Part shown: one piece after another, positions 1 to 64,000 of the stretch
Layout of the letters: each line of letters begins with the position of its first letter
How positions within the stretch are numbered: position 1 is the stretch's first letter
Origin: a phage
DNA length: 64,000 bases
Reading direction: 5' to 3' (one strand)
Sequence record: PZ229304.1
Program-made: the position numbers and the translations under genes
Notes under the pieces: generated by a model
What the model saw: the letters and a program-made list of their open reading frames with translations, nothing else
What the model was told of the DNA's origin: nothing
Databases searched by the model: none

Positions 1-1077
1 GTTTTGAGATGCTTTGGTATGTCTAATACGGTTAACACGTAGCATATGTGCCTTATACGCCATCTCCATATGTTGTTCCAACAGTTCAGTAAATAAGATG
101 CCCTTTTCACGGGACTCTGCTGCAATGATAGGTAAGTTTAAAGAAACTACGCCTAAGTTGAAACGACCATCATATTTTTCACCTTGCTCTGTTGCATAGT
201 ATGACAAGAAGCTACGGCAACCCATGCTTGTGACGCGACCATCTGAAGATCCTGTAACTTCTTTGTTTAAAGGTACAGAGATAAAATCAGGATAAATGCG
301 TTCAGCACAACACTCCATTGCCAGTTGCTTCAAATCATAGTTTGGATCGCCAGCTTTCATGTTAACACCATCTTCCAAGAAGAAGATAACTTTAGGAAAT
401 ACAGGAGTTACCCTATCTTTCCCTAAGCCTTGTTTGTGCACCATCAGGTAGTTTTTAGTGATCATTCTACCAAAAGCAGAGGTATCCAAACCTAAACTAA
501 TTGTTATAAAAGGTGACTGACCATTTACACTCATTAGGGTGTTCACCTGGTAGATTAAAGTTTGCATTGCATCGTACACCTGTTTATCTACCATACGCAT
601 AGCAATATCATAATCACCAACATCAGCATAGATTTTATTAAAACTTGCTTTAACGTATTGACTAAGCCCAGTATCAATATGTGCACAAGTTTGTCCACCA
701 TATTGGCTAGAAGCTACTGCTTGAATAATTTGAGTTAGGACAGTAGTTGCTACACCGATAGATTTTGGTTTTTCAATATGTGCATTACCAATACGGAAAC
801 CGTTCTCAAGCATATCTTGGTAATTTACCAGGCAACAATTAGTTAAAGGTGAGAGTAAATAATCTAAATCGTGGATGTGACCATACCCACTTTTATGCCA
901 TTCTGCTAAATCTTCCGGTAAAATATGGGTCATTGCCATGTGCTTGCTTAGGATACCTGCTAGTAAATCTCGGTGAGTATTAACAATCATTGCAGGTTTG
1001 TTTGCATTTTCACGAGTAAATTCTTCGGATGTTTGTTCGAGGAATCCGATTACATCCTCATATAGTTTTTGGGTCAT
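1..1077 (-). CDS. nrdD: anaerobic ribonucleoside-triphosphate reductase NrdD, N-terminal portion; C-terminus lies beyond the window start
   Basis: Own translation from ATG at 1077 (GGAGGA upstream): MTQKLYEDVIGFLEQTSEEFTRENANKPAMIVNTHRDLLAGILSKH...GHIHDLDY, matching from memory the E. coli NrdD segment ENANK..QRDLLAGIVAKH..DIHYHDLDY. Not in ORF track because the ORF runs off the window edge. Confidence 0.8.
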   Translation of the reverse strand, partial: MTQKLYEDVIGFLEQTSEEFTRENANKPAMIVNTHRDLLAGILSKHMAMTHILPEDLAEWHKSGYGHIHDLDYLLSPLTNCCLVNYQDMLENGFRIGNAHIEKPKSIGVATTVLTQIIQAVASSQYGGQTCAHIDTGLSQYVKASFNKIYADVGDYDIAMRMVDKQVYDAMQTLIYQVNTLMSVNGQSPFITISLGLDTSAFGRMITKNYLMVHKQGLGKDRVTPVFPKVIFFLEDGVNMKAGDPNYDLKQLAMECCAERIYPDFISVPLNKEVTGSSDGRVTSMGCRSFLSYYATEQGEKYDGRFNLGVVSLNLPIIAAESREKGILFTELLEQHMEMAYKAHMLRVNRIRHTKASQN

Positions 1078-1166
1078 TAATCCTCCGTGGAAAATAAAAG
1101 CCAGCTTAATGCTGGCTTTAGGGTGGATCTTTATTTTAAATCTTTTTCGTAAGATTGTCCTTGATC

Positions 1167-2117
1167 TTAGTCAAGGTTTTTGGTAATACGTGTACAACCG
1201 TCAGAAGTCAAACCGTCAACTTGAGTTTCCCAAGTACCATGAATATTTCGGAACAATGTTGTTACACCTTTTGGTTCATTAATAATGATTGCCATAACAA
1301 GTTTAGGATCGATAACAGACATAATCTTTTCCTCAATACCCTCTGTAATAACATTATTGCGCACAATATTAATTGCATCTTCTTGTACAGTAAGAACACT
1401 TACGTTCTTAAGAGTATATACCTGCTGTGTAGTGTAAATGATACGAACATAACTTACAGAACGAGTAGGCACAGGTTTACGCGGTCGGCGAAAACGTGGT
1501 TTTGGTGAAGATTCAGTTTTACTTTCATCTTTTGAATAATACTCCTCAAACAGTTTAGTAAATGTTTTTACATCAACTACAAACCGATCTTTCCGATATG
1601 GAGAATTCTTATGTGCACCATTAATACCACTGTTTTCATCGAAGAAAGTAATGTTTTCTTCAGTTGAATACATTAGATAATGATCTGCATTTTTCCAATG
1701 TGGTTGTGGACAACGAGGATTACAAACGGAAAGCAGATAATTAATATTTTCTTCCGTGGCCTCAGTATCCAGGAAACACGTATTATGCACAGTCAGTTGT
1801 ACTTTTTCAGCCATATCTTTTTCTTTATCTTCTTTAGCAAGATATTCAGTACGAATAATCTCCAGAAAACCTTCAGGTGTTACTTCCATAAATTTATATT
1901 CAGGATGAAGCTCCATATATTCAAACCCACAACCATCTAACTGCTGTAGGAAGTTAGGGTAGAAGAACAAATCATTAACACTGTGAATCAGATCATTGAT
2001 TTCTGCTTCAGTTGTGTAACCAAAACTCTTGTGAATTGCTTCGTTAAGAATATGCAGGATACCCATCTCTTCTGCTGCTTTTTTAACTTCCAGTTTATTA
2101 GCGTAAAATGCAATCAT
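1167..2117 (-). CDS. hypothetical protein
   Basis: 316-aa track ORF, ATG with GAAGGAGAA RBS; no recognisable motif. Confidence 0.5.
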   Translation of the reverse strand: MIAFYANKLEVKKAAEEMGILHILNEAIHKSFGYTTEAEINDLIHSVNDLFFYPNFLQQLDGCGFEYMELHPEYKFMEVTPEGFLEIIRTEYLAKEDKEKDMAEKVQLTVHNTCFLDTEATEENINYLLSVCNPRCPQPHWKNADHYLMYSTEENITFFDENSGINGAHKNSPYRKDRFVVDVKTFTKLFEEYYSKDESKTESSPKPRFRRPRKPVPTRSVSYVRIIYTTQQVYTLKNVSVLTVQEDAINIVRNNVITEGIEEKIMSVIDPKLVMAIIINEPKGVTTLFRNIHGTWETQVDGLTSDGCTRITKNLD

Positions 2118-2134
2118 TATGTTCTCCTTCTAAA

Positions 2135-2569
2135 TTAGTTTAAAATTTCTTTTGCAATGGTAGAAGCAAGTTTTCCATCATATTGATTCGGATACTCTGC
2201 TTTAAGGTGTTTCATCATATCTGGCATTTTCTTGCCTGTCAAGGCAAATTCTTCAGCAATAGAGCGAAGATCATCTTCAGATAGCATTTCTGGCAAATAT
2301 TTTTCCAGAGTGGTGATATCACGCATAGCTCGCTCACACTTGCTAATGGAGGCATTAACTTTCTTAAGCGAGTCTAGTTCCTCTTTAGCGTGTGCAATAC
2401 CAATCTTAACAATGTTAATCATAATATCGTCTTCTGATTTGTTTAGATTTGCCTTTTGAGTACGAGCAAGGTCAAACTCACCAATAATATTAGTTAACAA
2501 AGCAAAAGCACCCTTGTCGGTTGTACGTGCTAAGATACGATCTGCTTTCATTTGTGTCACAATAGACAT
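2135..2569 (-). CDS. GatB/YqeY-domain protein
   Basis: C-terminal LEKYLPEMLSEDDL..IAEEFALTGKKMPDMMKHLKAEYPNQYDGKLASTIAKEIL resembles the YqeY family pattern (EEYLP..LSEEEL.. then ..GK..V..K). Confidence 0.5.
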   Translation of the reverse strand: MSIVTQMKADRILARTTDKGAFALLTNIIGEFDLARTQKANLNKSEDDIMINIVKIGIAHAKEELDSLKKVNASISKCERAMRDITTLEKYLPEMLSEDDLRSIAEEFALTGKKMPDMMKHLKAEYPNQYDGKLASTIAKEILN

Positions 2570-2581
2570 TCTATTCTCCTC

Positions 2582-3154
2582 TTATTTGCTAATGCTTTGA
2601 ATGTTATTTACAACACGGTTTATTGCCAGTGAAGCCCTAGGCTCTGCAATACCTGTTGCATAGATATAAGGATGACCTCTTGGAGACTCCCTCATACCGA
2701 ATGAACCTAATTCTAAACCATATTCATCCTCTACGTCAACCCCAATATTAGTGGGTACTAAATATGTTTTAACTCCATAATAAGTAGAGAAGAAACAGCG
2801 CATAGCGTTAGCATACTCTTCAATTGTAGCATCAGGGTAGAACTCAATCAACTCCAATTTCAAGAAAATATTAAAATGAGTATCATCTAAATTTTCTTCT
2901 GTACGGTAACATGGTGTTAGTGCCATATACGGATTACCTGCTGCAAATTCAAAACCATCCTTCTCCATTTGCAGGAAAGATTGTTCTGCACTGGCTACAT
3001 AGTATTTACCGTTAGGATGCCCTAATGGGCGATCCTCTTTATTTTCTGGTAGTGTGTACGCCAGTATATCAGCATCCACGAGATATGGAACTTCCAACAT
3101 TTGTGCAAACCGACCATAGTAATCAATAGCTTGAGCTATTACTGCAACATTCAT
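2582..3154 (-). CDS. hypothetical protein
   Basis: 190-aa track ORF in operon context; fold not recognised. Confidence 0.45.
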   Translation of the reverse strand: MNVAVIAQAIDYYGRFAQMLEVPYLVDADILAYTLPENKEDRPLGHPNGKYYVASAEQSFLQMEKDGFEFAAGNPYMALTPCYRTEENLDDTHFNIFLKLELIEFYPDATIEEYANAMRCFFSTYYGVKTYLVPTNIGVDVEDEYGLELGSFGMRESPRGHPYIYATGIAEPRASLAINRVVNNIQSISK

Positions 3155-3402
3155 GATCGACCTCCATTGCGGAATGCACGTTTAGTAATGTTTGACATAG
3201 TGATCAAATCTTGAAGCGTCATATCAGGAAAATGCTGTTCAAGAACACCTTCAACAGCGCCTACAATATCTGATAACTCAATAAGTTGCATCAGTTTGCA
3301 ATCTTGATCAATAGCATCTTGAAGTTCATAAAGCTCTTCTTGAATCTTAGCAACAGAACCATATTCCTCTTTGCTAATCTCCTTCAAATGATACCCTGCC
3401 AC
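3151..3402 (-). CDS. hypothetical protein, possibly MazG/HisE-like nucleotide pyrophosphohydrolase
   Basis: 83-aa ORF, GTG start with AAGGGGG RBS; paired acidic helices (IQEELYELQDAI ... ELSDIVGAVEGVLE) fit the MazG-like pattern only loosely. Confidence 0.3.
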   Translation of the reverse strand: MAGYHLKEISKEEYGSVAKIQEELYELQDAIDQDCKLMQLIELSDIVGAVEGVLEQHFPDMTLQDLITMSNITKRAFRNGGRS

Positions 3403-3412
3403 TTTAACCCCC

Positions 3413-6187
3413 TTAGTTTACCAGTTTATTTATATCTGGTAAAAGATTTATTTCACCTAAAAAATCACCTTCACCTTCCTCTAACCAACTCTCATATGCT
3501 TGTGCATGATTATAGTTACCATCAAAAGAATCTGCAACAAATTTTTCTACAGTTTTTCGAGATGTGTCAGCGCCAAATACACCAAGTTTAATACCATTGA
3601 TCGGTAAAGTGGTACTTGTTGGTACTTTCTCTGTTGCAACACGGTTGATATCTATAATCTCCTGTACGGTTGTGTTCCATTGTAAGCATTTAACACAACG
3701 GGTATGCGCTACATACAGTAGGTTTCGCTCTGCCTCTTCCAGTCCTACCCATTCACCAGTCTTTTTATCATAGTTGGAAGGAAAATCATTAGCAACAATA
3801 ACCTGATCCCACTCCAAACCTTTAGACTTGTGTGCTGTAGTCAGTGTGACTTTTGCTGTAGGAGAATTTCTATGCGTTCTAAGTGTATGTGCTATAGTGT
3901 TTGCCTTACCAGAAACTACGATGTTTAACAAGCGTTTAGCATCTGGATCAGCCTCTGCACACTCAACAAATTCATTCCAGTCTGCGTAAGGTAATACAGT
4001 TTCATGTTTTACTTTCTCAATATCTCCTCTCCGAAGAGCATTAACACTATCTACCATAGAGATAAAATCCCTGGTATCTACGTTAATAATAATTTCTTCC
4101 CCATCTGCAATACGATCCATTGCCTCCATAAGCAAGGTTAAATTCTTGCGAAAGATGATAGTGTAAGGTTTTGTATAGTCTACAACATCTGATTTGTAGC
4201 TACCTACTACAGTATCAAAGCCTTTACCAACCAAAGGGTGACGCAAAGGTTCTTTATCGCTTAAAATCATATTGGCAATGTTTGCCACTTTGGGGCCAAA
4301 ACGGAAGCAAGCAGTTAATGGAAGCTCTGCTCCATACTTAGCTGTTTCAATCATCATATTAGAGCTACCTCTAAATTGATAAATGCAGTTGTGGCTAAGA
4401 ATTTCATTACCAAAGAAGTTAGCAGTATCCTCTACTTCAATATCATAATAGATACCTTCACTATCTACAATGTCCACAATTTCTTCTGCCGTTACAGTAT
4501 CACCATCTTTTACCAACACAGACATGCCTTTAAACAAACCCGCCGCCGGAATTAAAGTATATTTGGCGGTGTTCACAGAGGACATGCATTCTTTTAAAGA
4601 TGCAAACGGCACTATTTCAAGGATCTTTTGTGCAAAACTCAATGCTTCACGATAAGAATTGAAATATTTACGTACACGGTAACGACCTTCCAACTTAGCA
4701 ACACTTACGCTTACACCTGCTTCAATGAGTGAAGCATAGATTGACATTTCACTTTCTGTCCACTCAAAACTAACTTGTGTTCCTTTACAACCTTGTGCTC
4801 GCAAAGTCACTGTTAACATTTTTCTTTCATCTACTGCACAATTGATGCTGTGCCAATGTGGATAAGCAAAATGATAATCTTTATCCTCTAAAAGTTTAAA
4901 ACCGTTTTGTCCGAATTGTTCAAAAATGTTATTGATCCTTTCTTGATTAATGCCGCGTGAACTTGCTTCAAATACACAAGTAGGAATGCCATATTGTAAA
5001 CTGTATGCCATTTCTTTTTCCATAGCAGCTTCACGGTTTTCAACAATATCCAACACCCATAATTTCTGTGCTTTTTCAGAACGTGTACGTTGCCCCAGTT
5101 TAGAAAAACCTTCTTTATCATCGAATTTGTTAGTGATCCCTACTCGGAAACCTAAATCTTTCCTCCACATTAGGTATACCACCATCTGATCATCTTTCAG
5201 AACATAGGATGAAGCCCAAATACGATGGTTATGTGTCATATCTAAAGTTTTACCTGTGGCAGTAATAATATTCCTACCTTTTGTACGTGTAGATAAAGTC
5301 TTATTTGTTACTTTTCTAAATGTAATTTTACCATTAGAATAAGACTCTACCTTATCACCGATTTGTAGGTCTTTCATTGTAACCTGACCATTCTCGGTAT
5401 TAAGTACCGTGTTTTCCGACACACATTGGAATTCATCGCCCACTACCACAATTTGTTTTGCAGATTTAGCATTTCGCAGAATAGACAAGAATGCAGGGTT
5501 AACATCCTGGAATTCATCACCAAAAATAATGTCATAACCAAGGTCAGCACCTGATAATTCAAACAATTTTACATAGGTGTCATGCGTCATCAAAGTATCT
5601 GTGTTAGGATCGATGCGCTCTCGCCACAATTGTTTTGCATACTTAACTACTTCTGTAATTAGTTTGTGTTCGTTAATACCTTTTCTTTTAATATCTGCAA
5701 GATGTACACTAGGAAAATGTTTACGGCTGATAAAAGGATCATCCGAAAATTCAAACTTACCTACGGTTTGCTTGATCATTAAACCAATCATAGCACGAGT
5801 TAACAGTGTTTTCCCTCGTTTATCAATAAGATTATTAATCTTAAATTTCTTTGCTATCTCGCTACCTGTACCTGCAACGTTAACATACTGTCCTTCTGGT
5901 CGTGACAGTTTTGCACGTAAACGATGATCCAGGAATTGATAGCAAATAGAATGCAATGTACGGCATTCTACATTTAGTGGCATCTTACGTCGTGCTTCTT
6001 CTGCCATGCTTTTATTGAAAGCTAAGTAAAGAATGCGATCTTCTGTACTGTTAGCCAGCAAATAAAGTGTTGACGTTTTGCCTGATCCAGATTTAGCTTG
6101 GATAGTTAAAAAGCGATGGTCTGGAAAAGCCTCCTTAATAGCTGTTTGCTCTTCTGTTGGAGTGAAGCTCAACTCTTTCTTAGCCAT
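3413..6187 (-). CDS. UvrD/PcrA-like SF1 DNA helicase interrupted by an in-frame intein
   Basis: Walker A (AKSGSGKTST), motif II (GDEFQDVNP), motif III split as GDEFQ / C-IYQFRGS, motif V (TAHKSKGLEWDQVIV), motif VI (LLYVAHTRC). Start trimmed from TTG at 6226 to ATG at 6187 with RBS. Confidence 0.8.
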   Translation of the reverse strand: MAKKELSFTPTEEQTAIKEAFPDHRFLTIQAKSGSGKTSTLYLLANSTEDRILYLAFNKSMAEEARRKMPLNVECRTLHSICYQFLDHRLRAKLSRPEGQYVNVAGTGSEIAKKFKINNLIDKRGKTLLTRAMIGLMIKQTVGKFEFSDDPFISRKHFPSVHLADIKRKGINEHKLITEVVKYAKQLWRERIDPNTDTLMTHDTYVKLFELSGADLGYDIIFGDEFQDVNPAFLSILRNAKSAKQIVVVGDEFQCVSENTVLNTENGQVTMKDLQIGDKVESYSNGKITFRKVTNKTLSTRTKGRNIITATGKTLDMTHNHRIWASSYVLKDDQMVVYLMWRKDLGFRVGITNKFDDKEGFSKLGQRTRSEKAQKLWVLDIVENREAAMEKEMAYSLQYGIPTCVFEASSRGINQERINNIFEQFGQNGFKLLEDKDYHFAYPHWHSINCAVDERKMLTVTLRAQGCKGTQVSFEWTESEMSIYASLIEAGVSVSVAKLEGRYRVRKYFNSYREALSFAQKILEIVPFASLKECMSSVNTAKYTLIPAAGLFKGMSVLVKDGDTVTAEEIVDIVDSEGIYYDIEVEDTANFFGNEILSHNCIYQFRGSSNMMIETAKYGAELPLTACFRFGPKVANIANMILSDKEPLRHPLVGKGFDTVVGSYKSDVVDYTKPYTIIFRKNLTLLMEAMDRIADGEEIIINVDTRDFISMVDSVNALRRGDIEKVKHETVLPYADWNEFVECAEADPDAKRLLNIVVSGKANTIAHTLRTHRNSPTAKVTLTTAHKSKGLEWDQVIVANDFPSNYDKKTGEWVGLEEAERNLLYVAHTRCVKCLQWNTTVQEIIDINRVATEKVPTSTTLPINGIKLGVFGADTSRKTVEKFVADSFDGNYNHAQAYESWLEEGEGDFLGEINLLPDINKLVN
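4388..5425 (-). mobile_element. intein (346 aa) inside helicase motif III; central domain may be a homing endonuclease of unidentified type
   Basis: N-terminal Cys (codon aca at 5423-5425 on plus, TGT on minus), block B-like TxxH (MTHNH), C-terminal YDIEVEDTANFFGNEILSHN followed by +1 Cys (4385-4387); removing it restores the canonical motif III GDEFQ-CIYQFRG. Confidence 0.7.
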
Positions 6188-6188
6188 T

Positions 6189-6665
6189 TCAACCTCTCTT
6201 AATTTGTTTAACAAGCATAGGAACAAAGTCTCGTTTTAAAATTTGTTCAATAATATGATCAGGTAGCTGTTGGAAATTATAATTAAAAGCTACTGTCTCA
6301 CCTTTAGGTGTTTCTACCCGCACATATAACATGTTACGAAGTTTATCCACTTGTGCTGTATATTCTAAACCATGTAATTGATGCATTGCAAACATCAAAT
6401 CATCAGTTTCAGTTTGGAATCTATCCCTTCCCTGCATCAAGGACAAGGAAAAAGGTAGATTTTCCCTAAGAGCCACCTTCTTAGGCACTAGTGAAGGGAA
6501 ATACTCCCCAATAACTGCCTGTGTAAGCTGAATACACTCTTTTTCAAGCTGGTTTTGTTCCTTGAGTTCACAAACACTCTTTTGTAAAGTGTTAACCTCT
6601 TTTTGCAAAGCTGCTAGTTGAGCACTTAACTTTCTTTTTTGATTACGACCAAAACGTTTAGACAT
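6189..6665 (-). CDS. hypothetical protein
   Basis: 158-aa track ORF, ATG start. Confidence 0.45.
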   Translation of the reverse strand: MSKRFGRNQKRKLSAQLAALQKEVNTLQKSVCELKEQNQLEKECIQLTQAVIGEYFPSLVPKKVALRENLPFSLSLMQGRDRFQTETDDLMFAMHQLHGLEYTAQVDKLRNMLYVRVETPKGETVAFNYNFQQLPDHIIEQILKRDFVPMLVKQIKRG

Positions 6666-6673
6666 ATTTCCCC

Positions 6674-7189
6674 CTAGTAAAACCCTTTAACAATTTGTAT
6701 TAACTCGGCACAACGGTTGACCAACTTTTCATCGTACAATACACGTTGTGGCATATTTTGTATAATATACTCCATTTGCTCATGCCATGTCCACTTTTCT
6801 TTTTTGTCCGGGATAACATCACTAGCACGAGAATTATCTTTTAATGTTTGTATAATCCAATTACTTGGAAAGTGCTCTCCACCTTTCTTAAATGGTTTAT
6901 AGTGGCCTAGAGTGAATTGAGAATCCCCTGTTAGAGCACCCAATTTATTTAGATGGATAATCAAACTACGAAACACATAATATTCATAGATGTTATCCAC
7001 CGTATAGCAAGCATAATATTTCAAGATGCCCTTATCTCGCGGATACTTACCAACATCCAGATTGCACCAGTTGACATTTTCTGGGTCATAGTGGTGTTCC
7101 TTAAGCCATATTTCTCTTTCATCAAAGTCTGGATATATTACCGCCCTGCTTACAGAGTCAACAAGTTGAGATTGAGCATCAAAAAACAT
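6674..7189 (-). CDS. hypothetical protein
   Basis: 171-aa track ORF, ATG start. Confidence 0.45.
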   Translation of the reverse strand: MFFDAQSQLVDSVSRAVIYPDFDEREIWLKEHHYDPENVNWCNLDVGKYPRDKGILKYYACYTVDNIYEYYVFRSLIIHLNKLGALTGDSQFTLGHYKPFKKGGEHFPSNWIIQTLKDNSRASDVIPDKKEKWTWHEQMEYIIQNMPQRVLYDEKLVNRCAELIQIVKGFY

Positions 7190-7210
7190 TATATTTTCCT
7201 TATTGGTTTG

Positions 7211-7576
7211 TTAAACGTTTTCTAAATCTTTTAAGGCATTACCCAACGTTAAAACAATAACATCGTTTGCTGCCTCTTCCCCATTGATATTGGTGAAATT
7301 TGGTGTGACAAAAGTAACCATATAAAACTCGTCCACCTGGAAGATAGCAATAACACCATCCATCTTAACATCTTGACGAAAGGAAAAACCAATCATCTTC
7401 TCTTGCAAAGGCATATCCCCTTCCTTCATTACCGCTAGGGAGTTTTCAGGAATGTTATATTTATCTGCTCCTATGTAGATGTACGTAATGTTATCTTTAT
7501 CGTGATGATACAGGGTTGCTTTTTCCATATCTAAACCTGACAAATCAAATACGTTAATTTCTTGTGTAGTCTTCAT
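7211..7576 (-). CDS. hypothetical protein
   Basis: Track ORF trimmed to ATG at 7576 (GGGAGGA RBS). Confidence 0.4.
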   Translation of the reverse strand: MKTTQEINVFDLSGLDMEKATLYHHDKDNITYIYIGADKYNIPENSLAVMKEGDMPLQEKMIGFSFRQDVKMDGVIAIFQVDEFYMVTFVTPNFTNINGEEAANDVIVLTLGNALKDLENV

Positions 7577-7940
7577 AAATATCCTCCCAAATCCAATAAT
7601 CATCTGTGTAAGTAGGATGCCTTTTATCCCACTCTGTTCTAGCCCAAGCAACCGCTGCTACCAACACATCACCATGACAAGGTTGAGGTGAGCAGAAGCA
7701 AACTAAGTCTTTCCCTTCTAATTCTAACAAATCCTCAAGAGTGATTTTACCACAACGAATTTGTTCCCACAACCACTCTTTATATCTTTGTATAGTTGAT
7801 CCTCGTGGTTCGTCATCCTTTAACTTAAAAGGATTTGCAAACTTTGAGGCTTTTAACCCCATATGAGGCATAGCTCTGCCAATGTACACTGCACCTTCAG
7901 GTATTACTTTACCTAAGTGGTAAAAATTTAATACTTTCAT
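7554..7940 (-). CDS. DUF4326-like phage protein
   Basis: LVCFCSPQPCHGDVL motif typical of the DUF4326 family; trimmed from TTG at 7964 to ATG at 7940. Confidence 0.5.
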   Translation of the reverse strand: MKVLNFYHLGKVIPEGAVYIGRAMPHMGLKASKFANPFKLKDDEPRGSTIQRYKEWLWEQIRCGKITLEDLLELEGKDLVCFCSPQPCHGDVLVAAVAWARTEWDKRHPTYTDDYWIWEDIYEDYTRN

Positions 7941-7941
7941 A

Positions 7942-8292
7942 TTAACCCAAACACATCTGTGCAATCAAGCCCTGTATAAATTTATTAGCTTCTTTACTGT
8001 CGTAGTCAGTCTCTTCTGGATATCCATCTTCATCGTACACAACTGTACCTTCAATATACCCTGCCTCAATTAAGGCGCGGATCATATCAAATTGCCAGCA
8101 TGAGTTACCAAATGGACGTTTACCATTAAAACACTCTTCTTCTCTCCATAACGTAGAGAGTAGTTGTCGGAAATATTCCCGTACAGTGACAGTACCAAGA
8201 TCTGAATCCTCAAACATAACATCCAGGGCATCAGGATTGCTTTTCTCTACATAAGGAATATATTTAACACCATTAATAGTTACATCAAGCAT
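7942..8292 (-). CDS. hypothetical protein
   Basis: 116-aa track ORF, ATG start. Confidence 0.45.
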   Translation of the reverse strand: MLDVTINGVKYIPYVEKSNPDALDVMFEDSDLGTVTVREYFRQLLSTLWREEECFNGKRPFGNSCWQFDMIRALIEAGYIEGTVVYDEDGYPEETDYDSKEANKFIQGLIAQMCLG

Positions 8293-8655
8293 TTATTTCT
8301 CCTTATCATCATATTCTAGGAACATATCTGCACGATATGCTTTACGCTCTTCAAACTTAGCAGGATCTACAACAATAAGCAATACAAGGTTAACATCTAA
8401 ATACTTCTTAACAAATAGAAATAAATCTTTTCCACAGTTAAAACCTATACCAGTATAGGCATCCCCATATTGATCTACTGATTTAATCTTCTTACTAACC
8501 GTACATTCTATGCTATTCTTTTCTTCTTGGTATAAGGCTTTCCCACCCCAATATGTAAAGAATTTAGTACCGTCAGCACCAAGTTTAAAACCCTCTGTTG
8601 CATGTCCCGCAAATGAAAGTAAACATAACCAAGTGATCATCAGGTACTTTAGCAT
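8293..8655 (-). CDS. secreted protein with N-terminal signal peptide
   Basis: Trimmed to ATG at 8655; N-terminus MLKYLMITWLCLLSFAGHATEG is signal-peptide-like. Confidence 0.4.
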   Translation of the reverse strand: MLKYLMITWLCLLSFAGHATEGFKLGADGTKFFTYWGGKALYQEEKNSIECTVSKKIKSVDQYGDAYTGIGFNCGKDLFLFVKKYLDVNLVLLIVVDPAKFEERKAYRADMFLEYDDKEK

Positions 8656-8656
8656 T

Positions 8657-9139
8657 TTAACCACCCAATTGCAAATGTTTAGAAAGAACAATATCCCACT
8701 GATCACCACAACCATTATCTATGCGGAACATAATGTACGTATCATCTTCTTCTACGACATACAATACCTCATAGGAATTACAACAACCTTCCCAATTTTT
8801 AACAGCCTCTGGTGTATCATGTGTAAAAATTTCATTACCATCATATGACCAAAACAAAGGGGTGAGGTTTTCGAACGTCAGTGAAGTAGGATTTACTTCA
8901 TCTTTAACTGCTTCCTCATATTCTTTATGCGTTTGTACTGCTTTAGTTAGTGTACTCATGTCTATCTCCTTTTCTCCTTCTTGACTATGGAGGATAGCAA
9001 ACTCTCTAAACTCCACTTCACGCCATGTTTTCAGGTAGTGCTTTATAATTTTATCAACATCTGCCTGTTCAACATTACTTTTCAAGCAATAGTAATCATG
9101 GTCTTCGCCCATTCTACCCCATATGCTATACATTGCCAT
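8657..9139 (-). CDS. hypothetical protein
   Basis: 160-aa track ORF, ATG start. Confidence 0.45.
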   Translation of the reverse strand: MAMYSIWGRMGEDHDYYCLKSNVEQADVDKIIKHYLKTWREVEFREFAILHSQEGEKEIDMSTLTKAVQTHKEYEEAVKDEVNPTSLTFENLTPLFWSYDGNEIFTHDTPEAVKNWEGCCNSYEVLYVVEEDDTYIMFRIDNGCGDQWDIVLSKHLQLGG

Positions 9140-9407
9140 CTGATTGATCCTTTACATTGTTCTTGGCATACACAGGAATAACATCGTCGTGATCTTTATT
9201 ACTTTCATCTGTTAAAGCCCAAAACAATTTACCTGCTGGATGTTTAAAGATGTAGGCAATAGGTTCCTCTTCCTGTGCTTCTTTGCTACGGATACCATCC
9301 CGCCAGGCAAGCCAAGTGTAGATCATCACTTCTTGACGTTCTTCTTCGTTAGGCCACATATGTGGTGGAAAGTTTTTATCAAACCATTGCTTAAATTCTT
9401 CGGTCAT
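9126..9407 (-). CDS. hypothetical protein
   Basis: 93-aa track ORF; AAGGAG RBS upstream of ATG at 9407. Confidence 0.45.
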   Translation of the reverse strand: MTEEFKQWFDKNFPPHMWPNEEERQEVMIYTWLAWRDGIRSKEAQEEEPIAYIFKHPAGKLFWALTDESNKDHDDVIPVYAKNNVKDQSDGNV

Positions 9408-9417
9408 AATCTACTCC

Positions 9418-9582
9418 TTAGCGTACAAAGTCAACTTCTGCTTCTTTCAGCTTTGACACTTCTACATAACCACCATGATCATCTTTAATCCATTCTTTTC
9501 CTTTACGGATGATAACAGGATATGTAGAGTGAGTAAGTTTAGGTACAGATCTTTTTGTTTTAGTGATAGAAATGTTTTGCAT
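9418..9582 (-). CDS. small hypothetical protein (54 aa)
   Basis: Own translation; ATG at 9582 with AGGAG RBS; below track size cut-off. Confidence 0.3.
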   Translation of the reverse strand: MQNISITKTKRSVPKLTHSTYPVIIRKGKEWIKDDHGGYVEVSKLKEAEVDFVR

Positions 9583-9642
9583 AGTAGTCTCCTTAGTAAA
9601 TTTTACATAGAGTCTAGATTATTTAGTAGATAGAGTCAATAA

Positions 9643-9909
9643 CTAATTACTGTTAGATCTGTATTCTGTCTTCCATTCGCAATGGTAAACTTCAACAGGT
9701 TCTAACTTCCAATGTTCAGGAACTAATTCAGGACAATATCTACAAAAGAGAAATAGATAGATAACTAAGACAGGTATTAAATAGTAAAATGGTATACGAT
9801 CATAACCATACTTACGAGATAACATGTAGACATAGAGATAGGGTATAACAATTAATCCTATAACTATAAGTAAGAAGAGAAGTATAAACCTTAGTGTAGT
9901 AACATCCAT
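9643..9909 (-). CDS. small membrane protein (two predicted TM helices)
   Basis: Hydrophobic stretches FILLFLLIVIGLIVIPYLYVYML and YYLIPVLVIYLFLF. Confidence 0.45.
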   Translation of the reverse strand: MDVTTLRFILLFLLIVIGLIVIPYLYVYMLSRKYGYDRIPFYYLIPVLVIYLFLFCRYCPELVPEHWKLEPVEVYHCEWKTEYRSNSN

Positions 9910-9987
9910 AGTATTCTCCTATACAGTAATATACTCTGTTCCTGCCCCTCCATGAGTGACAGGAACAATATCTATAGAGAATACTAA

Positions 9988-10040
9988 CTCGCTTCGCTCG
10001 TCACCTTTCAGGTTTAGGGTAGCATGTTTTTCTGAAAAAG
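9988..10040. repeat. intergenic repeat element, copy 1 (CTCGCT-TCGCTCG ... TTAGGGTAGCATGTTTTT.GAAAAGT)
   Basis: Near-identical core to 36897-36950. Confidence 0.5.
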
Positions 10041-10073
10041 TCAATACTCTCCACAAAACTTTACAAAATACTT

Positions 10074-10346
10074 TTACATAGGTACAACAGAGTCTGTTTT
10101 GAAGTCGTACATATGATTTACACCTGTGATTTTTGACATAGAGATTGCACGTTTAGCACCTGCAATTACCTGGTCTGTCTTCTTAATCTCTTCACGGAAC
10201 TTACGTACAGTTAAAGAGAAGAAACGATGATCCATCCATTGACGATTCACACGATCACGCTTGAAGTGACGGAAATCCTCAATCTGTTTATTGCGCAATC
10301 GGCGCAGTACATGCAATAGTTGATAGTAAGGGTGTTTATTTTTCAT
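10074..10346 (-). CDS. hypothetical protein
   Basis: 90-aa track ORF, basic. Confidence 0.4.
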   Translation of the reverse strand: MKNKHPYYQLLHVLRRLRNKQIEDFRHFKRDRVNRQWMDHRFFSLTVRKFREEIKKTDQVIAGAKRAISMSKITGVNHMYDFKTDSVVPM

Positions 10347-10349
10347 AAA

Positions 10350-10778
10350 TTATTCTCCAAATCGAAAATCGTCAATATCATCAAACCATACACAATGGCG
10401 AGTCCTTTCTTTTTCTGTTGCAGACATTGTTTCAACAGCTTTAGGACTAAGCACAACAGGAATGTAACGAACAGGTCGTTCATAATAGTAGCCATACTTT
10501 TCTGTATTAGCTGCCTCAAAGACTTTACGGCGTTCTTCAAGATCTTCTATGGTGAATCCTACCATATAACCATCATGTTTGCTACCCCATCCTTCCTCAC
10601 TTTCAACAATCGGGATATAAAAGCCGTTACGCGTCCCTGACGCTGGTTCTTCTTGAGCCTGAAGGCAAGCCTCCCATCCTGCTTTAAAGACGTTATAGAG
10701 CGATTTACGCACGTTATGAGTGCCACTTTCGCTTGCTGGATAGAGTTCATTAAATTTGTCTTGAATTTGTTGTGTCAT
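10350..10778 (-). CDS. hypothetical protein
   Basis: 142-aa track ORF. Confidence 0.45.
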   Translation of the reverse strand: MTQQIQDKFNELYPASESGTHNVRKSLYNVFKAGWEACLQAQEEPASGTRNGFYIPIVESEEGWGSKHDGYMVGFTIEDLEERRKVFEAANTEKYGYYYERPVRYIPVVLSPKAVETMSATEKERTRHCVWFDDIDDFRFGE

Positions 10779-10921
10779 ACTCGCCCCTTAGTGATTATTT
10801 GACCAGCTAAACAAATAGCTTGTAGTACAATAAAGAAGTAGCCTAATTTTACACTACCTAATACCCAGAATGCAATGTTTGCAAACAAACAAAAAGCAAT
10901 ATTAAGTTTAAAGAATAACAT

Positions 10922-11122
10922 TTAATCCCCTTCATATTTAGGTAAAGGCATATATGCCACAATAGGAGGGTAATCAAAGTGAAAATGATGGTTCACCACA
11001 ATAATCTTACCAGACATACTTTTATGCACTTCACAATACCCTTTTCCACCATCTTCCATTACCACCACATACTCACCTAGTGGGATATCGTATGGATCTT
11101 CTACTTTTACCCATTCTGTCAT
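10922..11122 (-). CDS. small hypothetical protein
   Basis: Trimmed to ATG at 11122, which overlaps the stop of an upstream 50-aa ORF (ATGA coupling). Confidence 0.3.
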   Translation of the reverse strand: MTEWVKVEDPYDIPLGEYVVVMEDGGKGYCEVHKSMSGKIIVVNHHFHFDYPPIVAYMPLPKYEGD

Positions 11123-11286
11123 TTTGTAAACTCCTCGTAGTAAGGTAAAGCCTTGATCAGTTGTTCTGAAGTGCCATTTTGCACCCACGTAACACCATTG
11201 TCAACAGAAACATACCCTTTTTTGTCAATAAATTTACGCAGACAGCCAGTGAACTTATTTTTGTAGATAACCATGTTTACTCCTTG

Positions 11287-11640
11287 TTACATCCACAGAT
11301 TATGAAAATACTTAGCGAACAAAATGCGACCTTCTAAACGATCTTGCCGCTGTTTTTCATTAACTTCTTCTGGTGGAGTTGAGTCCTTAAAAGAAGACTC
11401 CATTTTTTCAAGAATTTCTAACCAGTGTTCTGCTGCTCGTTCTTCCATATAAGGTAGATAGTCACCTTTAGCGTGTGGGTACATCCGACGAAGTAACCCA
11501 CTAGGAATTTTAACATTGTTTGTGGCTATCACTTTTGCACGATACGCAGAAAGTGCGTTGTAGATCAGTTTACTTAGTGTCACATCCAGATCAAGAAGAT
11601 CACTCTCTTCAAATTGAATTTCATCGTGTACAATTTTCAT
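11287..11640 (-). CDS. hypothetical protein
   Basis: 117-aa track ORF. Confidence 0.45.
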   Translation of the reverse strand: MKIVHDEIQFEESDLLDLDVTLSKLIYNALSAYRAKVIATNNVKIPSGLLRRMYPHAKGDYLPYMEERAAEHWLEILEKMESSFKDSTPPEEVNEKQRQDRLEGRILFAKYFHNLWM

Positions 11641-11924
11641 CGTGCCTTCTCCCGATCTGCATCTAATTTCAACAAGAAAGCTGTATACTCTTCCGAACCT
11701 TGGTGTAAAAACATGTGATAAGAGCTTACCAGTTTCTTCGTTGTCGTATAACGTTCCATTTCCCCAACAACACCTCCACCTAGTGTGTAGAGCACAATAC
11801 CTTCAACTCCAACATAGGTTACTACTTCAACCAAATCTGTGTTATCCCAATAGTAGTTAGGTGACACAATAAGATCGCCCACTGCCAGTTTAATGTTTGC
11901 TACTTCATCTTGTGAATAGTACAT
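11637..11924 (-). CDS. hypothetical protein
   Basis: 95-aa track ORF, 4-nt overlap with downstream gene. Confidence 0.45.
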   Translation of the reverse strand: MYYSQDEVANIKLAVGDLIVSPNYYWDNTDLVEVVTYVGVEGIVLYTLGGGVVGEMERYTTTKKLVSSYHMFLHQGSEEYTAFLLKLDADREKAR

Positions 11925-11936
11925 TTTGTTCTCCTC

Positions 11937-12227
11937 TCACATTAAGACACGTTTTGTATTGATGGGGGCATTGTCGAACATGTTTATCACTTTGTCAAGT
12001 TTGTGTATTAACTCGTTCGTAATGTTCCACTCTTTGTATGATCTCCATTGCTTCTTATTCTCACCTACCTGGTGTAAAACTTTTATTGGTGCATTCAAAC
12101 GTACATTGCGTTCTTTGTCCTCTTCAAAAGAGGCTAACCATTTTTCGTTATGTCCATGAACAGCAATAATAATGCCAAAACCATCAAAAGTTTCTGTAAT
12201 ATTCTTAGTTGCTAGTGTGATGTTCAT
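11937..12227 (-). CDS. hypothetical protein
   Basis: 96-aa track ORF; first gene of the minus block, divergent from the plus island. Confidence 0.45.
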   Translation of the reverse strand: MNITLATKNITETFDGFGIIIAVHGHNEKWLASFEEDKERNVRLNAPIKVLHQVGENKKQWRSYKEWNITNELIHKLDKVINMFDNAPINTKRVLM

Positions 12228-12346
12228 ATCTAACCTCTTTTGTTACGATGCACACAGAGTACCAGAAATTAATTTCAGATCAAGTATTGACATACTGTTT
12301 TATTGTGCTAATCTTAATGCATACACAAATGAGAGGAGATAAACGA

Positions 12347-12898
12347 ATGCAAAACATCGATCTTACTTGGATAGAAGCCAAAGAAGCAATGTTAAAAGGT
12401 AAACGCGTTAAACATAAATACTTTTGCGAAGGAGAATGGTTTGAAATGCGTAACCGATCCCTTATAGATGAAAAAGGGAATGACATGCAACAATGGTTCA
12501 AAAATGAAATTTGGCAGGGAACAGGTTGGTCTGTAGTTGAAGAGCAGCCTAGCTCAAGCGCACTGTTTAGCCCTATTATGTATCGCGTTATCGGTGCTTT
12601 AGTTGTTGATCACGGGATTGCAGTGGAAAAAGAATGCTGGGAAGAGGTATCTTTTTTCAACCTGGCTTCTTATGCAAAAAGCCATATGCACTTGTTTGAA
12701 GAAGGGGATGAATTTGTTCTTCGTATGCGATATGGCAAAGAATTCAGATTACCACTTGATAACGATGTAGACACTGTTGTAAAATGGTTAGCAGAGCATT
12801 ACGCTTACGATGCAATTTGTGGTCGCAGCTTCGGCAACGAACGCTGGGACATGATTTGTGAAAAATATGATTTTGAGCCGGAGTACGGAGTTTTATAA
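12347..12898 (+). CDS. DUF2829/Tad2-like N-terminal domain fused to an uncharacterised C-terminal domain
   Basis: Trimmed to ATG 12347 (GAGAGGAG RBS). N-terminus MQNIDLTWIEAKEAMLKGKRVKHKYF..GEWFEM fits the DUF2829 pattern (L.W..A..A...GK.V) by recollection, not by alignment. Confidence 0.4.
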   Translation: MQNIDLTWIEAKEAMLKGKRVKHKYFCEGEWFEMRNRSLIDEKGNDMQQWFKNEIWQGTGWSVVEEQPSSSALFSPIMYRVIGALVVDHGIAVEKECWEEVSFFNLASYAKSHMHLFEEGDEFVLRMRYGKEFRLPLDNDVDTVVKWLAEHYAYDAICGRSFGNERWDMICEKYDFEPEYGVL

Positions 12899-13149
12899 TG
12901 TTAAGTATCAAACCTAAAATGATAACAGAAGACGAAGCAGACTTTATTTTCAAATGTGGACGTGTATGGAGAGAATTCACAAAAGGAAATGAAGTGGTTG
13001 TTGTTGTCGAACACAAGATATCTATCCAGGATCTGTTTGGACAATATGTTGATGTTATTAAATTAGGTATTGACAAGGGTTTAGTTGAGGTGTTAACATT
13101 AGATCAAGTTGAAGCAGAGCACCTCGATAAAGTGGTGGTTGAATTTTAA
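12898..13149 (+). CDS. hypothetical protein
   Basis: 83-aa track ORF, start overlaps upstream stop. Confidence 0.4.
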   Translation: MLSIKPKMITEDEADFIFKCGRVWREFTKGNEVVVVVEHKISIQDLFGQYVDVIKLGIDKGLVEVLTLDQVEAEHLDKVVVEF

Positions 13150-13169
13150 AATACAGACGGGAGAAAGGT

Positions 13170-13343
13170 ATGAGTTTCTTTGTTACAGTATTTATGGCTA
13201 TCTGGATTGTAGTCTCACTCGTTCTTTTCCTGGTGGGTTGTCTGGAAGAGATTAAGAAAGCGGTTATTTGCGGTTTCTTTGGCTTTATTATCTCTCCTGC
13301 CTGGATGTGGTTCTTCATTATGATTGGTTTCCTTAAAAGGTAA
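13170..13343 (+). CDS. small membrane protein (57 aa)
   Basis: Own translation MSFFVTVFMAIWIVVSLVLFLVGCL..; GGGAGAAAGG RBS; below track cut-off. Confidence 0.35.
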   Translation: MSFFVTVFMAIWIVVSLVLFLVGCLEEIKKAVICGFFGFIISPAWMWFFIMIGFLKR

Positions 13344-13357
13344 GTGAGGAATAAAGA

Positions 13358-13795
13358 ATGAGTAAAACAAACGCAATCGCAGATAAAGCAACGGATGTAC
13401 TTCTGAACATGGTTAACGTCACTATTCAAACAATGAGTGATGTTGTAGAGTTTGGAAAACAACAAATTCCAGAAGTAATCCATCAATTATTAGTGTGGAA
13501 AGCAGTATCCGCAGGTTTATGGCAACTTTTTAGTATTTGCTTTATGTTTATTACTTTTATTGCTGTGCGGAACCTCGTAAAAGCAATTAAAGATAAAGAA
13601 TGCCTGTGGTCACGAGATCGCTATGGTGAAGTATCTCCTTTACCTATTGTTGGCCTTGTTGTCTGTGCTTTCTTTTTCTTTTTAGGATTTGTTATTTTCT
13701 TTTCGAATTTTGATTGGCTAAAAATCATTATTGCACCAAAAGTGTATCTGATTGAATTTGCTGCTGATTTAATTCGTTCATCTCAACAAAAATAA
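13358..13795 (+). CDS. membrane protein (predicted TM helices)
   Basis: Hydrophobic segments AVSAGLWQLFSICFMFITFIAV and IVGLVVCAFFFFLGFVIFF. Confidence 0.5.
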   Translation: MSKTNAIADKATDVLLNMVNVTIQTMSDVVEFGKQQIPEVIHQLLVWKAVSAGLWQLFSICFMFITFIAVRNLVKAIKDKECLWSRDRYGEVSPLPIVGLVVCAFFFFLGFVIFFSNFDWLKIIIAPKVYLIEFAADLIRSSQQK

Positions 13796-13806
13796 AAGGG
13801 GTTAAA

Positions 13807-14934
13807 ATGAAATACACGATTTATGGTGATATTGTAAGTGTAAATAAAGATATGGGCGTGGAATCTAACTATCTTCCACCTGGATTCTATACTGTTAGTC
13901 GTGATCCCCTTGGCAATTACTTTTTAAGCCGTGGTAATCTAACAGGTGTACCGGATGTTCTGTATGGTGAAACAGAAAAACGAGCAAATCACGTTATTCG
14001 TACATTCCATCGCCGGAGTGCACAAGGTAAAAATACAGGCTTGCTTCTGACAGGAACTAAGGGCAGTGGTAAAACTATGTTAGCCAAACTCATTAGTCGT
14101 GACCTTGTAGAAGAAGGTATTCCAACTATTATGGTTACTCAAGCCTACAGTGATGCTAATTTCATTGAACTTATTAGTAAGATCACCGACAAAGCAGTGA
14201 TTATTTTTGACGAATTTGATAAAGTATATGAGAAGAAACAAGATCAAGAAGCACTTCTCACTTTGTTAGATGGTACTGGCAGTGGTAATAAACTGTTTAT
14301 TCTAACTAAAAACAGTGGCTTTATCTCTGAATTCTTTCTAAATCGTCCTAGTCGTGTGTTTTATAATTTTAATTATGATAAAATCTCACTAGAAACTATG
14401 ATTGACTATTTAGATAAAAACCTGGATAACAAAGCACACTTGGATAATTTCCAAAGGCTTTGGGATGTAAGTTTAGAGTTGTCCTTTGATGTGATCCAAG
14501 GTATAGTAGAAGAACTTAATTTCTACCCTGATTTATCCTTTAAAGAATGCATCTCTATGATGGGCGTTTCTTTGGGTGGTGGTAATAAGTGGGATATCAG
14601 CAGCGTTGTTATTAATGGGAAACTTCAGAAAGTTAGCTGGGTATCTAGTTGGCATAACTTCACACCTGCAATCTTTTTAGGTGGCTCGTGCACACTAGAC
14701 GTGTACTTGTCATCTCCAAGTGATGCAGACTCTAAAGAAGCCCTTGCTAATAGCTCTTACGTGGTTTTTGATGATGAAGGAGATGCTCGAATTCCATTGA
14801 ATGCGACAAAAATGAAAGCAGATCTTATTACAGGCGGTAAAATCGTTGTGTTTAGTGATGATCCAGAAGATTCTTTCCGTATTGTTCTGGAACCAACTAT
14901 CACCAATGGTGCAACTTTGGCAAGTGTGTTTTAA
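13807..14934 (+). CDS. AAA+-type ATPase with uncharacterised C-terminal domain
   Basis: Walker A GTKGSGKTMLAKL and Walker B VIIFDEFDK. Confidence 0.6.
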   Translation: MKYTIYGDIVSVNKDMGVESNYLPPGFYTVSRDPLGNYFLSRGNLTGVPDVLYGETEKRANHVIRTFHRRSAQGKNTGLLLTGTKGSGKTMLAKLISRDLVEEGIPTIMVTQAYSDANFIELISKITDKAVIIFDEFDKVYEKKQDQEALLTLLDGTGSGNKLFILTKNSGFISEFFLNRPSRVFYNFNYDKISLETMIDYLDKNLDNKAHLDNFQRLWDVSLELSFDVIQGIVEELNFYPDLSFKECISMMGVSLGGGNKWDISSVVINGKLQKVSWVSSWHNFTPAIFLGGSCTLDVYLSSPSDADSKEALANSSYVVFDDEGDARIPLNATKMKADLITGGKIVVFSDDPEDSFRIVLEPTITNGATLASVF

Positions 14935-14949
14935 GTAAGCCAGCAAATA

Positions 14950-14974
14950 AAAACCCGCTTCGGCGGGTTTTCTT
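14950..14974 (+). terminator. intrinsic terminator
   Basis: AACCCGCTTCGGCGGGTT hairpin followed by TTCTTG. Confidence 0.6.
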
Positions 14975-15008
14975 GCATTAATGCCAGATTTAATAAGAGG
15001 AGTAGTAG

Positions 15009-16202
15009 ATGGCAGCACCAAAATCATGGGAACAATATAAAGAAGAGTGTCAACCTATTGCGAATAATAAAGGGATTGAGATCCTAGGATATGTTGAACC
15101 GTTTATAGGTTGTGATACGAAAATGATTCTACGCTGTAGGCAGGAACATGAATGGAAGACTTGTAGTATTAGTAATTTCAAGCACGGTAACAGTTGTCCT
15201 ATCTGTTCTGGTAAGAAGCCGTTAACATGGGAAACAGAATTGCCGATCTTGGAAGAGATAGCACAGAAGAAGGGGTATCAGGTGTTAGGGTACGTTGGAG
15301 AATGGAAAGGGAATAAAACAAAACTTGATTTGTTGTGCCATTGTGGGAATAGATGGCAAAGTACAGCAATTCATCAATTTAAAGGCGGTCGAGGTTGTCC
15401 ACAATGTAGGGGGGAGAATACAAGGAAGGCACTAACAATGTCCGACGATCAACATATTGCAGATTTCTTTTCTACAGGGAAATTTAAGGAAGGCACTATC
15501 TTCACTAACACAGGAACACGGAGTAAAGGATGCAGGCATAGTATCTGGATGGTTGAATGTCCTGTTTGCTCTCATGATGAATATGTTCAAGCAGGTGTTT
15601 GTGATGGTAAATTTTACTCTGAAGGAAATAACCTTAAACGAGGGTGCATTCCGTGTCGTTGTGGAAACTATCGGTATACAGAAGACCAGATCACCTATAG
15701 GGTAAAAAAGGAAGTAGAAGGGCAAGGGTATGTCTGGGTAGGTTGGATCGGTAAACCGTCTAGAAGTCACGGTAAGTTTAAATATCTTTGTCTTGTGCAT
15801 GGGGAACAGACAGGGAGGGCTAATAACTTATTAAGCCTCGGTCAAGGTTGTCCACAGTGTGCTGGTCATAATCAACAGCAATTATATATTAATATTGTTA
15901 AAGATAATGATATTATAGTGGCTCTTAAGTTTGGTATAGCTAAAGATAGTGATAGGCGATTAAATAGTCAAAATAGTTGTAATATGTTTTTTATGGAGCG
16001 TATTTGTTTATATGATTTTAGCACAGTGAAACAATGTAAGGCTGCTGAAAGAGCTATAAAGAAAAAATTAAAAACTGGTATTTTAACGGAAAGAGAGTTG
16101 AAAGACGGTTATACAGAAACAGTAAGTGTTTCTGATTTGGAAAATCTTCAAGAAATTATTACACAACATGGTGGCAAATTAGTATATAATAAGGAGATGT
16201 AA
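15009..16202 (+). CDS. tandem zinc-ribbon repeat protein with C-terminal GIY-YIG-like (T5orf172-type) putative nuclease domain
   Basis: About four repeats of GY..G.....K......C..GH.W.....F..G..CP.C.G (CPICSGKK, CPQCRGEN, CPVCSHDE, CPQCAGHN); C-terminus YINIVKDNDIIVALKFGIAKD..RRL..N...ERI.LYDF resembles the T5orf172/GIY-YIG pattern by recollection. Confidence 0.5.
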   Translation: MAAPKSWEQYKEECQPIANNKGIEILGYVEPFIGCDTKMILRCRQEHEWKTCSISNFKHGNSCPICSGKKPLTWETELPILEEIAQKKGYQVLGYVGEWKGNKTKLDLLCHCGNRWQSTAIHQFKGGRGCPQCRGENTRKALTMSDDQHIADFFSTGKFKEGTIFTNTGTRSKGCRHSIWMVECPVCSHDEYVQAGVCDGKFYSEGNNLKRGCIPCRCGNYRYTEDQITYRVKKEVEGQGYVWVGWIGKPSRSHGKFKYLCLVHGEQTGRANNLLSLGQGCPQCAGHNQQQLYINIVKDNDIIVALKFGIAKDSDRRLNSQNSCNMFFMERICLYDFSTVKQCKAAERAIKKKLKTGILTERELKDGYTETVSVSDLENLQEIITQHGGKLVYNKEM

Positions 16203-16754
16203 ATGCGGATTACTGATAAATATGTGTTCTTCTTCTCGGCAAAAGATGAATTTAGCAACTGGTATCTATCATCTTTTATTGAACCTTTAGCTCCCAAGTA
16301 TAATAATTCTATTACAAGTTCTGTTGAATTTACTTGTGTGGAACAATATATGATGTGGAGAAAAGCATGTTTGTTTTATGATTACAACATTGCATCTTCT
16401 ATTTTAACCGGAGATCTAAGATATACAGGAGAAAAAGAACAGGCATATTATAAGCGACTAGGTAGATTAGTTAAAGATTACGATGAAGCTACTTGGACTT
16501 CTTTACGGGAGAAGATTGTCAAGCGTGGTTTGTATCTTAAATACACACAAAATGAAGATCTCAAAAATAAACTTATCGCTTACGCAGATAAGGAGTTCGT
16601 AGAGGCAAGCCCTTATGATTCTATTTATGGTATCAAAATGGGAATGTGGGATCGTGATGTGGAAAATAAGGACTGTTGGAAAGGACAAAATCTTTTAGGA
16701 AAATGGCATACAGACCTTGCTGTTTATCTAAAAGCACAATCTGATATTTCCTGA
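16203..16754 (+). CDS. NADAR (YbiA-like, DUF1768) domain protein
   Basis: FFFSAKDEFSNWYLSSF, FTCVEQYMMWRKACLF and SPYDSIYGIKMGMWDRD..KDCWKGQNLLGKWHTDLAV parallel the YbiA motifs FYS..D.YG.FSNF, TSEHYFQA.KF and D.YWG.G..G.G.N.LG. Confidence 0.7.
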   Translation: MRITDKYVFFFSAKDEFSNWYLSSFIEPLAPKYNNSITSSVEFTCVEQYMMWRKACLFYDYNIASSILTGDLRYTGEKEQAYYKRLGRLVKDYDEATWTSLREKIVKRGLYLKYTQNEDLKNKLIAYADKEFVEASPYDSIYGIKMGMWDRDVENKDCWKGQNLLGKWHTDLAVYLKAQSDIS

Positions 16755-16967
16755 TATTTTGAAAATTTTTATTTTTATAAAAAGGGGTGTGGGTTTCATG
16801 TACGGAAATCCACCCTCTGAATAATATATCCAGAGTAAATATTATTCTGTACTCTGTTAATAAAGTATTTAATTTGTTTGTTGGACTATGGTATCTGATC
16901 TTTAAAAGGCATACTATCTCTTAACTACTACTTATAACAGAACAGTAAAATCATTTTTATAAAAAGG

Positions 16968-17170
16968 ACAAAATTATTTAAAGTTTTTACAGATTTTTGG
17001 GTACAAATTTTGAAAATGAAAAGTTCAAGTTTGGTCAAAATTATTTAAAGTTTTTGTATGTATTTCTATCCAGATTTTGAAAATGAAAACTTCAATTTTT
17101 TAAAAATTCCCCAGTTTATTTAAAGTTTTTTTGCCTTTTTCCGTAGAAAAATCAAAAATGAAAAGTTCAA
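16968..17170. repeat. three tandem direct repeats of about 67-72 bp (TATTTAAAGTTTTT ... TTTTGAAAATGAAAAGTTCAA), iteron-like
   Basis: Read directly in non-coding DNA. Confidence 0.6.
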
Positions 17171-17196
17171 TTTCGTGTTTTTATAGGTGTGCGTAT

Positions 17197-17306
17197 GATA
17201 ATCATTCTCATTTGTAAATGAGAATCATTATCATTTAAGTATGTAAGTGATAATCATTCTCATTAAGAGAATGAGAATCATTAGCAAATGAGAATTTTTC
17301 TCATTT
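17197..17306. promoter_or_regulatory. cluster of Fur-box-like palindromes (GATAATCATTCTCATT x2, AATGAGAATCATTATC)
   Basis: AAATGAGAATCATTATC matches the Fur consensus GATAATGATAATCATTATC at about 16/19 by hand. Confidence 0.45.
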
Positions 17307-17567
17307 AGAGAATAACGCGCAGGGGCGGTGTTTGTCTCGCGCTCCCGTGTCCCCTCGCCATACAATAAGAATAGCATAACCAACAACAAAAGCAAGCGAT
17401 TATTTTTATCTTTACATTTCTTTACAAATTTATTTTAGACGAGCTACCGGCGATCAACCTTCCAACCAGTGCCCCCTGGTATGTTAGCCCCGCCTTTACG
17501 CCGTGGGGGTGGCGCTTCCTCTTCTGTATGTAAAACAGTATAAGCCCGATCCCTGGGCTTGTCAAGA

Positions 17568-17834
17568 TTATTTTTTGTTTTCTTGCCAGGATAGGACACC
17601 TAACCAAAAATACATGTCGCCCCGCGCCCCTGGTGGGATCTTGCTTTCCCCGCCGCCACTGCAAGCCCATAGATAACCATTAGCGAACGGATCAAAGTTT
17701 TCTATTTCTTCCACCTTATGATCGCCCAGGTTGAGAACGGTTTCGACCTTTAAGCCCGTTGCGCTTGCTACCTGGTGCACCGTGCCGCCTTGCCAGCCCA
17801 ATGAGTGCATAAGGTGTAAAGTAGTATTTGTCAT
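17568..17834 (-). CDS. hypothetical protein (uncertain)
   Basis: 88-aa ORF with ATG and weak RBS in a GC-rich stretch where overlapping spurious frames are common. Confidence 0.25.
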   Translation of the reverse strand: MTNTTLHLMHSLGWQGGTVHQVASATGLKVETVLNLGDHKVEEIENFDPFANGYLWACSGGGESKIPPGARGDMYFWLGVLSWQENKK

Positions 17835-17933
17835 GGTATCGCCCTTTCTTTGATGTGCGCCCTGGTTGGCGCGGTAGAAAGATAATAGCCGTTTCCTTTA
17901 TAGATAGCAAGCAAAAAAAGAAATGAAAAAAGA

Positions 17934-18266
17934 TTAAAAAAATGGTTGACGTTCCTCACCTGGTAGCGTAATATTCATCTTGTCGAGGGGGGCAAGGCAC
18001 AACGACAATAAACAATAGGCGGGTGCAATGCATGACGGGCAAAGGTGAGGATCTCCACAATCCACCGTCACAATAACATTACTTATAAAAGGTTGATAAC
18101 GATGATCAAGAAAGAAAATAGCTTGACGGTTGGAACGATTAACGCTATCATTCTCGCCGTTCCATTTTGGATTGTAGTGGCGGTTGTTATTTTCTAAAAA
18201 ATATTCTTGACAACGTTTTTTAATCTGATAAGATGTATCACATAGGGCGGCAATAGTGCCGCTCAT
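17934..18266 (-). CDS. hypothetical Cys-rich protein (uncertain)
   Basis: 110-aa ORF with ATG start, but its 5' end overlaps the promoter/hairpin of the first plus-strand cassette. Confidence 0.2.
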   Translation of the reverse strand: MSGTIAALCDTSYQIKKRCQEYFLENNNRHYNPKWNGENDSVNRSNRQAIFFLDHRYQPFISNVIVTVDCGDPHLCPSCIAPAYCLLSLCLAPLDKMNITLPGEERQPFF

Positions 18267-18286
18267 AACAGAAGAGAGAAATAATC

Positions 18287-18559
18287 ATGGCATCATATAG
18301 CGCATCAATGATCGTAGCTGGCATCACTGGTAAACCTATGCGCGGTGGCGGATCTTTCGCTAACATCAATATTGATGGACGTTTATCCCTGGACGCAGCG
18401 ATCACCGTGGCACGGGAAACGTTTAAAAAAGAATGTAATTTCAATAAACAAGATTATCTCGGTTTCGCTATTGAAAAAACCGCGCGATTTGTGGATTATA
18501 AAAGCCCGAAAATGATCGACACTACACTAAAAGCGCAAGATGTAGCGTTTTTGCTTTAA
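18287..18559 (+). CDS. hypothetical protein (cassette gene)
   Basis: Preceded by TTGACA promoter, CACATAGGGCGGCA..TGCCGCT hairpin and AGAGAG RBS. Confidence 0.5.
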   Translation: MASYSASMIVAGITGKPMRGGGSFANINIDGRLSLDAAITVARETFKKECNFNKQDYLGFAIEKTARFVDYKSPKMIDTTLKAQDVAFLL

Positions 18560-18562
18560 GGC

Positions 18563-18622
18563 TTGACACTGAAAAATACTTTGTTAATATATACCACATA
18601 AGGCGGGGAAATGGTTTCCCGC
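18563..18622 (+). promoter_or_regulatory. sigma70-type promoter (TTGACA-N16-TAATAT) plus 5' leader hairpin GGCGGGGAAATGGTTTCCCGCC
   Basis: Read directly; same architecture recurs through the array. Confidence 0.6.
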
Positions 18623-18645
18623 CAAATCAAAGAAAGGGTAATGCA

Positions 18646-19008
18646 ATGAGCAAGCAAATCAATACTATCATGTTTAATCTGGTATCTTTCCGCGATGACG
18701 TGAAAAACCTTTCGCGTGGTGCAGTGGATGCACGGATCGAAAGCTATCGCACACAGATCGCAACGTTACCGCTGAAACGTGATCAACATGCCGCTAATAT
18801 GATGCTTGATGCTATGATTAAAAAGATGATTCAATGTGATCTTACTCTGGCTTATGAATATGCTGGCGATCTCTTTGTAACGTATAACAAGCCCGTTCCA
18901 GGTATGAGCACCACGGAAGAATTGCATGCCTTAAATCTGCGACAAGATGCATGGGATAACATGCGCCGTGTTATGGTATGGGTAGAAAGCGGCAAAATTT
19001 ACGCGTAA
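18646..19008 (+). CDS. hypothetical protein (cassette gene)
   Basis: 120-aa track ORF downstream of promoter-hairpin unit. Confidence 0.5.
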   Translation: MSKQINTIMFNLVSFRDDVKNLSRGAVDARIESYRTQIATLPLKRDQHAANMMLDAMIKKMIQCDLTLAYEYAGDLFVTYNKPVPGMSTTEELHALNLRQDAWDNMRRVMVWVESGKIYA

Positions 19009-19083
19009 AGATTGACATTACACGAAAACCTGATAAGCTATCTTAAAGCGGGAATAGTTCCCGCTTACATAGGATAAAACTTT

Positions 19084-19230
19084 ATGAAACAATATGTAAT
19101 GAGTATTCATACCAAAAACGGCGCTACTGTTACGACTCCGGCACGGTTTGCACTTGTAAACCGTTGCAAGAGACTAAAACGAGAGCTAAAAAATAACCGT
19201 GCAACCGGTTTTAAACGCTGGGGAGGATAA
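19084..19230 (+). CDS. small basic protein (48 aa)
   Basis: Own translation MKQYVMSIHTKNGATVTTPARFALVNRCKRLKRELKNNRATGFKRWGG; preceded by TTGACA promoter and GCGGGAATAGTTCCCGC hairpin. Confidence 0.3.
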   Translation: MKQYVMSIHTKNGATVTTPARFALVNRCKRLKRELKNNRATGFKRWGG

Positions 19231-19232
19231 TC

Positions 19233-19493
19233 TTGTTTTTTCTAAAAGTTTTTGATAATGTGATCGCTTTTGAACATGCTACGACGTTCGACCTGGCGAG
19301 ATACGCTATCAGGTTTAAAGATAATGTTTATCCCCGTGCTGGCGGCGGTTACACTATTTTTAATCATCGTAACGCTCAATTAACGGATATAACTAATCCA
19401 GGCCCTGGAGTGTATCGCATAGGCTGGCTACCGTCAAAAGACGCGGCAAGCATGTTTAAGGTATGTAAACTACTAACAGAAGAGGCGAACTAA
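19233..19493 (+). CDS. hypothetical protein
   Basis: 86-aa track ORF, TTG start just after GGAGGA. Confidence 0.35.
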   Translation: MFFLKVFDNVIAFEHATTFDLARYAIRFKDNVYPRAGGGYTIFNHRNAQLTDITNPGPGVYRIGWLPSKDAASMFKVCKLLTEEAN

Positions 19494-19494
19494 C

Positions 19495-20049
19495 ATGGGG
19501 CGTGAGTATGTGATCCAGTCCTGGGTAAAGCATGACGCTAATGATCCGCGCATAATACCAGATGACATGATCGATCACATGGTAGGGTATAGCGGGGAGC
19601 AGATAGGAAATCGAGCGGCAAAGAGCAACGGCAACACAAAGGCGCGATCCGTTCGCCCTGGTTGGCTGGCAAATGGTAACGCTGACATTGCAAGCGCCGC
19701 AGATCCAAGCGATGACGCTAAAAATAATCCCTTGTACAGCATTGATCCGGCTTTTAAGGTGTTGGAAGAGTATCCCGCTAAATTAGCCGCACTAGATAAG
19801 GCATACGAAGAAAAGCGCATGGCATGGACTGTATACAACACCGCTAAAATGGTGCTAGATGCAAAATTGATTAAAGCCCAGGAGAAGATCAATAAACTTG
19901 TTACCATAGCGCAAGAGGAAGACCAGGACGACCAGGAGGAAGAGGAAGAAATCATGCCTATCCTGGAAGAGGAAGAGATCCAGCCATACATGCCGACGGA
20001 AGAGGAAAAAAGACAAGCCCTAAAAAATTACGAAAATTGTATTGTGTAA
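19495..20049 (+). CDS. hypothetical protein with acidic C-terminus
   Basis: 184-aa track ORF; the longer antisense frame 19575-19991 is treated as a shadow. Confidence 0.45.
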   Translation: MGREYVIQSWVKHDANDPRIIPDDMIDHMVGYSGEQIGNRAAKSNGNTKARSVRPGWLANGNADIASAADPSDDAKNNPLYSIDPAFKVLEEYPAKLAALDKAYEEKRMAWTVYNTAKMVLDAKLIKAQEKINKLVTIAQEEDQDDQEEEEEIMPILEEEEIQPYMPTEEEKRQALKNYENCIV

Positions 20050-20195
20050 GGCTTGACATATGCAAACAAGCCCCGTAATATGTACCACATAAAGCGGGGC
20101 AACGCCCCATAAGGTGAAATAAAAAATCACTTGACACCTGAAATCAGTAAGCTATAATGCTTATATAGATTGAAACATTACTAAGGAATAAAAGC

Positions 20196-20375
20196 ATGGC
20201 TATTATTGCAAAGACTGAGATCGTAGGTTTAGATTCTATCATCCTGGCATATGAGGAAGCTATAGAAATGTATGTGGTTTCCTATGGTGATTATATCCGT
20301 GAATATAAATCTATTGATCTAGCTTTTGAATGTTATATTCGCCAGGTAAATAAAGCATACGATGATTATCGTTAA
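20196..20375 (+). CDS. small hypothetical protein (59 aa)
   Basis: Own translation; TTGACA-N17-TATAAT promoter at 20131-20160 and AAGGAA RBS. Confidence 0.3.
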   Translation: MAIIAKTEIVGLDSIILAYEEAIEMYVVSYGDYIREYKSIDLAFECYIRQVNKAYDDYR

Positions 20376-20470
20376 AAGTTTTAGTCTTGTGCTATTGACA
20401 ACGAACGATAGTACAAGCATAATAACTTTTATCGGGAATACTCCTAACTAATCAAAAGAGATTAAAGACT

Positions 20471-20836
20471 ATGGCTAAAAATATCAATGTTTCTGCTTAT
20501 GCTACCCTGGCTAACACTGCTAAAATTGAACTATCCAGCATTGAAGCGGTACATATTAGCGCCCGTCGCTGGTTTCAAAAGTCTTATGGTAATACTTATT
20601 TCTCTTTGATGGTTGACGTTGAGATCGGCGGTAAACTGATTGAAGTCGTTAACGTTCCGTTTCAATATGGCTACGGGGATCATTTTGATACCGTTGCCCT
20701 AGAAGAGTTTAGCAAGGTTATCAACCTGGAAGGTAAAGACTTTTCAAATTATGCTTACCTTTCCCGCTTTTGCCGTGATAATGGGATCGCTGTATACAGT
20801 CATGCAAGCGATGTTAAACGTAAAAAAGATTTATAA
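20471..20836 (+). CDS. hypothetical protein (cassette gene)
   Basis: 121-aa track ORF with TTGACA promoter at about 20394. Confidence 0.5.
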   Translation: MAKNINVSAYATLANTAKIELSSIEAVHISARRWFQKSYGNTYFSLMVDVEIGGKLIEVVNVPFQYGYGDHFDTVALEEFSKVINLEGKDFSNYAYLSRFCRDNGIAVYSHASDVKRKKDL

Positions 20837-20924
20837 AAAGCATTGACAGCACGAATAAAAAGCATATAATACTTATATCGAGAGCGGGAATAGTTCCCGC
20901 CTCACTGAAAAAGAGATTAACATC

Positions 20925-21164
20925 ATGGCTAAATCTAAAATGTACAACGGTCACAAAAATAAAACTCATTGGAATGTAAGCCTTTGGATCAACAATGATG
21001 AAGGTTTTTATAATCTTGCACGTGAATTTATTGCAGCTAACACCAATAAGAATGACGCAGCGCGTGATATGATGCTATTTCTTGAAAGTATGGATCAAGA
21101 TAAAACGCCAGACGGTTACAAGTTCAGTAAAACTGCAATCCGCGCCGCGATGGTTGGAATGTAA
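20925..21164 (+). CDS. hypothetical protein (cassette gene)
   Basis: 79-aa track ORF; TTGACA-N16-TATAAT and GCGGGAATAGTTCCCGCC hairpin upstream. Confidence 0.5.
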   Translation: MAKSKMYNGHKNKTHWNVSLWINNDEGFYNLAREFIAANTNKNDAARDMMLFLESMDQDKTPDGYKFSKTAIRAAMVGM

Positions 21165-21259
21165 AGGAGACATAAAAATGAAACATCGTTCGACCTATCT
21201 CACAAAACGTTTTAGCTTAGATCATAAATTGGGCTATTACGGAAGAAATAGAAAATAAT

Positions 21260-21319
21260 TTGACAACGTTTTAAATTAGTGTAATATATATCACATAGGG
21301 CGGGAAATGGTTTCCCGCC
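21260..21319 (+). promoter_or_regulatory. sigma70-type promoter (TTGACA-N17-TAATAT) plus 5' leader hairpin GGCGGGAAATGGTTTCCCGCC
   Basis: Read directly. Confidence 0.6.
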
Positions 21320-21341
21320 AAATCAAAGAAAGGTTATCATT

Positions 21342-21569
21342 ATGGCTATCGTTATTGTTCGCGTATCCGGTACGGTTGGAATCTCTCAGGTAGTAGCAGT
21401 TATCACAGAGAAGAAAGGAGATGATCTTCACTCCTCCTTGAATAGCTGGGCGGTCGCTAATTTTGGGCAATGGTCGAGCGTTGAGTACATCGAATCCTAC
21501 CAGGTGCCAACGATTAGCCTGACCGATCTGAATGTTGATCGCTTGTTGTGCCTGGATCAATTAAATTAA
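21342..21569 (+). CDS. hypothetical protein (cassette gene)
   Basis: 75-aa track ORF. Confidence 0.45.
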   Translation: MAIVIVRVSGTVGISQVVAVITEKKGDDLHSSLNSWAVANFGQWSSVEYIESYQVPTISLTDLNVDRLLCLDQLN

Positions 21570-21655
21570 AAATAATATTGACAAGATAACTAAAATCAGT
21601 AAAATGTAATGCATAGGGCGGCACTATTGCCGCCCTAGTGAGAGAGATTATCAAA

Positions 21656-21871
21656 ATGGCTAATATCCGCACACTGTTAAAAAATGCAAGTCAAGTTTTA
21701 TTTTCAGATGACGAATATTTTAATAAAGATATTACAGGCGTGAAAAATTTAAAAGACGTGAAGGATGTTATCGGTATCCGTGGATCTTTACGTAAAGGTG
21801 ACATATACGGTAACAAGGTGCAGTATAAACTGTCAAAAGATTATGATTTTACTTTGACAATTATTTCATAA
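21656..21871 (+). CDS. hypothetical protein (cassette gene)
   Basis: Trimmed to ATG at 21656 (MANIRTLLKN) because the track start lies inside the leader hairpin. Confidence 0.45.
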   Translation: MANIRTLLKNASQVLFSDDEYFNKDITGVKNLKDVKDVIGIRGSLRKGDIYGNKVQYKLSKDYDFTLTIIS

Positions 21872-21962
21872 AACTACTTGCAAACCTGGTAAAATAAAGT
21901 AAACTATATTCATTAAGGCGGTGGAATAGCCAACCGCCTAACAAAGAGAAGAGGAAAACATC

Positions 21963-22133
21963 ATGATCACTTTCGCTACCCGTGAAGCCGCTCGCAACGT
22001 TGCACGTAAAGTTAACGCCGCCAACCTGGGCGCTACGCTTAAAGCCCCGGTAAAAGATGAATCAGGAAAATGGATCTTCCCTGGTCTGCGTCACGCTGAT
22101 AAGCTGGGAACATTAACGTTAAAAAATAAATAA
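21963..22133 (+). CDS. small hypothetical protein (56 aa)
   Basis: Own translation MITFATREAARNVARKVNAANLG..; promoter, hairpin and AGAGAAGAGGA RBS upstream. Confidence 0.4.
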   Translation: MITFATREAARNVARKVNAANLGATLKAPVKDESGKWIFPGLRHADKLGTLTLKNK

Positions 22134-22140
22134 TATTCGC

Positions 22141-22199
22141 TTGACAGTAGCATCATTTATAAGTAAAGTAACAACAACGGCGGGAAATGGTTTCCCGCC
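22141..22199 (+). promoter_or_regulatory. sigma70-type promoter (TTGACA-N17-TAAAGT) plus leader hairpin GGCGGGAAATGGTTTCCCGCC
   Basis: Read directly. Confidence 0.6.
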
Positions 22200-22219
22200 A
22201 TCAATAAAGAGATAAGATT

Positions 22220-22579
22220 ATGAAATCAGCAAAAGCAATTAAAACTTACATTTTGTCGGCTATTTCTTTTGATGGTACTACAACCGAAAAAGAAAAAATC
22301 ACCGAACTGATGCGCCGTTTTAATTCTGAATACTGGTATCCCGATAATCAAAAACGTTACAATTATAACGTGATCAAGGCGATAGCCTCATGGTTACAAG
22401 GTTTACCGTCAGAAATCAATATTGCTTTTGATTATAACGAGATCGATCACTTGTTAATTGAATGGAAGTACATAAAAGAAACAAGCAAAGAAACAACCGT
22501 TACCCGTGAGCGGGAAAATTATTGGTTATATATTGCAAGCATGATCGTAATCCTGGCAAAACAGCATAACGTGGCGTAA
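22220..22579 (+). CDS. hypothetical protein (cassette gene)
   Basis: 119-aa track ORF. Confidence 0.5.
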   Translation: MKSAKAIKTYILSAISFDGTTTEKEKITELMRRFNSEYWYPDNQKRYNYNVIKAIASWLQGLPSEINIAFDYNEIDHLLIEWKYIKETSKETTVTRERENYWLYIASMIVILAKQHNVA

Positions 22580-22594
22580 TTAAGAGGAAGAAAC

Positions 22595-22732
22595 ATGAAC
22601 GCATCACAGCAGATCGAAAAATTCAACCGCAGCAAGGCGCGTAAAGATTGGAACGAAGAGATCACCAAAAAAGGTGACAAGCGGAACAAAACAAAGAGAG
22701 ATCGCAGCACAAAAAGATACTGGAACGAATAA
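22595..22732 (+). CDS. small basic protein (45 aa)
   Basis: Own translation; AAGAGGAAG RBS; terminator immediately after. Confidence 0.3.
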   Translation: MNASQQIEKFNRSKARKDWNEEITKKGDKRNKTKRDRSTKRYWNE

Positions 22733-22735
22733 CAA

Positions 22736-22762
22736 AAAAGGGCGCAATAAGCGCCCTTTTAG
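22736..22762 (+). terminator. intrinsic terminator
   Basis: AGGGCGCAATAAGCGCCCT hairpin plus T-run. Confidence 0.6.
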
Positions 22763-22850
22763 CTTATATAGAGGCTTGTTACCCATAGGCAATGGTAACG
22801 CCAGGGCAAGCCTATAAATCAACGTTAGACGGCTTTACAGGAGCTTTAAA

Positions 22851-23033
22851 ATGAGATTAGAAGAAATAAGCAAGGCACTAGCCCAGGGGCAAAGGTTAAA
22901 CGCCCGTTATCGTGATCAATATGGTTTCATAACTAGCGGCGTGATCCTGGGGATTGAAGACAATAAGATTTTTATTGACACGTTGAAAAACGTTGTATAT
23001 AGTGACAATATAATCTCAATAAAACATATATGA
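22851..23033 (+). CDS. hypothetical protein
   Basis: 60-aa track ORF. Confidence 0.35.
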   Translation: MRLEEISKALAQGQRLNARYRDQYGFITSGVILGIEDNKIFIDTLKNVVYSDNIISIKHI

Positions 23034-23041
23034 GGCAAGAA

Positions 23042-23443
23042 ATGAAAAAATTATTGATCGCTGGTTTACTCTCTTTTGGCATGGTTGGAACATCTAGCGC
23101 GGCGATATCCTCCACAGTAGCAGAATTAAGCGCCGTTGATGCAATGGAAAACGTCATGCTTATTAACAATGCGATCCCCGATGAAATCATGGAGGATTCA
23201 CACATGATCGCTTATGGTGCTGTTACACAACTAACGGCAAAAATAGATAAATCTATTGTTAATGGCTTAAATGAAGATGTACCATGTGAAATTATTACAA
23301 GTGTGCTGACTACTCAAAATTTTACGCCGTGGTTAAAAAGTATTCAAAAAGTACACAGTACAGCCGCAGATCGTAGCAATGAAAAACTAGTGTCAGCACT
23401 TGCAACGTATACCCTGGCAAAATGCACCGAGATAAAAGATTGA
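23042..23443 (+). CDS. secreted protein with signal peptide
   Basis: Trimmed to ATG 23042; MKKLLIAGLLSFGMVGTSSAA is a typical Sec signal. Confidence 0.5.
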   Translation: MKKLLIAGLLSFGMVGTSSAAISSTVAELSAVDAMENVMLINNAIPDEIMEDSHMIAYGAVTQLTAKIDKSIVNGLNEDVPCEIITSVLTTQNFTPWLKSIQKVHSTAADRSNEKLVSALATYTLAKCTEIKD

Positions 23444-23490
23444 CAACATAGAAAGCACGTTATAAGATACACACAACAAAGGAGAACTAC

Positions 23491-23787
23491 ATGAACGGCA
23501 TAGCTAAAACGTTTTTTCTTTTTTCTGGTGTAAATGATCCATCAATAAAAGTCGATAGTGTAAAAGAAAACAATACTATCACAGCTAAATTGTATCAAGA
23601 TGAAACAAATAACGTGCTAATCATTAATCTTAAAGAAATAACAAAAGGTTATTATGCTATTGCTTACCATGCGATTTATCATGCTGGTACTAGTGAGGAA
23701 GTGCAAACAAGCAACAACGAAAGCGCGGCGCTACCTGGTGATCTGGTGCTGGGCGTTATCAGTTTAATTGTCAATGATTTTTTTTAA
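23491..23787 (+). CDS. hypothetical protein
   Basis: 98-aa track ORF with TTGACA promoter at about 23443. Confidence 0.45.
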   Translation: MNGIAKTFFLFSGVNDPSIKVDSVKENNTITAKLYQDETNNVLIINLKEITKGYYAIAYHAIYHAGTSEEVQTSNNESAALPGDLVLGVISLIVNDFF

Positions 23788-24123
23788 GGAGTAAAACCAT
23801 GCCCTATTTACATTTATTTTTCGGTATCTTATTGACGGGATCTTTTTTCTTCTGTATGCTTGTTTCTATTGTAAACCACGTTTTAAGACATTAAGGAAAC
23901 AGCATGAAAATTATTCCCGTACAATATAGCGTAATAAATCCAGCATACGAGGAAGGAAGGAAAACAAGCATGGCTTTATGTTGTATTACTACTATAGCCA
24001 TGTTGTTATACATTGTGTTTTAATAGGTTTTATAGTTGTACGCTTTAAAGGCTTGACAATTTTTTGTTATGCTTTAAACTATATCTTGAAAACGGCAAAG
24101 GCCGCAAACAAAAGGGTAAAATT

Positions 24124-24447
24124 ATGAAATCTGTGATCGGTGTTTATTTGGATAACTCTGATTTTTTCTATCATCGCGCTCGTTTCCTTGATGCGATTGA
24201 AATGATAGAATCAGGCTTTAAAGAGTATCGCCTTGCACATGATGACCTGGAAGCATTACAGGGCAATAGTGTTTTTACATTGCAAGCGAAAGCACTATGT
24301 AAAAGCCGGATCGACATTGCGAGCAAAAAGATAGAACGCGGCATGTCCTGGTTGCGCACCGCAGAAATCAACATGGGGCAATGGCACGGCGAAAACTTAG
24401 AAAATAAACATACTTTTGTCAATGTAGAAAATATTGAAGATTATTGA
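24124..24447 (+). CDS. hypothetical protein
   Basis: Trimmed to ATG 24124 (MKSVIGVYLD). Confidence 0.45.
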   Translation: MKSVIGVYLDNSDFFYHRARFLDAIEMIESGFKEYRLAHDDLEALQGNSVFTLQAKALCKSRIDIASKKIERGMSWLRTAEINMGQWHGENLENKHTFVNVENIEDY

Positions 24448-24510
24448 TTGACAGCACACCTGATAAGTAGTATATTGTATCTCATAGAGCGGGGAAATGG
24501 TTTCCCCGCC
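24448..24510 (+). promoter_or_regulatory. sigma70-type promoter (TTGACA-N17-TATATT) plus leader hairpin GCGGGGAAATGGTTTCCCCGC
   Basis: Hairpin carries a compensatory G:C pair relative to the common GGCGGGAAA/TTTCCCGCC form. Confidence 0.6.
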
Positions 24511-24529
24511 TTAAAAGAAGAGATAAGCT

Positions 24530-24814
24530 ATGAAGATCACAAAAGCACTTTCCAACTATGCAGCACGTCGCGGCTTATGTTTAACCGTTGAAAACCTGGG
24601 GAAAGAAGATTTTTTGTGCTTTTGGGAGCTTGAGAATGATAATGAGTGGATCTTCTCTTATTCTATCTGCGAAGATCAAAACGGTTGTTTATTAACCTGG
24701 CGCGGTAATATCTATCTACCGGAAGAAATCAAAGAAGAATTGCCAGGCACGATCATGACTGAGAAACAGCTTAAGGAAGTGATCAATTTTGTAGGGCAAA
24801 ACATTAAAAAATAA
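24530..24814 (+). CDS. hypothetical protein (cassette gene)
   Basis: 94-aa track ORF. Confidence 0.5.
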   Translation: MKITKALSNYAARRGLCLTVENLGKEDFLCFWELENDNEWIFSYSICEDQNGCLLTWRGNIYLPEEIKEELPGTIMTEKQLKEVINFVGQNIKK

Positions 24815-24815
24815 T

Positions 24816-24875
24816 TTGACACCAGGCAAACAACGTAGTAAAGTTTATCACATAGGGCGGGAAATGGTTTCCCGC
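24816..24875 (+). promoter_or_regulatory. sigma70-type promoter (TTGACA-N17-TAAAGT) plus leader hairpin
   Basis: Read directly. Confidence 0.55.
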
Positions 24876-24897
24876 TCACAACAAAAGAGAACAAATC

Positions 24898-25068
24898 ATG
24901 ATCCCGACTATGTTTTACGTATCGCGCAAAGGTCACAATATTTTTTGGTCTGAAGATTTAAATGAAGCCATGACGTTTGCCCGTGATCGTGTTGCTATCG
25001 GTGGCGTTAACATTACTGTAACCGATGAAAACGGCATTGAATACTATAACGGCGACGATGAAGAGTAA
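24898..25068 (+). CDS. small hypothetical protein (56 aa)
   Basis: Own translation MIPTMFYVSRKGHNIFWSEDLNEAMTFARDRV.. Confidence 0.35.
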   Translation: MIPTMFYVSRKGHNIFWSEDLNEAMTFARDRVAIGGVNITVTDENGIEYYNGDDEE

Positions 25069-25115
25069 TTAATGAGGCGGGGGAGTATTCCCCGCCGTCA
25101 ATAAAGAGGTAAATC

Positions 25116-25385
25116 ATGAAAATATCATTTGACGTTGCAATCAAGGCCATCGAATCCGGTTACACCCTGGTAAAAGATGATAAGGCTAAAATAGTGCATC
25201 ATGTTAACAAGGAAACAGGCGAAAGCATGATCACATATAAAGCCGCCTACTTTCTCCAATCAGTAGCAGATCCGCGCGTACAGCGCCAGGTCACGGCGGC
25301 TATTGCTAAAAAATTATGTGCTTTACAGGGCACAAGTTTTAACGAGATCCCGCCGTGTTTTGACTGGTCGAGCTTGAAAAAATAG
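25116..25385 (+). CDS. hypothetical protein (cassette gene)
   Basis: 89-aa track ORF; hairpin variant GGCGGGGGAGTATTCCCCGCC upstream. Confidence 0.5.
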   Translation: MKISFDVAIKAIESGYTLVKDDKAKIVHHVNKETGESMITYKAAYFLQSVADPRVQRQVTAAIAKKLCALQGTSFNEIPPCFDWSSLKK

Positions 25386-25581
25386 TTTGACAATATGCGG
25401 TTATCTGGTAAAGTGTACCACGTAGGGCGGGGCAATAAGGCAACGCCCACTAATGAGGGTAAAATCATGTTAGAGAAAATTTTCACGGTTGTAGTAGTGG
25501 GCCTGGCGTTATCGGTTGGATTGGTTGCAACTATGGCTAACATGATCCTATCTTCCCACGGTATTGGATAAGGTGAATCAA

Positions 25582-25815
25582 ATGATCACGAATAAGACAG
25601 GTAAAACAGAATTTTTACGCGGCTTGCAAATAGGTAAACCTGAAATCTGGCATTGCACTAAAACACCACGTGACGAAATGAAAGATTTCACCGCTACTTT
25701 ACAACGTGTTAAAATATCTATCACACAGAAAAAAGCCTTGTTAGTAGTAGAAAACGAGATCCCGCAAACCAGATCGGGAATGATTTACATTTTACCCGTA
25801 ACGGTCACGGCGTAG
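25582..25815 (+). CDS. hypothetical protein
   Basis: Trimmed to ATG 25582; a 34-aa membrane peptide ORF lies just upstream (25468-25572). Confidence 0.4.
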   Translation: MITNKTGKTEFLRGLQIGKPEIWHCTKTPRDEMKDFTATLQRVKISITQKKALLVVENEIPQTRSGMIYILPVTVTA

Positions 25816-25943
25816 GCTTTTGGGATCGCCCTGAAATATACACTACTAACACCGCCAACCGCCTAACAAATGCGGCTAAATTAATGCCATCGGTGCATGC
25901 TTACATTGGTGAAGATAATTTGATTTATATTGAATAAAAAGTA

Positions 25944-26003
25944 TTGACACCGATCCCCCAATATGTTACTATTTACCACGTAGGCGGGAAATGGTTTCCC
26001 GCC
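25944..26003 (+). promoter_or_regulatory. sigma70-type promoter (TTGACA-N17-TACTAT) plus leader hairpin GGCGGGAAATGGTTTCCCGCC
   Basis: Read directly. Confidence 0.6.
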
Positions 26004-26026
26004 AGGTAATCAAAAAGGTAAATACT

Positions 26027-26416
26027 ATGCGCAACCTGGTTTCTGTTTCTAACGTTGAAAAATTCCAATCTTTACAGGGTATCGTTAACAACGTAGCGCC
26101 TTTTTTAGTCAATGGCTTGATTGCAAAGATGAAGAATAAACATCATGCCGCATGGTCTGCTTACTGCTTTGACAATGATGAAAAAGCGGCTGAAATGATG
26201 TTAAATATGCTGTTAGACAGTGTAGAATCATCTTTACCGGAAAACATCGCAGAAGAGATCACCTATCGTTATAATATGGCGATCACTTACCAGGAGGTTG
26301 CGCAATTTAATATGATGGACGATGACGAACAACAGGATCAGGAAATATTCTGGGAGTATGCGGATCGTCAATCGGCTTTTGATGAAAAGTTAGCGATGTA
26401 TTATAACGAATATTAA
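26027..26416 (+). CDS. hypothetical acidic protein
   Basis: Trimmed to ATG 26027 because the track start lies in the hairpin. Confidence 0.5.
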   Translation: MRNLVSVSNVEKFQSLQGIVNNVAPFLVNGLIAKMKNKHHAAWSAYCFDNDEKAAEMMLNMLLDSVESSLPENIAEEITYRYNMAITYQEVAQFNMMDDDEQQDQEIFWEYADRQSAFDEKLAMYYNEY

Positions 26417-26430
26417 TACACGGTAAAAGA

Positions 26431-26457
26431 AAGGGGCGCACTAAGCGCCCTTTTTTG
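26431..26457 (+). terminator. intrinsic terminator
   Basis: GGGGCGCACTAAGCGCCC hairpin plus TTTTTT. Confidence 0.65.
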
Positions 26458-26878
26458 TATTCTTTTTTCACAATGGAAGCGACACGTAAAGAATAGGCGT
26501 AAAGGTGGCGTAAAACCATCTAAAACCGACTGTAACCGCTTAAACAAGGTAGGAATGATTAATCACCTTACCAGGATGAAAAAGCTGTTATAAAGCTATA
26601 TAGGGCGTTTAAAGCACATAGGAAATAATTTGCTTTTTATCTTGCCTTTTATTCTGCTTTTGATTATTATTATGGAACGGGCGGCACCTGGGAACAGGGG
26701 AAGATAATCACCGGACGACCCCGCTATATATTGATAGCTAACATCTATCAAACAACAAAACATCAAAGGAATAAACTATCAAATCTTTACAATCTCATCT
26801 ATTGACCGGTAAATCATAGCAGTTTAATATTGTTTTTAGAGGGTAGAACATACCCAAAACGAAAACAGGAAAAAGAAA

Positions 26879-27115
26879 ATGAAAGAAGTCATGATCCTCA
26901 AAAAATCACCTATTTTACGTGGTGGCTTTATCGCTTACTCTGATGATCTGTTAATTGCAACGGTTGCAAAAATACTAAAATCAGAAGAGGATAGTAAAAA
27001 CGGCGTTTATCGTATCTGTTTCACCCGTGGGAAATTGCAAGGCAAGATCGCCTATGCTTTTGATTTACAAGATGTAAATGATAAAATCTGCGCTGTTATT
27101 GATTATGCAAAATAA
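26879..27115 (+). CDS. hypothetical protein
   Basis: 78-aa track ORF; TTGACC..TAATAT promoter about 26790. Confidence 0.45.
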   Translation: MKEVMILKKSPILRGGFIAYSDDLLIATVAKILKSEEDSKNGVYRICFTRGKLQGKIAYAFDLQDVNDKICAVIDYAK

Positions 27116-27202
27116 TTAACTTTCTTATTGACACCGGATCACGCTTACATTATTATTTATCACGTAGGGCAAATCATTTTAAACGGTAAACGAGGAATCA
27201 CC

Positions 27203-27586
27203 ATGAGCAATATCATCAACCTGGCGGCTACTGTAAACGGTAAAGATTTTAACGGCGCTGTAGATCGTGATCCTATGTGGTGCTTATCCGTGTTTAAAGG
27301 CGATCTGGTTGAAGTTAGAACAACCGAAGGTTATAGCGACGATTATAAATGCGAGATCCATTTACACAACTGGTACACGGGTAAAACTTATGCGCTGAAT
27401 CATGCGTTTATCGGCAAGGTTGAATATAGAGAAATGATCGACGAAGAAACGGGGCAAGATTTTAGCGATTATGTTTATATCCGTTCCGAGACATTAGCAG
27501 AACGTTTGATCGAGAAAATGAAAGCAAAAAATAAAATTAATTTAGCTCATTGGATTGATATAACAAACGATCCAGCTTATAAGTAA
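27203..27586 (+). CDS. hypothetical protein
   Basis: Trimmed to ATG 27203 (AGGAA RBS); TTGACA promoter at about 27131. Confidence 0.5.
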   Translation: MSNIINLAATVNGKDFNGAVDRDPMWCLSVFKGDLVEVRTTEGYSDDYKCEIHLHNWYTGKTYALNHAFIGKVEYREMIDEETGQDFSDYVYIRSETLAERLIEKMKAKNKINLAHWIDITNDPAYK

Positions 27587-27600
27587 ATGACACTTCACAC

Positions 27601-27629
27601 CAGGGCGCACAAAGCGCCCTTTCTTTTTA
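27601..27629 (+). terminator. intrinsic terminator
   Basis: AGGGCGCACAAAGCGCCCT hairpin plus TTCTTTTT. Confidence 0.65.
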
Positions 27630-27833
27630 CCTAAATAAAGATGATAGCTTTTACCTATCAAAAACGTTCACCGAAAAAAGTGAATAGATCGCGGTATCGA
27701 GCTAATCAAGGAGCAGATGAACAACCATACCATGAAGATCATAAGGCGCTTACAGCGTGTTTTAGACCGCTTATTTTTAATTTCTTCATGCAACTATTTG
27801 GCAAAAACAGCCTTTTTCTTGTCTTTCCTCTTA

Positions 27834-27907
27834 AATGATAATCATTCTTATTTATAGCTGATTATTTATGCAATAAACTGCATAATGCAATAATGATAAT
27901 CATTCTT
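27834..27907. promoter_or_regulatory. two Fur-box-like sites (AATGATAATCATTCTTA and AATAATGATAATCATTCTT)
   Basis: Second site about 16/19 to the Fur consensus by hand. Confidence 0.45.
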
Positions 27908-27909
27908 AA

Positions 27910-28255
27910 CTTATGACCATCTAACCTATAAAATAATAAGTTATCTAACTAAATTAAAACTAATTATCTTACTTTTATTTATAACTTACTGTTACTATCT
28001 CATTGATAACCTTATATTAAACAACAATAACTAATATAAATCATTACTAAGCTAAATATAATCTATCTAACCTTTAAAACTATAACTATAATCTATTGAA
28101 TTATTGCACAAAGTAACTATTAAATCGTTAGTAACATTACTAAATAATTAATATCCTATCTATTTATGATCTAATCTTTACATTCCTATCTATTACCTAA
28201 ATAATCATTTCATATAGTAATCATTTCATACAATAACTATAACAAGAAATATAAT
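27910..28255. other. G-poor, AT-rich non-coding tract with short reiterated motifs (CTAAC, CTATC, TAACT)
   Basis: Strong strand asymmetry visible by eye; no ORF. Confidence 0.5.
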
Positions 28256-28274
28256 TCGCAAGCGTATCATTAGC

Positions 28275-28440
28275 AGCCTATGCCGGACACATAGGCGGCT
28301 AATAATAACGCAACTACACACCCCACATAATAACTATCACCGATAGTTATTATTTGTGCTTATGTAGCTTGCAACAACTGCAAGCGCAACAATATACATG
28401 GTATATTGTATCCCTTACATTGTTGCGGTGCGTTATTATT
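28275..28440. repeat. cluster of nested palindromes / inverted repeats
   Basis: GCCTATG..CATAGGC, ATAATAACTAT..ATAGTTATTAT, CTTGCA..TGCAAG, ATATAC..GTATAT, and a long-range pair TAATAATAACGCAAC / GTTGCGGTGCGTTATTATTA. Confidence 0.55.
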
Positions 28441-28766
28441 AGCTAATGTTTAGAACATTGGCTATAATATAAGCTAAATCATAAGCTATGCAATAATAAA
28501 CATGGTGAATAATGACATTGATGATCATAATGCGCCACCTTCCAGGGGGCGCTATGTGAACACAAAGAAATCTTTCTTGTCAAGAAAATATTACTACTAT
28601 TGCGCAAAATTATTTATATCTGAATAGATGATTTTTTATGCTATTGCCCCCTTGATTATTACTATTTGTTGCCCTAACTATTGTCATTTGTTGAGCCTAC
28701 TTTCTTAAAAGCGCAATAAATCAGAATTATCTTGATTTTTAGTCGGTTTTATAGTACAGAAAGTAT

Positions 28767-28785
28767 GCAAATGATAATCATTATC
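28767..28785. promoter_or_regulatory. near-consensus Fur-box-like site GCAAATGATAATCATTATC
   Basis: 17/19 identity to GATAATGATAATCATTATC by hand. Confidence 0.5.
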
Positions 28786-28951
28786 AGCTATCTTCCACGG
28801 GTGGCACTATTTCACGCCAGATCATTTCATTTGGCAAGGTGTATATAGATGTTTAGAAATGCCAAGCCATTGATTTACTTAGAATTTATCTGTTTTGTTG
28901 TGAGTAGTGCCTTTCTTGCTCAGAAAATAATCAAAAGTCTTATAAGTCATT

Positions 28952-28983
28952 GAATGATAATGCAAATGATAATTATTCTCATT
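28952..28983. promoter_or_regulatory. degenerate Fur-box-like repeats
   Basis: GAATGATAATGCAAATGATAATTATTCTCATT. Confidence 0.35.
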
Positions 28984-29428
28984 GATATTTGAGGGGGACG
29001 GTCGGCAGAAATCGGGGGGCGCTGAAAATCGCGTTAAGCACCTCTCGCAAGCGAGCAGTATTTTGCGGCAAGTTATTGATATTATTGACTTTACGCTTAA
29101 GAAAAGGGGGCGTGTCGAAATAAATCGGGTATACCGGAAAATTTTTGTGGCATAGATATTTATTTGTCTATATTATGTACAAAGGGGTGTGTTAAAAATA
29201 ATAGGTATATATAGAATAATTGATAGGGAAATCCTATACTAAATCCTTCATTAATGATGTTCCTATGTTGCTGTTCTTGTAATAGATGAAAAGACGCTAT
29301 ATGATGTGTGGCATGAAACGTAAACTTATAAGATGCAAATAATGCTTGCATTGAATAGAAATGTCTATACACTGTGTTTCATAAGATATGCAATATCGCG
29401 CATAACAAACTACTAATGAGAGGTGTAA

Positions 29429-29887
29429 ATGAAAACTGTATCTTTGTATCTTGCTAACACGGAGCGTGTACATAATCTTGTAAAAGAATGCGGTGTGAGT
29501 GTTCAATTTAACATAGGAAAGCCTTCCGTGGTGACAGGCAGTGAGATGTGTGTTATTGATTTCCTCAATGAATATTTTCGTGGAAAACCTATTGCTCGTC
29601 ACTTCATTCGAGAAATGCGAGATGTACAACAGGATTATGAATTCTACCCAGAAATTTGTGAACGCTATGAAACTATTCTTAGTTCTGTAGAAGATCCAGA
29701 TACCAGTGAAACAGGTGTTTCCCACTTACTGTGGATGTTGAATGAAATTCAGGATGGGTGTAATGGTATGTCTGAAACCAAACGCCATCGTTGGCTAGGC
29801 TATATTCAGGGTGTTATGGTTATGAAAAACCTTATTACAGTGAGTGATGAACGTAACGCTACACGCCCCGTCTTTAATGGAGCATAA
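29429..29887 (+). CDS. hypothetical protein
   Basis: 152-aa track ORF; GAGAGG RBS; first gene of the AT-rich plus block. Confidence 0.5.
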   Translation: MKTVSLYLANTERVHNLVKECGVSVQFNIGKPSVVTGSEMCVIDFLNEYFRGKPIARHFIREMRDVQQDYEFYPEICERYETILSSVEDPDTSETGVSHLLWMLNEIQDGCNGMSETKRHRWLGYIQGVMVMKNLITVSDERNATRPVFNGA

Positions 29888-29888
29888 C

Positions 29889-30104
29889 ATGAAAAGCATT
29901 CAGGTGTGTATTGAAAATAATTGTGGTTATCTTGGGTTGACACATGTTGCTTTCCCTCTTATGTTAGATGCTGATATCGCTTACAGCGGAGTTGCTTATG
30001 TGTCATTCAAGACAATGAGCCAAGTACCTGGCTGGAAGTGGGAAGTAGTTGATGTTGTTGAAGGAGAAGATTATGTTTTCCTTCCACACGAATATACTGT
30101 TTAA
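29889..30104 (+). CDS. hypothetical protein
   Basis: Trimmed to ATG 29889 (GGAG RBS). Confidence 0.4.
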   Translation: MKSIQVCIENNCGYLGLTHVAFPLMLDADIAYSGVAYVSFKTMSQVPGWKWEVVDVVEGEDYVFLPHEYTV

Positions 30105-30119
30105 AGAGAGGAAAAGAAG

Positions 30120-30302
30120 ATGGATAAACAAACTACTGTGTACTTAGTAACAAAGAATACCCTAGACTGGAACCAATGCAGCACTGTCCCTTACAAGATC
30201 TGTGCAACATTAGAACTAGCACAACGCGCAGAAGCAGAAGTGGATGCCATGCAAATGCAACACAGCTATGGTGAGATCATTCCTCTTACTCTTGAACAAT
30301 AA
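30120..30302 (+). CDS. hypothetical protein
   Basis: 60-aa track ORF. Confidence 0.4.
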   Translation: MDKQTTVYLVTKNTLDWNQCSTVPYKICATLELAQRAEAEVDAMQMQHSYGEIIPLTLEQ

Positions 30303-30313
30303 GGATTTGTGTA

Positions 30314-30766
30314 ATGTTTGAAATTGGTAAAGTGTATCGTTTTAAAAACCCATCTTATATCCGTAAGTTTGCTAACATGTCTGAGTGCAATAGCAGGATT
30401 GCTTCTTTTTTAGGTGATTCCTATTTTCGTGTATTAGATGTGGATGATTGGTATGGTGTCACTGCTTTGCAATCCTTAGCAGGAGAACAAGAAATTATCG
30501 CTCAAAATGAAGGAGACTTTCTTCAGTGTTACACGTTGCTTGCAAAAAGTGAGTTTGAGTATTTTGTAGAAGTAGTAGAGGAAGCACCAAAAAGTAAACA
30601 CGAAGAGAAATACCTGCTTGTAGTGGATGGAGTTCCGATCATGGAAACCATCTCCCGTGAGGAAGTTGAAAAAGAGGCGAAACGTTACAAGCTGGATCGT
30701 ACACAGGGTGTAGTTGAAATCTATTCTCTTGTTGGTGTTGCAGATATTAGTGTGAACATCGTATAA
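30314..30766 (+). CDS. hypothetical protein
   Basis: 150-aa track ORF. Confidence 0.5.
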   Translation: MFEIGKVYRFKNPSYIRKFANMSECNSRIASFLGDSYFRVLDVDDWYGVTALQSLAGEQEIIAQNEGDFLQCYTLLAKSEFEYFVEVVEEAPKSKHEEKYLLVVDGVPIMETISREEVEKEAKRYKLDRTQGVVEIYSLVGVADISVNIV

Positions 30767-30769
30767 TAT

Positions 30770-30982
30770 ATGTGTAATGACAGATACATTCTTCGTGTAT
30801 CTGATAAGTCTCCTATGTTTGACTGGCGGGGCTGGTGGCTACTAGCTCCGATGCAAGGTCTGACAGACGTGGAAAAGGAGGCTTATGTGTATACAAAAGA
30901 AGAGATAGAAGATAGTCTTTATTTGACAGATAACATTAAGAATGGTATCTTTGAGTGTAAATTGAAAGGAGAGGAAGAATGA
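30770..30982 (+). CDS. hypothetical protein
   Basis: 70-aa track ORF. Confidence 0.4.
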   Translation: MCNDRYILRVSDKSPMFDWRGWWLLAPMQGLTDVEKEAYVYTKEEIEDSLYLTDNIKNGIFECKLKGEEE

Positions 30983-31278
30983 CTGTTACAGAAAAACTGC
31001 GTTGTATTGCAAAGCAAAGTGGAGAAGGTTTATGGTTTCCTATTGATGAAGTTATTCAGGACTGTTATGACCAGGCTAAGACTGGCAAATACTCCAAAGC
31101 ATTTAAACCATCTGTTTTCGGTTTGGATGACTATCCGACAAATGAACAAGCAAGGAAACGCCAAGTTGATTTGATTGATCTTGCTATGGAAGCACTACGA
31201 GAGCGTGGGCTTAGTAAGGTGTATGCTTTAAACACCAAAGAGGGTTTTGTAGATTCAGTGATCGTAGATTGGCATTAA
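30979..31278 (+). CDS. hypothetical protein
   Basis: 99-aa track ORF, 4-nt overlap with upstream gene. Confidence 0.45.
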   Translation: MTVTEKLRCIAKQSGEGLWFPIDEVIQDCYDQAKTGKYSKAFKPSVFGLDDYPTNEQARKRQVDLIDLAMEALRERGLSKVYALNTKEGFVDSVIVDWH

Positions 31279-31291
31279 GGAGAATAGTAAA

Positions 31292-31642
31292 GTGTGTAAC
31301 ATGAAAAGCAGCCCTTATTTGCTACAATTTTATGAATGGTGGTTAGAACAAGAAGATACAAACTTTAGCAAAAAGCATTATGGTCTTTGCACGTGTCTTG
31401 TAGACTTCTTATACAATATTGCTTGGATAAAAGATGTTGAGAATGTAGCAAACCTCCAGTCTTCTGTACGAGAGGAAATGAAGGAACAATTTAAGAAAGC
31501 AGGTTTGAACCATTTACACCCATTTAATACAGATTTCTCGCACTACTTTACGGAAACAGAGCTAGGCATTGCACACCTTAATAAAGAACGTGTACAATGG
31601 GTGATTGATCGTATTCGTGATATGGAGGAATACAATGGTTAA
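31292..31642 (+). CDS. hypothetical protein, paralogue family A
   Basis: Shares LLQFY..W, L..LHPFN and HLNKER.QWV..R motifs with 32266-32850. Confidence 0.5.
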   Translation: MCNMKSSPYLLQFYEWWLEQEDTNFSKKHYGLCTCLVDFLYNIAWIKDVENVANLQSSVREEMKEQFKKAGLNHLHPFNTDFSHYFTETELGIAHLNKERVQWVIDRIRDMEEYNG

Positions 31643-31853
31643 GTTTAAAACTTTCTGTGCAATCACTGTTTGTCTTATTCTTGCATACGTGTTATTCTCT
31701 GGTATCGTTCGTTTAGGTGAATATATGGCAAGAGAAGCTCGTGAAAGTGAAGCTAAAAAAGAACAGTGTATTGTGTTCAAGCATCAAAGAGATGCTGAAA
31801 AGTTTCTCGCACTTGATTGCAATCGTTATGTATCTTATCAAATGTATGAGTAA
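31635..31853 (+). CDS. small membrane-anchored protein, paralogue family B
   Basis: Trimmed to ATG 31635 (GGAGG RBS); N-terminal TM helix; EQCIVFKHQRDAEKFLALDCNRYVSY resembles EKCTILKHNKQAEDFLKNKCYNYIDY in 36343-36567. Confidence 0.45.
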   Translation: MVKFKTFCAITVCLILAYVLFSGIVRLGEYMAREARESEAKKEQCIVFKHQRDAEKFLALDCNRYVSYQMYE

Positions 31854-31862
31854 GGAGGATTT

Positions 31863-32087
31863 ATGGTAAAACGTCTGGAATGGGATGCGTGTACTGCTCA
31901 CGCTTGTCACTGTGATATTGTGGAAGATCCTAATGGAGAAATGGTGTATTATGAGGATTACGAAGCATTGCATAATGCTGTGATCGCTTTACTGGATGAT
32001 ATTAGCTCACGCTATCCAGGACAACAGTTTACGTGTCCACATATCCAACTATTAGCCGAACTTACGGAGTATCCAAGTGTTCCATAA
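31863..32087 (+). CDS. hypothetical protein, paralogue family C
   Basis: CDIVEDPNGEMVYYEDYEALHNA resembles CDIVPDPEGDYVLLADYNKLEER in 37228-37491. Confidence 0.45.
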   Translation: MVKRLEWDACTAHACHCDIVEDPNGEMVYYEDYEALHNAVIALLDDISSRYPGQQFTCPHIQLLAELTEYPSVP

Positions 32088-32265
32088 TATGGGTATCCCT
32101 GAACAACTGCTCTTTATTGTAGGATTAGTAGGCTTACTGGCGGCTGGCGCTAAAGCCGCTTCTCACACGCATCACATAATGTTAAGATTTCTATTCCTAC
32201 TCCCTTCTATCCTCGTACTATTAGTCATACTGATCGATAACATTTTGCACAATTAAGGAGAGGTT

Positions 32266-32850
32266 ATGAGTAAAATTATACCAAGCAGTTATGAATTATT
32301 GCAGTTTTATGTGTATTATATAGACTGGGTTAATAGATCGAATGTTAAAGACAATGCGATGTTTAGTAAAAACATCTGTTTAACAGAAAGTATCTTCCGT
32401 TACTGGCACACAGGTAGAAAGTGTACACACAGTGAAGCTATGCGCATTGTAGGAGAATATCTGGAGCAATTGCAAAAAGCAGAGCTACCTGTCCTTCACC
32501 CATTCAATGAATCTAAAGAAGAATTAGAACAAGAGTGTAGAGAAGGTAAGTGCCATTTGAATGAAAAACGTATCGAATGGGTGAGGCAACGTTTAGCCGA
32601 TGCAGGGAATCCTCCTAGTGACTCTGACTATACGTGGTATGATGTAGAGGGTTTAGTTCAAGGTTTTGAGGCTTGTGCTATAGATAATACCAACTTTGCC
32701 AAAGTTTTATGCGAGGCTTATGACTTGGCAGATAAAATCCGAAATCATGGATGGAAACAAGAGCATAAAGAATCATATGAACGCCTTGACAAGATTTTCA
32801 AACAGATCTATTCTAACCACAAGAAGATGTTCCAAATGGAGGATGTGTAA
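32266..32850 (+). CDS. hypothetical protein, paralogue family A
   Basis: See 31292-31642. Confidence 0.5.
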   Translation: MSKIIPSSYELLQFYVYYIDWVNRSNVKDNAMFSKNICLTESIFRYWHTGRKCTHSEAMRIVGEYLEQLQKAELPVLHPFNESKEELEQECREGKCHLNEKRIEWVRQRLADAGNPPSDSDYTWYDVEGLVQGFEACAIDNTNFAKVLCEAYDLADKIRNHGWKQEHKESYERLDKIFKQIYSNHKKMFQMEDV

Positions 32851-33533
32851 TGAAAGAGATTATGTTTGAAGGGCATCGTTACGAAGTTCCAGACAATGCA
32901 AATTTCATGGCTCGTGATATCACTGGAGATGTGTTCTGGTTTGAAGATGAACCTGTGTTTTCGAACAAACACTGGTTTTCACAACAATCTTCTTCGGAAA
33001 ACATGACTTTTGGCTACGTAGAGCCTAAAGTGCGCTGCAAAGCAGCTTCTTCTTTGGTAAAAATTTCCCAAGATGATCAAGAAAATACTCCATATGTTGT
33101 TAGTGCACTACTGAAGTACATTGCAGAACTTGAGAAGAAAATTAAAGAAGCAGAAACTAAGGTGAAAGCACGATCAGCCATCATTGAAGCTATGTCTGAA
33201 CGTATCTTAGAGCTAGAAGATTTGTGTGGAGAGGCTTATCAAGTGGTCGGTGCGCTGGCTTGCGAAGCACAAATGTTTGAAACTTCAGAACAAGTTTCAC
33301 ATATGTTAGATAATTTAAGTGAATGTAAAATGATTCATGATGATGTATTGCCATTTTGTTGCAATGTTAACAAAGCAGAGCAAACAGAAGATTCAGAAAC
33401 AGTTTATGTTCCGCTGATGTGTGTTCCAGATCATCTAAAAGGTGTATTCTCTTGTAAATGGTCACTGTTGAGCGTTACTAATTGTGGCGAAAACTATTCT
33501 GCCAACATTGAATTGCTAAAACACGTTAAATAA
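32850..33533 (+). CDS. hypothetical protein
   Basis: 227-aa track ORF. Confidence 0.5.
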   Translation: MKEIMFEGHRYEVPDNANFMARDITGDVFWFEDEPVFSNKHWFSQQSSSENMTFGYVEPKVRCKAASSLVKISQDDQENTPYVVSALLKYIAELEKKIKEAETKVKARSAIIEAMSERILELEDLCGEAYQVVGALACEAQMFETSEQVSHMLDNLSECKMIHDDVLPFCCNVNKAEQTEDSETVYVPLMCVPDHLKGVFSCKWSLLSVTNCGENYSANIELLKHVK

Positions 33534-33543
33534 GGAGAGTAAT

Positions 33544-33948
33544 ATGTGGTCTGTTAAAATCAAATATAATGCGCAGTATTATGGTGGAAAGCCTTACGAA
33601 GTTGTTATTTGTGACTGTATCTCTAAAGAAGTTGCACAGCTTTGTGGCGCTGGGGTTAGTGAAGCTATGAACAAAATGCATAACTCGACTGTGCGTTACC
33701 TGGATCAAGATATTCCAGAAGATGTAAATGATTATGCTTACGAAGTTATTTTCAGTGAAGGTAAGAAGCTCTCTATTGAAGATGCACTTAAAGCACTACC
33801 TGCTATGTGCAGCCCAACACCAGAAGCAGTTAAAGAGATTTTACCAGAATCCAACCCCGATGAATATGCCTCTATGGTTGCTTCAGACATGTGGAATCTC
33901 TGTCGAGAAACTATGATTAAAAATCTTGTGGAAATGGCGCATGAGTAA
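33544..33948 (+). CDS. hypothetical protein
   Basis: 134-aa track ORF. Confidence 0.5.
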   Translation: MWSVKIKYNAQYYGGKPYEVVICDCISKEVAQLCGAGVSEAMNKMHNSTVRYLDQDIPEDVNDYAYEVIFSEGKKLSIEDALKALPAMCSPTPEAVKEILPESNPDEYASMVASDMWNLCRETMIKNLVEMAHE

Positions 33949-34159
33949 AACACACTTTATACATCCGTTTGATCCAAAGAACAAGGCGGTTATACACCGC
34001 CGTTGGACTGAAACGCGCATTACAAAATGTCCTGTGCCAGCGGCACAGGAATATAACAAAACATATAAAGCAGAATTTGTGGAGTATACCTTTGTAAATA
34101 ACAAAGGGAAGGAGGTTTATGTTCCAGAATACTGCCTTTGGATAAAATGGGAGGAATAA
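33941..34159 (+). CDS. hypothetical protein
   Basis: Trimmed to ATG 33941, overlapping the upstream stop. Confidence 0.4.
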   Translation: MSKTHFIHPFDPKNKAVIHRRWTETRITKCPVPAAQEYNKTYKAEFVEYTFVNNKGKEVYVPEYCLWIKWEE

Positions 34160-34326
34160 TGCAAACATTTTTTATCGACAAATTCAATAAAAGTATGAAC
34201 ACGTGGATGGCAACATTCACTATGCAATTTGCGTCATTTAAAGAAGCTCAAGAATGGTGCGATCAACACAAGGATTTTGATTTTTACTATCAAATTAATG
34301 CAAACCTTTCTCCAGAGGAGAAATAA
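34159..34326 (+). CDS. small hypothetical protein
   Basis: Trimmed to ATG 34159 (GGGAGGA RBS). Confidence 0.35.
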   Translation: MQTFFIDKFNKSMNTWMATFTMQFASFKEAQEWCDQHKDFDFYYQINANLSPEEK

Positions 34327-34327
34327 T

Positions 34328-34672
34328 ATGTTAGCTGATATTGAAATCCTTATGTACCGACAAGGTATGATCAAAATGTGGCTAGATTCTTTTAGCAATA
34401 TATACTGTACAGTACGATCAGCAGACGAGCGTAAAACGCTTATCTTATCTGCTATTGTTGATAAACAACGTTTCTTCAAAGAAGTTTTGCAAACAGGTTT
34501 CTCCGATGCAGGAGTAGAAATTGCAACTCTTAGTCTTGGGGTGCTGTCTTACTTGGAATCCGTTGTTTTATATGTCTTCTCTTTAGAAGAACACTTGCAA
34601 TTTGAAGCATTAAAACTTATCTTAGATGCTGCAATTGACATAGAACAAAATCGAATTGACTCTTTTGAATAA
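34328..34672 (+). CDS. hypothetical protein
   Basis: Trimmed to ATG 34328 (GGAG RBS). Confidence 0.45.
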   Translation: MLADIEILMYRQGMIKMWLDSFSNIYCTVRSADERKTLILSAIVDKQRFFKEVLQTGFSDAGVEIATLSLGVLSYLESVVLYVFSLEEHLQFEALKLILDAAIDIEQNRIDSFE

Positions 34673-34688
34673 AAATAAGGAGAAAACT

Positions 34689-35147
34689 ATGCAAGAGGTT
34701 AAACATCATCCACATGGTCGTAGTTTTGTAGCTGTATGGCATGTTCCTGCTCGTAATGAACTGTTTTGTGCATCTTTTCATTACAAAGATGGACAATATT
34801 TCACCTATGACGAGACGATGGATGATTTTATCCCAGAGTGCGATCATGGGTATACACCAATGTTCTTTAAACGTATGAAAGCTCGTTTCTTCGTTACAGA
34901 TGTTGATGGTGAACCTACTTGGCACATCGAAGAAGATTGGCAAGATTCTGTGGATATTAAAGAAGCCCCAGAATGGGCTACATTACTGGTACACGTCAAA
35001 ACCCCTACCCTTGACGTTATGGCGTGGGTTAATCATGATGATACCCATTACCAATACATAAATGGTAGCACAGAGATTTCTGGTGAGATTATTGGTCGTT
35101 GGAAGCCTACGAATCAGGTTGCCATTGTCGGGTATAAGGCAGTATAA
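34689..35147 (+). CDS. hypothetical protein
   Basis: Trimmed to ATG 34689 (AAGGAGAAA RBS). Confidence 0.45.
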   Translation: MQEVKHHPHGRSFVAVWHVPARNELFCASFHYKDGQYFTYDETMDDFIPECDHGYTPMFFKRMKARFFVTDVDGEPTWHIEEDWQDSVDIKEAPEWATLLVHVKTPTLDVMAWVNHDDTHYQYINGSTEISGEIIGRWKPTNQVAIVGYKAV

Positions 35148-35148
35148 T

Positions 35149-35343
35149 ATGAAAAATAGTGTAGATTGGGATGATTTATCCGATTTTGAAAAATGGTTCT
35201 TAGTTAGTGGTTGTTATGCAGATGGGGATCTCGAAAGAGATCCTTCTGGAAACTACACTATGCCACTAACTCAAGGTTTTTATGAGTGCTGGTGCGCAGC
35301 ACAAAACAACGTACTAAATAAGGAGACAACACAATGCAATTAA
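35149..35343 (+). CDS. small hypothetical protein
   Basis: Trimmed to ATG 35149. Confidence 0.35.
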   Translation: MKNSVDWDDLSDFEKWFLVSGCYADGDLERDPSGNYTMPLTQGFYECWCAAQNNVLNKETTQCN

Positions 35344-35573
35344 ACATCGGACAACCAATTTTTGATGCAGATACTGGTCAATATGCAGTGATTGTTGCTC
35401 GTATGAGCGGTGATGACCTTATTGTTTCAGAACTACTCGGATCAGATCCGCAACTCCGCGTAGTATGTGACCTATATCTTCGAGACGAAAGTGATCGCAT
35501 TGCACTGAAAGAAGATGGTATGCTCTACTACACCTGGACTAGAGATCCTGGGGTAACGGAGGTAGAGGTCTAA
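35334..35573 (+). CDS. hypothetical protein
   Basis: 79-aa track ORF, GGAGAC RBS. Confidence 0.45.
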   Translation: MQLNIGQPIFDADTGQYAVIVARMSGDDLIVSELLGSDPQLRVVCDLYLRDESDRIALKEDGMLYYTWTRDPGVTEVEV

Positions 35574-35867
35574 TGGTAAGGAATAGGGTTTACATAAAAG
35601 AAGACACCTTACTTACTGGCATCGTAAAGTACATGAACCTGTATCAAAGAAAGAATGGCAATATCTGCCTTATGGGAAGGAGCGAAGAAAGTATCTGTTA
35701 GCTCACTTAAGGGTACATGGTTCTCTTCCTGTTAACAGTAAGTGGCAATTGCAAACAGCTTATGACGAAGATATGAAATATTTGTTAAAGAGAGGCATTA
35801 TTTGCCTTGTTAAGATAGGGCGATGGAAATCTCGTCAATCCTATATCGTACTTAAACAGGAGAAACC

Positions 35868-36119
35868 ATGAATATCAAAGATGTTGTAGCATACGTAGCA
35901 GATGAAGTTAAAAACCATACAAGTTTACTGAAAGTAATGGTTGTGGTTAAAAATGGCATTGGACAAGTAAACGTACAACATGTCTTATCTGATACTGTAT
36001 ATAATGTGTTTGAATGTAAAGACACACCTCATGGAGTACGTGTGGTGTATATTGATAACAATTTCAAAGAGTGTGTGAGACATACCTTAAAAAATGAGCT
36101 AAGGATCACAACCTTATGA
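35868..36119 (+). CDS. hypothetical protein
   Basis: 83-aa track ORF, AGGAGAAA RBS. Confidence 0.45.
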   Translation: MNIKDVVAYVADEVKNHTSLLKVMVVVKNGIGQVNVQHVLSDTVYNVFECKDTPHGVRVVYIDNNFKECVRHTLKNELRITTL

Positions 36120-36289
36120 GTTATTATGTTGTACCCTATGCTAATAAGTGGAGAGTAAGAGAAACTTGTTTTCTATTCTCCTGGTGGGCTACGTTCGGAG
36201 ATGGTTGTGGAAATGATACAGGGAAGCCTGTAGAGTATGACACAAAAGAAGAATGTGAACAGTGGATAAAATTAACACAAAGATGTTGA
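36116..36289 (+). CDS. small hypothetical protein (57 aa)
   Basis: Own translation MSYYVVPYANKWRVRETCFLFSWW..; ATGA overlap with upstream stop. Confidence 0.3.
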   Translation: MSYYVVPYANKWRVRETCFLFSWWATFGDGCGNDTGKPVEYDTKEECEQWIKLTQRC

Positions 36290-36342
36290 CACGATCTTAA
36301 CTTCTTGTTAGTATCAATGTGTACTAACGATAAGGAGGGTTT

Positions 36343-36567
36343 ATGAAGTCTGTAAACAAGTTGCAACAATTTTTGTTATCAACAGCAATCTTTTTGCTTT
36401 TGTTAATTGGTATTCTGTATGGTGCATCTAACTTATACAATCTACACAACAATGTAGAACATAATATAGAGAAGTGCACCATTCTAAAACACAATAAACA
36501 AGCAGAAGATTTCTTAAAGAATAAGTGTTACAATTACATTGATTATGAGGAGACAAACAATGATTAA
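36343..36567 (+). CDS. small membrane-anchored protein, paralogue family B
   Basis: AAGGAGGG RBS; TM helix; see 31635-31853. Confidence 0.45.
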   Translation: MKSVNKLQQFLLSTAIFLLLLIGILYGASNLYNLHNNVEHNIEKCTILKHNKQAEDFLKNKCYNYIDYEETNND

Positions 36568-36802
36568 AGAATTAGGGATGCGAGTATACAGTGAGTGGAC
36601 TCCAAGCAATGGCCCAGGAGTTGTTGCAGCTAAGTGTATCAATGGTCGTATTGAGTACCTGGAAGGTTATGAAGATAATGAAGAGTTAGTAGATTATGCT
36701 AAATCTTTTATTGAAGATGATACAGACTTTATTGTATTATATGATACAGGAGAGTTAGAGTATGGATATGATGGAGATGGGGATATCTTTGAACTTCAAT
36801 AA
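36560..36802 (+). CDS. hypothetical acidic protein
   Basis: Trimmed to ATG 36560 (GAGGAG RBS). Confidence 0.4.
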   Translation: MIKELGMRVYSEWTPSNGPGVVAAKCINGRIEYLEGYEDNEELVDYAKSFIEDDTDFIVLYDTGELEYGYDGDGDIFELQ

Positions 36803-36896
36803 GAGTAGTAAGTAAGATATAAAGAGTATATAGTTAGTTATAGAGTTAGTAACATTACATATACTCTTTCCATGTATAACATGGAATATTCTCTAC

Positions 36897-36950
36897 CTCG
36901 CTATCGCTCGGTATATAAGATTAGGGTAGCATGTTTTTTACGAAAAGTAA
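36897..36950. repeat. intergenic repeat element, copy 2
   Basis: CCTCGCTATCGCTCGG ... TTAGGGTAGCATGTTTTTTACGAAAAGTAAAA, matching 9988-10040. Confidence 0.5.
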
Positions 36951-37009
36951 AACTGTTTGTACCGATTGATAGCAGGTTTTTAATAGATTTTATCTATGAG
37001 GAGTAGAAA

Positions 37010-37228
37010 GTGTACAAATTATATAAAGCAAAAGATAAGTTTACGGGTAATACATCTGGTTTCTATGTAACACCTCGTGGTGTTGCTGTGTTCGATTGGA
37101 TCTCTGGTACTCCAGATCGTGAAATGATCTCTCTTGTAAAACTGTCGGAACAAGAGTACACTTACGGTGACATTACAACATTCTATTCTCGTGCAGAAAA
37201 TCCAAAACTGATTGCGGAGTGGGAATAA
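37010..37228 (+). CDS. hypothetical protein
   Basis: 72-aa track ORF, GTG start 6 nt after GAGGAG. Confidence 0.4.
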   Translation: MYKLYKAKDKFTGNTSGFYVTPRGVAVFDWISGTPDREMISLVKLSEQEYTYGDITTFYSRAENPKLIAEWE

Positions 37229-37491
37229 TGGTTACACGATATGGCTTAGAGGTGTACAGCCAAGGTGCTGCTGGTCAATGTGATATTGTACCAGATCCAG
37301 AAGGGGATTATGTTCTTCTTGCTGATTACAATAAGCTAGAAGAAAGACTTCTGGCTGTGTATGCTAAAGAGAACAAAACAATCTGCCCTTATTGCAGTGG
37401 AATGGGTTGGGTAGTTGCAGATGTTGGACAAATGTATGAATGTGTGCCTTGTAAAACCACAGGATTTATTGAAAAGGATACTAACAAATGA
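37228..37491 (+). CDS. hypothetical Cys-containing protein, paralogue family C
   Basis: Trimmed to ATG 37228; CPYCSG..CVPCKTTG suggests a zinc ribbon. Confidence 0.4.
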   Translation: MVTRYGLEVYSQGAAGQCDIVPDPEGDYVLLADYNKLEERLLAVYAKENKTICPYCSGMGWVVADVGQMYECVPCKTTGFIEKDTNK

Positions 37492-37736
37492 CTGTAGCAG
37501 ATAAAATGAGAGAACTGGCAGAAAACGCAGAACTTAACAAAGCAAAGGATAGTCTACAAAATATCTACTCGTATATTGAGAGAGCAGCTAAAGATGGAGA
37601 TAGAGAAGTTGCTATATACACGCTTTATCCAACTTTTGTAAAAGTTCACTTGGATGCTGAAGGTTTTTCAACTTTTATTGATACAGAAACATCTCATTAC
37701 GACGAAAACTTTACTCGAATAGTTATTCGATGGTAA
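37488..37736 (+). CDS. hypothetical protein
   Basis: 82-aa track ORF. Confidence 0.45.
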   Translation: MTVADKMRELAENAELNKAKDSLQNIYSYIERAAKDGDREVAIYTLYPTFVKVHLDAEGFSTFIDTETSHYDENFTRIVIRW

Positions 37737-37841
37737 ATTTCTGACATTTATGCGCCCTGGCTACCTGGGCGTAATAAATTCAGCTTATATTTGATCCGCG
37801 CCTTCGGCGCTTAGGCAAAGCCACGCCACACAGGAGGGTTT

Positions 37842-38252
37842 ATGTTCAAATGGTTAAAAGGGTTTCTAACATCTTTGGCAGAACCTAAGCAAGATGTTAT
37901 TAAAAGCTCTATCACAGGAAAACCGCTTGTTATAGTTACAGGCGGCTTTGGTCATGGGTTTTCTCTTAAACAAACAGATATAGGTTTACAGGGATGTTTG
38001 ATTAGTTTTAGAATCACTCAATTAGGAGATAATAGACAAACAATCTTAGACCTTTTCAATGGGGAATTTGATGACTATTTATCCAAGAGTGGTAAAGAAC
38101 GTCTGATCGAGCATATAAAACACCGCTATGAGCATGGTGGTTACTACTTAGATACAAAACGTAATACACAAGGTGATCTTGACATAGTTCGTATAGCGTG
38201 GGATAATGAATTTAAAACTAAACTTGGTAAACTTCTGGAGGAGTTATGGTAA
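37842..38252 (+). CDS. hypothetical protein
   Basis: 136-aa track ORF, AGGAGGG RBS. Confidence 0.5.
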   Translation: MFKWLKGFLTSLAEPKQDVIKSSITGKPLVIVTGGFGHGFSLKQTDIGLQGCLISFRITQLGDNRQTILDLFNGEFDDYLSKSGKERLIEHIKHRYEHGGYYLDTKRNTQGDLDIVRIAWDNEFKTKLGKLLEELW

Positions 38253-38428
38253 ATATTAAAACAGGTGATATTGTACGTCTTGCTAGTGAAGAAATGTTAA
38301 TGACTGTAATGGTATCTACCTATGATACTTGCGAAGTGGTGTGGTTTGATGTTAATGAACAACTACAGAAAGCTACATTTGATAAACGTATGCTTCGTAA
38401 AGTTGAAGAAGTGAAGGAGGAAGAATAA
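38246..38428 (+). CDS. small hypothetical protein
   Basis: 60-aa track ORF, GGAGGAG RBS. Confidence 0.4.
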   Translation: MVNIKTGDIVRLASEEMLMTVMVSTYDTCEVVWFDVNEQLQKATFDKRMLRKVEEVKEEE

Positions 38429-38429
38429 T

Positions 38430-38642
38430 ATGACAATGTTGCTTCGTATGTTTGTGTTTCTTATGTTCTGGATTATCGTTGGTAACGGTATTGTGTTTTT
38501 GATTTTTCCTGAAGTAATGACAGGTAATGAAAATAAGGCAGTGCCTTACATTATGCTTATCGGTTACGGTATTGGTACACTTGGATTACTGTTTGCTGAC
38601 TGGTTAGTCAATACTTTGTTCTCTAAGTACAGGAACAACTAA
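38430..38642 (+). CDS. small membrane protein (two TM helices)
   Basis: MFVFLMFWIIVGNGIVFLIF and IMLIGYGIGTLGLLFADWLV. Confidence 0.45.
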   Translation: MTMLLRMFVFLMFWIIVGNGIVFLIFPEVMTGNENKAVPYIMLIGYGIGTLGLLFADWLVNTLFSKYRNN

Positions 38643-38643
38643 T

Positions 38644-38916
38644 ATGTCGGAAAAATTACCTAATGTTTTCTTTTGTTTTGTAGATTGTGTTACACAAGAA
38701 ATTATAGTTGACGAAGAAGGTATGTTTACTTATTTTGCATCTGAAGAAGAGGCAAAACTATCAGCTATGAAATGTATAAGCCAATTGTCAGTACCTGCTG
38801 TCAACAGGTTCGGTATTGCACAGGTGTATAAAACAGTAACAGAGTTTACACCAGATCGAAAACTAACTTTTCTTAACGTTCACTTTGTTTGTAAGTTTAG
38901 TGAACTACGACATTAA
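38644..38916 (+). CDS. hypothetical protein
   Basis: 90-aa track ORF. Confidence 0.4.
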   Translation: MSEKLPNVFFCFVDCVTQEIIVDEEGMFTYFASEEEAKLSAMKCISQLSVPAVNRFGIAQVYKTVTEFTPDRKLTFLNVHFVCKFSELRH

Positions 38917-38929
38917 ATCAGGAGTAAAA

Positions 38930-39529
38930 ATGAAAGAATATTGGAGTGGTGAGAAGGGCTTGCTAAAGCCAGGAATGCTTTTGCGAGTAAAGAACATGTT
39001 GATCACACAAGATTACATAATGCCTAATCCTGGAGCATTAGTAGAATTCCTTACTGCGCGAGATCAACCTGGGGTTGGTGAAATGTGGATTGTAACGTGG
39101 ATATCTCTCGATAGTAAATTACGCGTTGCTCCTATTGACCCAAAACACTTGGAATCTCCTTACGCCAGCATTGATTCTCGGATCATAGATTTGGCTAGAG
39201 TTTATAAGGCTAGGACTGGTGTAGAATTAGATGTAGAAATTTTAAATCAATGTATTGACTTCTTACCTGAAAAAGTGCATAATGCACAACAAGAAGATAG
39301 CGGTTTAGAAGTTATTCTTCTGAATGATGGGATGTTCTCTGGTCTGGCATCTGTAGATTTTCCAATAACATTAAGATTGTTACCTGGGGAATACGTACTG
39401 GATGACACTACTATTGCTATATCCTCTAAAATTTTAGAACTCATTCCAGGTGCAAGGTGTGTTGGTGATACATCTTCCTTGCTGTTTACTCTGAATGAAG
39501 AAGCCATTATAGTTAAAAAGGAGAAGTAA
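38930..39529 (+). CDS. hypothetical protein
   Basis: Trimmed to ATG 38930 (AGGAG RBS). Confidence 0.5.
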   Translation: MKEYWSGEKGLLKPGMLLRVKNMLITQDYIMPNPGALVEFLTARDQPGVGEMWIVTWISLDSKLRVAPIDPKHLESPYASIDSRIIDLARVYKARTGVELDVEILNQCIDFLPEKVHNAQQEDSGLEVILLNDGMFSGLASVDFPITLRLLPGEYVLDDTTIAISSKILELIPGARCVGDTSSLLFTLNEEAIIVKKEK

Positions 39530-39685
39530 ATGATGACGTTTATTGTTGGTGTTGTTGTTGGTTATTTTGGTCACAAGTACCAGGATGTTATCATCGCTAA
39601 AGTTGACGAAGTAATCGAAAAATTTAAACACTAATTTTTAAAAAGGCTGTACTGCTGTGCAGCCTATCTTTCAAAGGAGAGTAAA

Positions 39686-39859
39686 ATGTTCAAAGATACC
39701 AATTATAAATGTGTACATTGTGGTAAATCTTTTGGTGATCACAAAGCTAAAACATTCAATTGTCCACGAAAAGGGCGAGGTAGCTTTAAAGGTTTTAATC
39801 CATCCCACGTTTATTCTCCCAACTACGAGAAACCAGAAGAAGAAAAATTTGTAATCTGA
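39686..39859 (+). CDS. small zinc-ribbon-like protein (57 aa)
   Basis: Own translation MFKDTNYKCVHCGKSFGDHKAKTFNCPRKGRG..; AAGGAGAG RBS; replaces track ORF 39657-39854, which begins inside a hairpin. Confidence 0.35.
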   Translation: MFKDTNYKCVHCGKSFGDHKAKTFNCPRKGRGSFKGFNPSHVYSPNYEKPEEEKFVI

Positions 39860-39868
39860 GGAGGCAAT

Positions 39869-40156
39869 ATGGAACTAGTGCAAGAAGTTTATGAAAAACT
39901 GAAAGAAGAGAATCTTGATTGGCCTGAACATGCTCTTATTGTCGTCAAAGATACTAATGGTGAAATAAAATTCTCAAGTGTAAGTGAAGATGATGTTGTT
40001 TTAAGTCCTACAGGATATTATATGAGAGGTGTTACGTGTCTATTCAACACCAAAGTGTATCCTGAAATTAAACTTAGTTACGGTGAACCTGATCATCCAG
40101 AAATCGTTACACGTAATGAATATGAAAATTATTATTTTGCTCGTGAAAGCAAATAA
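39869..40156 (+). CDS. hypothetical protein
   Basis: 95-aa track ORF, GAGGAGG RBS. Confidence 0.45.
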   Translation: MELVQEVYEKLKEENLDWPEHALIVVKDTNGEIKFSSVSEDDVVLSPTGYYMRGVTCLFNTKVYPEIKLSYGEPDHPEIVTRNEYENYYFARESK

Positions 40157-40164
40157 GGAAAACT

Positions 40165-40488
40165 ATGCAAAAAATAAACACTGGTTCTCGTCCTAAACAG
40201 AAGCAAACAAAAGCAAGGGTATCTTATGTTGACAACTCTTGTTATAATTTCAAAAATGTTAAAGAAGTTATCATTGATGAAAAAGAAGGTTTGATTCACA
40301 TTTCATCTGAACGTTTGAAAGGTAGTGTTACTCTTCGTGAGAATGTATCTATACCTATGAAAGTTGTGGCTACACTTTGTGTTGATAAACCAGATGTTGT
40401 TAACTACTATGTGTTCCGTGATAGTTGTATTTCATTACATAATAAGATTTTTAAATCTTCGCACGTTAAAACAAAACACATTGTATAA
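40165..40488 (+). CDS. hypothetical protein
   Basis: 107-aa track ORF. Confidence 0.45.
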   Translation: MQKINTGSRPKQKQTKARVSYVDNSCYNFKNVKEVIIDEKEGLIHISSERLKGSVTLRENVSIPMKVVATLCVDKPDVVNYYVFRDSCISLHNKIFKSSHVKTKHIV

Positions 40489-40493
40489 CACAT

Positions 40494-40518
40494 AAACCCG
40501 CTTCGGCGGGTTTTCTTG
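40494..40518 (+). terminator. intrinsic terminator (same hairpin sequence as 14950-14974)
   Basis: AAACCCGCTTCGGCGGGTTT plus TCTTG. Confidence 0.6.
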
Positions 40519-40562
40519 TATGTGTGTTTTTATTTATCTTAGCATAAACAATAGGAGGTATT

Positions 40563-40784
40563 ATGTCTGTAGTTGTAGAAGGTAGTATTGGTTTCTTAGT
40601 AGATAACCCTCACCCTTTCGTGGTTAAGGTTCATGTTCAAGAAAAGGTAAGCAACAATACGTGGTTGTGCTTGTTAGATAGTAAGATACACTCTTATACA
40701 GAGGTTTATCTTCACACTTGGCAAATTGGTACGATAACAGCAGAGGATGAATTGATAATTGAACTATATGAACGAGATTTATAG
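40563..40784 (+). CDS. hypothetical protein
   Basis: 73-aa track ORF, AGGAGG RBS. Confidence 0.45.
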   Translation: MSVVVEGSIGFLVDNPHPFVVKVHVQEKVSNNTWLCLLDSKIHSYTEVYLHTWQIGTITAEDELIIELYERDL

Positions 40785-40855
40785 ATGACTTTATTAGAGA
40801 GTATTGTAGTGTTAATCATCTTTATCATTGTTGTCATAGGATATTTTACAGAAGA

Positions 40856-40895
40856 CTAAAATAAAGCCCCTAGAATCGCTTCTAGGGGCTTTTGT
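40856..40895. terminator. bidirectional terminator at the convergence of plus and minus blocks
   Basis: AAGCCCCTAGAATCGCTTCTAGGGGCTT hairpin with A/T runs on both sides. Confidence 0.6.
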
Positions 40896-40959
40896 CTACA
40901 TTAGGTAGGGAAACGTATTACTAAAATAAAAAGCGCGTTAGAATGCGTTACAGGAGGTT

Positions 40960-41217
40960 TTAGGAATGCATAAAATCTTCTTCAGGGCAGGTTGAGAGAT
41001 AAGAGATGCATGTTGGGACAACAACAACATTGTCTTTAAGGTTTTCAACCAAGCCTTTTGTAATCCCAGCCACTGCCCCGTTAATATCTGCTTGACGGAT
41101 ACCAAAACCTTGTTGTGCGGATAGATAACAAAATCCTTCACCTTTCTGTTGATTGTTATTGAAGTAATAAACGTAGTGCATCATAAAATGGTCTTTAACG
41201 ATTTGTTCTGTGGTCAT
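40960..41217 (-). CDS. hypothetical protein
   Basis: 85-aa track ORF. Confidence 0.4.
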   Translation of the reverse strand: MTTEQIVKDHFMMHYVYYFNNNQQKGEGFCYLSAQQGFGIRQADINGAVAGITKGLVENLKDNVVVVPTCISYLSTCPEEDFMHS

Positions 41218-41225
41218 AATATTCT

Positions 41226-41252
41226 CCTATAAGAAAAGGGGCTTTCGCCCCT
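41226..41252 (-). terminator. intrinsic terminator
   Basis: GGGGCTTTCGCCCC hairpin with T-run on the minus strand. Confidence 0.55.
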
Positions 41253-41260
41253 TGGTCAAG

Positions 41261-42073
41261 TTACTTAGTCAAATGATCTTCTATCATTTTTATGAAAGCA
41301 GGATTGCTAAAAGCATCTGCTGCCTTTTCTCTATAAACAAAGACTCCTCTATCTTCGTAAAGAAGAGTTTCTTCGTAATTAATTCCTGGGTTAACAACAA
41401 TCATTTTTGTACCCATAGTAAGTGCAGGGAATAATTCCCAATTAAAATTGATAACTTGGTTTGAACATCCTACTACAACAACCAAATCTTGCATGGTCAA
41501 AGTATCAAACAAGTGAGCCATATCTGCATACAAAGGTGCAGCCTCACCAAAAAATACAACATTAGGCTTCACCCAGTTATAATCATCTATGTTTATACTA
41601 TTGTAACCAATGTCTACCAGTGTTTTGTAATCTCCAGGATGCATACGGTAAACTACTTCAGGAAGATATCCGTGCACGTGAATAACAGAATCCCTGTCTA
41701 CACCTGCTCGCTCTAGTAGGTCATCAACGTTTGTTGTCAAGTTTACTACTTGGTTAGGATATTCCTTAAACCACTTTGCTATTTGAATATGTGCAGCATT
41801 AGGTTGTACATCTTTAAGCTCAACACGTCTTTTGTTATAAAATTCGTGTGTTTTGGCATACAAATCCATACCGTTTTCGTCTACACCACCAACCACTGGA
41901 AGATCTGGTGATGTTCTCACACGATAACCTGCTTGGAAAGCTCCAATATCGCAGATCTCTTCTAAATCCCATTCTTCCCATAGGGCACGACCACTATCTG
42001 TGTCTGTTCGGAATGTTCGAATCCCACTGTCTGCACTTAAACCAGCTCCACTAACAAAAATTACTCTTCGCAT
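41261..42073 (-). CDS. Sir2-family (sirtuin-like) NAD-dependent protein lacking the zinc-binding Cys module
   Basis: GAGLSADSGIRTFR, TTNVDDLLERAG, HG, PNVVFFGE motifs; no CxxC..CxxC pairs. Confidence 0.7.
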   Translation of the reverse strand: MRRVIFVSGAGLSADSGIRTFRTDTDSGRALWEEWDLEEICDIGAFQAGYRVRTSPDLPVVGGVDENGMDLYAKTHEFYNKRRVELKDVQPNAAHIQIAKWFKEYPNQVVNLTTNVDDLLERAGVDRDSVIHVHGYLPEVVYRMHPGDYKTLVDIGYNSINIDDYNWVKPNVVFFGEAAPLYADMAHLFDTLTMQDLVVVVGCSNQVINFNWELFPALTMGTKMIVVNPGINYEETLLYEDRGVFVYREKAADAFSNPAFIKMIEDHLTK

Positions 42074-42615
42074 TCAATATCCTCTTCGTAATCATCATCC
42101 CAAGAAGATGCGTCGTAACGCTCTTCCTCTTCGAAATCCCAATTAATTTCTACTCCAAAATCTAAAAACAATTTAACAATGTTTTCTGTAGAGTAGTATT
42201 TATCATAAGCGTTAGCTAGTTCCCAATACTTGTCACTCAATTTTTTATATTTAGGATCATTATAGTCATAATCTACTTTATAACCATAATCATACATCTC
42301 TTGTTCAGCTTTAAGCATAGCTTCTGGTGTAAGAAGATTAGGGAACGGACGATTTCTTTCTTTTAACTTAGAAACAATCCAGTTTGCAACATTTGCCACT
42401 TCACCATCTTGATTATCACCTAAACAACTTGCATAATCTCCATCTTCGTAAGTGCCTAAATCCCCACAGACTTCATGTACAATAGATGAATACGATCCAC
42501 ACGTTTCACAATCTGAAAAAGTGTCTACTGTTGTAATATCAATAGATAAAACTGGTAAAGCCATAGCTTCTTTCACACAAGCCTCCTCATATAATAACAT
42601 ATCATCAAAACCCAT
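42061..42615 (-). CDS. hypothetical highly acidic protein
   Basis: Trimmed from TTG at 42630 to ATG at 42615 (GGAGGA RBS). Confidence 0.4.
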   Translation of the reverse strand: MGFDDMLLYEEACVKEAMALPVLSIDITTVDTFSDCETCGSYSSIVHEVCGDLGTYEDGDYASCLGDNQDGEVANVANWIVSKLKERNRPFPNLLTPEAMLKAEQEMYDYGYKVDYDYNDPKYKKLSDKYWELANAYDKYYSTENIVKLFLDFGVEINWDFEEEERYDASSWDDDYEEDIECEE

Positions 42616-42669
42616 ATATCCTCCACACAAATAAAGCCCCTGATTGGGGCTTTGGTTAAGTTTTACGGA

Positions 42670-43278
42670 TTATACCAGACTTTTAAGGTACTTGTCAAGG
42701 GCTTCTTGATCACCTTGACAAACATAGCAACGGAAGTCTTGAGCAGAAGGTTCTTTGTCCTCGTCCCAATCCCAATAAACAGTACCTTTATAACGTGAGC
42801 CTGGGAACTCGAAATATGCTGTATGAGTAATATGATGTGGGCCACCCCAAAACTGTGTAAAAGTAAATTGAGGATACGCTGCTTTAACTGTATTTTCAAA
42901 CCAAGTTTTACGATCTAATGCTTCGTTTATAAAATAAGCATGGCGTTCCATTTCATCCCAGTCTTTCCAAACGCATTTTTCATCCAGAGAAAAAACAAAA
43001 TCCTTGCTGTTGAATTCATCTGTATCTTCCAAAATATCATAATCATGTGCACTAGGTATCCACCATCCAGCTTCTAATAGTGCTTTCACGGGTACAAAAC
43101 CTTTTTCAGCATATTGATCAAATTCTTTTACTCTACGTACAGTGCAGTATTCATCTTCACCACCAATGTCCAGTAGACAAGCACCTTTGCGTCTTGCTGC
43201 AAGACCATGTGTATCAAAAACTACAACACTACCTTCACCATCTTCACGATCTACTTGATATGCAACTTTTTGAGTCAT
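42670..43278 (-). CDS. hypothetical protein
   Basis: 202-aa track ORF. Confidence 0.45.
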   Translation of the reverse strand: MTQKVAYQVDREDGEGSVVVFDTHGLAARRKGACLLDIGGEDEYCTVRRVKEFDQYAEKGFVPVKALLEAGWWIPSAHDYDILEDTDEFNSKDFVFSLDEKCVWKDWDEMERHAYFINEALDRKTWFENTVKAAYPQFTFTQFWGGPHHITHTAYFEFPGSRYKGTVYWDWDEDKEPSAQDFRCYVCQGDQEALDKYLKSLV

Positions 43279-43401
43279 ATTACCCCCAATGTATATGGGA
43301 AATTAACCAAAAGATAAATTCCCAAAAACACCAACCAAGAAAAGTTAATGGAATTATAAAAGCTATCAGAGCAGTCTTCCAGCCTTTCCACAATGTTTCC
43401 A

Positions 43402-44391
43402 CTATTCCTCCATACATTTAAGAATATGTGCAATGACAGGTATAGTCCAACCGTTACCTAACATCTTATATGCTTGTGTGTTACTACTCAGCTTAAAGTA
43501 GTCATCTGGCACACCTTGCAAGCGACAACACTCTTTAACCGTTAACTTTCTATAATGTACGCCTTCACTCAATTTTTCAAAAGCATCTAGATATCTTCCA
43601 GGTGGAATGTAGGCTAATAGTACGTCTTTAGGCACAGTCGTGAGGCAACGAGTTTTTTCACTGTCCTGAACTTCCAAACAATGTACCAAACGATCAGTTT
43701 TAGATGTACTACGTTTGCCATTTTCATTAATTCTACGCCCATATATTGCTGCCGGATAAAAAACCAGTTGTCTGCGACTCTTTTCAAAATACTGTTCTAT
43801 ATTACCACCTTTGGCATAATTTGCATCTATGCAATAAGCCTTATCTCTGTCTACAATACTATCATCTTCAATGATATCTTGCAACACTTCATTGGTGATC
43901 TCCCAGGGTTTTATTTCCCAGTTGCACCAGTATAAACGTTGTCTATTCTGTGCCGTGAAATCTGCGGAGTTAATGAATACGGGATCAACACCTAAGTAAC
44001 TTGTGATCACGTTTTCCCACTCCACTTTCATCTTAACGTTTTCAAGCATGAACTTAACATTAGGATTAAACTTTTTAATATGTTCAAGAATTTCAACATA
44101 TTCGAAGAATAGCTTAGATCGCGGATCTTGAAAGTTCAAACCCTTACCAGAAGAAGAGAAGCCTTGACACGGACTACCACCTAACAAAAGATCAATTTCT
44201 CCCCACGGGATATCCCATTCTCTCCATTTTGTAACATCACCTAACTGAATAATATCTGGAAAATTTGCTTGGCTTTCAGCTATGGCAAATTTGTCTAATT
44301 CTGAAGCATAATATGTATCTACTTCAATACCTGCACTTTTTAGCGCAAGCATTCCTCCTGACATACCATCAAAAAGACTTAAAACTTTCAT
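43402..44391 (-). CDS. DNA (cytosine-5)-methyltransferase, orphan
   Basis: Motif I LSLFDGMSGG, motif IV GGSPCQGFS, motif VI ENV, motif VIII QNRQR, motif X GNGWTIPV; no adjacent restriction endonuclease recognised. Confidence 0.8.
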   Translation of the reverse strand: MKVLSLFDGMSGGMLALKSAGIEVDTYYASELDKFAIAESQANFPDIIQLGDVTKWREWDIPWGEIDLLLGGSPCQGFSSSGKGLNFQDPRSKLFFEYVEILEHIKKFNPNVKFMLENVKMKVEWENVITSYLGVDPVFINSADFTAQNRQRLYWCNWEIKPWEITNEVLQDIIEDDSIVDRDKAYCIDANYAKGGNIEQYFEKSRRQLVFYPAAIYGRRINENGKRSTSKTDRLVHCLEVQDSEKTRCLTTVPKDVLLAYIPPGRYLDAFEKLSEGVHYRKLTVKECCRLQGVPDDYFKLSSNTQAYKMLGNGWTIPVIAHILKCMEE

Positions 44392-44393
44392 TA

Positions 44394-44804
44394 TTACTTC
44401 TTCTCCTTAACACTAGCTGGTAACTCTACCTTGAGGCAGAAGTTTAAACGGTAAGCCTCATTCTCATTTAAAAGTACAGATTCACACGATAACCAGAACA
44501 AGAGATCCTCAATACTAGGGCTGTTAAGCCAACAGTGCAAAAGAGAATGTTGTTCTATATCAATGTAATTTAGTAACAAGGCTTGTAAGGCGTAACTAGT
44601 TCCTGTCGTTTTTGCTTTTTCAAGGATGATATTGTGTTTACTAACAACTTTCTTCCTAAGACCAAACCATTTATTAACAACAACAGTCTCCTCTTGTAGT
44701 TGTTTTCTTATTTTCTCACATTCTTTAACTACAATCTGCATCTTATCCACTGCTGATTGAAGCTGTTCTTTTGTTGGGTTTACAAAATAGTCACTATAGT
44801 ACAT
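44394..44804 (-). CDS. hypothetical protein
   Basis: 136-aa track ORF. Confidence 0.45.
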   Translation of the reverse strand: MYYSDYFVNPTKEQLQSAVDKMQIVVKECEKIRKQLQEETVVVNKWFGLRKKVVSKHNIILEKAKTTGTSYALQALLLNYIDIEQHSLLHCWLNSPSIEDLLFWLSCESVLLNENEAYRLNFCLKVELPASVKEKK

Positions 44805-44859
44805 GCTAATCTTCTCCTCTTCTGTTTTTCTGTAGTTTATTTGAAAAAACTGGTGTTGT

Positions 44860-44886
44860 CAACAAAAAACCCGCCGAAGCGGGTTT
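44860..44886 (-). terminator. intrinsic terminator
   Basis: AAACCCGCCGAAGCGGGTTT hairpin with T-run on the minus strand. Confidence 0.55.
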
Positions 44887-44889
44887 ATA

Positions 44890-45147
44890 TTATTCTACAG
44901 GAACTTCTTCACCAAGAGAAACTTCTAAACGGAATGCTTTACTTTCAATACACTCACTACCTTTTAGAAAATCAAATTGCACTATAGACTGACTTAATAG
45001 GATAGATAGAATCACATCGCAATCTTCACTGGGCGCTAGATGTTTGTATTCTTCCTTCAAGGTAACATCATAAAAACATAAATCCCCTACTCCTAGTTCA
45101 TCCCATCCTTCCCACGCATCTACAAAGTTAAACTCTAAACCTTTCAT
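44890..45147 (-). CDS. hypothetical protein
   Basis: 85-aa track ORF. Confidence 0.4.
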   Translation of the reverse strand: MKGLEFNFVDAWEGWDELGVGDLCFYDVTLKEEYKHLAPSEDCDVILSILLSQSIVQFDFLKGSECIESKAFRLEVSLGEEVPVE

Positions 45148-45668
45148 ACAACCTCCTCGTAATTGTTATTGTGTTTTACTGTCTCAACATACAATAAAGA
45201 TTCCATCTGTAATACATTACCAGAAATAATAAACCCATAAGCCATTTCAGATGTGTCTATATCATATGCCCCGTCTTCCGGTTTAGCAAAGTGTAAAACT
45301 ATTTCATCTGGGTTTTCTTCATCCCATAGTTTAGAAATTTTCCGAACCAGAATGTTAGCTAAAATAGTTGACATTCGGGATAAAGCTGTATCCTCATATC
45401 TTTTAAAACCTAGCCAATAGAGGTTAAGAATTTCTACTTCTTCTTGTGTTAAGTTTTTATCTAAAGTAATCAGATCTGTAGAGCACGGCGTTTTTGTTGA
45501 ACCTACTGTTACAAAACCTGGAGTGTTATGAAAAACAATCTTAACTTTATCACGTATAAAGTTTAAACCTTGTGCCTCAACTATATATTGTATTGTAGGT
45601 ACAATATCGTTTGTTACATCAATAAAACTATCTTTAATGACGCTTATATTATTTCTGGACAAGACCAT
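45144..45668 (-). CDS. hypothetical protein
   Basis: 174-aa track ORF. Confidence 0.45.
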   Translation of the reverse strand: MVLSRNNISVIKDSFIDVTNDIVPTIQYIVEAQGLNFIRDKVKIVFHNTPGFVTVGSTKTPCSTDLITLDKNLTQEEVEILNLYWLGFKRYEDTALSRMSTILANILVRKISKLWDEENPDEIVLHFAKPEDGAYDIDTSEMAYGFIISGNVLQMESLLYVETVKHNNNYEEVV

Positions 45669-46227
45669 TCTCCTCTAAAATAGGCTTAATAAATTCGAAA
45701 ATTTGTTTTTTACTTTTACCTCTAATATTAAAACAAGGAACATTAAACTTTTTAGCCAACATCCAAGCTGTTCTTGTACCACCTAAAGGATCTCCATTTT
45801 TATCTGTATTTGCACAAGCTAAAAGAAAACAAGATGGTTTTGGATTCTCAAGATCCCTGCCAAGAACTTGGTGGATATTTCTTTGATGTAATTTTTTAGC
45901 ACCTTGAGATAATCTGTCCCAAGCTGGATGCAATTCTTTTGCATATTGCAAGGTTAGAGCATAGTTTACACTATCTGGTCTGTCAAGAACAATAACCTCT
46001 CCCTCTATCTCATTACCTTTAAACGAAGGCCAAGGAATGTATATTTCTTTCTTTGTATTGTTTCCACTATCATACACCCCGCATTCAAATGCGGAATCTG
46101 CACCTTCTGCTTTACCAGATCGTAAAATGAACCATGTAGATAACCATTTTGCAACAGCTACCATAGTGTCCCATTCTTCGTCTGTAATATCTCTGCTACC
46201 AACACCTGTGTAGAATAAATCGCTCAT
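45649..46227 (-). CDS. DprA/Smf-like (SLOG-type Rossmann) protein
   Basis: Trimmed to ATG 46227 (AAGGAGAAAA RBS); YTGVGSRDIT..SGKAEGADSA resembles the DprA GSR..SG.A.G.D pattern; weak. Confidence 0.3.
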   Translation of the reverse strand: MSDLFYTGVGSRDITDEEWDTMVAVAKWLSTWFILRSGKAEGADSAFECGVYDSGNNTKKEIYIPWPSFKGNEIEGEVIVLDRPDSVNYALTLQYAKELHPAWDRLSQGAKKLHQRNIHQVLGRDLENPKPSCFLLACANTDKNGDPLGGTRTAWMLAKKFNVPCFNIRGKSKKQIFEFIKPILEENGLVQK

Positions 46228-46237
46228 GGTTTTCTCC

Positions 46238-46558
46238 TTAACAAGTAATATTTGGAATAATACTGGGAGTAACAATTGGAGTAATAGGGTACGTAAACCA
46301 AGGGCTTCCAATTTCCCAAGGACTATAAGGTGTACGAGGATCAAATGGAGGCGTTACTTGAGGCTTTTTCCAAATCTCCGCTAGTTGTTTCTTCCATTTA
46401 TCCCTTGCTGTATCGTTATCTTCATCCAACTGTTCGTCATTATCTTTTATTTCTGATTTTGGAAATAAAAGCTCTTTGACTAACTCAACGTCTTCCGTTT
46501 CAATAGTAGTTTCTTTCGTAATATTCCCTACCGTCTCTTTAATTGTGACTTTATACAT
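46238..46558 (-). CDS. hypothetical protein
   Basis: 106-aa track ORF. Confidence 0.4.
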   Translation of the reverse strand: MYKVTIKETVGNITKETTIETEDVELVKELLFPKSEIKDNDEQLDEDNDTARDKWKKQLAEIWKKPQVTPPFDPRTPYSPWEIGSPWFTYPITPIVTPSIIPNITC

Positions 46559-47304
46559 TAGTCCTCCTCTAAAGTAGAATAAAATTGTAACGTATTTGAA
46601 TCATCAAAATATGCAAAGGTTAAATTACCATTGAAGCAAGATCCTGTGTCCATATATACCCTATTACTGCTAATTACAGGTTTAGGAACATAAGAATGCC
46701 CGTGAAATACATAATCTACTCCTGAAACTCTAGGAAGAAGAATCCCTTCAAGGGCGCAATCTATCATATCACGATCCCACATTAAAGATTCTGTGAATCG
46801 AGATACTTGCTCTTTATTCATATTCAAACAAAATGGCAAAACTTCTGTCACTGGTAAATGTTCCAAAACTGAAGGATACCCACCGTGAATAAAGCCTAGT
46901 TTCATATCACGATAATTGACAACAAGTACAACAGGTAAATCTTCTAGCATCAAAGCAAGAGCAGTTGCACCCTCTTCTCCACACTCGTCTAGAACTGTAT
47001 GGCCTCCGTTCTGAAACCAACATTCGTAATATCGTCTATCACCTTCTAGCAACCCTTTAATCATCATATCTTCATGATTTCCACGAATACCATAACGATT
47101 TAGCTTTCTGGTGAATTCAACAACACAACGAAAATTCTGCTTGCCGCGATCTGTAAGATCTCCTAAAGATACAACAACATCTTGATCTCGGATACCTAAA
47201 GTATTAACACCTTTCTGGTACAAATCAAAGCAACCATGTAAATCACCAATAATAAATAGGTCTTGATCATCTTTTACACTAATTTCTTGATATACTAGCA
47301 TCAA
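46558..47304 (-). CDS. Ser/Thr protein phosphatase (metallophosphoesterase, lambda-PPase-like)
   Basis: GDLHGCFDL, GDLTDRG and GNHE motifs. Confidence 0.75.
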   Translation of the reverse strand: MMLVYQEISVKDDQDLFIIGDLHGCFDLYQKGVNTLGIRDQDVVVSLGDLTDRGKQNFRCVVEFTRKLNRYGIRGNHEDMMIKGLLEGDRRYYECWFQNGGHTVLDECGEEGATALALMLEDLPVVLVVNYRDMKLGFIHGGYPSVLEHLPVTEVLPFCLNMNKEQVSRFTESLMWDRDMIDCALEGILLPRVSGVDYVFHGHSYVPKPVISSNRVYMDTGSCFNGNLTFAYFDDSNTLQFYSTLEED

Positions 47305-47627
47305 CTCTCCTCAAAATCCATAAGTATAAAGATATTAACTTTACCTTCTATATTATGTTCTACAACAAGATCTGCAAATTCTTTGTAGGCTTTTTCTTCT
47401 ATTTGTTCAATGTGAGACGCTACATCTTTGTATATAGCGTCACCATCTACTTTAACAAGGAGGAATAGAGATCTTACTTCAATCTCTTTATTTTTACGGG
47501 GTAGAAAATCGACGGCTTCTTGTATACGCCAGCCGAGATACCCTGGAGTCCTTTGAATATCCTCCAAATGACTTTCTAAGATTTCCCTTCCTTTGTCTAT
47601 TAAAGCCTGTTCTGTCGTTATTTTCAT
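47301..47627 (-). CDS. hypothetical protein
   Basis: 108-aa track ORF. Confidence 0.45.
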   Translation of the reverse strand: MKITTEQALIDKGREILESHLEDIQRTPGYLGWRIQEAVDFLPRKNKEIEVRSLFLLVKVDGDAIYKDVASHIEQIEEKAYKEFADLVVEHNIEGKVNIFILMDFEES

Positions 47628-47637
47628 CCCCTTCTCC

Positions 47638-48210
47638 TTAATGTGTTAATGAAACTGCGTAGCTAAACACAGGTTCAGATATTACATCGGCTACAGTAAT
47701 AAAAACGTCTTCGTCTTGAGTTGTTTCTACACGACATACAGTTACACCATTCACCACGAATTCAACGCAATGTGGAATATCTTCACAAACGAAGGTAGTG
47801 TAAGTAACACCCAAAGCATCATACAAAGATTTAACAGTGTTTGCAAGTGCCGCAGTTTCTTCTTTTTCTGAGACAATGAATGCTGTAACAACAAGATTGT
47901 TTGCATAGTTTAGACTGTCCTCTATAGCCAATGATTTACAAGGTAGTAATGCAAAATATTTACCTGGTTTAATCAGACCTGCTTCCCATTGATTCAAAAT
48001 TGCTTGGGATGGTTTAGTAATATAAAACAGATTTTCACTTGGGTTATCAATATTACTTCTGGCGATACAACGTGAAGGATTATTAATATCAAACACATGA
48101 TCAAAATCTACACAAACTGGTAAACTGAAAGGTGTGAATTTTTTACCTAATAATCCTACTGCTGACAATATGTTTACTGTGCTTATCTTCCCGTTAAAAG
48201 CTAAACGCAT
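47638..48210 (-). CDS. hypothetical protein
   Basis: 190-aa track ORF. Confidence 0.45.
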   Translation of the reverse strand: MRLAFNGKISTVNILSAVGLLGKKFTPFSLPVCVDFDHVFDINNPSRCIARSNIDNPSENLFYITKPSQAILNQWEAGLIKPGKYFALLPCKSLAIEDSLNYANNLVVTAFIVSEKEETAALANTVKSLYDALGVTYTTFVCEDIPHCVEFVVNGVTVCRVETTQDEDVFITVADVISEPVFSYAVSLTH

Positions 48211-48221
48211 ATTTAACTCCT

Positions 48222-48425
48222 TTAACTAGCAACCGTAACTTCCGAACTTTCTTCTTTCGTACTGTCTACGATATGCCTGGTGGCAATATACGAGACTTGC
48301 CAGTTACCATCTGGTGTAGTCTCAATAAGTACCCTATCTACTTCGAGAAAATGCAAAAATTCAACCATCGCTCGCTTCGATAGGAATTGTTTTTTAACAG
48401 TCTCCTCAAAAGATTGAACTGCCAT
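48222..48425 (-). CDS. hypothetical protein
   Basis: 67-aa track ORF. Confidence 0.4.
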   Translation of the reverse strand: MAVQSFEETVKKQFLSKRAMVEFLHFLEVDRVLIETTPDGNWQVSYIATRHIVDSTKEESSEVTVAS

Positions 48426-48434
48426 GTTTCCTCC

Positions 48435-49097
48435 TTATTTAATATTCAATTTTGCACAAAGACGTTGTACCGCTTTGGCATCGAACAAACTCCCACGAAT
48501 AGTTCTCTTTCCTGATTCATTCAGATGCTTTGCAATCGTCATATATGGCGTTTTACAAGCTCTGTATGCAACTAAAGAATCTTTTAAAGAAAGCGCAAAC
48601 TCTTTTGAGCGTTTTGCTTCTTCCGTTTTCGTATAATCTGTTCTTTTGTATTTAGGGTTTGCTGCACCAAGAAGCGTTCCCTTCGCTTTTGCTACCTTAA
48701 GGCTCTTCTTAACACGATCAGATATTGCACGAGCCTCTTCTTCTGCCAGAACTGCTAAAATATTTATTATCATATTTTCAGCGGAGGGCATAGTTGCTAT
48801 TCGTACATTAATCATCTCTAACAAGGTTGCAACAGAAGCTGTGTTACGTCCAAGACGGTCAACCTTAGCAACAACAAGTGTAGCACCTGTTTCTTTGCAA
48901 AGATTAACAGCTTTTACAAGCTCTCTACGTTGCTTCCAATCGCCTTTACCAGAATAAAACTCTGCAAAGCTACCTACAATAGTATAATTTTCTTGTGAAT
49001 CCAGGAAGCGTTGAATATCTGCTTCCTGTGATTCTATACCATACTGGTTGCCTTGTTGTTTCTTCTTAGAAAGTCGATGATATAGTACAAACTTCAT
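48435..49097 (-). CDS. serine recombinase (resolvase/invertase family)
   Basis: N-terminal YHRLSKKKQ (candidate catalytic Ser), LVVAKVDRLGRN, AEEEARAISDRVKKSLKVAKAKG; about 220 aa, so the small resolvase/invertase class. Confidence 0.65.
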   Translation of the reverse strand: MKFVLYHRLSKKKQQGNQYGIESQEADIQRFLDSQENYTIVGSFAEFYSGKGDWKQRRELVKAVNLCKETGATLVVAKVDRLGRNTASVATLLEMINVRIATMPSAENMIINILAVLAEEEARAISDRVKKSLKVAKAKGTLLGAANPKYKRTDYTKTEEAKRSKEFALSLKDSLVAYRACKTPYMTIAKHLNESGKRTIRGSLFDAKAVQRLCAKLNIK

Positions 49098-49154
49098 AAT
49101 ACCCTCCTGTTCTGTTACAGGAAGTATGCACTACCTTAATGTTAAAGTCAACAG

Positions 49155-49358
49155 TTAAGTAGTGGTAATATCATCCTCTTGAATACCAGGGTCAACTTCT
49201 GCAAAGATAGCCTCTACAGGAATTTCTTCACCTGCTATTCTAGAAAGAAGCACTGAACCAATAGCTTTTGCGTGTTCTTCGGATTCCGCATAAACATTAG
49301 TTCCTGTGTCTTTTTTCTTAGTTTCGTTAAAATATACCAGATAGTAATTGTATGCCAT
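49155..49358 (-). CDS. hypothetical protein
   Basis: 67-aa track ORF. Confidence 0.4.
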   Translation of the reverse strand: MAYNYYLVYFNETKKKDTGTNVYAESEEHAKAIGSVLLSRIAGEEIPVEAIFAEVDPGIQEDDITTT

Positions 49359-49609
49359 TATTCATCCCAATCGCCGTTACGAGCACTTTCAAGAACCTTG
49401 ACAACTTCTGCATACTCTACAGCTAAACCAGCACATACTTCAGCTTGTTTTGCAATTGCTTGCTTAAAGAACATAGCGATTGCAACACTCTGTGTTGTGT
49501 GAATGTTATCTGCTTTAGTTGATACATGAAGATCAAAATCTTCTTCATCAAAGGTGAGTTCCATAGTAACAATAAATTTCTCGGTCATAAAAATGCTCCT
49601 CTTAAACAA
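49358..49609 (-). CDS. hypothetical protein
   Basis: 83-aa track ORF. Confidence 0.4.
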   Translation of the reverse strand: MFKRSIFMTEKFIVTMELTFDEEDFDLHVSTKADNIHTTQSVAIAMFFKQAIAKQAEVCAGLAVEYAEVVKVLESARNGDWDE

Positions 49610-50111
49610 AATAGAAAGGTTGAGTTAAACCCAGCCTGTTTTTTGGGTCGTAGACGTACCAAGCATATGCTGTCTTATCAGTACCACCTGCAACAAAAGA
49701 TGGTCGTTCAGAAAGAACAATCAAATTTGTTGGTGGATTCTGTTTATGGAATTCCCTTCGTTTAATAGACTCTAGGAACCCAAGACGCAACAAGTATATG
49801 CAAACGTCTGCTTCTTTTAAGCTCTTTTGCAAGAACTCAAGTGCAAGTTTGAATGGGGGATTTGTGATTATAATATCCGGCTTAGTATGCCATTCGTGGT
49901 TAAAATAATCTTTCCCTTCTTCTAACTCACAATATTCTGATCCTTCTGGAAAATGTTGATAAATTGCAGCAGCAGCGCCTTTACACGGTTCTGCAAAAAT
50001 AAAACCTTCTTCTTTAAGGTTATTAAAATCTATTACACTAAATAATGCATTTATACATTTTTGTGGAGTAGGATAGTAATCAGTTGGTGGACGATCATAC
50101 TTATTTGCCAC
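49602..50111 (-). CDS. DNA N6-adenine methyltransferase (phage Dam-like), orphan
   Basis: DYYPTP near the N-terminus and catalytic IITNPPF motif. Confidence 0.65.
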   Translation of the reverse strand: MANKYDRPPTDYYPTPQKCINALFSVIDFNNLKEEGFIFAEPCKGAAAAIYQHFPEGSEYCELEEGKDYFNHEWHTKPDIIITNPPFKLALEFLQKSLKEADVCIYLLRLGFLESIKRREFHKQNPPTNLIVLSERPSFVAGGTDKTAYAWYVYDPKNRLGLTQPFYFV

Positions 50112-50529
50112 TACTTAAAATCTCCTCTTTTGTGATTTCAGGGTCTTCTTCAAAAACCATAATATCTCTTAAGAACGTTAATTCTTCCATAGATACTGGT
50201 ATTGTATCTTCTTCTGTTTTTCGTTTACATAAATCGTCAAGAAAGTTTTTAAAGTTTTCTGACAAATCGTAAAATTTCAACAGTTGATAATCACAGGAGG
50301 AGATCCTATCTAGTTCTAACATTCTTTCTAAGATATTTTCTGTGTTGCCATACAGCACACGAACTTCTCCGAAAGGGTTGACTGAGTATTGTGAAGTTCT
50401 GAACCATCCCTTTTTAGATACAGTGTAACGCTGTTCTGCTAAACTTTCAATAAAATTTTTAGCTCTTTTACAGTTTTGTTCTAAAGAGTAGTAGGCTTTT
50501 TCTACAAAGGTTACAGGTACTGGTAACAT
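50101..50529 (-). CDS. hypothetical protein
   Basis: 142-aa track ORF. Confidence 0.45.
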   Translation of the reverse strand: MLPVPVTFVEKAYYSLEQNCKRAKNFIESLAEQRYTVSKKGWFRTSQYSVNPFGEVRVLYGNTENILERMLELDRISSCDYQLLKFYDLSENFKNFLDDLCKRKTEEDTIPVSMEELTFLRDIMVFEEDPEITKEEILSSGK

Positions 50530-50569
50530 ATCTCCTCCTAATAACCCCCTCGCGGGGGTTTATACTAGA

Positions 50570-51223
50570 TTAATTATCAGAGGACACTTTATCAAGTTTT
50601 TCAGAGACTGTCAATACTTTTTCTTGTGATTCTTTCATTTCTGCTAAAATACTTTCAGCTTCATCACTATCAGGATCACCAGTCAACAGCATACTAATTA
50701 GTTGCTCCTTGCTGAAGTTCAGAATATCTTCCGCTGTTAACTCCAGTTGTTCTTCGATCTCTTCGATAAAAGTTTCACCGCCTGAAAAAGCATCTCGCAG
50801 TTTTGCAACTTCCATCGCTTCTTCTGGAGTTGCCCCTGCATCTAAAGCTGCTAAAGCAAAATCTGCCCCACTACCAACAGCATAATAATCTTCAGTTAAA
50901 GGATATGCTCGCGTTGGATTATTACCCTCGTGCATATAAATTTTACCGTCTGGGTGAACAACCAATGCCACAAACTCTTCATCTTCTTTATCAGGATCGG
51001 ACTGGATCACCAAACCTGGGATTGTCTCTTGTGCTGCTTGGCATTGTAAGTTTTGTTCGAACCAAGAAAAGAAAGTCAGGATAGAAGACAGACGTCCTGC
51101 ACCACCAACAAGGTAGTCCCCAATTTTACGCACTTTCTTGAAATTTAAAGTGTCTACACGACTACCTACTGTTACTTTACCGTCAGACAGAATTTTGTTA
51201 CGTGTTGCAATAATTGTTGTCAT
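50570..51223 (-). CDS. HslV-like Ntn-hydrolase peptidase with acidic C-terminal extension
   Basis: MTTIIATRN (Thr right after initiator Met), KKVRKIGDYLVGGAG, AVGSGADFALAALDAG parallel HslV TTIVSVRR, KKVRR, AIGSGG.YA. Confidence 0.5.
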   Translation of the reverse strand: MTTIIATRNKILSDGKVTVGSRVDTLNFKKVRKIGDYLVGGAGRLSSILTFFSWFEQNLQCQAAQETIPGLVIQSDPDKEDEEFVALVVHPDGKIYMHEGNNPTRAYPLTEDYYAVGSGADFALAALDAGATPEEAMEVAKLRDAFSGGETFIEEIEEQLELTAEDILNFSKEQLISMLLTGDPDSDEAESILAEMKESQEKVLTVSEKLDKVSSDN

Positions 51224-51714
51224 TGTACTTCCTCCTGTAGTGTTTTAAGGACTGCTTTACCACCGCTTACATATTTACGGAGGTAATCAATAGCTCTTAG
51301 TGTTTCTTTATCCACAAGAATTTTATTAGTTCTTGTTAGTGGATGATTTAGTAAATCACTGCAATTTCTTACTAACATAGATTTCTTGTGAAAAATACTG
51401 CTAAGAAAAAGAAGTTTAGAATCTTCTTCATCAATCAGGAGTAATTCTGAATTAGACCCAGCTACATTTATTATACACTCAAACAAGCCTTCTTGACTAT
51501 CAGATAATTCCTGGTAATATTTAGTTAGCCAATCCTCGCCTTTTAACCAACTAAAAAACATCTGAACTTTTTGCAAAGTTGTCATGTTCTCTAAACGAAG
51601 AGATATTTCTTTTTCAATCTTGTCAATATAAATCTGTCTAAACTCATTCGGCTTAACTAAGCCAGCTTGATAGCATTCATCAATACCATTGCGATCAATC
51701 TCAATTAGCGTCAT
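51220..51714 (-). CDS. hypothetical protein
   Basis: 164-aa track ORF. Confidence 0.45.
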   Translation of the reverse strand: MTLIEIDRNGIDECYQAGLVKPNEFRQIYIDKIEKEISLRLENMTTLQKVQMFFSWLKGEDWLTKYYQELSDSQEGLFECIINVAGSNSELLLIDEEDSKLLFLSSIFHKKSMLVRNCSDLLNHPLTRTNKILVDKETLRAIDYLRKYVSGGKAVLKTLQEEVQ

Positions 51715-51750
51715 TTAACCTCCATAACAGGCATCCTTGCCTTGTAATTA

Positions 51751-52503
51751 TTAGTATACTTCCGTGATGAACTGAGACAAACGGGAACGTTGGTTATCAG
51801 CAGTTGTCATTTCAACATAACCAATAAAATCCACAATAGCTTCCCTTTCTCCTTCTTCATTAATAGGAACAACACGATCTAACAAATCACCTAACCCGTT
51901 AGCTCTTCGTTTAATTGCATATGTTTGATTAACATCGCCCATAATGACAATACGTGTATTAAGACCTGCTCGCTCAAGGAGAAGTTTTACTGTATTTGGT
52001 GACATAAGTTGAACTTCATCAATAAGAATAATGCTGTTATCCCACGTAGCACCTAGTGCATAGTTTGGAATATTAAGTTCAATTTTGCCACTTGCAATAT
52101 CGTTTTCCAATTTATTTGCAGTCATAAACTGTTGGAAAATTCTTTTAGTTGATTCGTAGTGTGCTGCTAGTTTATCAGTCTTATCTCCAGATAAGAAACC
52201 AATTTGATCATCACCTACTTCTGTCGGGTTTTTAAGGAAAATCAACTTTCTGAAATCACCAGCTTTAAGCATTTGCAATGCTTTCCACAGTGCTGTTGTC
52301 GTTTTTCCTGTTCCTGCTGGGGCATTAACAATGGTTAAATCATTCCAAACCATGCTTCTTACAATAGCTTCTTGATTCCCAACAGGGGTAAATTCATCAA
52401 GACGGTAATCATCATTTCCTACTGCTTTAGCCGCATAACGACTGGCACGTTTGTCATCATTGGCTGCTGATTGACGACGAGCCTTTGCGGTTTTATTTCC
52501 CAT
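51751..52503 (-). CDS. phoH: PhoH-like ATPase
   Basis: Walker A NAPAGTGKTTTA, Walker B IILIDEVQ, PhoH-like length. Confidence 0.8.
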   Translation of the reverse strand: MGNKTAKARRQSAANDDKRASRYAAKAVGNDDYRLDEFTPVGNQEAIVRSMVWNDLTIVNAPAGTGKTTTALWKALQMLKAGDFRKLIFLKNPTEVGDDQIGFLSGDKTDKLAAHYESTKRIFQQFMTANKLENDIASGKIELNIPNYALGATWDNSIILIDEVQLMSPNTVKLLLERAGLNTRIVIMGDVNQTYAIKRRANGLGDLLDRVVPINEEGEREAIVDFIGYVEMTTADNQRSRLSQFITEVY

Positions 52504-52515
52504 GTTTGCACTCCT

Positions 52516-52540
52516 TATAAAAGGGGCTTTCGCCCCTTTG
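52516..52540 (-). terminator. intrinsic terminator
   Basis: AGGGGCTTTCGCCCCT hairpin with T-run on the minus strand. Confidence 0.55.
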
Positions 52541-52541
52541 T

Positions 52542-53042
52542 TTAGTTATAAGCGTCTAATGTTCCAGTTTTAAGTACCTGAATTACACGCTCTGCGCGAT
52601 TAGGCGTTTGGCGATACCATTTACTTTTACGTAAATTTATAGAGGCTTGAGTATAATATGAATTACTCACTAAAGTCAAGCTATTTTTGAAAGATTCTGC
52701 ACCTTTCAATCCCATTTGAAATACCATATTGATAATAGCCATTTTACGATTAGGACTTACTTTATCGTAAATAGGAGATAATATGGTGCTTGAATGGATC
52801 TGTTGTATCGCTTTCTTTACGTCACTCTCAAAGATTTTTCTAGCTTCCGCTTCAGTAATAACCCCATTGGTTTTTCTACCTACTAAGTTATCAAGAATGC
52901 GTATAGCTTCTGCTTTATCTTTGCGTTTTGTCAGAAGGTGTCCAATACCAACTGTCCAATACCCTTCGGTATCAGGATACACAGTTAGCTTTAGTCCTTC
53001 ATCAAAACGTAACATATCAAACACATCAACTACTTTAGCCAT
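52542..53042 (-). CDS. T4-type lysozyme (GH24 endolysin)
   Basis: MAKVVDVFDMLRFDEGLKLTVYPDTEGYWTVGIGHLLTK..INMVFQMG..KSKWYRQTPNRAERV closely parallels T4 gene e lysozyme, including catalytic E, D and T positions. Confidence 0.85.
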   Translation of the reverse strand: MAKVVDVFDMLRFDEGLKLTVYPDTEGYWTVGIGHLLTKRKDKAEAIRILDNLVGRKTNGVITEAEARKIFESDVKKAIQQIHSSTILSPIYDKVSPNRKMAIINMVFQMGLKGAESFKNSLTLVSNSYYTQASINLRKSKWYRQTPNRAERVIQVLKTGTLDAYN

Positions 53043-53202
53043 GTTTTCCTTATATTAGTCGCCCTCCCCATGATCTAGCTCTTGAAACAGTAGGTGTTCA
53101 GGAGACATTTCACGTTTAGGCTTCGTCTTTTTAGTTTGGGACTTAAGCTCTGTTGCCAAAGCACGAGAAAAGATCTTACGTTTCTGTTTACCTTTCATAT
53201 TG

Positions 53203-53469
53203 TTACTCCGCAATCTGAGCCATGAATTCACGTAGTTCAGAAAAACCTCCTACGTGGGTTAGCTGTTCACCATCTTCCACAAAAATCTGAGGAAATGTGC
53301 GTGGTAGAACACCTGTTTTCTCTAAAACCAGATTCTGAATCTGATCTAAAGAATAGTCTTCATCTAAGGTAAGGTATTTAAAATCCTGTTCACGCTGTTC
53401 TAGTAGAATCTTAGCGTTAGTGCAGAAAGGACAATTTGGTTTACCGTAGATAATAAAATTCATTTTCAC
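53203..53469 (-). CDS. glutaredoxin-like protein
   Basis: CPFC active-site motif near the N-terminus, 88 aa, positioned with the RNR genes. Confidence 0.7.
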   Translation of the reverse strand: MKMNFIIYGKPNCPFCTNAKILLEQREQDFKYLTLDEDYSLDQIQNLVLEKTGVLPRTFPQIFVEDGEQLTHVGGFSELREFMAQIAE

Positions 53470-54296
53470 TCCTTGTTTAAAAGTATAGTTAAAGTTCTTA
53501 CAATACCGCTATCAACACTTCGCGGATTTAAAGTAGGATCTGTTTTTAAATAAGATGTTGCTGGTCTGACTGCTTTGGAATTATAGGTTGAAGCAGATAC
53601 AGGATTAACTGTAACAGACAAATCTATAACAAGAAATATCTTTCGTGCAAAATCATACCAAGAAATATAATCTGCACCTGCATAGTGTACAATTTTACTA
53701 TTTACACCATCTTTTACAAGTTTAAAAATTGTTTCTGCAAGATCAGGTGCATAAGTAGGACATGATAAATGATCACATACTACATTAAATTCTTTTTGAC
53801 CACCGTTGTAGCGTTCCAACATAGTTTTCAAAAAGTTATGTCCAAATTCACTATAAACAGAAGCTGTTCTGATAATAAGTGCTGTAGGACAAACTGCTTG
53901 TACTAAAGTTTCACCTAATTGTTTACTGTAACCGTAGGTGTTCAAGGGGTTTGTTTTACTCTCTTCTGTGCCAGCAACATGTCCATCAAAAACATAGTCT
54001 GTTGAAATATGTACAAACTGTATCAGTAAATCATTACATGCTTTGGCAATGTTTGTTGCACCGTATGCATTAACATTTATACAGGTGTTAACATCTTCTT
54101 CAGCTTTATCTACTGCCGTGTAAGCCGCACAATTCACAACAACATCAGGCACGTGCTGTACAAGACTATTCATAACATCTTTAAAGTTGGTAATGTCTAT
54201 ATCACTTGCTTCAATCAAAATAACATCTTCGGGCGCAACTTTTGCCAAAGACTGTCCTAATTGACCTTTTGAACCAAAGACTAAAAATTTTGTCAA
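53466..54296 (-). CDS. rmlD: dTDP-4-dehydrorhamnose reductase
   Basis: GSKGQLG, PDVVVNCAAYTAVDKAE, HISTDYVFDG, YGYSK motifs. Confidence 0.75.
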   Translation of the reverse strand: MTKFLVFGSKGQLGQSLAKVAPEDVILIEASDIDITNFKDVMNSLVQHVPDVVVNCAAYTAVDKAEEDVNTCINVNAYGATNIAKACNDLLIQFVHISTDYVFDGHVAGTEESKTNPLNTYGYSKQLGETLVQAVCPTALIIRTASVYSEFGHNFLKTMLERYNGGQKEFNVVCDHLSCPTYAPDLAETIFKLVKDGVNSKIVHYAGADYISWYDFARKIFLVIDLSVTVNPVSASTYNSKAVRPATSYLKTDPTLNPRSVDSGIVRTLTILLNKE

Positions 54297-54847
54297 AATA
54301 TGATCTCCTTTAGTGTTTTGGCTTGCTGATCTTTTTGTGACAAGATAGGTTTAAAATTAATATCATTAAAGATTAAATCAAAACCCCAATCTATATTGAT
54401 ATCTGGATCATTCCACGCAAGACTACACTCTGAAGTCGGATCGTAATATTCTGTACATTTATATTCAAAATCAGCAATGTCGCTAATCACAACAAAACCA
54501 TGAGCGAAACCAGGAGGAATCCAAAATTGTGTTTTATTCTTTTCAGATAAAAGAACACCTACCCATTCTCCAAATGTTGGACTACCAACCCTAATATCTA
54601 CAGCAACATCATAAACTTCACCACGAACACAACGTACTAACTTCCCTTGTGGGTTTTTCTTTTGAAAATGAAGCCCACGTAGAACTCCTCGAATAGAACG
54701 TGAGTGGTTATCCTGGACAAAGTTTTGTTTACCTATGTATTGATCATATAAAGCCTGATTAAAACTTTCTAAGAAAAAGCCACGTTCATCTCCGTAAACG
54801 TCAGGTTGAATGATCAACAAATCTTCGATTTTTGTTGCTTGAATCAT
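54293..54847 (-). CDS. rmlC: dTDP-4-dehydrorhamnose 3,5-epimerase
   Basis: YGDERGFF, VLRGLHFQ, KLVRCVRGEVYDVAVDIRVGSPTFGEW, IPPGFAHGF. Confidence 0.8.
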   Translation of the reverse strand: MIQATKIEDLLIIQPDVYGDERGFFLESFNQALYDQYIGKQNFVQDNHSRSIRGVLRGLHFQKKNPQGKLVRCVRGEVYDVAVDIRVGSPTFGEWVGVLLSEKNKTQFWIPPGFAHGFVVISDIADFEYKCTEYYDPTSECSLAWNDPDINIDWGFDLIFNDINFKPILSQKDQQAKTLKEIIF

Positions 54848-54860
54848 TTAATTCCCCCTT

Positions 54861-55730
54861 TTATTTTAATTTAAGTAAATACTTACCGTAGTCTGTTTTA
54901 CTTAAAACCTCTCCAGAACTTTTTACAGAGTCTAAAGTAATCCATTCATTTTTAAAAGCAATCTCTTCCAGGCATGCAACCTTCATACCTTGTTGCTTTT
55001 CTATTGCATGAACAAATTGAGATGCTTCCATAAGACTTTCATGTGTTCCTGTATCCAGCCAAGTGAAACCTCTTCCTAGTTTACAGACACGTAAAGTCTT
55101 TTCTTTCCAGTACATCTCATTTATATCTGTAATCTCTAACTCCCCTCTAGCAGAAGGTTTAACGCTCTTAGCTTTCTGTATAACAGAATTATCGTAAAAG
55201 TACAAGCCTGTGATTGCGTAGTTGCTTTTTGGTGCTTTTGGTTTTTCTTCAATACTCACCACTGTACCTTCAGAATCAAACTCAACAACACCAAATCTTT
55301 CAGGATCATTTACGTGATACCCAAAAATATTAGCTCCACCATTCTTTTCAATATATTCTTTAGCAGAATCTAAAATGCTACCAAAACTCTGACCAAAGAA
55401 TAAATTATCACCTAGCACAAGTGCTACAGAATCTTCACCAATAAAGTTCTCACCAATAATAAATGCTTCTGCTAAACCTTTTGGGCTATCCTGTATTGCA
55501 TACTGTAGGGAAATACCAAAAGAAGAGCCATCACCTAGAAGATTTACAAAATTAATTTGATCTTCTGGTGTTGTAATTATTAGTATTTCCCTAATTCCAG
55601 AAAGCATTAGGACAGAGAGTGGATAATAAATCATAGGTTTATCGTAAATTGGTAATAGTTGTTTACTAACCCCTTTAGTAACTGGGTAAAGTCTTGTTCC
55701 ACTACCACCTGCTAAGATAATACCTTTCAT
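54861..55730 (-). CDS. rmlA: glucose-1-phosphate thymidylyltransferase
   Basis: [35 protein letters not shown] signature. Confidence 0.85.
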
Positions 55731-55738
55731 ACTCCTCC

Positions 55739-56728
55739 TTAAACTTTATTTTCCCACCACTCTTTGTTATCTACATACCAATCAATGGTTGAATAAAGTT
55801 TTTCTTCAAATGTGCCTTTAGCTTTCCACCCTAATTCCTTTTCAATCTTATAAGGATTCACTTCATATCTTAAATCATGCCCAGGCCTATCTGTAACCAT
55901 CTCAATGAGGCTACAAGCATCTGTTTCAGATGGATATACCGCATCCATATAATCACAAATCATATAGATTACATCAATATTAGTTCTAGGGTTTCTGCTC
56001 CCAATATTATATGTCTCTCCAGATTTGCCTTTAGTTACTACTAGGTGTAATGCCTCTGCGTGATCGTCAACGTATAACCAGTCTCTTACTTGAAGACCAT
56101 TACCATAAACAGGGATTGGTTTATGCATTAAGATATTTGTTATCGTTTTAGGTATTAGTTTTTCTGGATGATGATATGCTCCAAAATTATTTGAACAATT
56201 TGTTATAACTGTCGGAATACCATAAGTACGATGCCACGCTCTTACCAAATGATCGCTTGCAGCTTTAGATGCAGCATATGGACTACTTGGTTTATAAGGA
56301 TTCTGTTCTGTAAACGGATAATCTCCTTCTTCCAGATCACCATATACTTCATCTGTTGAAATATGATGGAACATTTTAAGATTTGATTTATCTCCCATTA
56401 AACGAACAGCTTCTAGAAGATTAAATGTCCCAACAATATTTGAATTTATAAAAACACTCGGTGATGCTATTGAATTATCTACGTGACTCTCTGCTGCAAG
56501 ATGCATTATATAATCTGGATTAACATCTGCCACAATCTTAGCAGTTAACTGCGCATTTGTCAAGTCAACACGACAAAACTTTACATTAGGTGTTTCTGAT
56601 AAATTCCTAGGGTCTGAAGCGTAACCCCATTTATCTATAACGTAAATATCATTCTTAGTATTTTTAGCTAGGAAACGAACTACCGCACTTCCAATAAAGC
56701 CTAAACCACCTGTTACTAAGTATTTCAT
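55739..56728 (-). CDS. rmlB: dTDP-glucose 4,6-dehydratase
   Basis: [10 protein letters not shown]-terminus and SDR-extended YxxxK (YAASKAASD). Confidence 0.85.
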
Positions 56729-56922
56729 TTAGTCTCCTTCCAATTATTCCCTTCAGTAAAAATAATACCTTCATAAAACAACCATCTGGAACCTTTTTCA
56801 ACAGGAACAGGAAGCTCTTCTTCAGTAAAGTTATAAACCTCTCTAGCATCTTCTAAAAGTGATGCAAATGTTTTTGGACTTACTGTTACGCGAGGAGCAT
56901 TGATCAGTTGATCTAGCATCAT
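56725..56922 (-). CDS. small hypothetical protein
   Basis: Trimmed to ATG 56922 (AAGGAGGA RBS). Confidence 0.35.
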   Translation of the reverse strand: MMLDQLINAPRVTVSPKTFASLLEDAREVYNFTEEELPVPVEKGSRWLFYEGIIFTEGNNWKETK

Positions 56923-56935
56923 TCTACTATCCTCC

Positions 56936-57262
56936 TTACCAAACGTGTTGAGAAATAATAGTTTCCGTTTCAATGTTATATTTTTCAAGAAGTTGTGCAT
57001 AGGCTTCTTTTGCATTTTTATTTAGTTGCTCAAGATCTACAGCTACACTTCCTTCGCCACCTTCTAAATAAATGCCATATATGCAATAAGATTCATCAGC
57101 GTCATAGAAAGGAGAGATACGACTTAAATCAAGACCTTCTTGTAAGAACCAGTTAAAGTCTCCATCAAATTCTTCTTCAACTCTAGGATCTTCTCCTACA
57201 GCTTCTTCCCATTTATTAAAAGGTGCGCCCTGTAACATACGCCATTCAATATTAGTCCCCAT
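56936..57262 (-). CDS. hypothetical protein
   Basis: 108-aa track ORF. Confidence 0.45.
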   Translation of the reverse strand: MGTNIEWRMLQGAPFNKWEEAVGEDPRVEEEFDGDFNWFLQEGLDLSRISPFYDADESYCIYGIYLEGGEGSVAVDLEQLNKNAKEAYAQLLEKYNIETETIISQHVW

Positions 57263-57394
57263 TATCTTCCTCTTCTTCTTCAGTATGAACGAAACCTAAA
57301 CCGTTACAATTCCAACAAGGAATAAATTGTTCCATACTAACAATAAAATTCCCAGTACCACCGCAGATAGGACAAATACTTACATCATCCATTA

Positions 57395-57601
57395 TTAAAG
57401 CTCCTCAATCTTTTCTAACATCTGTTTTAACTCATTCTCTGTTAACAGAATTTCTGTGATACCATCATAAGTTTCCACCATCAGAGTAAAACATTTCTCT
57501 CCATCTGAACACACAAAAGCACCACCTTCATCTTCTGTTAAGTCAGAATTAATATCTACATCAACAAAATCAATCATCTTTTTCTCCTTTGATAATTTCA
57601 A
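57395..57601 (-). CDS. hypothetical acidic protein
   Basis: 68-aa track ORF. Confidence 0.4.
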   Translation of the reverse strand: MKLSKEKKMIDFVDVDINSDLTEDEGGAFVCSDGEKCFTLMVETYDGITEILLTENELKQMLEKIEEL

Positions 57602-57788
57602 ACTTGGCTACACCATTAACTATAATGTGACCGCAAGACATAACTCCTAGCCAATGATCACCATTCTTTTTTAAACGTTTACCGTAAACATCACAGAAAC
57701 CATTCTGTAATTCGGAAGCCTCATAAGAGGCTCCCTTTTCGAAAACGTCTTTGAAGTCAGAAATTAATCCAACACAAAGTAGTTTCAT
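57570..57788 (-). CDS. hypothetical protein
   Basis: 72-aa track ORF. Confidence 0.4.
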   Translation of the reverse strand: MKLLCVGLISDFKDVFEKGASYEASELQNGFCDVYGKRLKKNGDHWLGVMSCGHIIVNGVAKFEIIKGEKDD

Positions 57789-58873
57789 TAAAAATCTAAC
57801 TCCTCGTCATCACTTACATCTTTATTTGCTGAATTCAGTTTGTAAGCTGTAATTTGGATCTCCTGTGCTGCTGCTTGAATTTGATCTGGATTTAACCAAA
57901 CATCCATCCAAGGCAGTGGACTTTTCTTCGGTGCACGGAATTTGTGTTTCATTTTCAGTCTGCGATAGATAGGCGCAGCATTGAAGTAAACCCAAAGTTT
58001 GAACAGCTCTGCGTTACCACCAACGATAATCCTTCCTTCACTAAACAGATAGTCACACCAATCTTCCTCTTGTCCAACTACCGTGTCAAGAATTGCTGTC
58101 AGAACGTCGATATTATCTTCGTATACTTTTCTCCAGACAGGATCTTTCAGCAATGCATCAATAATAGCATAATCCATTTTAACGTGCAATAGTTCATCCA
58201 ACATAATTTTTTGAATGAGTTTAGCTGCACCTACAAACAGTTGCTGCTCTGCTAAGGCAAATGTTGCAGCAAAAGATGATATGAATTGAATGCCTTCCAG
58301 ACCGATAAGTGCAATCATTCCTTTCAGAATCAGTAGACGAAGGTTATCATCCTTCTCAATCAGACCTAGAGCATACTTATGCCCTGCCTCTGCCAGATCA
58401 CTCATTATCTCTTCAACTATACCCATCCTCTGGAAGATTCTTTCGTTCTCCATAATCTGATCGATAACTTCATTTGGATTAGGGATACACTGACGAATAA
58501 TTTCAGAATATGTCAAAGCGTGTAAAACTTCCATTTCTGATTGCTTCATCATCATTGCACATGCTTCGTTGTTGCTTAAAAATGGTGCAAACAAAGTGAT
58601 GATTGATTTAGCAAGTGAATCATTTTCCCATTGGAAAGATAGGTTTTTGATCATAACATCATAGTTGCTTTTAGAACAAGCTACGAAATCTTTTCGTGTC
58701 TGATCTAAGTTTACTTCGTTTTCATCCCAATCTTGCTGTTTTTGTAGTTTGTACAGACGATGCATTTCTGGGTATGTTACATTAATAGAATCAAAAATAC
58801 CTAACTGTTCTCCCAAAAACACAGGGTAGAAACCTTCTTTGTAAGTGTCGTTGTATAAGTTAATTGCTGCCAT
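57788..58873 (-). CDS. nrdB: ribonucleotide reductase class Ia beta subunit
   Basis: Ferritin-like di-iron protein of NrdB length with EMEVLHALTYSEI-type iron-ligand region. Confidence 0.8.
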   Translation of the reverse strand: MAAINLYNDTYKEGFYPVFLGEQLGIFDSINVTYPEMHRLYKLQKQQDWDENEVNLDQTRKDFVACSKSNYDVMIKNLSFQWENDSLAKSIITLFAPFLSNNEACAMMMKQSEMEVLHALTYSEIIRQCIPNPNEVIDQIMENERIFQRMGIVEEIMSDLAEAGHKYALGLIEKDDNLRLLILKGMIALIGLEGIQFISSFAATFALAEQQLFVGAAKLIQKIMLDELLHVKMDYAIIDALLKDPVWRKVYEDNIDVLTAILDTVVGQEEDWCDYLFSEGRIIVGGNAELFKLWVYFNAAPIYRRLKMKHKFRAPKKSPLPWMDVWLNPDQIQAAAQEIQITAYKLNSANKDVSDDEELDF

Positions 58874-59195
58874 TTAAATCCTCCACAATATCGCACATTG
58901 CTTTTATTGTATCAATGTGTTCTCTCTCCATACCATGCTCTATGTAAGCCTTCTCTAATGCGTCCCATACACTCTTTGTGAGTAGTACAGTAACCTCTCC
59001 CTCATACCTTGCCCTGGTTAAAGCATACCAGGTAGCTATGGGATCATTGGAAGCCCATATTTCAACACTGGAAAATTGAAAACCTGCAATATAATTGCAA
59101 CACCAATCGAATGTAAAATCTTTACTATCTACCAGTGTATAATTTCCCCAACGCCTTTGTGGTGTTGCTCCAGGTAATACAACTAATGTAGGCAT
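58860..59195 (-). CDS. hypothetical protein
   Basis: Trimmed to ATG 59195 (AGGAGGA RBS). Confidence 0.4.
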   Translation of the reverse strand: MPTLVVLPGATPQRRWGNYTLVDSKDFTFDWCCNYIAGFQFSSVEIWASNDPIATWYALTRARYEGEVTVLLTKSVWDALEKAYIEHGMEREHIDTIKAMCDIVEDLNGSN

Positions 59196-59204
59196 ATTCC
59201 TCCT

Positions 59205-59232
59205 TAAGAAAGGGGGACAAAGCCCCCTAGTT
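59205..59232 (-). terminator. intrinsic terminator or attenuator between nrdA and downstream genes
   Basis: AGGGGGACAAAGCCCCCT hairpin with T-run on the minus strand, immediately after the nrdA stop. Confidence 0.5.
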
Positions 59233-59235
59233 TCA

Positions 59236-61497
59236 TTACATCTTACAAGCCTCACAACCGGATTCTTCATCCTCTTGAGCGAGTGAGGTTGCCGATTTTG
59301 TTCTACTATTTAGATAGTACAAAGATTTACCACCAAGTTTTGCAAACTGAAGGATATATTGCATTTCTGATTTAATGGATAAACGACCACCTTCCATCTT
59401 AGAGTAGTCAATCCACTTATCACATGATGCACCTTGATCTAAGAATTTAGTCAACAGGCCATATGCTTCAGCCATATCTTTATCTGGCGTATCCCAAGCC
59501 GATTGGTAAATATCTTTTAGTTTATCGTAATCTGGCACAATAAACAGAACATTACCTTTTTGGCTTTGTTTATAAACTATAGTATCTCGTACAGGATACA
59601 CAGAGTTAGTCGTATTACTTACAAGACTACTGGACTCATTTGGAGCAATAGCTGCTAATACGCTATTTCGGATACCACCTTGTGCAATGATATCTTGTCG
59701 TAAACCTTCCCAATCCATTTTAAGTTTAAAATTGCCGATATCGTCTACAGCTTTAGCGTAGGTATCAATAGGCAACCATCCTTCAGGCCACTTGGTTTTA
59801 TGCATCCATTCTGCATTACCTTTCTCTTTTGCCAAACGAAGAGAAGCTCTTGCTAACCAGTAATAATGTCTTTCTGCTAATTCGTGAATTAGTTTTTTGC
59901 CGTAAGGATCTGAGTAAGTAACAAAATTACTTGCCAGATAATGTGCAAGGTTTGTAATACCTACGCCGATAGACCTACGTGCTTTAGCAGTGATTTCGTT
60001 ATGTTTAAACGGATACTGCATTGTTTCAATAACATTATCAATAGTCAGAACGGTATAATATGCAACATCTTCATATTCTTCTGGTGTAACACGACCAGCT
60101 ACAATAGAAGACAGGAAGCATAATGCCAATTCTTGATCTTCTGTATTCTCACCTGTGAAAAGATCAGTCATATTGTGAAATGCTTTCGTAGGTAAGAAAA
60201 TTTCTTGGCACAAGTTTGACTGGTAAATAACATCCTTAAACGGAGTATGCTTATTAGCATTATCCGCAAAGAACATATAAATACGTCCTGTCTCTGCTCT
60301 TTGTGTAATAATTTCTGCCAGAAGATCTCGTGCTTTTACAAACTTCTTCTTAATTCGTTTGCGACTAACTTTTTCATATACTTCTTCAAACTCTTCCTCG
60401 CTTTTATAAAGCGCCTCATAGAGTTCTGGTGCTTCGTCATAACTGACTAGCATCCAATCTTTACCTTTTGCTGCACGGCGCAGGAAAGCATTGTTTACTA
60501 CAATAGAGTAATCAAGTTTATCTACTCGTTTTTCACTAACAGTAGTTGGATTTTTCAAACGTACCAGATCTTCAAAATCAGGTTCTAATATTGTAAACGT
60601 TACTGTTGCACTTCCACCACGGCTTGCTTGTTTTGATGCTCCAACACTTGTTTCCATCCATTTCAGATATGGTAAAAGACCACCGTGAACGATACGGTTG
60701 TTCTTAACACCTTGTCCTGTAGCACGGGTTTGGAGGTTAACACCAATACCTGCATTATTCAATGTATATTCATGAGCAAGATAGTTAGCAATTGCTAAAG
60801 ATTCTGCTGTATCATCTGCTCTAAACAGACAACAAGAAGCACTACCTTTAATCTTAGTACGCAAAGTTGTTAAATAAGGCGATGGTAAATTAATCTTAAG
60901 ATCACTTACGTAGGTATATAGACGTTTAATGTCTTCTACTCTGCGATCTTTTGGTTGAATTTCCATTACCTTCATTGCTACACCAATGAATAAAAACTGT
61001 GGTGATTCAAAAACAACATCATTGATCGCATCTTTCACAAGATACTTATCAACCATCTGGCGCAGTACGGAATAACCATAAGTTAGGTTTTTATCGTGAT
61101 TGACAATTTTACCAATCTCAATAATTTCTTCTTCTGTATAATCCATTTTTCCCCAATAGCCTTTACTTACAGACATATTGTAGAAATCCAGGAGGGAGGG
61201 GATATTGTGATATCCCCCATGAGCCTGTTTATAAATCATACCAAGAAGTAACCGACCTGCCATATCACTATATGCCTGATCTTTCTTATCAATACATGCT
61301 GCTATCATAGCTTTATGTAAATCACGAGTAGGCACACCGTCGTAACAACGTTTAACAGCTTCGAGTTCAATTTCAGACCAATTTAATTTACCAGCAGCAA
61401 ACTCTGACCATTTACGAAGTTTTTCTGGATTAAATTCTTCTTTCTTGCCGTTTGTTTTTGTTACATAACGGATAGATTTGCTTAGATACTGAGTCAC
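59236..61497 (-). CDS. nrdA: ribonucleotide reductase class Ia alpha subunit
   Basis: 753-aa ORF with NLCQEI and C-terminal CEACK Cys pair; adjacent to nrdB and glutaredoxin. Confidence 0.85.
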   Translation of the reverse strand: MTQYLSKSIRYVTKTNGKKEEFNPEKLRKWSEFAAGKLNWSEIELEAVKRCYDGVPTRDLHKAMIAACIDKKDQAYSDMAGRLLLGMIYKQAHGGYHNIPSLLDFYNMSVSKGYWGKMDYTEEEIIEIGKIVNHDKNLTYGYSVLRQMVDKYLVKDAINDVVFESPQFLFIGVAMKVMEIQPKDRRVEDIKRLYTYVSDLKINLPSPYLTTLRTKIKGSASCCLFRADDTAESLAIANYLAHEYTLNNAGIGVNLQTRATGQGVKNNRIVHGGLLPYLKWMETSVGASKQASRGGSATVTFTILEPDFEDLVRLKNPTTVSEKRVDKLDYSIVVNNAFLRRAAKGKDWMLVSYDEAPELYEALYKSEEEFEEVYEKVSRKRIKKKFVKARDLLAEIITQRAETGRIYMFFADNANKHTPFKDVIYQSNLCQEIFLPTKAFHNMTDLFTGENTEDQELALCFLSSIVAGRVTPEEYEDVAYYTVLTIDNVIETMQYPFKHNEITAKARRSIGVGITNLAHYLASNFVTYSDPYGKKLIHELAERHYYWLARASLRLAKEKGNAEWMHKTKWPEGWLPIDTYAKAVDDIGNFKLKMDWEGLRQDIIAQGGIRNSVLAAIAPNESSSLVSNTTNSVYPVRDTIVYKQSQKGNVLFIVPDYDKLKDIYQSAWDTPDKDMAEAYGLLTKFLDQGASCDKWIDYSKMEGGRLSIKSEMQYILQFAKLGGKSLYYLNSRTKSATSLAQEDEESGCEACKM

Positions 61498-61508
61498 TTC
61501 CTCTCCTA

Positions 61509-61757
61509 TTAATTATGCATATTTAGAACATCTACATCATAACCGCCACGCATCTCATTATATAAGCCATTTGCGTATAGAAAACCTTCAAAATGATCTA
61601 TACCTTCAAAACCTTTTGCCTTTGCTTTGCGGTCTGCTTCTTGTCTTTTTGGGGATAATCTTTTAGATGTATCAAGGATAACTGTTACATTGCAACCTAA
61701 TGTTTCATCAAAATAGACTTCAATTTCACAGCCTTCATATTTATTACTTTCTGTCAT
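61509..61757 (-). CDS. hypothetical protein
   Basis: Trimmed from TTG to ATG at 61757 (GAGAGG RBS). Confidence 0.4.
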   Translation of the reverse strand: MTESNKYEGCEIEVYFDETLGCNVTVILDTSKRLSPKRQEADRKAKAKGFEGIDHFEGFLYANGLYNEMRGGYDVDVLNMHN

Positions 61758-61769
61758 TTGGCCTCTCAA

Positions 61770-62180
61770 TTAGAATTCAGAATCATCATCTCGTGATGGA
61801 TCATGTTCATTTCCGAAGTCTTCCATTTTGATATGAGAGCTACCCCAACCTGTAAAATCTTCTTCTCCAAAGTGCAAAATATCCACACCTTGATAGATTC
61901 GCTTATATTTATAGTCTTGTCGAACTGGGAAAGTATACAATGTAGTATTTGCAAACACCACACGTCGATTGTTGTTACTACGAATATTAACACCACGTTC
62001 TACTGTATAATGTCCATCGGTAGACATACCAAGCATTACTAATGCTGCTCGCAATGTAGTGTTATGATACTCGTGAGGAATTTTTCCTCCGTGCTTTTTA
62101 GCCATTTCTTTCCAGATCGGTGTAGCCTTAATGGTAGACATACTTACGGTCGCCCAAATGGTTGTATTAATTAGTGACAT
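61770..62180 (-). CDS. hypothetical protein
   Basis: 136-aa track ORF. Confidence 0.45.
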   Translation of the reverse strand: MSLINTTIWATVSMSTIKATPIWKEMAKKHGGKIPHEYHNTTLRAALVMLGMSTDGHYTVERGVNIRSNNNRRVVFANTTLYTFPVRQDYKYKRIYQGVDILHFGEEDFTGWGSSHIKMEDFGNEHDPSRDDDSEF

Positions 62181-62277
62181 AAATTCTCCTTCTCTCTTTT
62201 AAGGAGAGCATAGCTCTCCTAACGTTAGCCTATACTACACGAATCTCAATTAAAAGTCAACTATAATTTTAAGTTGA

Positions 62278-63249
62278 TCACCATTTTGTATGATTAGTCA
62301 AAAGTTGACGATGTTGAATCCAACCACAGAAGTTTCCACTCCACAAACGATGTTTACGATCCATATGTGTAATACCTTCCTCCCAAGAAGAAGGGAACGG
62401 AGGCATATTAATACCATCTTTCTGTTGTTTTAATCCTGACAGATCCATTTCTTTCATTGGCGTTGCCTGGTGTTCAAACGGAGATGCATGTACCTTTTGT
62501 CCAGACAGCAAACGAGAATAGATATCCAATGCTTTATCTTTAGTATCATTCAATTTACGATAACTTACCTGAGCGCAACAAGAAGCTGAAATAGCTTTTG
62601 CTTCCTCTTCTGTCAACATTTTCTCGTTGGAGAAGGTTTCACCCAAGAAATAACGGATCATACCAGTTTCTGGATCTCGATCACGATTAACGTAAGGTGT
62701 ATGCCATTCCCCTGGGAAAAGAAGATATGGTTCAGAAGATTCATACAGTTTTTTAATTTCTTTAGCAAGAGCCTCAATAGTAGGATCTGCATCAGCATCC
62801 ACGCGCAACCACAAGAAGTTTTCTAGCTCTGTAGTTGTTACTACAGTCTTCATACGTTGGAATGGTTCTAGTAGGCGGTTTGCAACCTGTTTATGATAAC
62901 CAGCAAGGGCAAACTCTTCTGCAAAACGTGCAGCACTTAGCGCAGCTAAGTCCCACCATTCTTTTGCAGTGTAACCTGCATCAATCAGGGCATCGTGATC
63001 TGTGCCTTTATCTTGCATACCTGGTTGGTTAGCACCAAAACGATAAGGACGTGCTGGAGATTGCCGTACCATTTCAATTAGAGTTTTAACAGGAATAGCT
63101 CGACTTGATGCGGCATTACGAGAAAACAAACGATGCGTCATCAATTCAGAGTGAATGATTCGGGGATATTCAAGTTCAAAGGTAACAATATCTTTACCTT
63201 CAGATGTTTGAGAGTGTGCAATAATTTTTGCTGAAATAGAATTTGTCAT
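62278..63249 (-). CDS. ThyX-like flavin-dependent thymidylate synthase homologue (atypical)
   Basis: THRLFSRNAASSR fits the ThyX RHR-x7-S signature except the first Arg is Thr; protein is longer than typical ThyX. Confidence 0.55.
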   Translation of the reverse strand: MTNSISAKIIAHSQTSEGKDIVTFELEYPRIIHSELMTHRLFSRNAASSRAIPVKTLIEMVRQSPARPYRFGANQPGMQDKGTDHDALIDAGYTAKEWWDLAALSAARFAEEFALAGYHKQVANRLLEPFQRMKTVVTTTELENFLWLRVDADADPTIEALAKEIKKLYESSEPYLLFPGEWHTPYVNRDRDPETGMIRYFLGETFSNEKMLTEEEAKAISASCCAQVSYRKLNDTKDKALDIYSRLLSGQKVHASPFEHQATPMKEMDLSGLKQQKDGINMPPFPSSWEEGITHMDRKHRLWSGNFCGWIQHRQLLTNHTKW

Positions 63250-63258
63250 TATTTCTCC

Positions 63259-63849
63259 TTAAGGTAGTAAAATACTTTCAATTTCTTCCCACTGATTATC
63301 TAAACCAGTGATAATTACATTAGGAAGTTTCTTTAACTCTTCCAAGTATGGATCTTCGTAAATAGTGTTGAAATATATTTTCAACGTTTCATCTGGAAAT
63401 AGGACAAGATTTTCAGCCCTATCGTCAATAGTTACGTCGCAAGGTAATAAGTATTTTTCTTTTGTTGCGAAAAAACCATTACCAGATGTTCTACTAAAAT
63501 CCACTTTATCTAAAGATCGTGTTACGTGTCTATATTTAGAACTAAGGTGTCCACCCTTAGTGTGGCTCGCTATAGATATATTAGCTCCATTTGCAATTAT
63601 ACGATGAACAACATCTGTACTATTAGGTACTACTCCCATAGTATCATATAGATGTTGGTTATCCCAAAAAGAGTAAGGATCTACACCAAATTGCTTTTTA
63701 AAATCAGGGAAATATTTCGTAATATCGTAGTGCACAGTTTTATGTGTCTTATCAAATTTGATATTAGATCTACTTACCGCATTTAACCAATTTAACCATT
63801 CTATATCTGCTGGAGCTATTACTAAATCCCAATCACATACTAGACGCAT
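63259..63849 (-). CDS. putative HAD-family 5'-deoxyribonucleotidase
   Basis: Trimmed from GTG at 63963 to ATG at 63849 (AGGAG RBS); N-terminal LVCDWDLV resembles the HAD DxD motif; weak. Confidence 0.35.
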   Translation of the reverse strand: MRLVCDWDLVIAPADIEWLNWLNAVSRSNIKFDKTHKTVHYDITKYFPDFKKQFGVDPYSFWDNQHLYDTMGVVPNSTDVVHRIIANGANISIASHTKGGHLSSKYRHVTRSLDKVDFSRTSGNGFFATKEKYLLPCDVTIDDRAENLVLFPDETLKIYFNTIYEDPYLEELKKLPNVIITGLDNQWEEIESILLP

Positions 63850-64000
63850 TATTTCTCCTGTTATAACATTTTCTACACATTGTTTCGTAAATGTCTTCTC
63901 CTCCAATAACAATCTGTTCTTTAGAGTCGATAAGTCTAGCATTGAAAATAGCTTTTCTTCCACATTTACAAATGCTTTTCAATTCTGTAATTGAATCTGC
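63833..64000 (-). CDS. tdk: thymidine kinase, C-terminal part; N-terminus lies beyond the window end
   Basis: Own translation of the minus strand from 64000: ..ITELKSICKCGRKAIFNARLIDSKEQIVIGGEDIYETMCRKCY.., the zinc-ribbon C-terminus typical of Tdk; stop at 63833-63835. Confidence 0.7.
   Translation of the reverse strand, partial: ADSITELKSICKCGRKAIFNARLIDSKEQIVIGGEDIYETMCRKCYNRRNNASSM

Follow-up and report, generated by a model that had tools for sequence, protein, structure and literature searches.

Small serine resolvases such as Tn3/γδ TnpR, Sin, β and Tn552 Bin combine a catalytic domain, a long αE helix and an HTH_7 DNA-binding domain in about 200 residues, and they delete DNA between direct repeats, with a res array lying next to the gene. 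The invertases Hin, Gin, Cin and Pin, which are phage-borne in Mu and P1, carry the same kind of serine catalytic domain and HTH_7, and act on an invertible segment, usually adjoining the gene, that is bounded by an inverted pair of ~26-bp sites. Large serine recombinases, e.g., Bxb1, phiC31, TP901-1 and CcrB, reach 450–700 residues and possess a complete recombinase domain, a zinc ribbon and a coiled coil, which control the directionality of attP × attB recombination. In the Cre/loxP system of phage P1, a single site per genome can serve both to circularize the terminally redundant infecting DNA and to resolve dimers.

The gene considered here lies on the minus strand at 48435..49097 of the window, i.e., the whole 64,000-nt stretch of phage DNA that was analysed (PZ229304.1). 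The ORF listing gives an ATG start and a product of 220 aa, of the phi92 gp053 / YP_009012384 class. Over the surrounding 4 kb, identity is 99.4% to Escherichia phage phi92 (NC_023693) and 95% or more to each of 56 phage records; the window belongs to Justusliebigvirus, its surroundings are those of a virulent phi92-like myovirus, and it is collinear with phi92 and with Justusliebigvirus alia. The phi92 equivalent, gene_053 (gp053, YP_009012384), bears the product name 'DNA invertase', which is also the name of the matching PHROG 125 (E 1.3e-31). Compared with gp053 and the other Justusliebigvirus orthologues, this is the same gene between the same neighbours, with no difference, and many records of the genus encode an identical (100%) protein. 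The gene is already known as a public annotation. A phapecoctavirus paper speculated that the recombinase keeps 'concatemers as single genome' (PMC10282059), and our literature search found no experiments on gp053 or on its Justusliebigvirus and Phapecoctavirus orthologues. What is added here is the build of the protein, the structure and relocation of its gene cassette, and the evidence against the invertase label. The 343-bp direct terminal repeat of phi92 maps to window positions 28694–29036, which puts the recombinase gene, one of a run of small leftward genes, at a distance of about 19.5 kb from the left physical end. A search of 5,426 complete E. coli genomes gave no DNA match to the recombinase region, which fits a strictly lytic phage without a host-borne copy.

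A preliminary description of this DNA had reported a serine recombinase ORF in a lytic genome, and the follow-up recovered exactly this ORF, with a PF00239 (Resolvase) match over residues 4–141 (E 8.4e-22; 78.3 bits, relative to a curated Pfam cut-off of 23.3 bits). Pfam, alignment, AlphaFold and Foldseek together delimit a catalytic domain with a long αE helix (residues 1–141; 48675..49097, minus strand). The catalytic motifs read Y6-H-R8-L-S10 and V-D80-R81-L82-G83-R84-N. Both the catalytic serine (S10) and the DRLGR motif (D80-R81-L82-G83-R84), on which the preliminary description had let its assignment hang, are present, and the earlier observation therefore stands. Among 30 aligned homologues with identities of 25–88%, R57, R81, R84, E121 and R128 are invariant, and conservation reaches 90% or more at Y6, R8, S10 and D80. 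From the family alignment, AlphaFold predicts (mean pLDDT 87) an alpha/beta catalytic core and a long helix at residues 108–138, followed by a poorly predicted linker to the C-terminal domain. Foldseek against the PDB matched the catalytic domain to those of Sin, TP901-1, phiC31 and Bxb1. Sequence matches to solved structures are weak (E 1e-5 to 8e-4), extend over the catalytic domain and αE only, and comprise Tn552 Bin, the Tn3 and γδ resolvases, and Gin; the best of them are the small resolvases (E 1e-5 to 4e-4), with which the protein shares the catalytic domain, the αE helix, a length of about 200 aa and, in the case of Sin, the catalytic-domain fold. The PF00239 score, the YxRxS and D-R-x-x-R motifs and the alpha/beta fold with αE place the protein in the serine recombinase superfamily as a catalytically intact small serine recombinase, which is probably active.

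The preliminary description had further called the protein resolvase/invertase-type, which is borne out for the catalytic domain and not for the classical build. AlphaFold, Pfam and Foldseek point to a predicted four-helix DNA-binding domain at residues 158–216 (48450..48626, minus strand), whose helices span residues 158–170, 172–180, 185–194 and 207–216 in the model and which carries the motif IAxxLNxxGxxTxxG(x6-7)VxRL. A Pfam scan of 30 family members matched 37 families altogether, and HTH_7 is absent from the top 25 of these at E ≤ 1. Instead, PF07508 ('Recombinase') was matched in the C-terminal part by 21 of the 30 members (best E 3.3e-7), over the first part of that domain only and not by the window protein itself. 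The best NCBIfam profile is CcrB (residues 4–212), followed by the Mpi-family invertase and YneB, all of which score far under their cut-offs. In the Foldseek comparison, the Bxb1 integrase (9iu2_A) ranked top over 257 aligned columns, ahead of the Sin catalytic domains. The C-terminal domain thus resembles, as far as profiles and a predicted model can tell, the first helical part of the recombinase domain of large serine recombinases rather than HTH_7.

Several differences from the described classes follow. The protein has no HTH_7 and no adjacent res array, in contrast to the small resolvases, to which it is about 25% identical. The Bxb1 structure, the CcrB profile and, in most family members, a C-terminal motif matching the start of PF07508 liken it to the large serine recombinases, whereas it ends at residue 220 after four helices, is not longer than 400 aa, and has neither zinc ribbon nor coiled coil nor the later part of the recombinase domain. 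Unlike the serine integrases, it comes with no att sites and in a phage that is not temperate. Nor does it have the domain order of IS607-type transposases, in which the DNA-binding domain precedes the catalytic one; here the catalytic serine is already residue 10, and the predicted DNA-binding domain follows at the C-terminal end. The build is best described as a resolvase-type catalytic domain plus αE plus the first helical sub-domain of a large serine recombinase, a combination that is widespread and uncharacterised.

The reading suggested by the public name is that the enzyme is a DNA invertase, which would flip a phage segment, e.g., a promoter or a host-range gene, between inverted sites; the preliminary description had listed inversion of a segment among its options. 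In addition to the names given by PHROG 125 and the RefSeq product, this reading can draw on the serine catalytic domain, on the precedent of phage-borne invertases, and on weak profile matches to the Mpi-family invertase and to Gin/Cin catalytic domains. However, similarity to Gin, Cin and Hin is limited to the catalytic domain, at about 30% identity over residues ~44–160 only, and HTH_7 appeared in none of the 30 members among the families listed. No 26-bp inverted pair or invertible segment accompanies the gene. No gix-, hix- or res-like pairs or repeats were found flanking the recombinase or anywhere in the window, and a self-comparison of one whole 148-kb genome gave no such pair either; these repeat searches of the cassette, the window and the full genome agree with the earlier inspection by eye, in which no flanking crossover sites were seen, and the paired res- or gix-like repeats that a full-genome search had been expected to look for did not emerge. 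What the self-comparison yields is a set of palindromic terminators, a repeated promoter–stem-loop cassette, Fur-box-like palindromes and one 24-nt inverted pair (18412–18435 / 57662–57685). Its two copies fall into ORFs that are unrelated to each other and are read there in different frames, and Phapecoctavirus does not conserve the pair, which is thus regarded as chance; its use for inversion would destroy both genes. Near the homologues of three related phages, one of which (L014) adjoins a tailspike gene, no convincing inverted pairs were found, the candidates being at noise level only.

A rearrangement that might be taken as a product of inversion is a ~1-kb segment, at about 11287–12556 of the window, which stays in place but has opposite orientations in Justusliebigvirus and Phapecoctavirus, with a 216-aa ORF split by the inversion. 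However, no inverted repeats are found at its borders in either genome, and the recombinase was rejected as its cause. Within the genus, the comparison covered the window, phi92 and J. alia, which are all collinear and show no inversions. An attempt to count inversions over the deposited genomes by megablast of 25-kb chunks was discarded, as partial matches to other genera inflate the number of 'places'. The label 'DNA invertase' is not supported, HTH_7 and an inverted site pair having been looked for and not found, and we consider inversion of a phage segment improbable.

The searches for a site of any other kind gave one weak lead. The 16-mer TGCATACTTYCTGTA (TGCATACTTYCTGTAM) occurs only at 49115–49130, in the recombinase promoter, and at 28754–28769, in the terminal repeat; the match is 14/15, is without dyad symmetry and includes the −10 hexamer. 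In a parallel test, Phapecoctavirus gave one match in its terminal region and another, just as good, within a coding gene. No multi-subsite res of about 90–120 bp lies beside the recombinase, whose flanks hold a single weak dyad, and a scan for suppressed synonymous change as the mark of a cis-element, such as the Fis-dependent recombinational enhancer of Hin-type invertases, which has no dependable sequence signature, found no patch along the coding sequence. Significant upstream dyads were detected in two of eight lineages tested (L011 and L016), with none in phAPEC8, and these are also accounted for as RNA hairpins that cover the Shine–Dalgarno sequence (SD). The missing site pair and the dyad symmetry in or near the recombinase's own promoter in some lineages might also fit a domesticated DNA-binding regulator that has lost recombination. 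However, the catalytic residues are invariant or nearly so over 25–100% identity and the catalytic domain is the most constrained part of the protein, which would not be expected if DNA binding alone mattered, and this explanation appears very improbable.

The gene is a self-contained one-gene cassette consisting of a promoter and an ORF. A promoter scan found a sigma-70-type promoter at 49123..49151 (minus strand), with the −35 hexamer TTGACT (49151–49146), a 17-nt spacer and the −10 hexamer CATACT (49128–49123). A promoter of the form TTGACx-17-(−10) lies ~55–90 bp upstream of the homologue in eight of nine compared loci; at the ninth (L012), the called start codon is doubtful. It is this sigma-70-type promoter that points to the 'early gene' status given in the preliminary description, and expression would accordingly be expected early. 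The non-coding flanks measure 57 bp upstream and 9 bp downstream. Upstream lies a homologue of phi92 gp054 (49155..49358) and downstream a homologue of gp052 (48222..48425), both 67-aa ORFs on the minus strand in the ORF listing, and the ribosome-binding site of the gp052 homologue begins immediately 3′ of the recombinase stop codon.

In the leader, a hairpin is predicted at 49103..49124 (minus strand), with the arms CUUCCUGU / ACAGGAGG around a 6-nt loop and an RNA folding energy of −11.8 kcal/mol (z −2.06). Its 3′ arm is the SD AGGAGGG (49108–49102), while its 5′ arm overlaps the −10 hexamer and the discriminator. A transcript from the gene's own promoter would be without the 5′ arm and a read-through transcript would contain it, suggesting that only the recombinase's own transcripts are translated and that the hairpin hides the ribosome-binding site in read-through transcripts. 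In the L016 relative, an SD-covering hairpin of different sequence was found (−13.3 kcal/mol, z −2.9); the L015 relative also has one of different sequence, which with z ~0 is alone not significant. A dyad and fold search of the phAPEC8 recombinase leader found no SD-covering hairpin. This layout of hairpin and promoter recalls the control of intron-borne and free-standing endonuclease genes in T4.

The position of the cassette differs between two sister genera. A whole-genome comparison at the protein level showed J. alia and a phapecoctavirus to be collinear, although the recombinase occupies another locus in each and points the opposite way. The gp054 and gp052 homologues enclose it in Justusliebigvirus, whereas in Phapecoctavirus these two genes, including an ORF homologous to the downstream neighbour, are adjacent with no recombinase between them; the short spacer that parts them contains a terminator-like hairpin and measures 45 bp in phAPEC8. 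The Phapecoctavirus recombinase is found ~16 kb away on the other strand, where promoter and ORF are slotted between genes. The RefSeq annotation of phAPEC8 confirms both the empty site and the displaced recombinase, the orthologue being gp216, at about 57% identity. Hardly any other ORF within 6–10 kb of the recombinase is common to phi92 and phAPEC8. The inter-genus indel comprises the promoter and the ORF and nothing more, and neither terminal repeats nor a target duplication are visible at the cassette borders. Relatives at 60–88% identity keep the phi92-type locus, and those at 50–52% identity show yet other gene orders. The cassette behaves as a portable unit, and its locus changed between sister genera.

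These observations bear on the main rival explanation, namely that the recombinase gene belongs to the selfish or hitch-hiking mobile genes, like the free-standing homing endonuclease genes of T4-like phages, and would persist through its own spread rather than through a benefit to the phage. Several features speak in its favour: a single-gene cassette with its own promoter placed precisely between conserved genes, an empty site in the sister genus, a relocation of ~16 kb into the opposite orientation, a gene order that differs again in the relatives at 50–52% identity, an SD-covering hairpin enclosing the promoter in the manner of T4 endonuclease genes, and bacterial homologues on integrase-bearing islands. 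However, the gene shows no presence/absence variation, being found by tblastn in 56 of 56 Justusliebigvirus records (99–100% identity) and in essentially all phapecoctaviruses (about 80 by rough count, at about 57% identity). Its locus is fixed through relatives whose synonymous sites are saturated, at dN/dS about 0.06, and the borders are without the terminal repeats or target duplication mentioned above. This retention contrasts with the patchy homing-type HNH gene gp074, which phi92 possesses and which is absent from the window. In addition, a serine recombinase on its own is not known to have any means of copying its gene, and only one relocation is documented, for which ordinary rearrangement in a plastic early region would suffice. 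We regard a selfish gene as unlikely. The idea of a mobile-element remnant, put forward in the preliminary description, holds in so far as the cassette is portable and has changed its locus, and fails as to decay, which is unlikely given dN/dS about 0.06–0.08 and retention across the subfamily.

The selection estimates come from comparison with relatives at 78% and 82% protein identity, which gave dN/dS of 0.057 and 0.076, respectively, with synonymous sites near or beyond saturation. The dN values are 0.10–0.22 in the catalytic half and 0.23–0.52 in the C-terminal domain. Beyond the two genera, tblastn found the recombinase in Klebsiella phage FKP3 (78% identity) and, at 33–50% identity, in Vibrio and Shewanella phages of 130–150 kb; very few Salmonella records are among the matches. 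The phi92 annotation cites rV5 and PVP-SE1 homologues for the neighbouring genes and not for gp053. Judging from annotation and match counts, rV5- and PVP-SE1-like phages probably do without the recombinase, which would make it accessory rather than core, and this apparent absence suggests that it is not essential to this genome type. An apparent pseudogene in phage Schickermooser was set aside: its frameshifts are deletions of 1–5 nt of a kind that also hits neighbouring genes, and they are thus probably sequencing errors. The identity, integrity and selective maintenance of the recombinase are well supported.

Outside this phage group, full-length homologues at 32–40% identity are abundant, with over 570 loci from bacterial genomes and over 590 from IMG/VR. 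Among 80 sampled bacterial loci, 26 have a tyrosine integrase (DUF6538 + Phage_integrase) within 4 kb of the homologue, which points to islands or prophages. On IMG/VR contigs, the most frequent neighbours are a YqaJ-type exonuclease (34/80), PDDEXK and Hjc-like nucleases (23/80 and 13/80) and a Toprim-AAA primase (13/80), i.e., a replication/recombination module. A full-length homologue on a 7.3-kb Phaeobacter plasmid adjoins rep and parA, by analogy the usual place of a multimer-resolution system, and a 6.4-kb Synechococcus plasmid carries a perfect 16-bp inverted repeat directly upstream of its homologue. At about 35% identity, such context is weak evidence for function. Among the roles that had been proposed, resolution of concatemers or multimers is the candidate that the locations of the homologues best favour.

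Our preferred reading, held tentatively and at somewhat less than even confidence, is that the enzyme carries out resolvase-type recombination (deletion or resolution) at one cognate site per phage genome copy, and not inversion. Transcribed by the host RNA polymerase and restrained by the SD hairpin, the recombinase would probably be made early, at a low and tightly controlled level, and would act at a single candidate site in each genome copy. It might circularize the infecting, terminally repeated genome, or it might convert multimeric replication intermediates into unit circles, in the manner of plasmid res systems and P1 Cre/lox. Resolution needs only one site per assembled genome, and the lack of repeats is thus no contradiction; this need and the company of the homologues together favour resolvase-type action upon the phage's own genome over the other explanations. 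A self-contained module of site plus gene would explain why the cassette changed its locus and yet was retained. The analysis shows the identity of the gene, its intact catalytic residues, its fold and purifying selection, the structure and relocation of the cassette, the lack of an inverted pair and the homologue neighbourhoods, while enzymatic activity, expression timing, the resolvase direction and the place of the site are what we infer. The mode proposed is that of the small resolvases, with deletion between direct repeats and a site near the gene. Cre/loxP is a functional analogue only, since Cre is a tyrosine recombinase and P1 is temperate, and no lox-like site was found here. Our confidence goes no higher because the searches returned no cognate site and because circular replication intermediates are themselves hypothetical in these phages. 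Against resolution, it may also be noted that the 57 bp upstream leave too little room for a res of the Tn3 or Sin type, and that concatemers are the packaging substrate, which late-infection resolution could even harm. That the role in a lytic phage is not obvious, as the preliminary description had remarked, is a view we share.

A more specific form of this reading, which we consider rather unlikely, is a portable resolution module, in which the recombinase would have its site concealed either within the promoter/leader of the cassette or within the terminal repeat and would provide Cre/lox-like early circularization or monomerization in large virulent phages with terminal repeats. If this held, the family would form a third, uncharacterised architectural class with simple short sites.

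The lack of a cognate site found in the phage genome is also compatible with an enzyme directed at other DNA, such as that of the host chromosome, of a prophage or satellite residing in the cell, or of a rival phage, and serving takeover or counter-defence. Two papers on ICP1 and PLE describe recombinases drawn into phage–satellite conflicts and offer a precedent (PMC6002521, PMC9638900), and an early-type promoter and a place among early genes, ~19.5 kb in from the left physical end, would suit such a use. However, the recombinase has no defence-related match, PADLOC included, the family occurs in phages of such dissimilar hosts as Escherichia, Klebsiella, Vibrio and Shewanella, and it has plasmid copies, for which a self-directed role is more natural. 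We regard action on non-self DNA as distinctly unlikely and retain resolution of the phage's own DNA as the preferred reading.

The assignment matters in practice, as screening for phage therapy treats a recombinase gene as a warning that the phage may be temperate. With strictly lytic carriers and no copy in the 5,426 E. coli genomes, the label 'DNA invertase' is probably misleading. If the resolution or circularization role is true, the recombinase would show how a group of large lytic phages handles its DNA ends, and would offer a compact short-site recombinase for the genome-engineering toolbox.

Palindromes of the form AATGATAATCATTaTCATT are clustered at 17194-17310, 27834-27911 and 28512-28996 of the window, with a further occurrence at 4870-4888, and they fit the 7-1-7 consensus of the Fur box. 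Allowing up to three mismatches, 13 strand-matches to this consensus were found at 7 loci of the window, where 0.06 would be expected. Several of these Fur-like palindromes lie within or adjoin the 343-bp direct terminal repeat of phi92, mapped to 28694-29036, and a putative promoter directed leftward is overlapped by one of them. The palindromes could place early phage promoters under iron/Fur control, or could be sites bound by a phage protein.

Four closely spaced Fur-like palindromes directly follow three tandem AT-rich repeats of ~70 bp each (16953-17173), a region of 31% GC with a change in GC skew nearby. This combination might serve as an origin of replication or as a hub for regulation. 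Between 18200 and 26020, 5-8 copies of a cassette, consisting of a TTGACA promoter, ...CACATAGGGCGG, and the hairpin GGCGGGAAATGGTTTCCCGCC, precede successive small plus-strand genes, an arrangement that resembles the promoter-stem-loop units of T4-type phages.

A ~1-kb segment at about 11287-12556, containing two small genes and divergent promoters, is inverted in situ between Justusliebigvirus (J. alia OZ035770, 74594-75579) and its sister genus Phapecoctavirus (OQ031492, 133387-134882); inverted repeats are absent from its borders. One breakpoint falls inside a 216-aa ORF (12248-12898), the Phapecoctavirus counterpart of which is two separate ORFs on opposite strands. A 24-nt inverted pair with 23 of 24 positions identical (18412-18435 and 57662-57685) is also present in J. 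alia. It was rejected as a meaningful site pair because its arms fall in two unrelated ORFs, in different reading frames, and Phapecoctavirus retains one arm only; the pair is probably a product of chance.

Small presence/absence differences within the genus map to 58890-59269, 11637-11924 and 29253-30106: the phi92 HNH endonuclease gp074 is absent from the window, a 95-aa ORF of the window is missing in J. alia, and the region adjoining the terminal repeat varies among phi92, J. alia and the window. The gene at about 13792-14778 has an additional paralogue in J. alia, beyond the window (OZ035770, 60542-61297); this copy lies in inverted orientation and is an insertion in Justusliebigvirus relative to Phapecoctavirus.

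The RefSeq name of phi92 gp051 (window 47638-48210), "histidyl tRNA synthetase", looks doubtful given the size of the protein (190 aa), and the record's own note reads "hypothetical protein". In phage Schickermooser (MK373788, 10710-12652), the orthologue of the small serine recombinase contains many 1-5-nt deletions. True decay was rejected, since neighbouring genes carry such deletions too, and the pattern looks like sequencing error.

Follow-up and report, generated by a model that had tools for sequence, protein, structure and literature searches.

A predicted proteasome-type threonine hydrolase with a conserved acidic C-terminal module in a phi92-like Escherichia coli phage

Results

Locus and transcription unit

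The gene described here lies in a 64,000-nucleotide stretch of phage DNA (sequence record PZ229304.1), which we refer to as the window. It is the equivalent of gp058 of Escherichia phage phi92 and is called gp058 below. The surrounding 4 kb are 99% identical to phi92 and to ~55 other Justusliebigvirus genomes (subfamily Stephanstirmvirinae), and sequence comparison places gp058 in a phi92-like E. coli myovirus. The finding of the gene is not new, since public phage records already annotate it: gp058 is 99 to 100% identical to genes labeled either “peptidase HslV family,” as in the phi92 record, which adds the note “putative 20S proteasome,” or “putative proteasome component,” as in the records of the BASEL phages. 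Annotation and literature already cover the gene itself, its assignment to this family, and the lack of an HslU.

The features of the locus are collected in Table 1. The order of genes on the minus strand is RNR, dTDP-rhamnose genes, thioredoxin-like protein, lysozyme, PhoH, gp059, gp058, gp057, DNA methylase, and invertase. The gp058 and gp059 reading frames overlap, and the phi92 record has a ribosome-binding site annotated at the position equivalent to the one found here within the end of gp059. The structural model of gp059 is confident and all-alpha, with no informative structural relatives. A search of gp057, gp058, and gp059 against a library of defense systems gave zero matches.

The gp059-gp058 pair is bracketed by hairpins at 51729..51742 and 50545..50558, the latter of which is unique in the window and has a predicted RNA folding energy of -16.1 kcal/mol (z = -2.3). 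Few U residues follow this second hairpin, and its appearance suggests an element for RNA stability or attenuation rather than a strong terminator. Together with a third one farther upstream, these GC-rich spacer hairpins split the minus-strand run into lysozyme, PhoH, gp059-gp058, and gp057 onward.

Some of this arrangement extends to more distant phages. The order lysozyme-PhoH-gp059-like-protease is kept in metagenomic relatives whose protease is 43 to 53% identical to gp058, and PhoH lies <3 kb from the protease in most loci. In the Vibrio and Aeromonas phages, gp059 went undetected even by HMM searches at maximum sensitivity, and a search of 10.4 kb surrounding the protease of Vibrio phage 1.121.O detected no PhoH. 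We considered PhoH as a functional link to the protease and set it aside, given its apparent absence near the protease of that Vibrio phage and given that shared backbone synteny would also explain the proximity. A four-gene dTDP-rhamnose set (rmlA/B/C/D-like) sits just upstream of the lysozyme-PhoH-protease block, and in relatives (L002 and L003) the dTDP-rhamnose genes are shuffled around the protease.

Table 1. Positions of gp058, its parts, and other features of the window
Feature	Position	Strand	Description	Basis
940-aa Walker A ORF	3413..6235	-	940 aa	
Classic-AAA (PF00004) ATPase	13807..14931	+	375 aa; PHROG 2376; Walker A GTKGSGKT	
Stem-loop	50545..50558	-	CCCCC-GCGA-GGGGG (GNRA loop); in the 40-nt spacer 3' of the gp058 stop	terminator-like scan
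gp058, proteasome-like Ntn (N-terminal Thr) hydrolase CDS, phi92 gp058 equivalent	50570..51223	-	217 aa + stop	ORF list
gp058 C-terminal extension	50573..50761	-	residues 155-217; acidic linker, short helices 164-169 and 172-181, long terminal helix 188-215	AF2
gp058 conserved tail motif	50678..50740	-	residues 162-182, LTAEDILNFSKEQLISMLLTG; consensus LTxEExxxM(S/T)KEELLxxLFG	
gp058 catalytic core	50762..51223	-	residues 1-154; beta-sandwich and helices H1 (45-67), H3 (120-128), H4 (133-143)	AF2
gp058 core key residues	within 50762..51223	-	T2, D14, K30, G40-G41-A42-G43, G117-S118-G119, R143-D144-x-x-S147-G148-G149	
gp058 acidic loop	50972..51022	-	residues 68-84, IPGLVIQSDPDKEDEEF, net charge -5; site of helix H2 in HslV/proteasome, “pore loop” position	DSSP, charge
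gp059	51220..51714	-	164 aa, all-alpha; stop overlaps gp058 start (ATGA)	
Ribosome-binding site	51231..51236	-	AGGAGG; 8 nt 5' of the gp058 ATG, within the gp059 end	upstream sequence
GC-rich spacer hairpin	51729..51742			
PhoH, Walker A ORF	51751..52503	-		
GC-rich spacer hairpin	52520..52539			
dTDP-rhamnose genes	53466..56728	-	four genes, rmlA/B/C/D-like	

Family assignment and catalytic residues

The translated reading frame begins MTTIIATRNK, i.e., Met-Thr-Thr, and contains a GGAG block from residue 40 and a GSG block from residue 117. This agrees with an initial annotation, made from the DNA alone, that had described an HslV-like Ntn-hydrolase peptidase with a Thr following the initiator Met and with HslV-like GGAG and GSG blocks. 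The peptidase assignment held at the superfamily level in every profile and fold search, and no search returned a non-peptidase family. The match to PHROG 1040 (“peptidase HslV family”) has an E value of 1.3e-61, and the Pfam family PF00227 (Proteasome) is passed marginally, with 25.1 bits against a gathering score of 22.4; 45 of 56 gp058 relatives match PF00227 as well, at E values down to 4.9e-11. HslV gave the best matches in a sequence search of the PDB (E of 5e-8 to 4e-5, over residues 1 to 131). A chance open reading frame is excluded by these PHROG, Pfam, and PDB matches.

Structure prediction, which the initial annotation had proposed as a check, pointed the same way. The AlphaFold2 (AF2) model, calculated for the monomer from a 55-sequence alignment, has a mean pLDDT of 90.8 and shows the alpha-beta-beta-alpha sandwich fold of proteasome subunits. 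Foldseek matched it with a probability of 1.0 to HslV, BPH, and 20S beta subunits, and 959 PDB chains were found at E <= 0.001.

The residues that make up the proteasome active site, namely, Thr1, Asp17, Lys33, the oxyanion Gly, Ser129, Asp166, and Ser169 (PMC8665760), have counterparts in gp058. Alignment to HslV and yeast beta5 equates T2, D14, K30, S118, D144, and S147 with proteasome Thr1, Asp17, Lys33, Ser129, Asp166, and Ser169, respectively. The GSG and RDxxSGG blocks align with yeast beta5 in a fragment alignment that is not significant alone but agrees with the full-length matches, which are. Among 56 relatives with identities as low as 29%, T2, K30, G43, G117, G119, and G149 are invariant, and M1, T3, D14, S118, D144, S147, and G148 reach at least 90% conservation; G41, like G43, is among the catalytic-set positions that are invariant or conserved at that level. 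A Thr at residue 2 is also a substrate context for methionine aminopeptidase. On these grounds we consider it very likely that gp058 belongs to the proteasome/HslV Ntn-hydrolase superfamily and is, as predicted from its residues, catalytically competent; it is apparently an active proteasome-type threonine protease. Such conservation is no proof of proteolysis, because BPH and Anbu also keep the catalytic residues and, to our knowledge, no physiological substrate is known for either. Literature searches for gp058 and PPH-type homologs turned up annotation-level mentions only and no published assay.

A compact core without helix H2

The initial annotation called the protein HslV-like, a description that stands for the superfamily and fails at the level of HslV itself. 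The scores of gp058 against the two NCBIfam HslV equivalog models fall far below the cutoffs, with 34 bits against 137 for NF003964 and 31.6 bits against 157.75 for TIGR03692. The core superimposes on HslV in Foldseek with TM scores of 0.66 to 0.69 at 22 to 26% identity. DSSP analysis of the AF2 model found no helix between residues 68 and 84, so that the H1/H2 helix pair is incomplete, with H1 present and H2 missing, and the H2 segment of HslV aligns onto the acidic loop that gp058 has there instead.

An exhaustive profile search separated the relatives into tiers. The first comprises 57 cluster representatives at E<1e-30, 165 to 350 aa long, nearly all of which align through most of the C-terminal tail. 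The second is large, made up mostly of proteins of 137 to 155 aa with E values of 1e-19 to 1e-26, and aligns to profile positions 1 to ~151 only. These compact relatives keep the MTT start, D14, K30, G43, and G-S-G, lack H2, and end just past the last core strand; by these proteins as well as by the AF2 model, the core finishes at about residue 154. They are 30 to 39% identical to the gp058 core, compared with only 25 to 28% for a third group of ~180 aa in which H2 is kept. A library of viral structures contains compact proteins of Caulobacter phages, 131 and 146 aa long, whose fit to the gp058 core (TM scores of 0.90 and 0.83, respectively) is better than that of any HslV. Since the compact forms both match and fit the core better than HslV does, we assign the core to the PPH type and regard the tail as an addition.

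Fuchs, Alva, and Lupas (2021) described 22 new proteasome homologs, for which they found no co-occurring AAA+ partner (PMC8665760). Among these, PPH has ~140 residues and occurs in tailed phages and their hosts, as “the first true viral member,” and RPC, which is related to PPH, has a C-terminal extension and is restricted to proteobacteria; both lack H2 (PMC8665760). Our comparison with PPH and RPC relies on these published descriptions rather than on the authors' cluster map. Like PPH, gp058 is phage-borne and compact in its core, where H2 is absent; it also shares the lack of a propeptide beyond Met, the Thr1/Asp17/Lys33 triad with the oxyanion Gly, and the absence of a co-occurring AAA+ gene. 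It differs in its length of 217 aa, with 63 extra C-terminal residues that carry a conserved motif, against ~140 aa and no addition in PPH, and in its long H1 (residues 45 to 67) followed by a 17-residue acidic loop. RPC resembles gp058 in combining a PPH-like H2-less core with a C-terminal addition that has no match among known structures, but it has been reported only from proteobacterial genomes, and not from phages, whereas the gp058 family is found in lytic phage genomes. The RPC label therefore fits by description and not by distribution.

HslV (ClpQ) shares with gp058 the Thr after Met, a GxxGG-type loop, the GSG block, and the alpha-beta-beta-alpha fold; gp058 is unlike it in lacking H2, in having the C-terminal tail, in an RDxxSGG block that is proteasome-beta-like, and in the lack of an accompanying HslU gene. 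In place of the RDxxSGG block, HslV presumably has a different segment. BPH from Thiobacillus denitrificans (PDB 5OVS/5OVT), a group-I homolog, has no known unfoldase and, like gp058, carries an acidic loop at the pore-loop position; it also has H2 and no C-terminal module, and it is only 18% identical, with a TM score of ~0.5. With the equivalog thresholds failed, H2 missing, and a compact core of the PPH type, gp058 is HslV-like at the superfamily level only and is not an HslV ortholog.

The acidic C-terminal tail

Beyond the core, gp058 has the acidic C-terminal extension noted in the initial annotation as ~60 residues long and absent from bacterial HslV. Both points hold, and the extension is absent from the compact phage forms as well. 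The tail comprises 63 aa with 18 D/E and 5 K/R residues (net charge -13, 29% acidic, pI 4.05) and is modeled with pLDDT values of 73 to 89. Its conserved motif can be followed through 56 relatives to identities as low as 29%, and L175 within it hardly varies. The tails of the 56 long-form relatives all carry a net negative charge (median, -16). Across this family, an acidic linker is followed by the conserved two-helix motif and then by a variable part; the shortest of these tails, at 31 to 33 aa, consist of linker and motif only. A profile of the motif searched against the PDB gave nothing significant, with hits at chance level only, such as a segment of RpoB (per-domain E of 3.3). From its conservation and the AF2 model, the tail appears to be a structured helical module, and more than an acidic stretch.

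Many long-form relatives carry additional and differing C-terminal modules past the tail motif (P0061, P0063, P0065, P0069, P0071, P0073, P0077, P0078, and P0081, among others). One of these modules is Trp-rich, with the pattern “WxxNTGxQPV...W+L,” and another, “L+xLAxxLxIxFAHNIGxxKLxxRI,” resembles HeH/Rho_N/SAP motifs. An HeH/SAP identity was not adopted, as the Pfam matches amount to single weak ones to Rho_N and Ish1 (E of ~0.006 to 0.009). The HeH/Rho_N-like modules occur in the long relatives and not in gp058.

Candidate unfoldase partners

The window contains three Walker A open reading frames of at least 150 aa. These are PhoH, a 940-aa protein, and a 375-aa classic-AAA ATPase of PHROG 2376 with a weak p97/Cdc48-like signature, which has a 39% identical paralog elsewhere in the genome, outside the window. 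The initial annotation had reported no HslU-like partner in the window; this is correct for partners of the HslU/ClpX type, as far as the scanned frames (PhoH and the classic-AAA ATPase) go, but the classic-AAA ATPase had been overlooked. Annotation of the complete genome of the relative Nernie includes no HslU, ClpX, or ClpY, and HslV without HslU has been noted for other phages also (PMC7823757).

We considered the two classic-AAA paralogs as specific partners of gp058 and rejected them on distributional grounds, as they are spread far more broadly than the protease and in a pattern that does not match it. PHROG 2376 is found in 380 phage records, many of them from Enterococcus, Bacillus, Staphylococcus, and Lactococcus phages with no protease homolog. 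Co-distribution therefore gives no grounds for a dedicated partnership. Large myoviruses commonly carry the family, those of Firmicutes among them, and in some records its members are labeled “FtsH-like protease.”

Distribution and a natural deletion

Homologs of gp058 were found by tblastn in 167 phage records. These comprise 56 phi92-like genomes (at least 95% identity), 78 records of phAPEC8-like and Klebsiella phages (60 to 80%), and 33 of Vibrio, Aeromonas, and Shewanella phages (<60%). Two phage records, MG065645 (Campylobacter phage A145) and MG065650 (B15), are labeled as Campylobacter jejuni phages and match E. coli Stephanstirmvirinae phages, A145 at 99% and B15 as phAPEC8-like; their host labels look doubtful. 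A pattern-based scan of 185,579 species, with one genome each, which sees close relatives only, yielded one hit, a 425-bp contig that carries a close relative of gp058. This contig (JAPMLR010000072.1; L012), assigned to Lysobacteraceae bacterium JHOS43, is 76% identical over residues 68 to 188 and is probably phage contamination of the assembly.

One phage isolated on E. coli, the species exemplar VEcB (NC_052663; L011), lacks 1,121 bp equivalent to approximately 51039-52159 of the window, and the two sides of the junction overlap by 9 bp. Through this deletion, residues 1 to 114 of PhoH are joined in frame to residues 63 to 217 of the protease, and all of gp059 is lost along with protease residues 1 to 62, which include the Thr, Asp, Lys, and GGAG positions. 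Because VEcB lacks the catalytic N terminus, gp058 appears to be dispensable for growth in culture. Unless the deletion is an assembly artifact, PhoH, gp059, and the protease all appear to be dispensable for propagation, and, if real, it speaks for the conditions of isolation only. The protease gene is kept in essentially all of the ~134 other Stephanstirmvirinae-type records, and this retention, taken with the loss in VEcB, fits an accessory fitness function.

Discussion

The observations on fold, catalytic residues, tail, and genomic context make it probable that gp058 is an H2-less, PPH-type phage threonine hydrolase with a family-specific C-terminal module and no dedicated AAA+ partner. 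It would be co-transcribed and translationally coupled with gp059, inside a block of genes for nucleotide metabolism and host takeover. Host methionine aminopeptidase would then cut off Met1, leaving the Thr as the N-terminal nucleophile, and hydrolysis would be carried out by the network of T2, D14, and K30 with S118, D144, and S147, an activity suggested by the conservation of these residues. As its relatives do, gp058 probably assembles into rings, and a dedicated AAA+ unfoldase is probably not needed for its action, nor, probably, is host HslU; for independence of HslU and ring assembly taken together, we would put the chances at about even. Substrates would be peptides, unfolded proteins, or one particular target. 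Most likely the tail projects outward from the catalytic body and has a part in recruitment, tethering, or regulation; we infer such a role in part from the modular variability of the tail among relatives. The whole would represent an accessory function, conserved across the subfamily and dispensable for plaque growth.

A different arrangement, in which gp058 replaces HslV and docks on host HslU to give a hybrid phage-host ATP-dependent protease of altered specificity, seems unlikely to us. It draws on the facts that HslV provides the best solved sequence and fold matches, that the phage encodes no HslU of its own, and that the E. coli hosts possess HslU. Set against this are the 31.6 to 34 bits reached with the HslV equivalogs, compared to cutoffs of 137 to 158, and the 22 to 26% identity to HslV. 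In the model, moreover, H2, which is half of the H1/H2 layer, is replaced by the acidic loop, and the fit of compact relatives to the core is far superior to that of HslV. Phages of Vibrio, Aeromonas, Shewanella, and Klebsiella also carry members of the gp058 family, and Fuchs et al. saw no co-occurrence of such homologs with AAA+ proteins (PMC8665760).

It is quite unlikely, too, that gp058 is a non-degradative Ntn enzyme, such as a site-specific processing enzyme, an amidase, or a connectase-like transpeptidase/ligase to which the tail gives specificity. The proteasome-like family does include the specific ligase connectase and many members without a demonstrated protease function, and the conserved tail motif and the varied add-on modules of relatives suggest targeting over bulk degradation. 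However, gp058 shows no connectase hallmarks, since H1 is present and an S3/S4 insertion is missing; all of the proteasome-type catalytic network is retained, and nothing points to a ligase substrate.

A more speculative extension, and in our view a long shot, is that the tail is a cis-acting substitute for the AAA+ regulator in recruitment or gating, making gp058 a self-sufficient, ATP-independent “viral mini-proteasome.” Its targets could be specific host proteins, e.g., basic nucleic-acid-binding or defense proteins caught by a nucleic-acid-mimicking tail, and in relatives with HeH/Rho_N-like modules the enzyme could be tethered to nucleic acid.

The strongly acidic tail in 56 of 56 relatives might also suggest a catalytically irrelevant binder or decoy, for instance, a DNA-mimicking or HslU-titrating acidic protein that obstructs some host factor and uses the fold as a scaffold, and acidic phage proteins are often mimics or inhibitors. 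We consider this very improbable, as M-T-T and every catalytic position are strictly conserved down to 29% identity, which would not be expected of a mere scaffold. That gp058, as a phage-encoded peptidase, might be the prohead (capsid maturation) protease is improbable in the extreme, given that known prohead proteases differ in fold, that the gene lies among RNR, PhoH, lysozyme, and methylase genes >35 kb from the portal/major-head module, and that VEcB was isolated and propagated without the catalytic N terminus.

Read as a PPH-type hydrolase with an added C-terminal module, gp058 adds no new kind of system. Proteasome homologs are widespread in phages: ~48 viral structure clusters match the proteasome-type fold, and a profile search returned 8,308 cluster representatives at E<1e-3, a figure that counts in cellular HslV and other proteasome-family proteins. 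Within this family gp058 is a convenient entry point, since it comes from an easily grown group of E. coli phages (phi92 and the BASEL phages), has a confident structural model, and is accompanied by the natural deletion strain VEcB. It may thus serve as a tractable model for the role of a phage proteasome-type protease that operates without an unfoldase.

Follow-up and report, generated by a model that had tools for sequence, protein, structure and literature searches.

The stretch of phage DNA that we analyzed (64,000 nucleotides, called the window from here on) contains four adjoining open reading frames (ORFs) on the minus strand that fill exactly positions 53466-56728, in the order rmlB-rmlA-rmlC-rmlD. 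A first-pass annotation had read them as a complete, contiguous and co-oriented dTDP-L-rhamnose pathway set among RNR, glutaredoxin and thymidylate genes, and both the gene identities and the setting held up. The genes of the block and its neighbors are as follows.

53203..53469, minus strand: glutaredoxin, directly downstream of rmlD (Pfam Glutaredoxin, 45.4 bits); context, outside the pathway
53466..54296, minus strand: rmlD, dTDP-4-dehydrorhamnose reductase, 276 aa, TTG start; phi92 gp064
54293..54847, minus strand: rmlC, dTDP-4-dehydrorhamnose 3,5-epimerase, 184 aa; phi92 gp065
54861..55730, minus strand: rmlA, glucose-1-phosphate thymidylyltransferase, 289 aa; phi92 gp066
55739..56728, minus strand: rmlB, dTDP-D-glucose 4,6-dehydratase, 329 aa, leads the cluster; phi92 gp067
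56725..56922, minus strand: small ORF, 65 aa, homologue of phi92 gp068 (phrog_27883, function not known, E 7e-50); context
57788-58873: NrdB, from the ORF translation and the phi92 annotation
59236-61497: NrdA, from the ORF translation and the phi92 annotation
62278-63249: ThyX-like protein (Pfam Thy1, 36.9 bits)

The block is tightly packed. Gaps within it are 8 nt and 13 nt, rmlD and rmlC overlap by 4 nt, and there are further 4-nt overlaps at both edges, of rmlB with the upstream small ORF and of rmlD with the downstream glutaredoxin gene. We scanned the region around the cluster for promoters and terminators and found no terminator-like site inside the block; the counts for both kinds of signal were those expected by chance.

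For us to assign a protein to an Rml family, we took the curated NCBIfam equivalog cut-offs as the criterion. All four proteins scored above them: RmlB with 442.5 bits against TIGR01181 (cut-off 365.1), RmlA with 472.1 bits against TIGR01207 (cut-off 360.65), RmlC with 260.4 bits against TIGR01221 (cut-off 155.75), and RmlD with 253.8 bits against TIGR01214 (cut-off 224.05). The Pfam assignments agree for all four. RmlA, RmlB and RmlC match their profiles over the whole length, and RmlD covers profile positions 1-261 of 285. The neighboring glutaredoxin had only sub-threshold matches to the NCBIfam GRX profiles.

The closest PDB entries are all bona fide Rml enzymes. RmlB is closest to Salmonella RmlB (1g1a, E 7e-117), and the alignment keeps GGx[13 protein letters not shown], GxxGxxG, STDEVYG and YxxxK. 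RmlA is closest to Salmonella RmlA (1iim, E 5e-125), with [17 protein letters not shown], GGSGTRL, LGDN, EKP and WLDTGT kept. For RmlC the top match is Salmonella RmlC (1dzr, E 6e-64), and the His of LRGLHFQ, the Lys of GKLVRC and the Tyr of YK.T.YY are kept; Asp170 lies beyond the aligned span shown. RmlD matches Clostridium 1vl0 and Bacillus 3sc6 best (E ~4e-44), followed by Salmonella 1kbz (6e-35), and these alignments keep GxxGxxG, STDYVFDG and YxxxK. The first-pass annotation had left room for genes that turn out to be truncated or inactive. We found the ORFs intact and their catalytic motifs kept, and we conclude that the four genes are an intact, operon-like block for dTDP-L-rhamnose synthesis, with an enzymatic activity that is predicted from sequence.

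The window belongs to Justusliebigvirus and is ~99% identical to Escherichia phage phi92. In the rml region (53000-57300) the nucleotide identity to phi92 is 99.3%, and gene order and neighbors are alike. Over 25 kb the window is closest to vB_Eco_J-01 (98.9%); it comes from an isolate distinct from phi92, and none of the records searched is identical to it. The gene set itself is therefore nothing new, as it has been annotated in phi92 as gp64-67 since the 2012 genome and two surveys have commented on it. Olsen 2020 (PMC7552041) remarked on the pathway as peculiar and proposed DNA modification, and the BASEL paper of 2021 (PMC8594841) likewise called it peculiar in phi92-like phages. Our literature search found no published functional test of these phage genes. 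What we add is the glycosyltransferases elsewhere in the genome, a core of rmlC and rmlD, a chimera in phage cardinal, and a case against genome-wide DNA glycosylation.

Megablast found the rml cluster in about 130 relatives (132 records), and blastn found about 160 records. Every relative inspected has intact rmlC and rmlD at this locus. They are the only rml genes there in Phapecoctavirus anhysbys and Klebsiella phage FKP3, and in six further records the blastn match was limited to the stretch of the query with rmlC and rmlD. The full set of four is present in Klebsiella phage 05F01 and PsgM04F. The glutaredoxin gene keeps its position downstream of rmlD in Phapecoctavirus, the Klebsiella relatives and PsgM04F, and the gp068-like small ORF is missing from relatives that have no rmlA and rmlB. 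Protein identity to the window is 62% for RmlC and 54% for RmlD in P. anhysbys, and 62%, 71%, 69% and 51% for RmlB, RmlA, RmlC and RmlD in PsgM04F. Conservation over such a long divergence indicates purifying selection.

The sole disrupted case among about 130 records is phage cardinal, in which the locus has collapsed to an RmlB::RmlD chimera through recombination between ISTD motifs common to rmlB and rmlD, with the loss of rmlA and rmlC. Since cardinal was nevertheless recovered as a phage that forms plaques, at least one host supports growth without the phage-encoded pathway. We also considered a recent capture from E. coli and ruled it out: the rml genes are only about 65% identical in nucleotides to the E. 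coli rfb/rff genes, and their GC content is 34.5-35.1% compared with 37.2% for the window. We take the genes to be old residents of the phage lineage for the same reasons.

The host background helps to explain which genes are kept. All Enterobacterales hosts make dTDP-4-keto-6-deoxyglucose via RffH/RffG for enterobacterial common antigen (ECA), and for this reason RmlC and RmlD are the steps that a phage must bring itself. When we searched complete E. coli genomes, the rmlA/B part of the cluster was matched in 5426 of 5426, and rmlC was matched in 2189 of 5426 (40%), leaving 60% with no detectable rmlC. RmlA and RmlB would then act as a flux booster, which some relatives have lost.

An enzyme to use the sugar was the missing piece, as the first-pass annotation had recognized no glycosyltransferase nearby. 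This is correct for the 64-kb window: Pfam found no glycosyltransferase family there (concatenated ORFs of at least 70 aa, with the helicase run separately and the two RNR genes excluded), although very divergent enzymes could escape such a search, since the genes described next barely register in Pfam. It does not hold for the whole genome. Phi92 and the other close relatives have four adjacent glycosyltransferase genes, gp163-166, which in phi92 coordinates lie ~14-17 kb beyond the left edge of the window and about 75 kb from the rml cluster. Two of them are GT-A enzymes and the other two are GT-B paralogues; the structure models have the GT-A fold, and their DXD motif is invariant. Among solved structures, the closest in fold are glycosyltransferases for polysaccharide, teichoic acid and protein O-glycosylation, among them RmlT, which uses dTDP-rhamnose, and dTDP-bound SpsA. 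Searching PDB chains and NCBIfam with the gp163-166 sequences gave nothing meaningful, Foldseek against viral models gave only generic GT2-like or GT25-like matches, many of them to unnamed proteins, and neither sequence nor fold let us assign a donor specificity. The gp165 protein has a match to Pfam TAGT of 23.4 bits (below the 27.5 cut-off) and one to phrog_842, a beta-glucosyl-HMC-alpha-glucosyltransferase family, with E 5e-5 over 42 residues of the generic GT-A N-terminus.

In unrelated phage contigs, genes with remote homology to gp165 and gp166 adjoin further glycosyltransferases and other genes of nucleotide-sugar metabolism (UDP-galactopyranose mutase, NDP-sugar dehydratase/epimerase and DegT aminotransferase). 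The gp165 family also forms the N-terminal domain of gp96 of Cheoctovirus Burwell21 (profile E 2.7e-23), which sits in a glycosyltransferase cassette at the right end of that genome, beside a protein 85.5% identical to Che8 gp110. We looked for homology between gp163-166 and the Che8 glycosyltransferases gp108-110 and found no detectable similarity. As a separate observation, one of the remote clusters of the gp165/gp166 type sits between terminase and portal.

All 56 Justusliebigvirus records have the gp163-166 cluster, as do about 80 Stephanstirmvirinae records that are more distant. These are the same ~140 Stephanstirmvirinae records that have rml, with 106-107 "Escherichia" records in each search, and the rV5-type sheath relatives that we inspected were in none of the rml or glycosyltransferase match lists. 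This co-occurrence is weak independent evidence, because it largely reflects vertical inheritance within one subfamily. Cardinal retains the glycosyltransferase cluster despite its collapsed rml locus, so the glycosyltransferases do not strictly depend on the phage's own pathway.

We consider it somewhat probable that the phage secures its own dTDP-L-rhamnose for these glycosyltransferases and that they build a rhamnose-containing glycan, with the coupling and the acceptor both inferred. RmlA, RmlB, RmlC and RmlD would act in turn in the infected cell to convert glucose-1-phosphate and dTTP into dTDP-L-rhamnose, which would guarantee the donor supply irrespective of the O-antigen type of the host, and gp163-166 would jointly build the glycan. 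As the acceptor we favor a virion protein or another phage protein, ahead of DNA or a glycan of the host envelope, by analogy with mycobacteriophages, whose virions are reportedly glycosylated. In the full version of this proposal, the virions of Stephanstirmvirinae coliphages would have a coat of rhamnose-containing glycan, or another phage protein would bear it, with gp163-166 building the glycan from phage-made dTDP-L-rhamnose. We put this forward tentatively, as a possibility that could well fail. One candidate site that we rejected is the S/N-rich tail at the C-terminus of the phi92 sheath protein. The tail is found in Justusliebigvirus only and is missing in Phapecoctavirus ESCO5 and Klebsiella phage FBKp34; it does not track the glycosyltransferases, since ESCO5-type phages have them without the tail.

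The acceptor could instead be in the host envelope, with surface glycans altered or starved so that superinfection, or the sticking of progeny to debris, is blocked. Rhamnose would be put onto Und-PP-linked intermediates, or RmlC and RmlD would drain dTDP-4-keto-6-deoxyglucose from ECA (its Fuc4NAc) and O-antigen. We regard this as unlikely. The phages are strictly lytic with a short latent period, which would leave little time to change a surface glycan, and the phi92 annotation lists no flippase, polymerase or ligase that could act as a partner. Carriage of RmlA and RmlB increases the supply of the shared precursor and so is a poor fit to a purely draining role.

The proposal of Olsen 2020 (PMC7552041) is that the sugar ends up on DNA, and in this reading phage glycosyltransferases would put rhamnose on genome bases and evade nucleases in the manner of T4 and RB69. 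The rml and glycosyltransferase clusters do both lie within nucleotide- and DNA-metabolism and replication modules, and the sub-threshold TAGT and phrog_842 matches of gp165 point the same way. However, those matches span only the generic N-terminal part of GT-A enzymes that binds the nucleotide sugar, and the ThyX-like gene is also present in relatives that have no rml. Ordinary cytosine is implied by the C5-cytosine methylase gene of the window (144.8 bits) and by the several DNA methylases of phi92. Pfam found no dCMP/dUMP hydroxymethylase and no TET/JBP family in the window, and none is annotated in phi92. In addition, the phi92-like phages Bas60-62, despite their putative dTDP glycosylation machinery, were "exceptionally susceptible" to restriction systems of types I, II and III (PMC8594841). 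We give the DNA reading little chance overall; genome-wide glycosylation is unlikely, and a rare, sequence-specific DNA modification may occur.

It is also conceivable, but in our judgment quite improbable, that the genes are functional passengers, the remnant of an old capture with no benefit in most conditions. Cardinal formed plaques after losing rmlA and rmlC, and rmlA and rmlB are missing from some lineages. Against this, rmlC and rmlD remain intact at the same locus in all inspected relatives, across genera at 51-62% protein identity, and only a single disrupted case came up in about 130 records. The idea that RmlA ties up dTTP as a dTDP-sugar, with the sugar itself irrelevant, is suggested by the RNR, glutaredoxin, ThyX-like and nucleotidase genes around rml, but it is highly improbable given that relatives drop RmlA (the only dTTP-using enzyme) and keep RmlC and RmlD, that an AT-rich genome (37% GC) needs its dTTP, and that sequestering a nucleotide does not take four enzymes.

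Among the roles listed by the first-pass annotation, diversion of the dTTP pool and genome-wide DNA glycosylation are thus the least compatible with the RmlC and RmlD core, the restriction sensitivity and the C5-cytosine methylase; we favor glycosylation of a virion protein or another phage protein. The main question concerns the use to which a strictly lytic coliphage puts four glycosyltransferases and an activated rhamnose of its own making. If virions carry the glycan, they would be the first glycosylated virions among phages of Gram-negative bacteria, and this would bear on antibody recognition, stability, immunogenicity and pharmacology. This group of phages is already used in therapeutic cocktails and has among the broadest host ranges on E. 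coli. If a sparse DNA modification or a modified host glycan is the answer, it would be a new anti-defense or exclusion mechanism. The rmlC and rmlD core, together with the 60% of E. coli genomes that have no detectable rmlC, makes the question directly testable.

Phi92 gp064-gp067 are the same genes as those in the window, and they also occur in about 130 Justusliebigvirus and Phapecoctavirus genomes. The phage block shares its enzyme families and chemistry with the bacterial rmlBDAC/rfbBDAC and rffG/rffH genes, and the Salmonella enzymes are the closest solved structures for RmlA, RmlB and RmlC, whereas RmlD is nearer to Clostridium and Bacillus. The gene order is B-A-C-D in the phage and B-D-A-C in bacteria. 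Unlike the bacterial O-antigen rfb cluster, the phage genes have no adjoining O-unit glycosyltransferase, Wzx/Wzy or ABC transporter (Pfam, window ORFs) and are embedded in nucleotide-metabolism genes (glutaredoxin, RNR). In Mimivirus and chloroviruses, rhamnose synthesis serves the glycans of capsids and fibrils, but these routes are of the eukaryote type and lead to UDP-L-rhamnose, and both the enzymes and the hosts differ from those of the phage rml genes.

Like the T-even phages, which carry glucosyl-hmC in T4 and arabinosyl-hmC in RB69 (PMC6024577), this phage is a lytic myovirus with sugar-handling enzymes beside nucleotide-metabolism genes. The differences are that no hydroxymethylase was found in the window or in the phi92 annotation, and that these phages are restriction-sensitive, have a C5-cytosine methylase and would use a dTDP-sugar rather than a UDP-sugar as the donor. 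The restriction resistance expected of a T4-type modification was not seen, as phi92-like phages are susceptible to six RM systems (PMC8594841).

The nearest parallel to the protein glycosylation that we favor is in Cluster F1 mycobacteriophages such as Che8, which have glycosylated capsids (PMC11256854, citing Freeman 2023). As a difference, we saw no nucleotide-sugar synthesis gene in the two mycobacteriophage cassettes that we inspected, and virion glycosylation is putative in Stephanstirmvirinae. The likeness is in the organization: a cassette of several glycosyltransferases lies outside the structural module, as gp163-166 do in phi92 and all its close relatives, and in Burwell21 the equivalent cassette contains a member of the gp165 family, next to the orthologue of Che8 gp110.

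The window carries a complete, contiguous and co-oriented RmlA–D set for dTDP-L-rhamnose synthesis, as the first-pass annotation had claimed, in four minus-strand open reading frames that each score above their NCBIfam equivalog cut-off. The RNR, glutaredoxin and thymidylate genes that it named as neighbors are present as well.

Genes of the rml cluster and its neighbors
55739-56728, minus strand: rmlB, first in transcription order
54861-55730, minus strand: rmlA, second
54293-54847, minus strand: rmlC, third
53466-54296, minus strand: rmlD, fourth, with a TTG start
53203-53469: glutaredoxin, downstream of rmlD
57788-58873: class Ia RNR beta
59236-61497: class Ia RNR alpha
62278-63249: ThyX-like protein
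63259-63963: nucleotidase-like protein

The spacing inside the cluster is 8 nt, 13 nt and then a 4-nt overlap of rmlC and rmlD. There are also 4-nt overlaps at both ends, between a small upstream ORF and rmlB and between rmlD and the glutaredoxin gene. The Pfam families of all four products agree with the NCBIfam assignment, and alignments to solved Rml enzymes found the cofactor and catalytic motifs kept in each. Judged by sequence, the genes appear neither truncated nor inactivated.

Between nrdB and nrdA (58860-59270, minus strand) we found a 136-aa ORF with no Pfam match. The phi92 counterpart of this position is a 218-aa HNH endonuclease (gp074), and this looks like a homing-endonuclease presence/absence polymorphism in the RNR operon. 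Elsewhere in the window, a 937-aa UvrD-type helicase (3413-6226, minus strand) has an insert of about 350 aa after its GDEFQ motif, with Cys as its first residue, HN at its end and Cys as the next residue behind it. Residues 267-613 match Pfam Intein_splicing (32.8 bits) and Hint (27 bits), both just below the cut-off, and the insert appears to be an intein. Three NAD/ADP-ribose-related genes lie at 15009-16754 (plus strand) and 41261-42073 (minus strand): a CapR-homology-domain protein (126.6 bits), an adjoining NADAR-domain protein (121.4 bits) and a Sir2-family protein (76 bits). Counter-defence or host-takeover functions are possible for them.

The rml region is 99.3% identical to that of Escherichia phage phi92 (Stephanstirmvirinae, Justusliebigvirus), and 54 further records align to it at 95-99% identity. 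The closest match over 25 kb, vB_Eco_J-01, is only 98.9% identical, so we take the window to come from a new isolate in a genus that is already well sampled. The phi92 genes gp064-067 are already annotated as the four rml enzymes. Olsen et al. (2020, PMC7552041) remarked on the pathway as peculiar and proposed DNA glycosylation, and Maffei et al. (2021, PMC8594841) described phi92-like phages as 'exceptionally susceptible' to restriction-modification 'despite a putative dTDP glycosylation machinery'. The rml feature is real, intact and strongly conserved, but already known. Among the papers that could be searched, none tests the function of these genes, and the testable question of their role is worth more than the gene set. 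Four unannotated GenBank records labelled as Campylobacter jejuni phages (A150, A145, C3 and A110a; MG065639, MG065645, MG065656 and MG065689) share about 98% identity with E. coli Justusliebigvirus genomes in both the rml and the glycosyltransferase region, and probably have a mislabelled host or are contaminants.

The rml genes were acquired long ago and have since adapted to the genome of the phage, with a GC content of 34.5-35.1% (37.2% for the window) and only about 65% DNA identity to E. coli rml genes. Among solved structures, RmlA, RmlB and RmlC are nearest to Salmonella enzymes and RmlD is nearer to Clostridium and Bacillus enzymes; the acquisition was possibly mosaic.

In every relative that we inspected, rmlC and rmlD lie between glutaredoxin and nrdB. 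They are accompanied by rmlA and rmlB in Klebsiella phage 05F01 and Pseudomonas phage PsgM04F but are the only rml genes of Phapecoctavirus anhysbys and Klebsiella phage FKP3, and six more records have similar partial blastn coverage of the rml query. Among 5426 complete E. coli genomes, every one matched the rmlA/B part; the genes responsible are rffG/rffH from the ECA locus and, in many cases, rfbBA as well. We could detect rmlC in only 2189 of them (40%), and at an identity of about 65% blastn may have overlooked some. The two steps that the phage always brings are thus exactly those wanting in many hosts, which argues that selection acts on the end product, dTDP-L-rhamnose. PsgM04F (OR584014) was isolated on Pseudomonas coronafaciens, an unexpectedly distant host for Stephanstirmvirinae, and is syntenic with the E. 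coli members across the rml region. Against the window's proteins, PsgM04F shows 62/71/69/51% identity for RmlB/A/C/D; it also has homologues of gp164 and gp165 at 72-75% identity.

The first-pass annotation had recognised no glycosyltransferase nearby. This stands within the window, where Pfam searches covering the ORFs of at least 70 aa other than the two RNR genes yielded no glycosyltransferase, and neither a hydroxymethylase nor a TET/JBP family, but fails beyond it. In the phi92 record, four glycosyltransferase genes (gp163-166) stand side by side at 102.2-105.4 kb, flanked by primase-helicase and endolysin. In phi92 coordinates they lie roughly 14-17 kb past the window's left edge, an estimate from one alignment offset that assumes colinearity across the record ends. 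gp163 and gp164 are paralogues (40.6% identity, one common PHROG) with weak GT-B (group 1/family 4) Pfam matches, and gp166 is predicted to be a minimal GT-A enzyme (pLDDT 94.9 for the modelled homologue P0018, which shares 99% identity with it).

The cluster is found, at 95% identity or above, in 56 of 56 Justusliebigvirus records, the same count as for rml, and in about 80 additional records at about 70%. Protein-level searches with each of gp163-166 gave 142-147 Stephanstirmvirinae-type records, of which 106-107 'Escherichia' records in every search, equal to rml; none of the rV5-type sheath relatives inspected was in these match lists. The co-occurrence is consistent with a functional pair, but to a large extent the agreement reflects common descent inside a single subfamily. 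In two Justusliebigvirus alia assemblies, OZ035770 and OZ035799, only about 71-72% of the cluster aligns, as two separate pieces. The gp164 of OZ035770 is only 66.6% identical to that of phi92 (99.5% for gp166), which suggests that one GT-B gene was allelically replaced within the genus.

Remote homologues also lie beside nucleotide-sugar genes. A gp166 homologue (34% identity) on an unrelated 50-kb phage contig adjoins a GT2 enzyme, a polysaccharide deacetylase, methyltransferases and UDP-galactopyranose mutase, in a cluster between terminase and portal. Another leads a cluster of GT-D-like and TOD1-like transferases, a DegT aminotransferase and an NDP-sugar dehydratase/epimerase. On a 135-kb contig, a gp165 homologue (44% identity) directly follows an NDP-sugar dehydratase/epimerase and adjoins primase-helicase and DNA polymerase, a position as in phi92. 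These are independent hints that glycosyltransferases of these types work with phage-made sugars.

We consider the most likely role, and a somewhat probable one, to be that the phage pathway would make dTDP-L-rhamnose independently of the host and feed it to the phage's four glycosyltransferases. Host envelope remodelling or precursor draining is rather unlikely. These phages read several surface glycans, but the annotation shows no partner for export or polymerisation, and the effect of RmlA/B would be to raise the common precursor, not to drain it. Glycosylation of DNA is more doubtful still. The published restriction sensitivity (PMC8594841) speaks against it, as do several other DNA methylases annotated in phi92 and one in the window:

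43402-44391, minus strand: full-length C5-cytosine DNA methyltransferase (Pfam DNA_methylase, 144.8 bits)

The lack of a hydroxymethylase in the Pfam search of the window also counts against it, and the sub-threshold TAGT and T-even glucosyltransferase matches of gp165 cover only a generic GT-A N-terminus. Genome-wide DNA glycosylation is thus unlikely; sparse, site-specific modification is still conceivable.

We think it very improbable that rml is a dispensable passenger. In its favor is one isolate, phage cardinal (PQ567651), in which the genes have collapsed into one 302-aa RmlB::RmlD chimera (4001-4909 of the stretch examined). The chimera arose by recombination at the common ISTD motif and joins RmlB 1 to about 126 to a C-terminal portion of RmlD. 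This phage has lost rmlA and rmlC but kept its glycosyltransferase cluster intact, so the pathway is dispensable on at least that host. Diversion of the nucleotide pool can be given almost no weight, as sequestering dTTP needs RmlA, whereas the genes kept in every relative inspected are rmlC and rmlD.

For any rhamnose supplied to the glycosyltransferases, the best-supported candidate acceptor is protein, possibly of the virion, a reading that we hold only tentatively. The phi92 tail sheath gp130 (17840-19246 of the phi92 stretch examined) has a serine/asparagine-rich end, NRTANSQNSNSSTVSS. We rejected this tail as a candidate glycosylation site because it is missing from the sheaths of Phapecoctavirus ESCO5, Klebsiella FBKp34 and rV5. 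The only other large phage group with gp165 homologues is that of Mycobacterium phages (341 records), and the capsids of Che8-type F1 phages are glycosylated (Freeman 2023, as cited in PMC11256854). Che8 itself differs, as its gp108-110 have no match to phi92 gp163-166. In the Cheoctovirus Burwell21, the gp165-type domain (E 2.7e-23 against the gp165-family profile) sits in a right-end glycosyltransferase cassette, where the adjoining protein is 85.5% identical to Che8 gp110.
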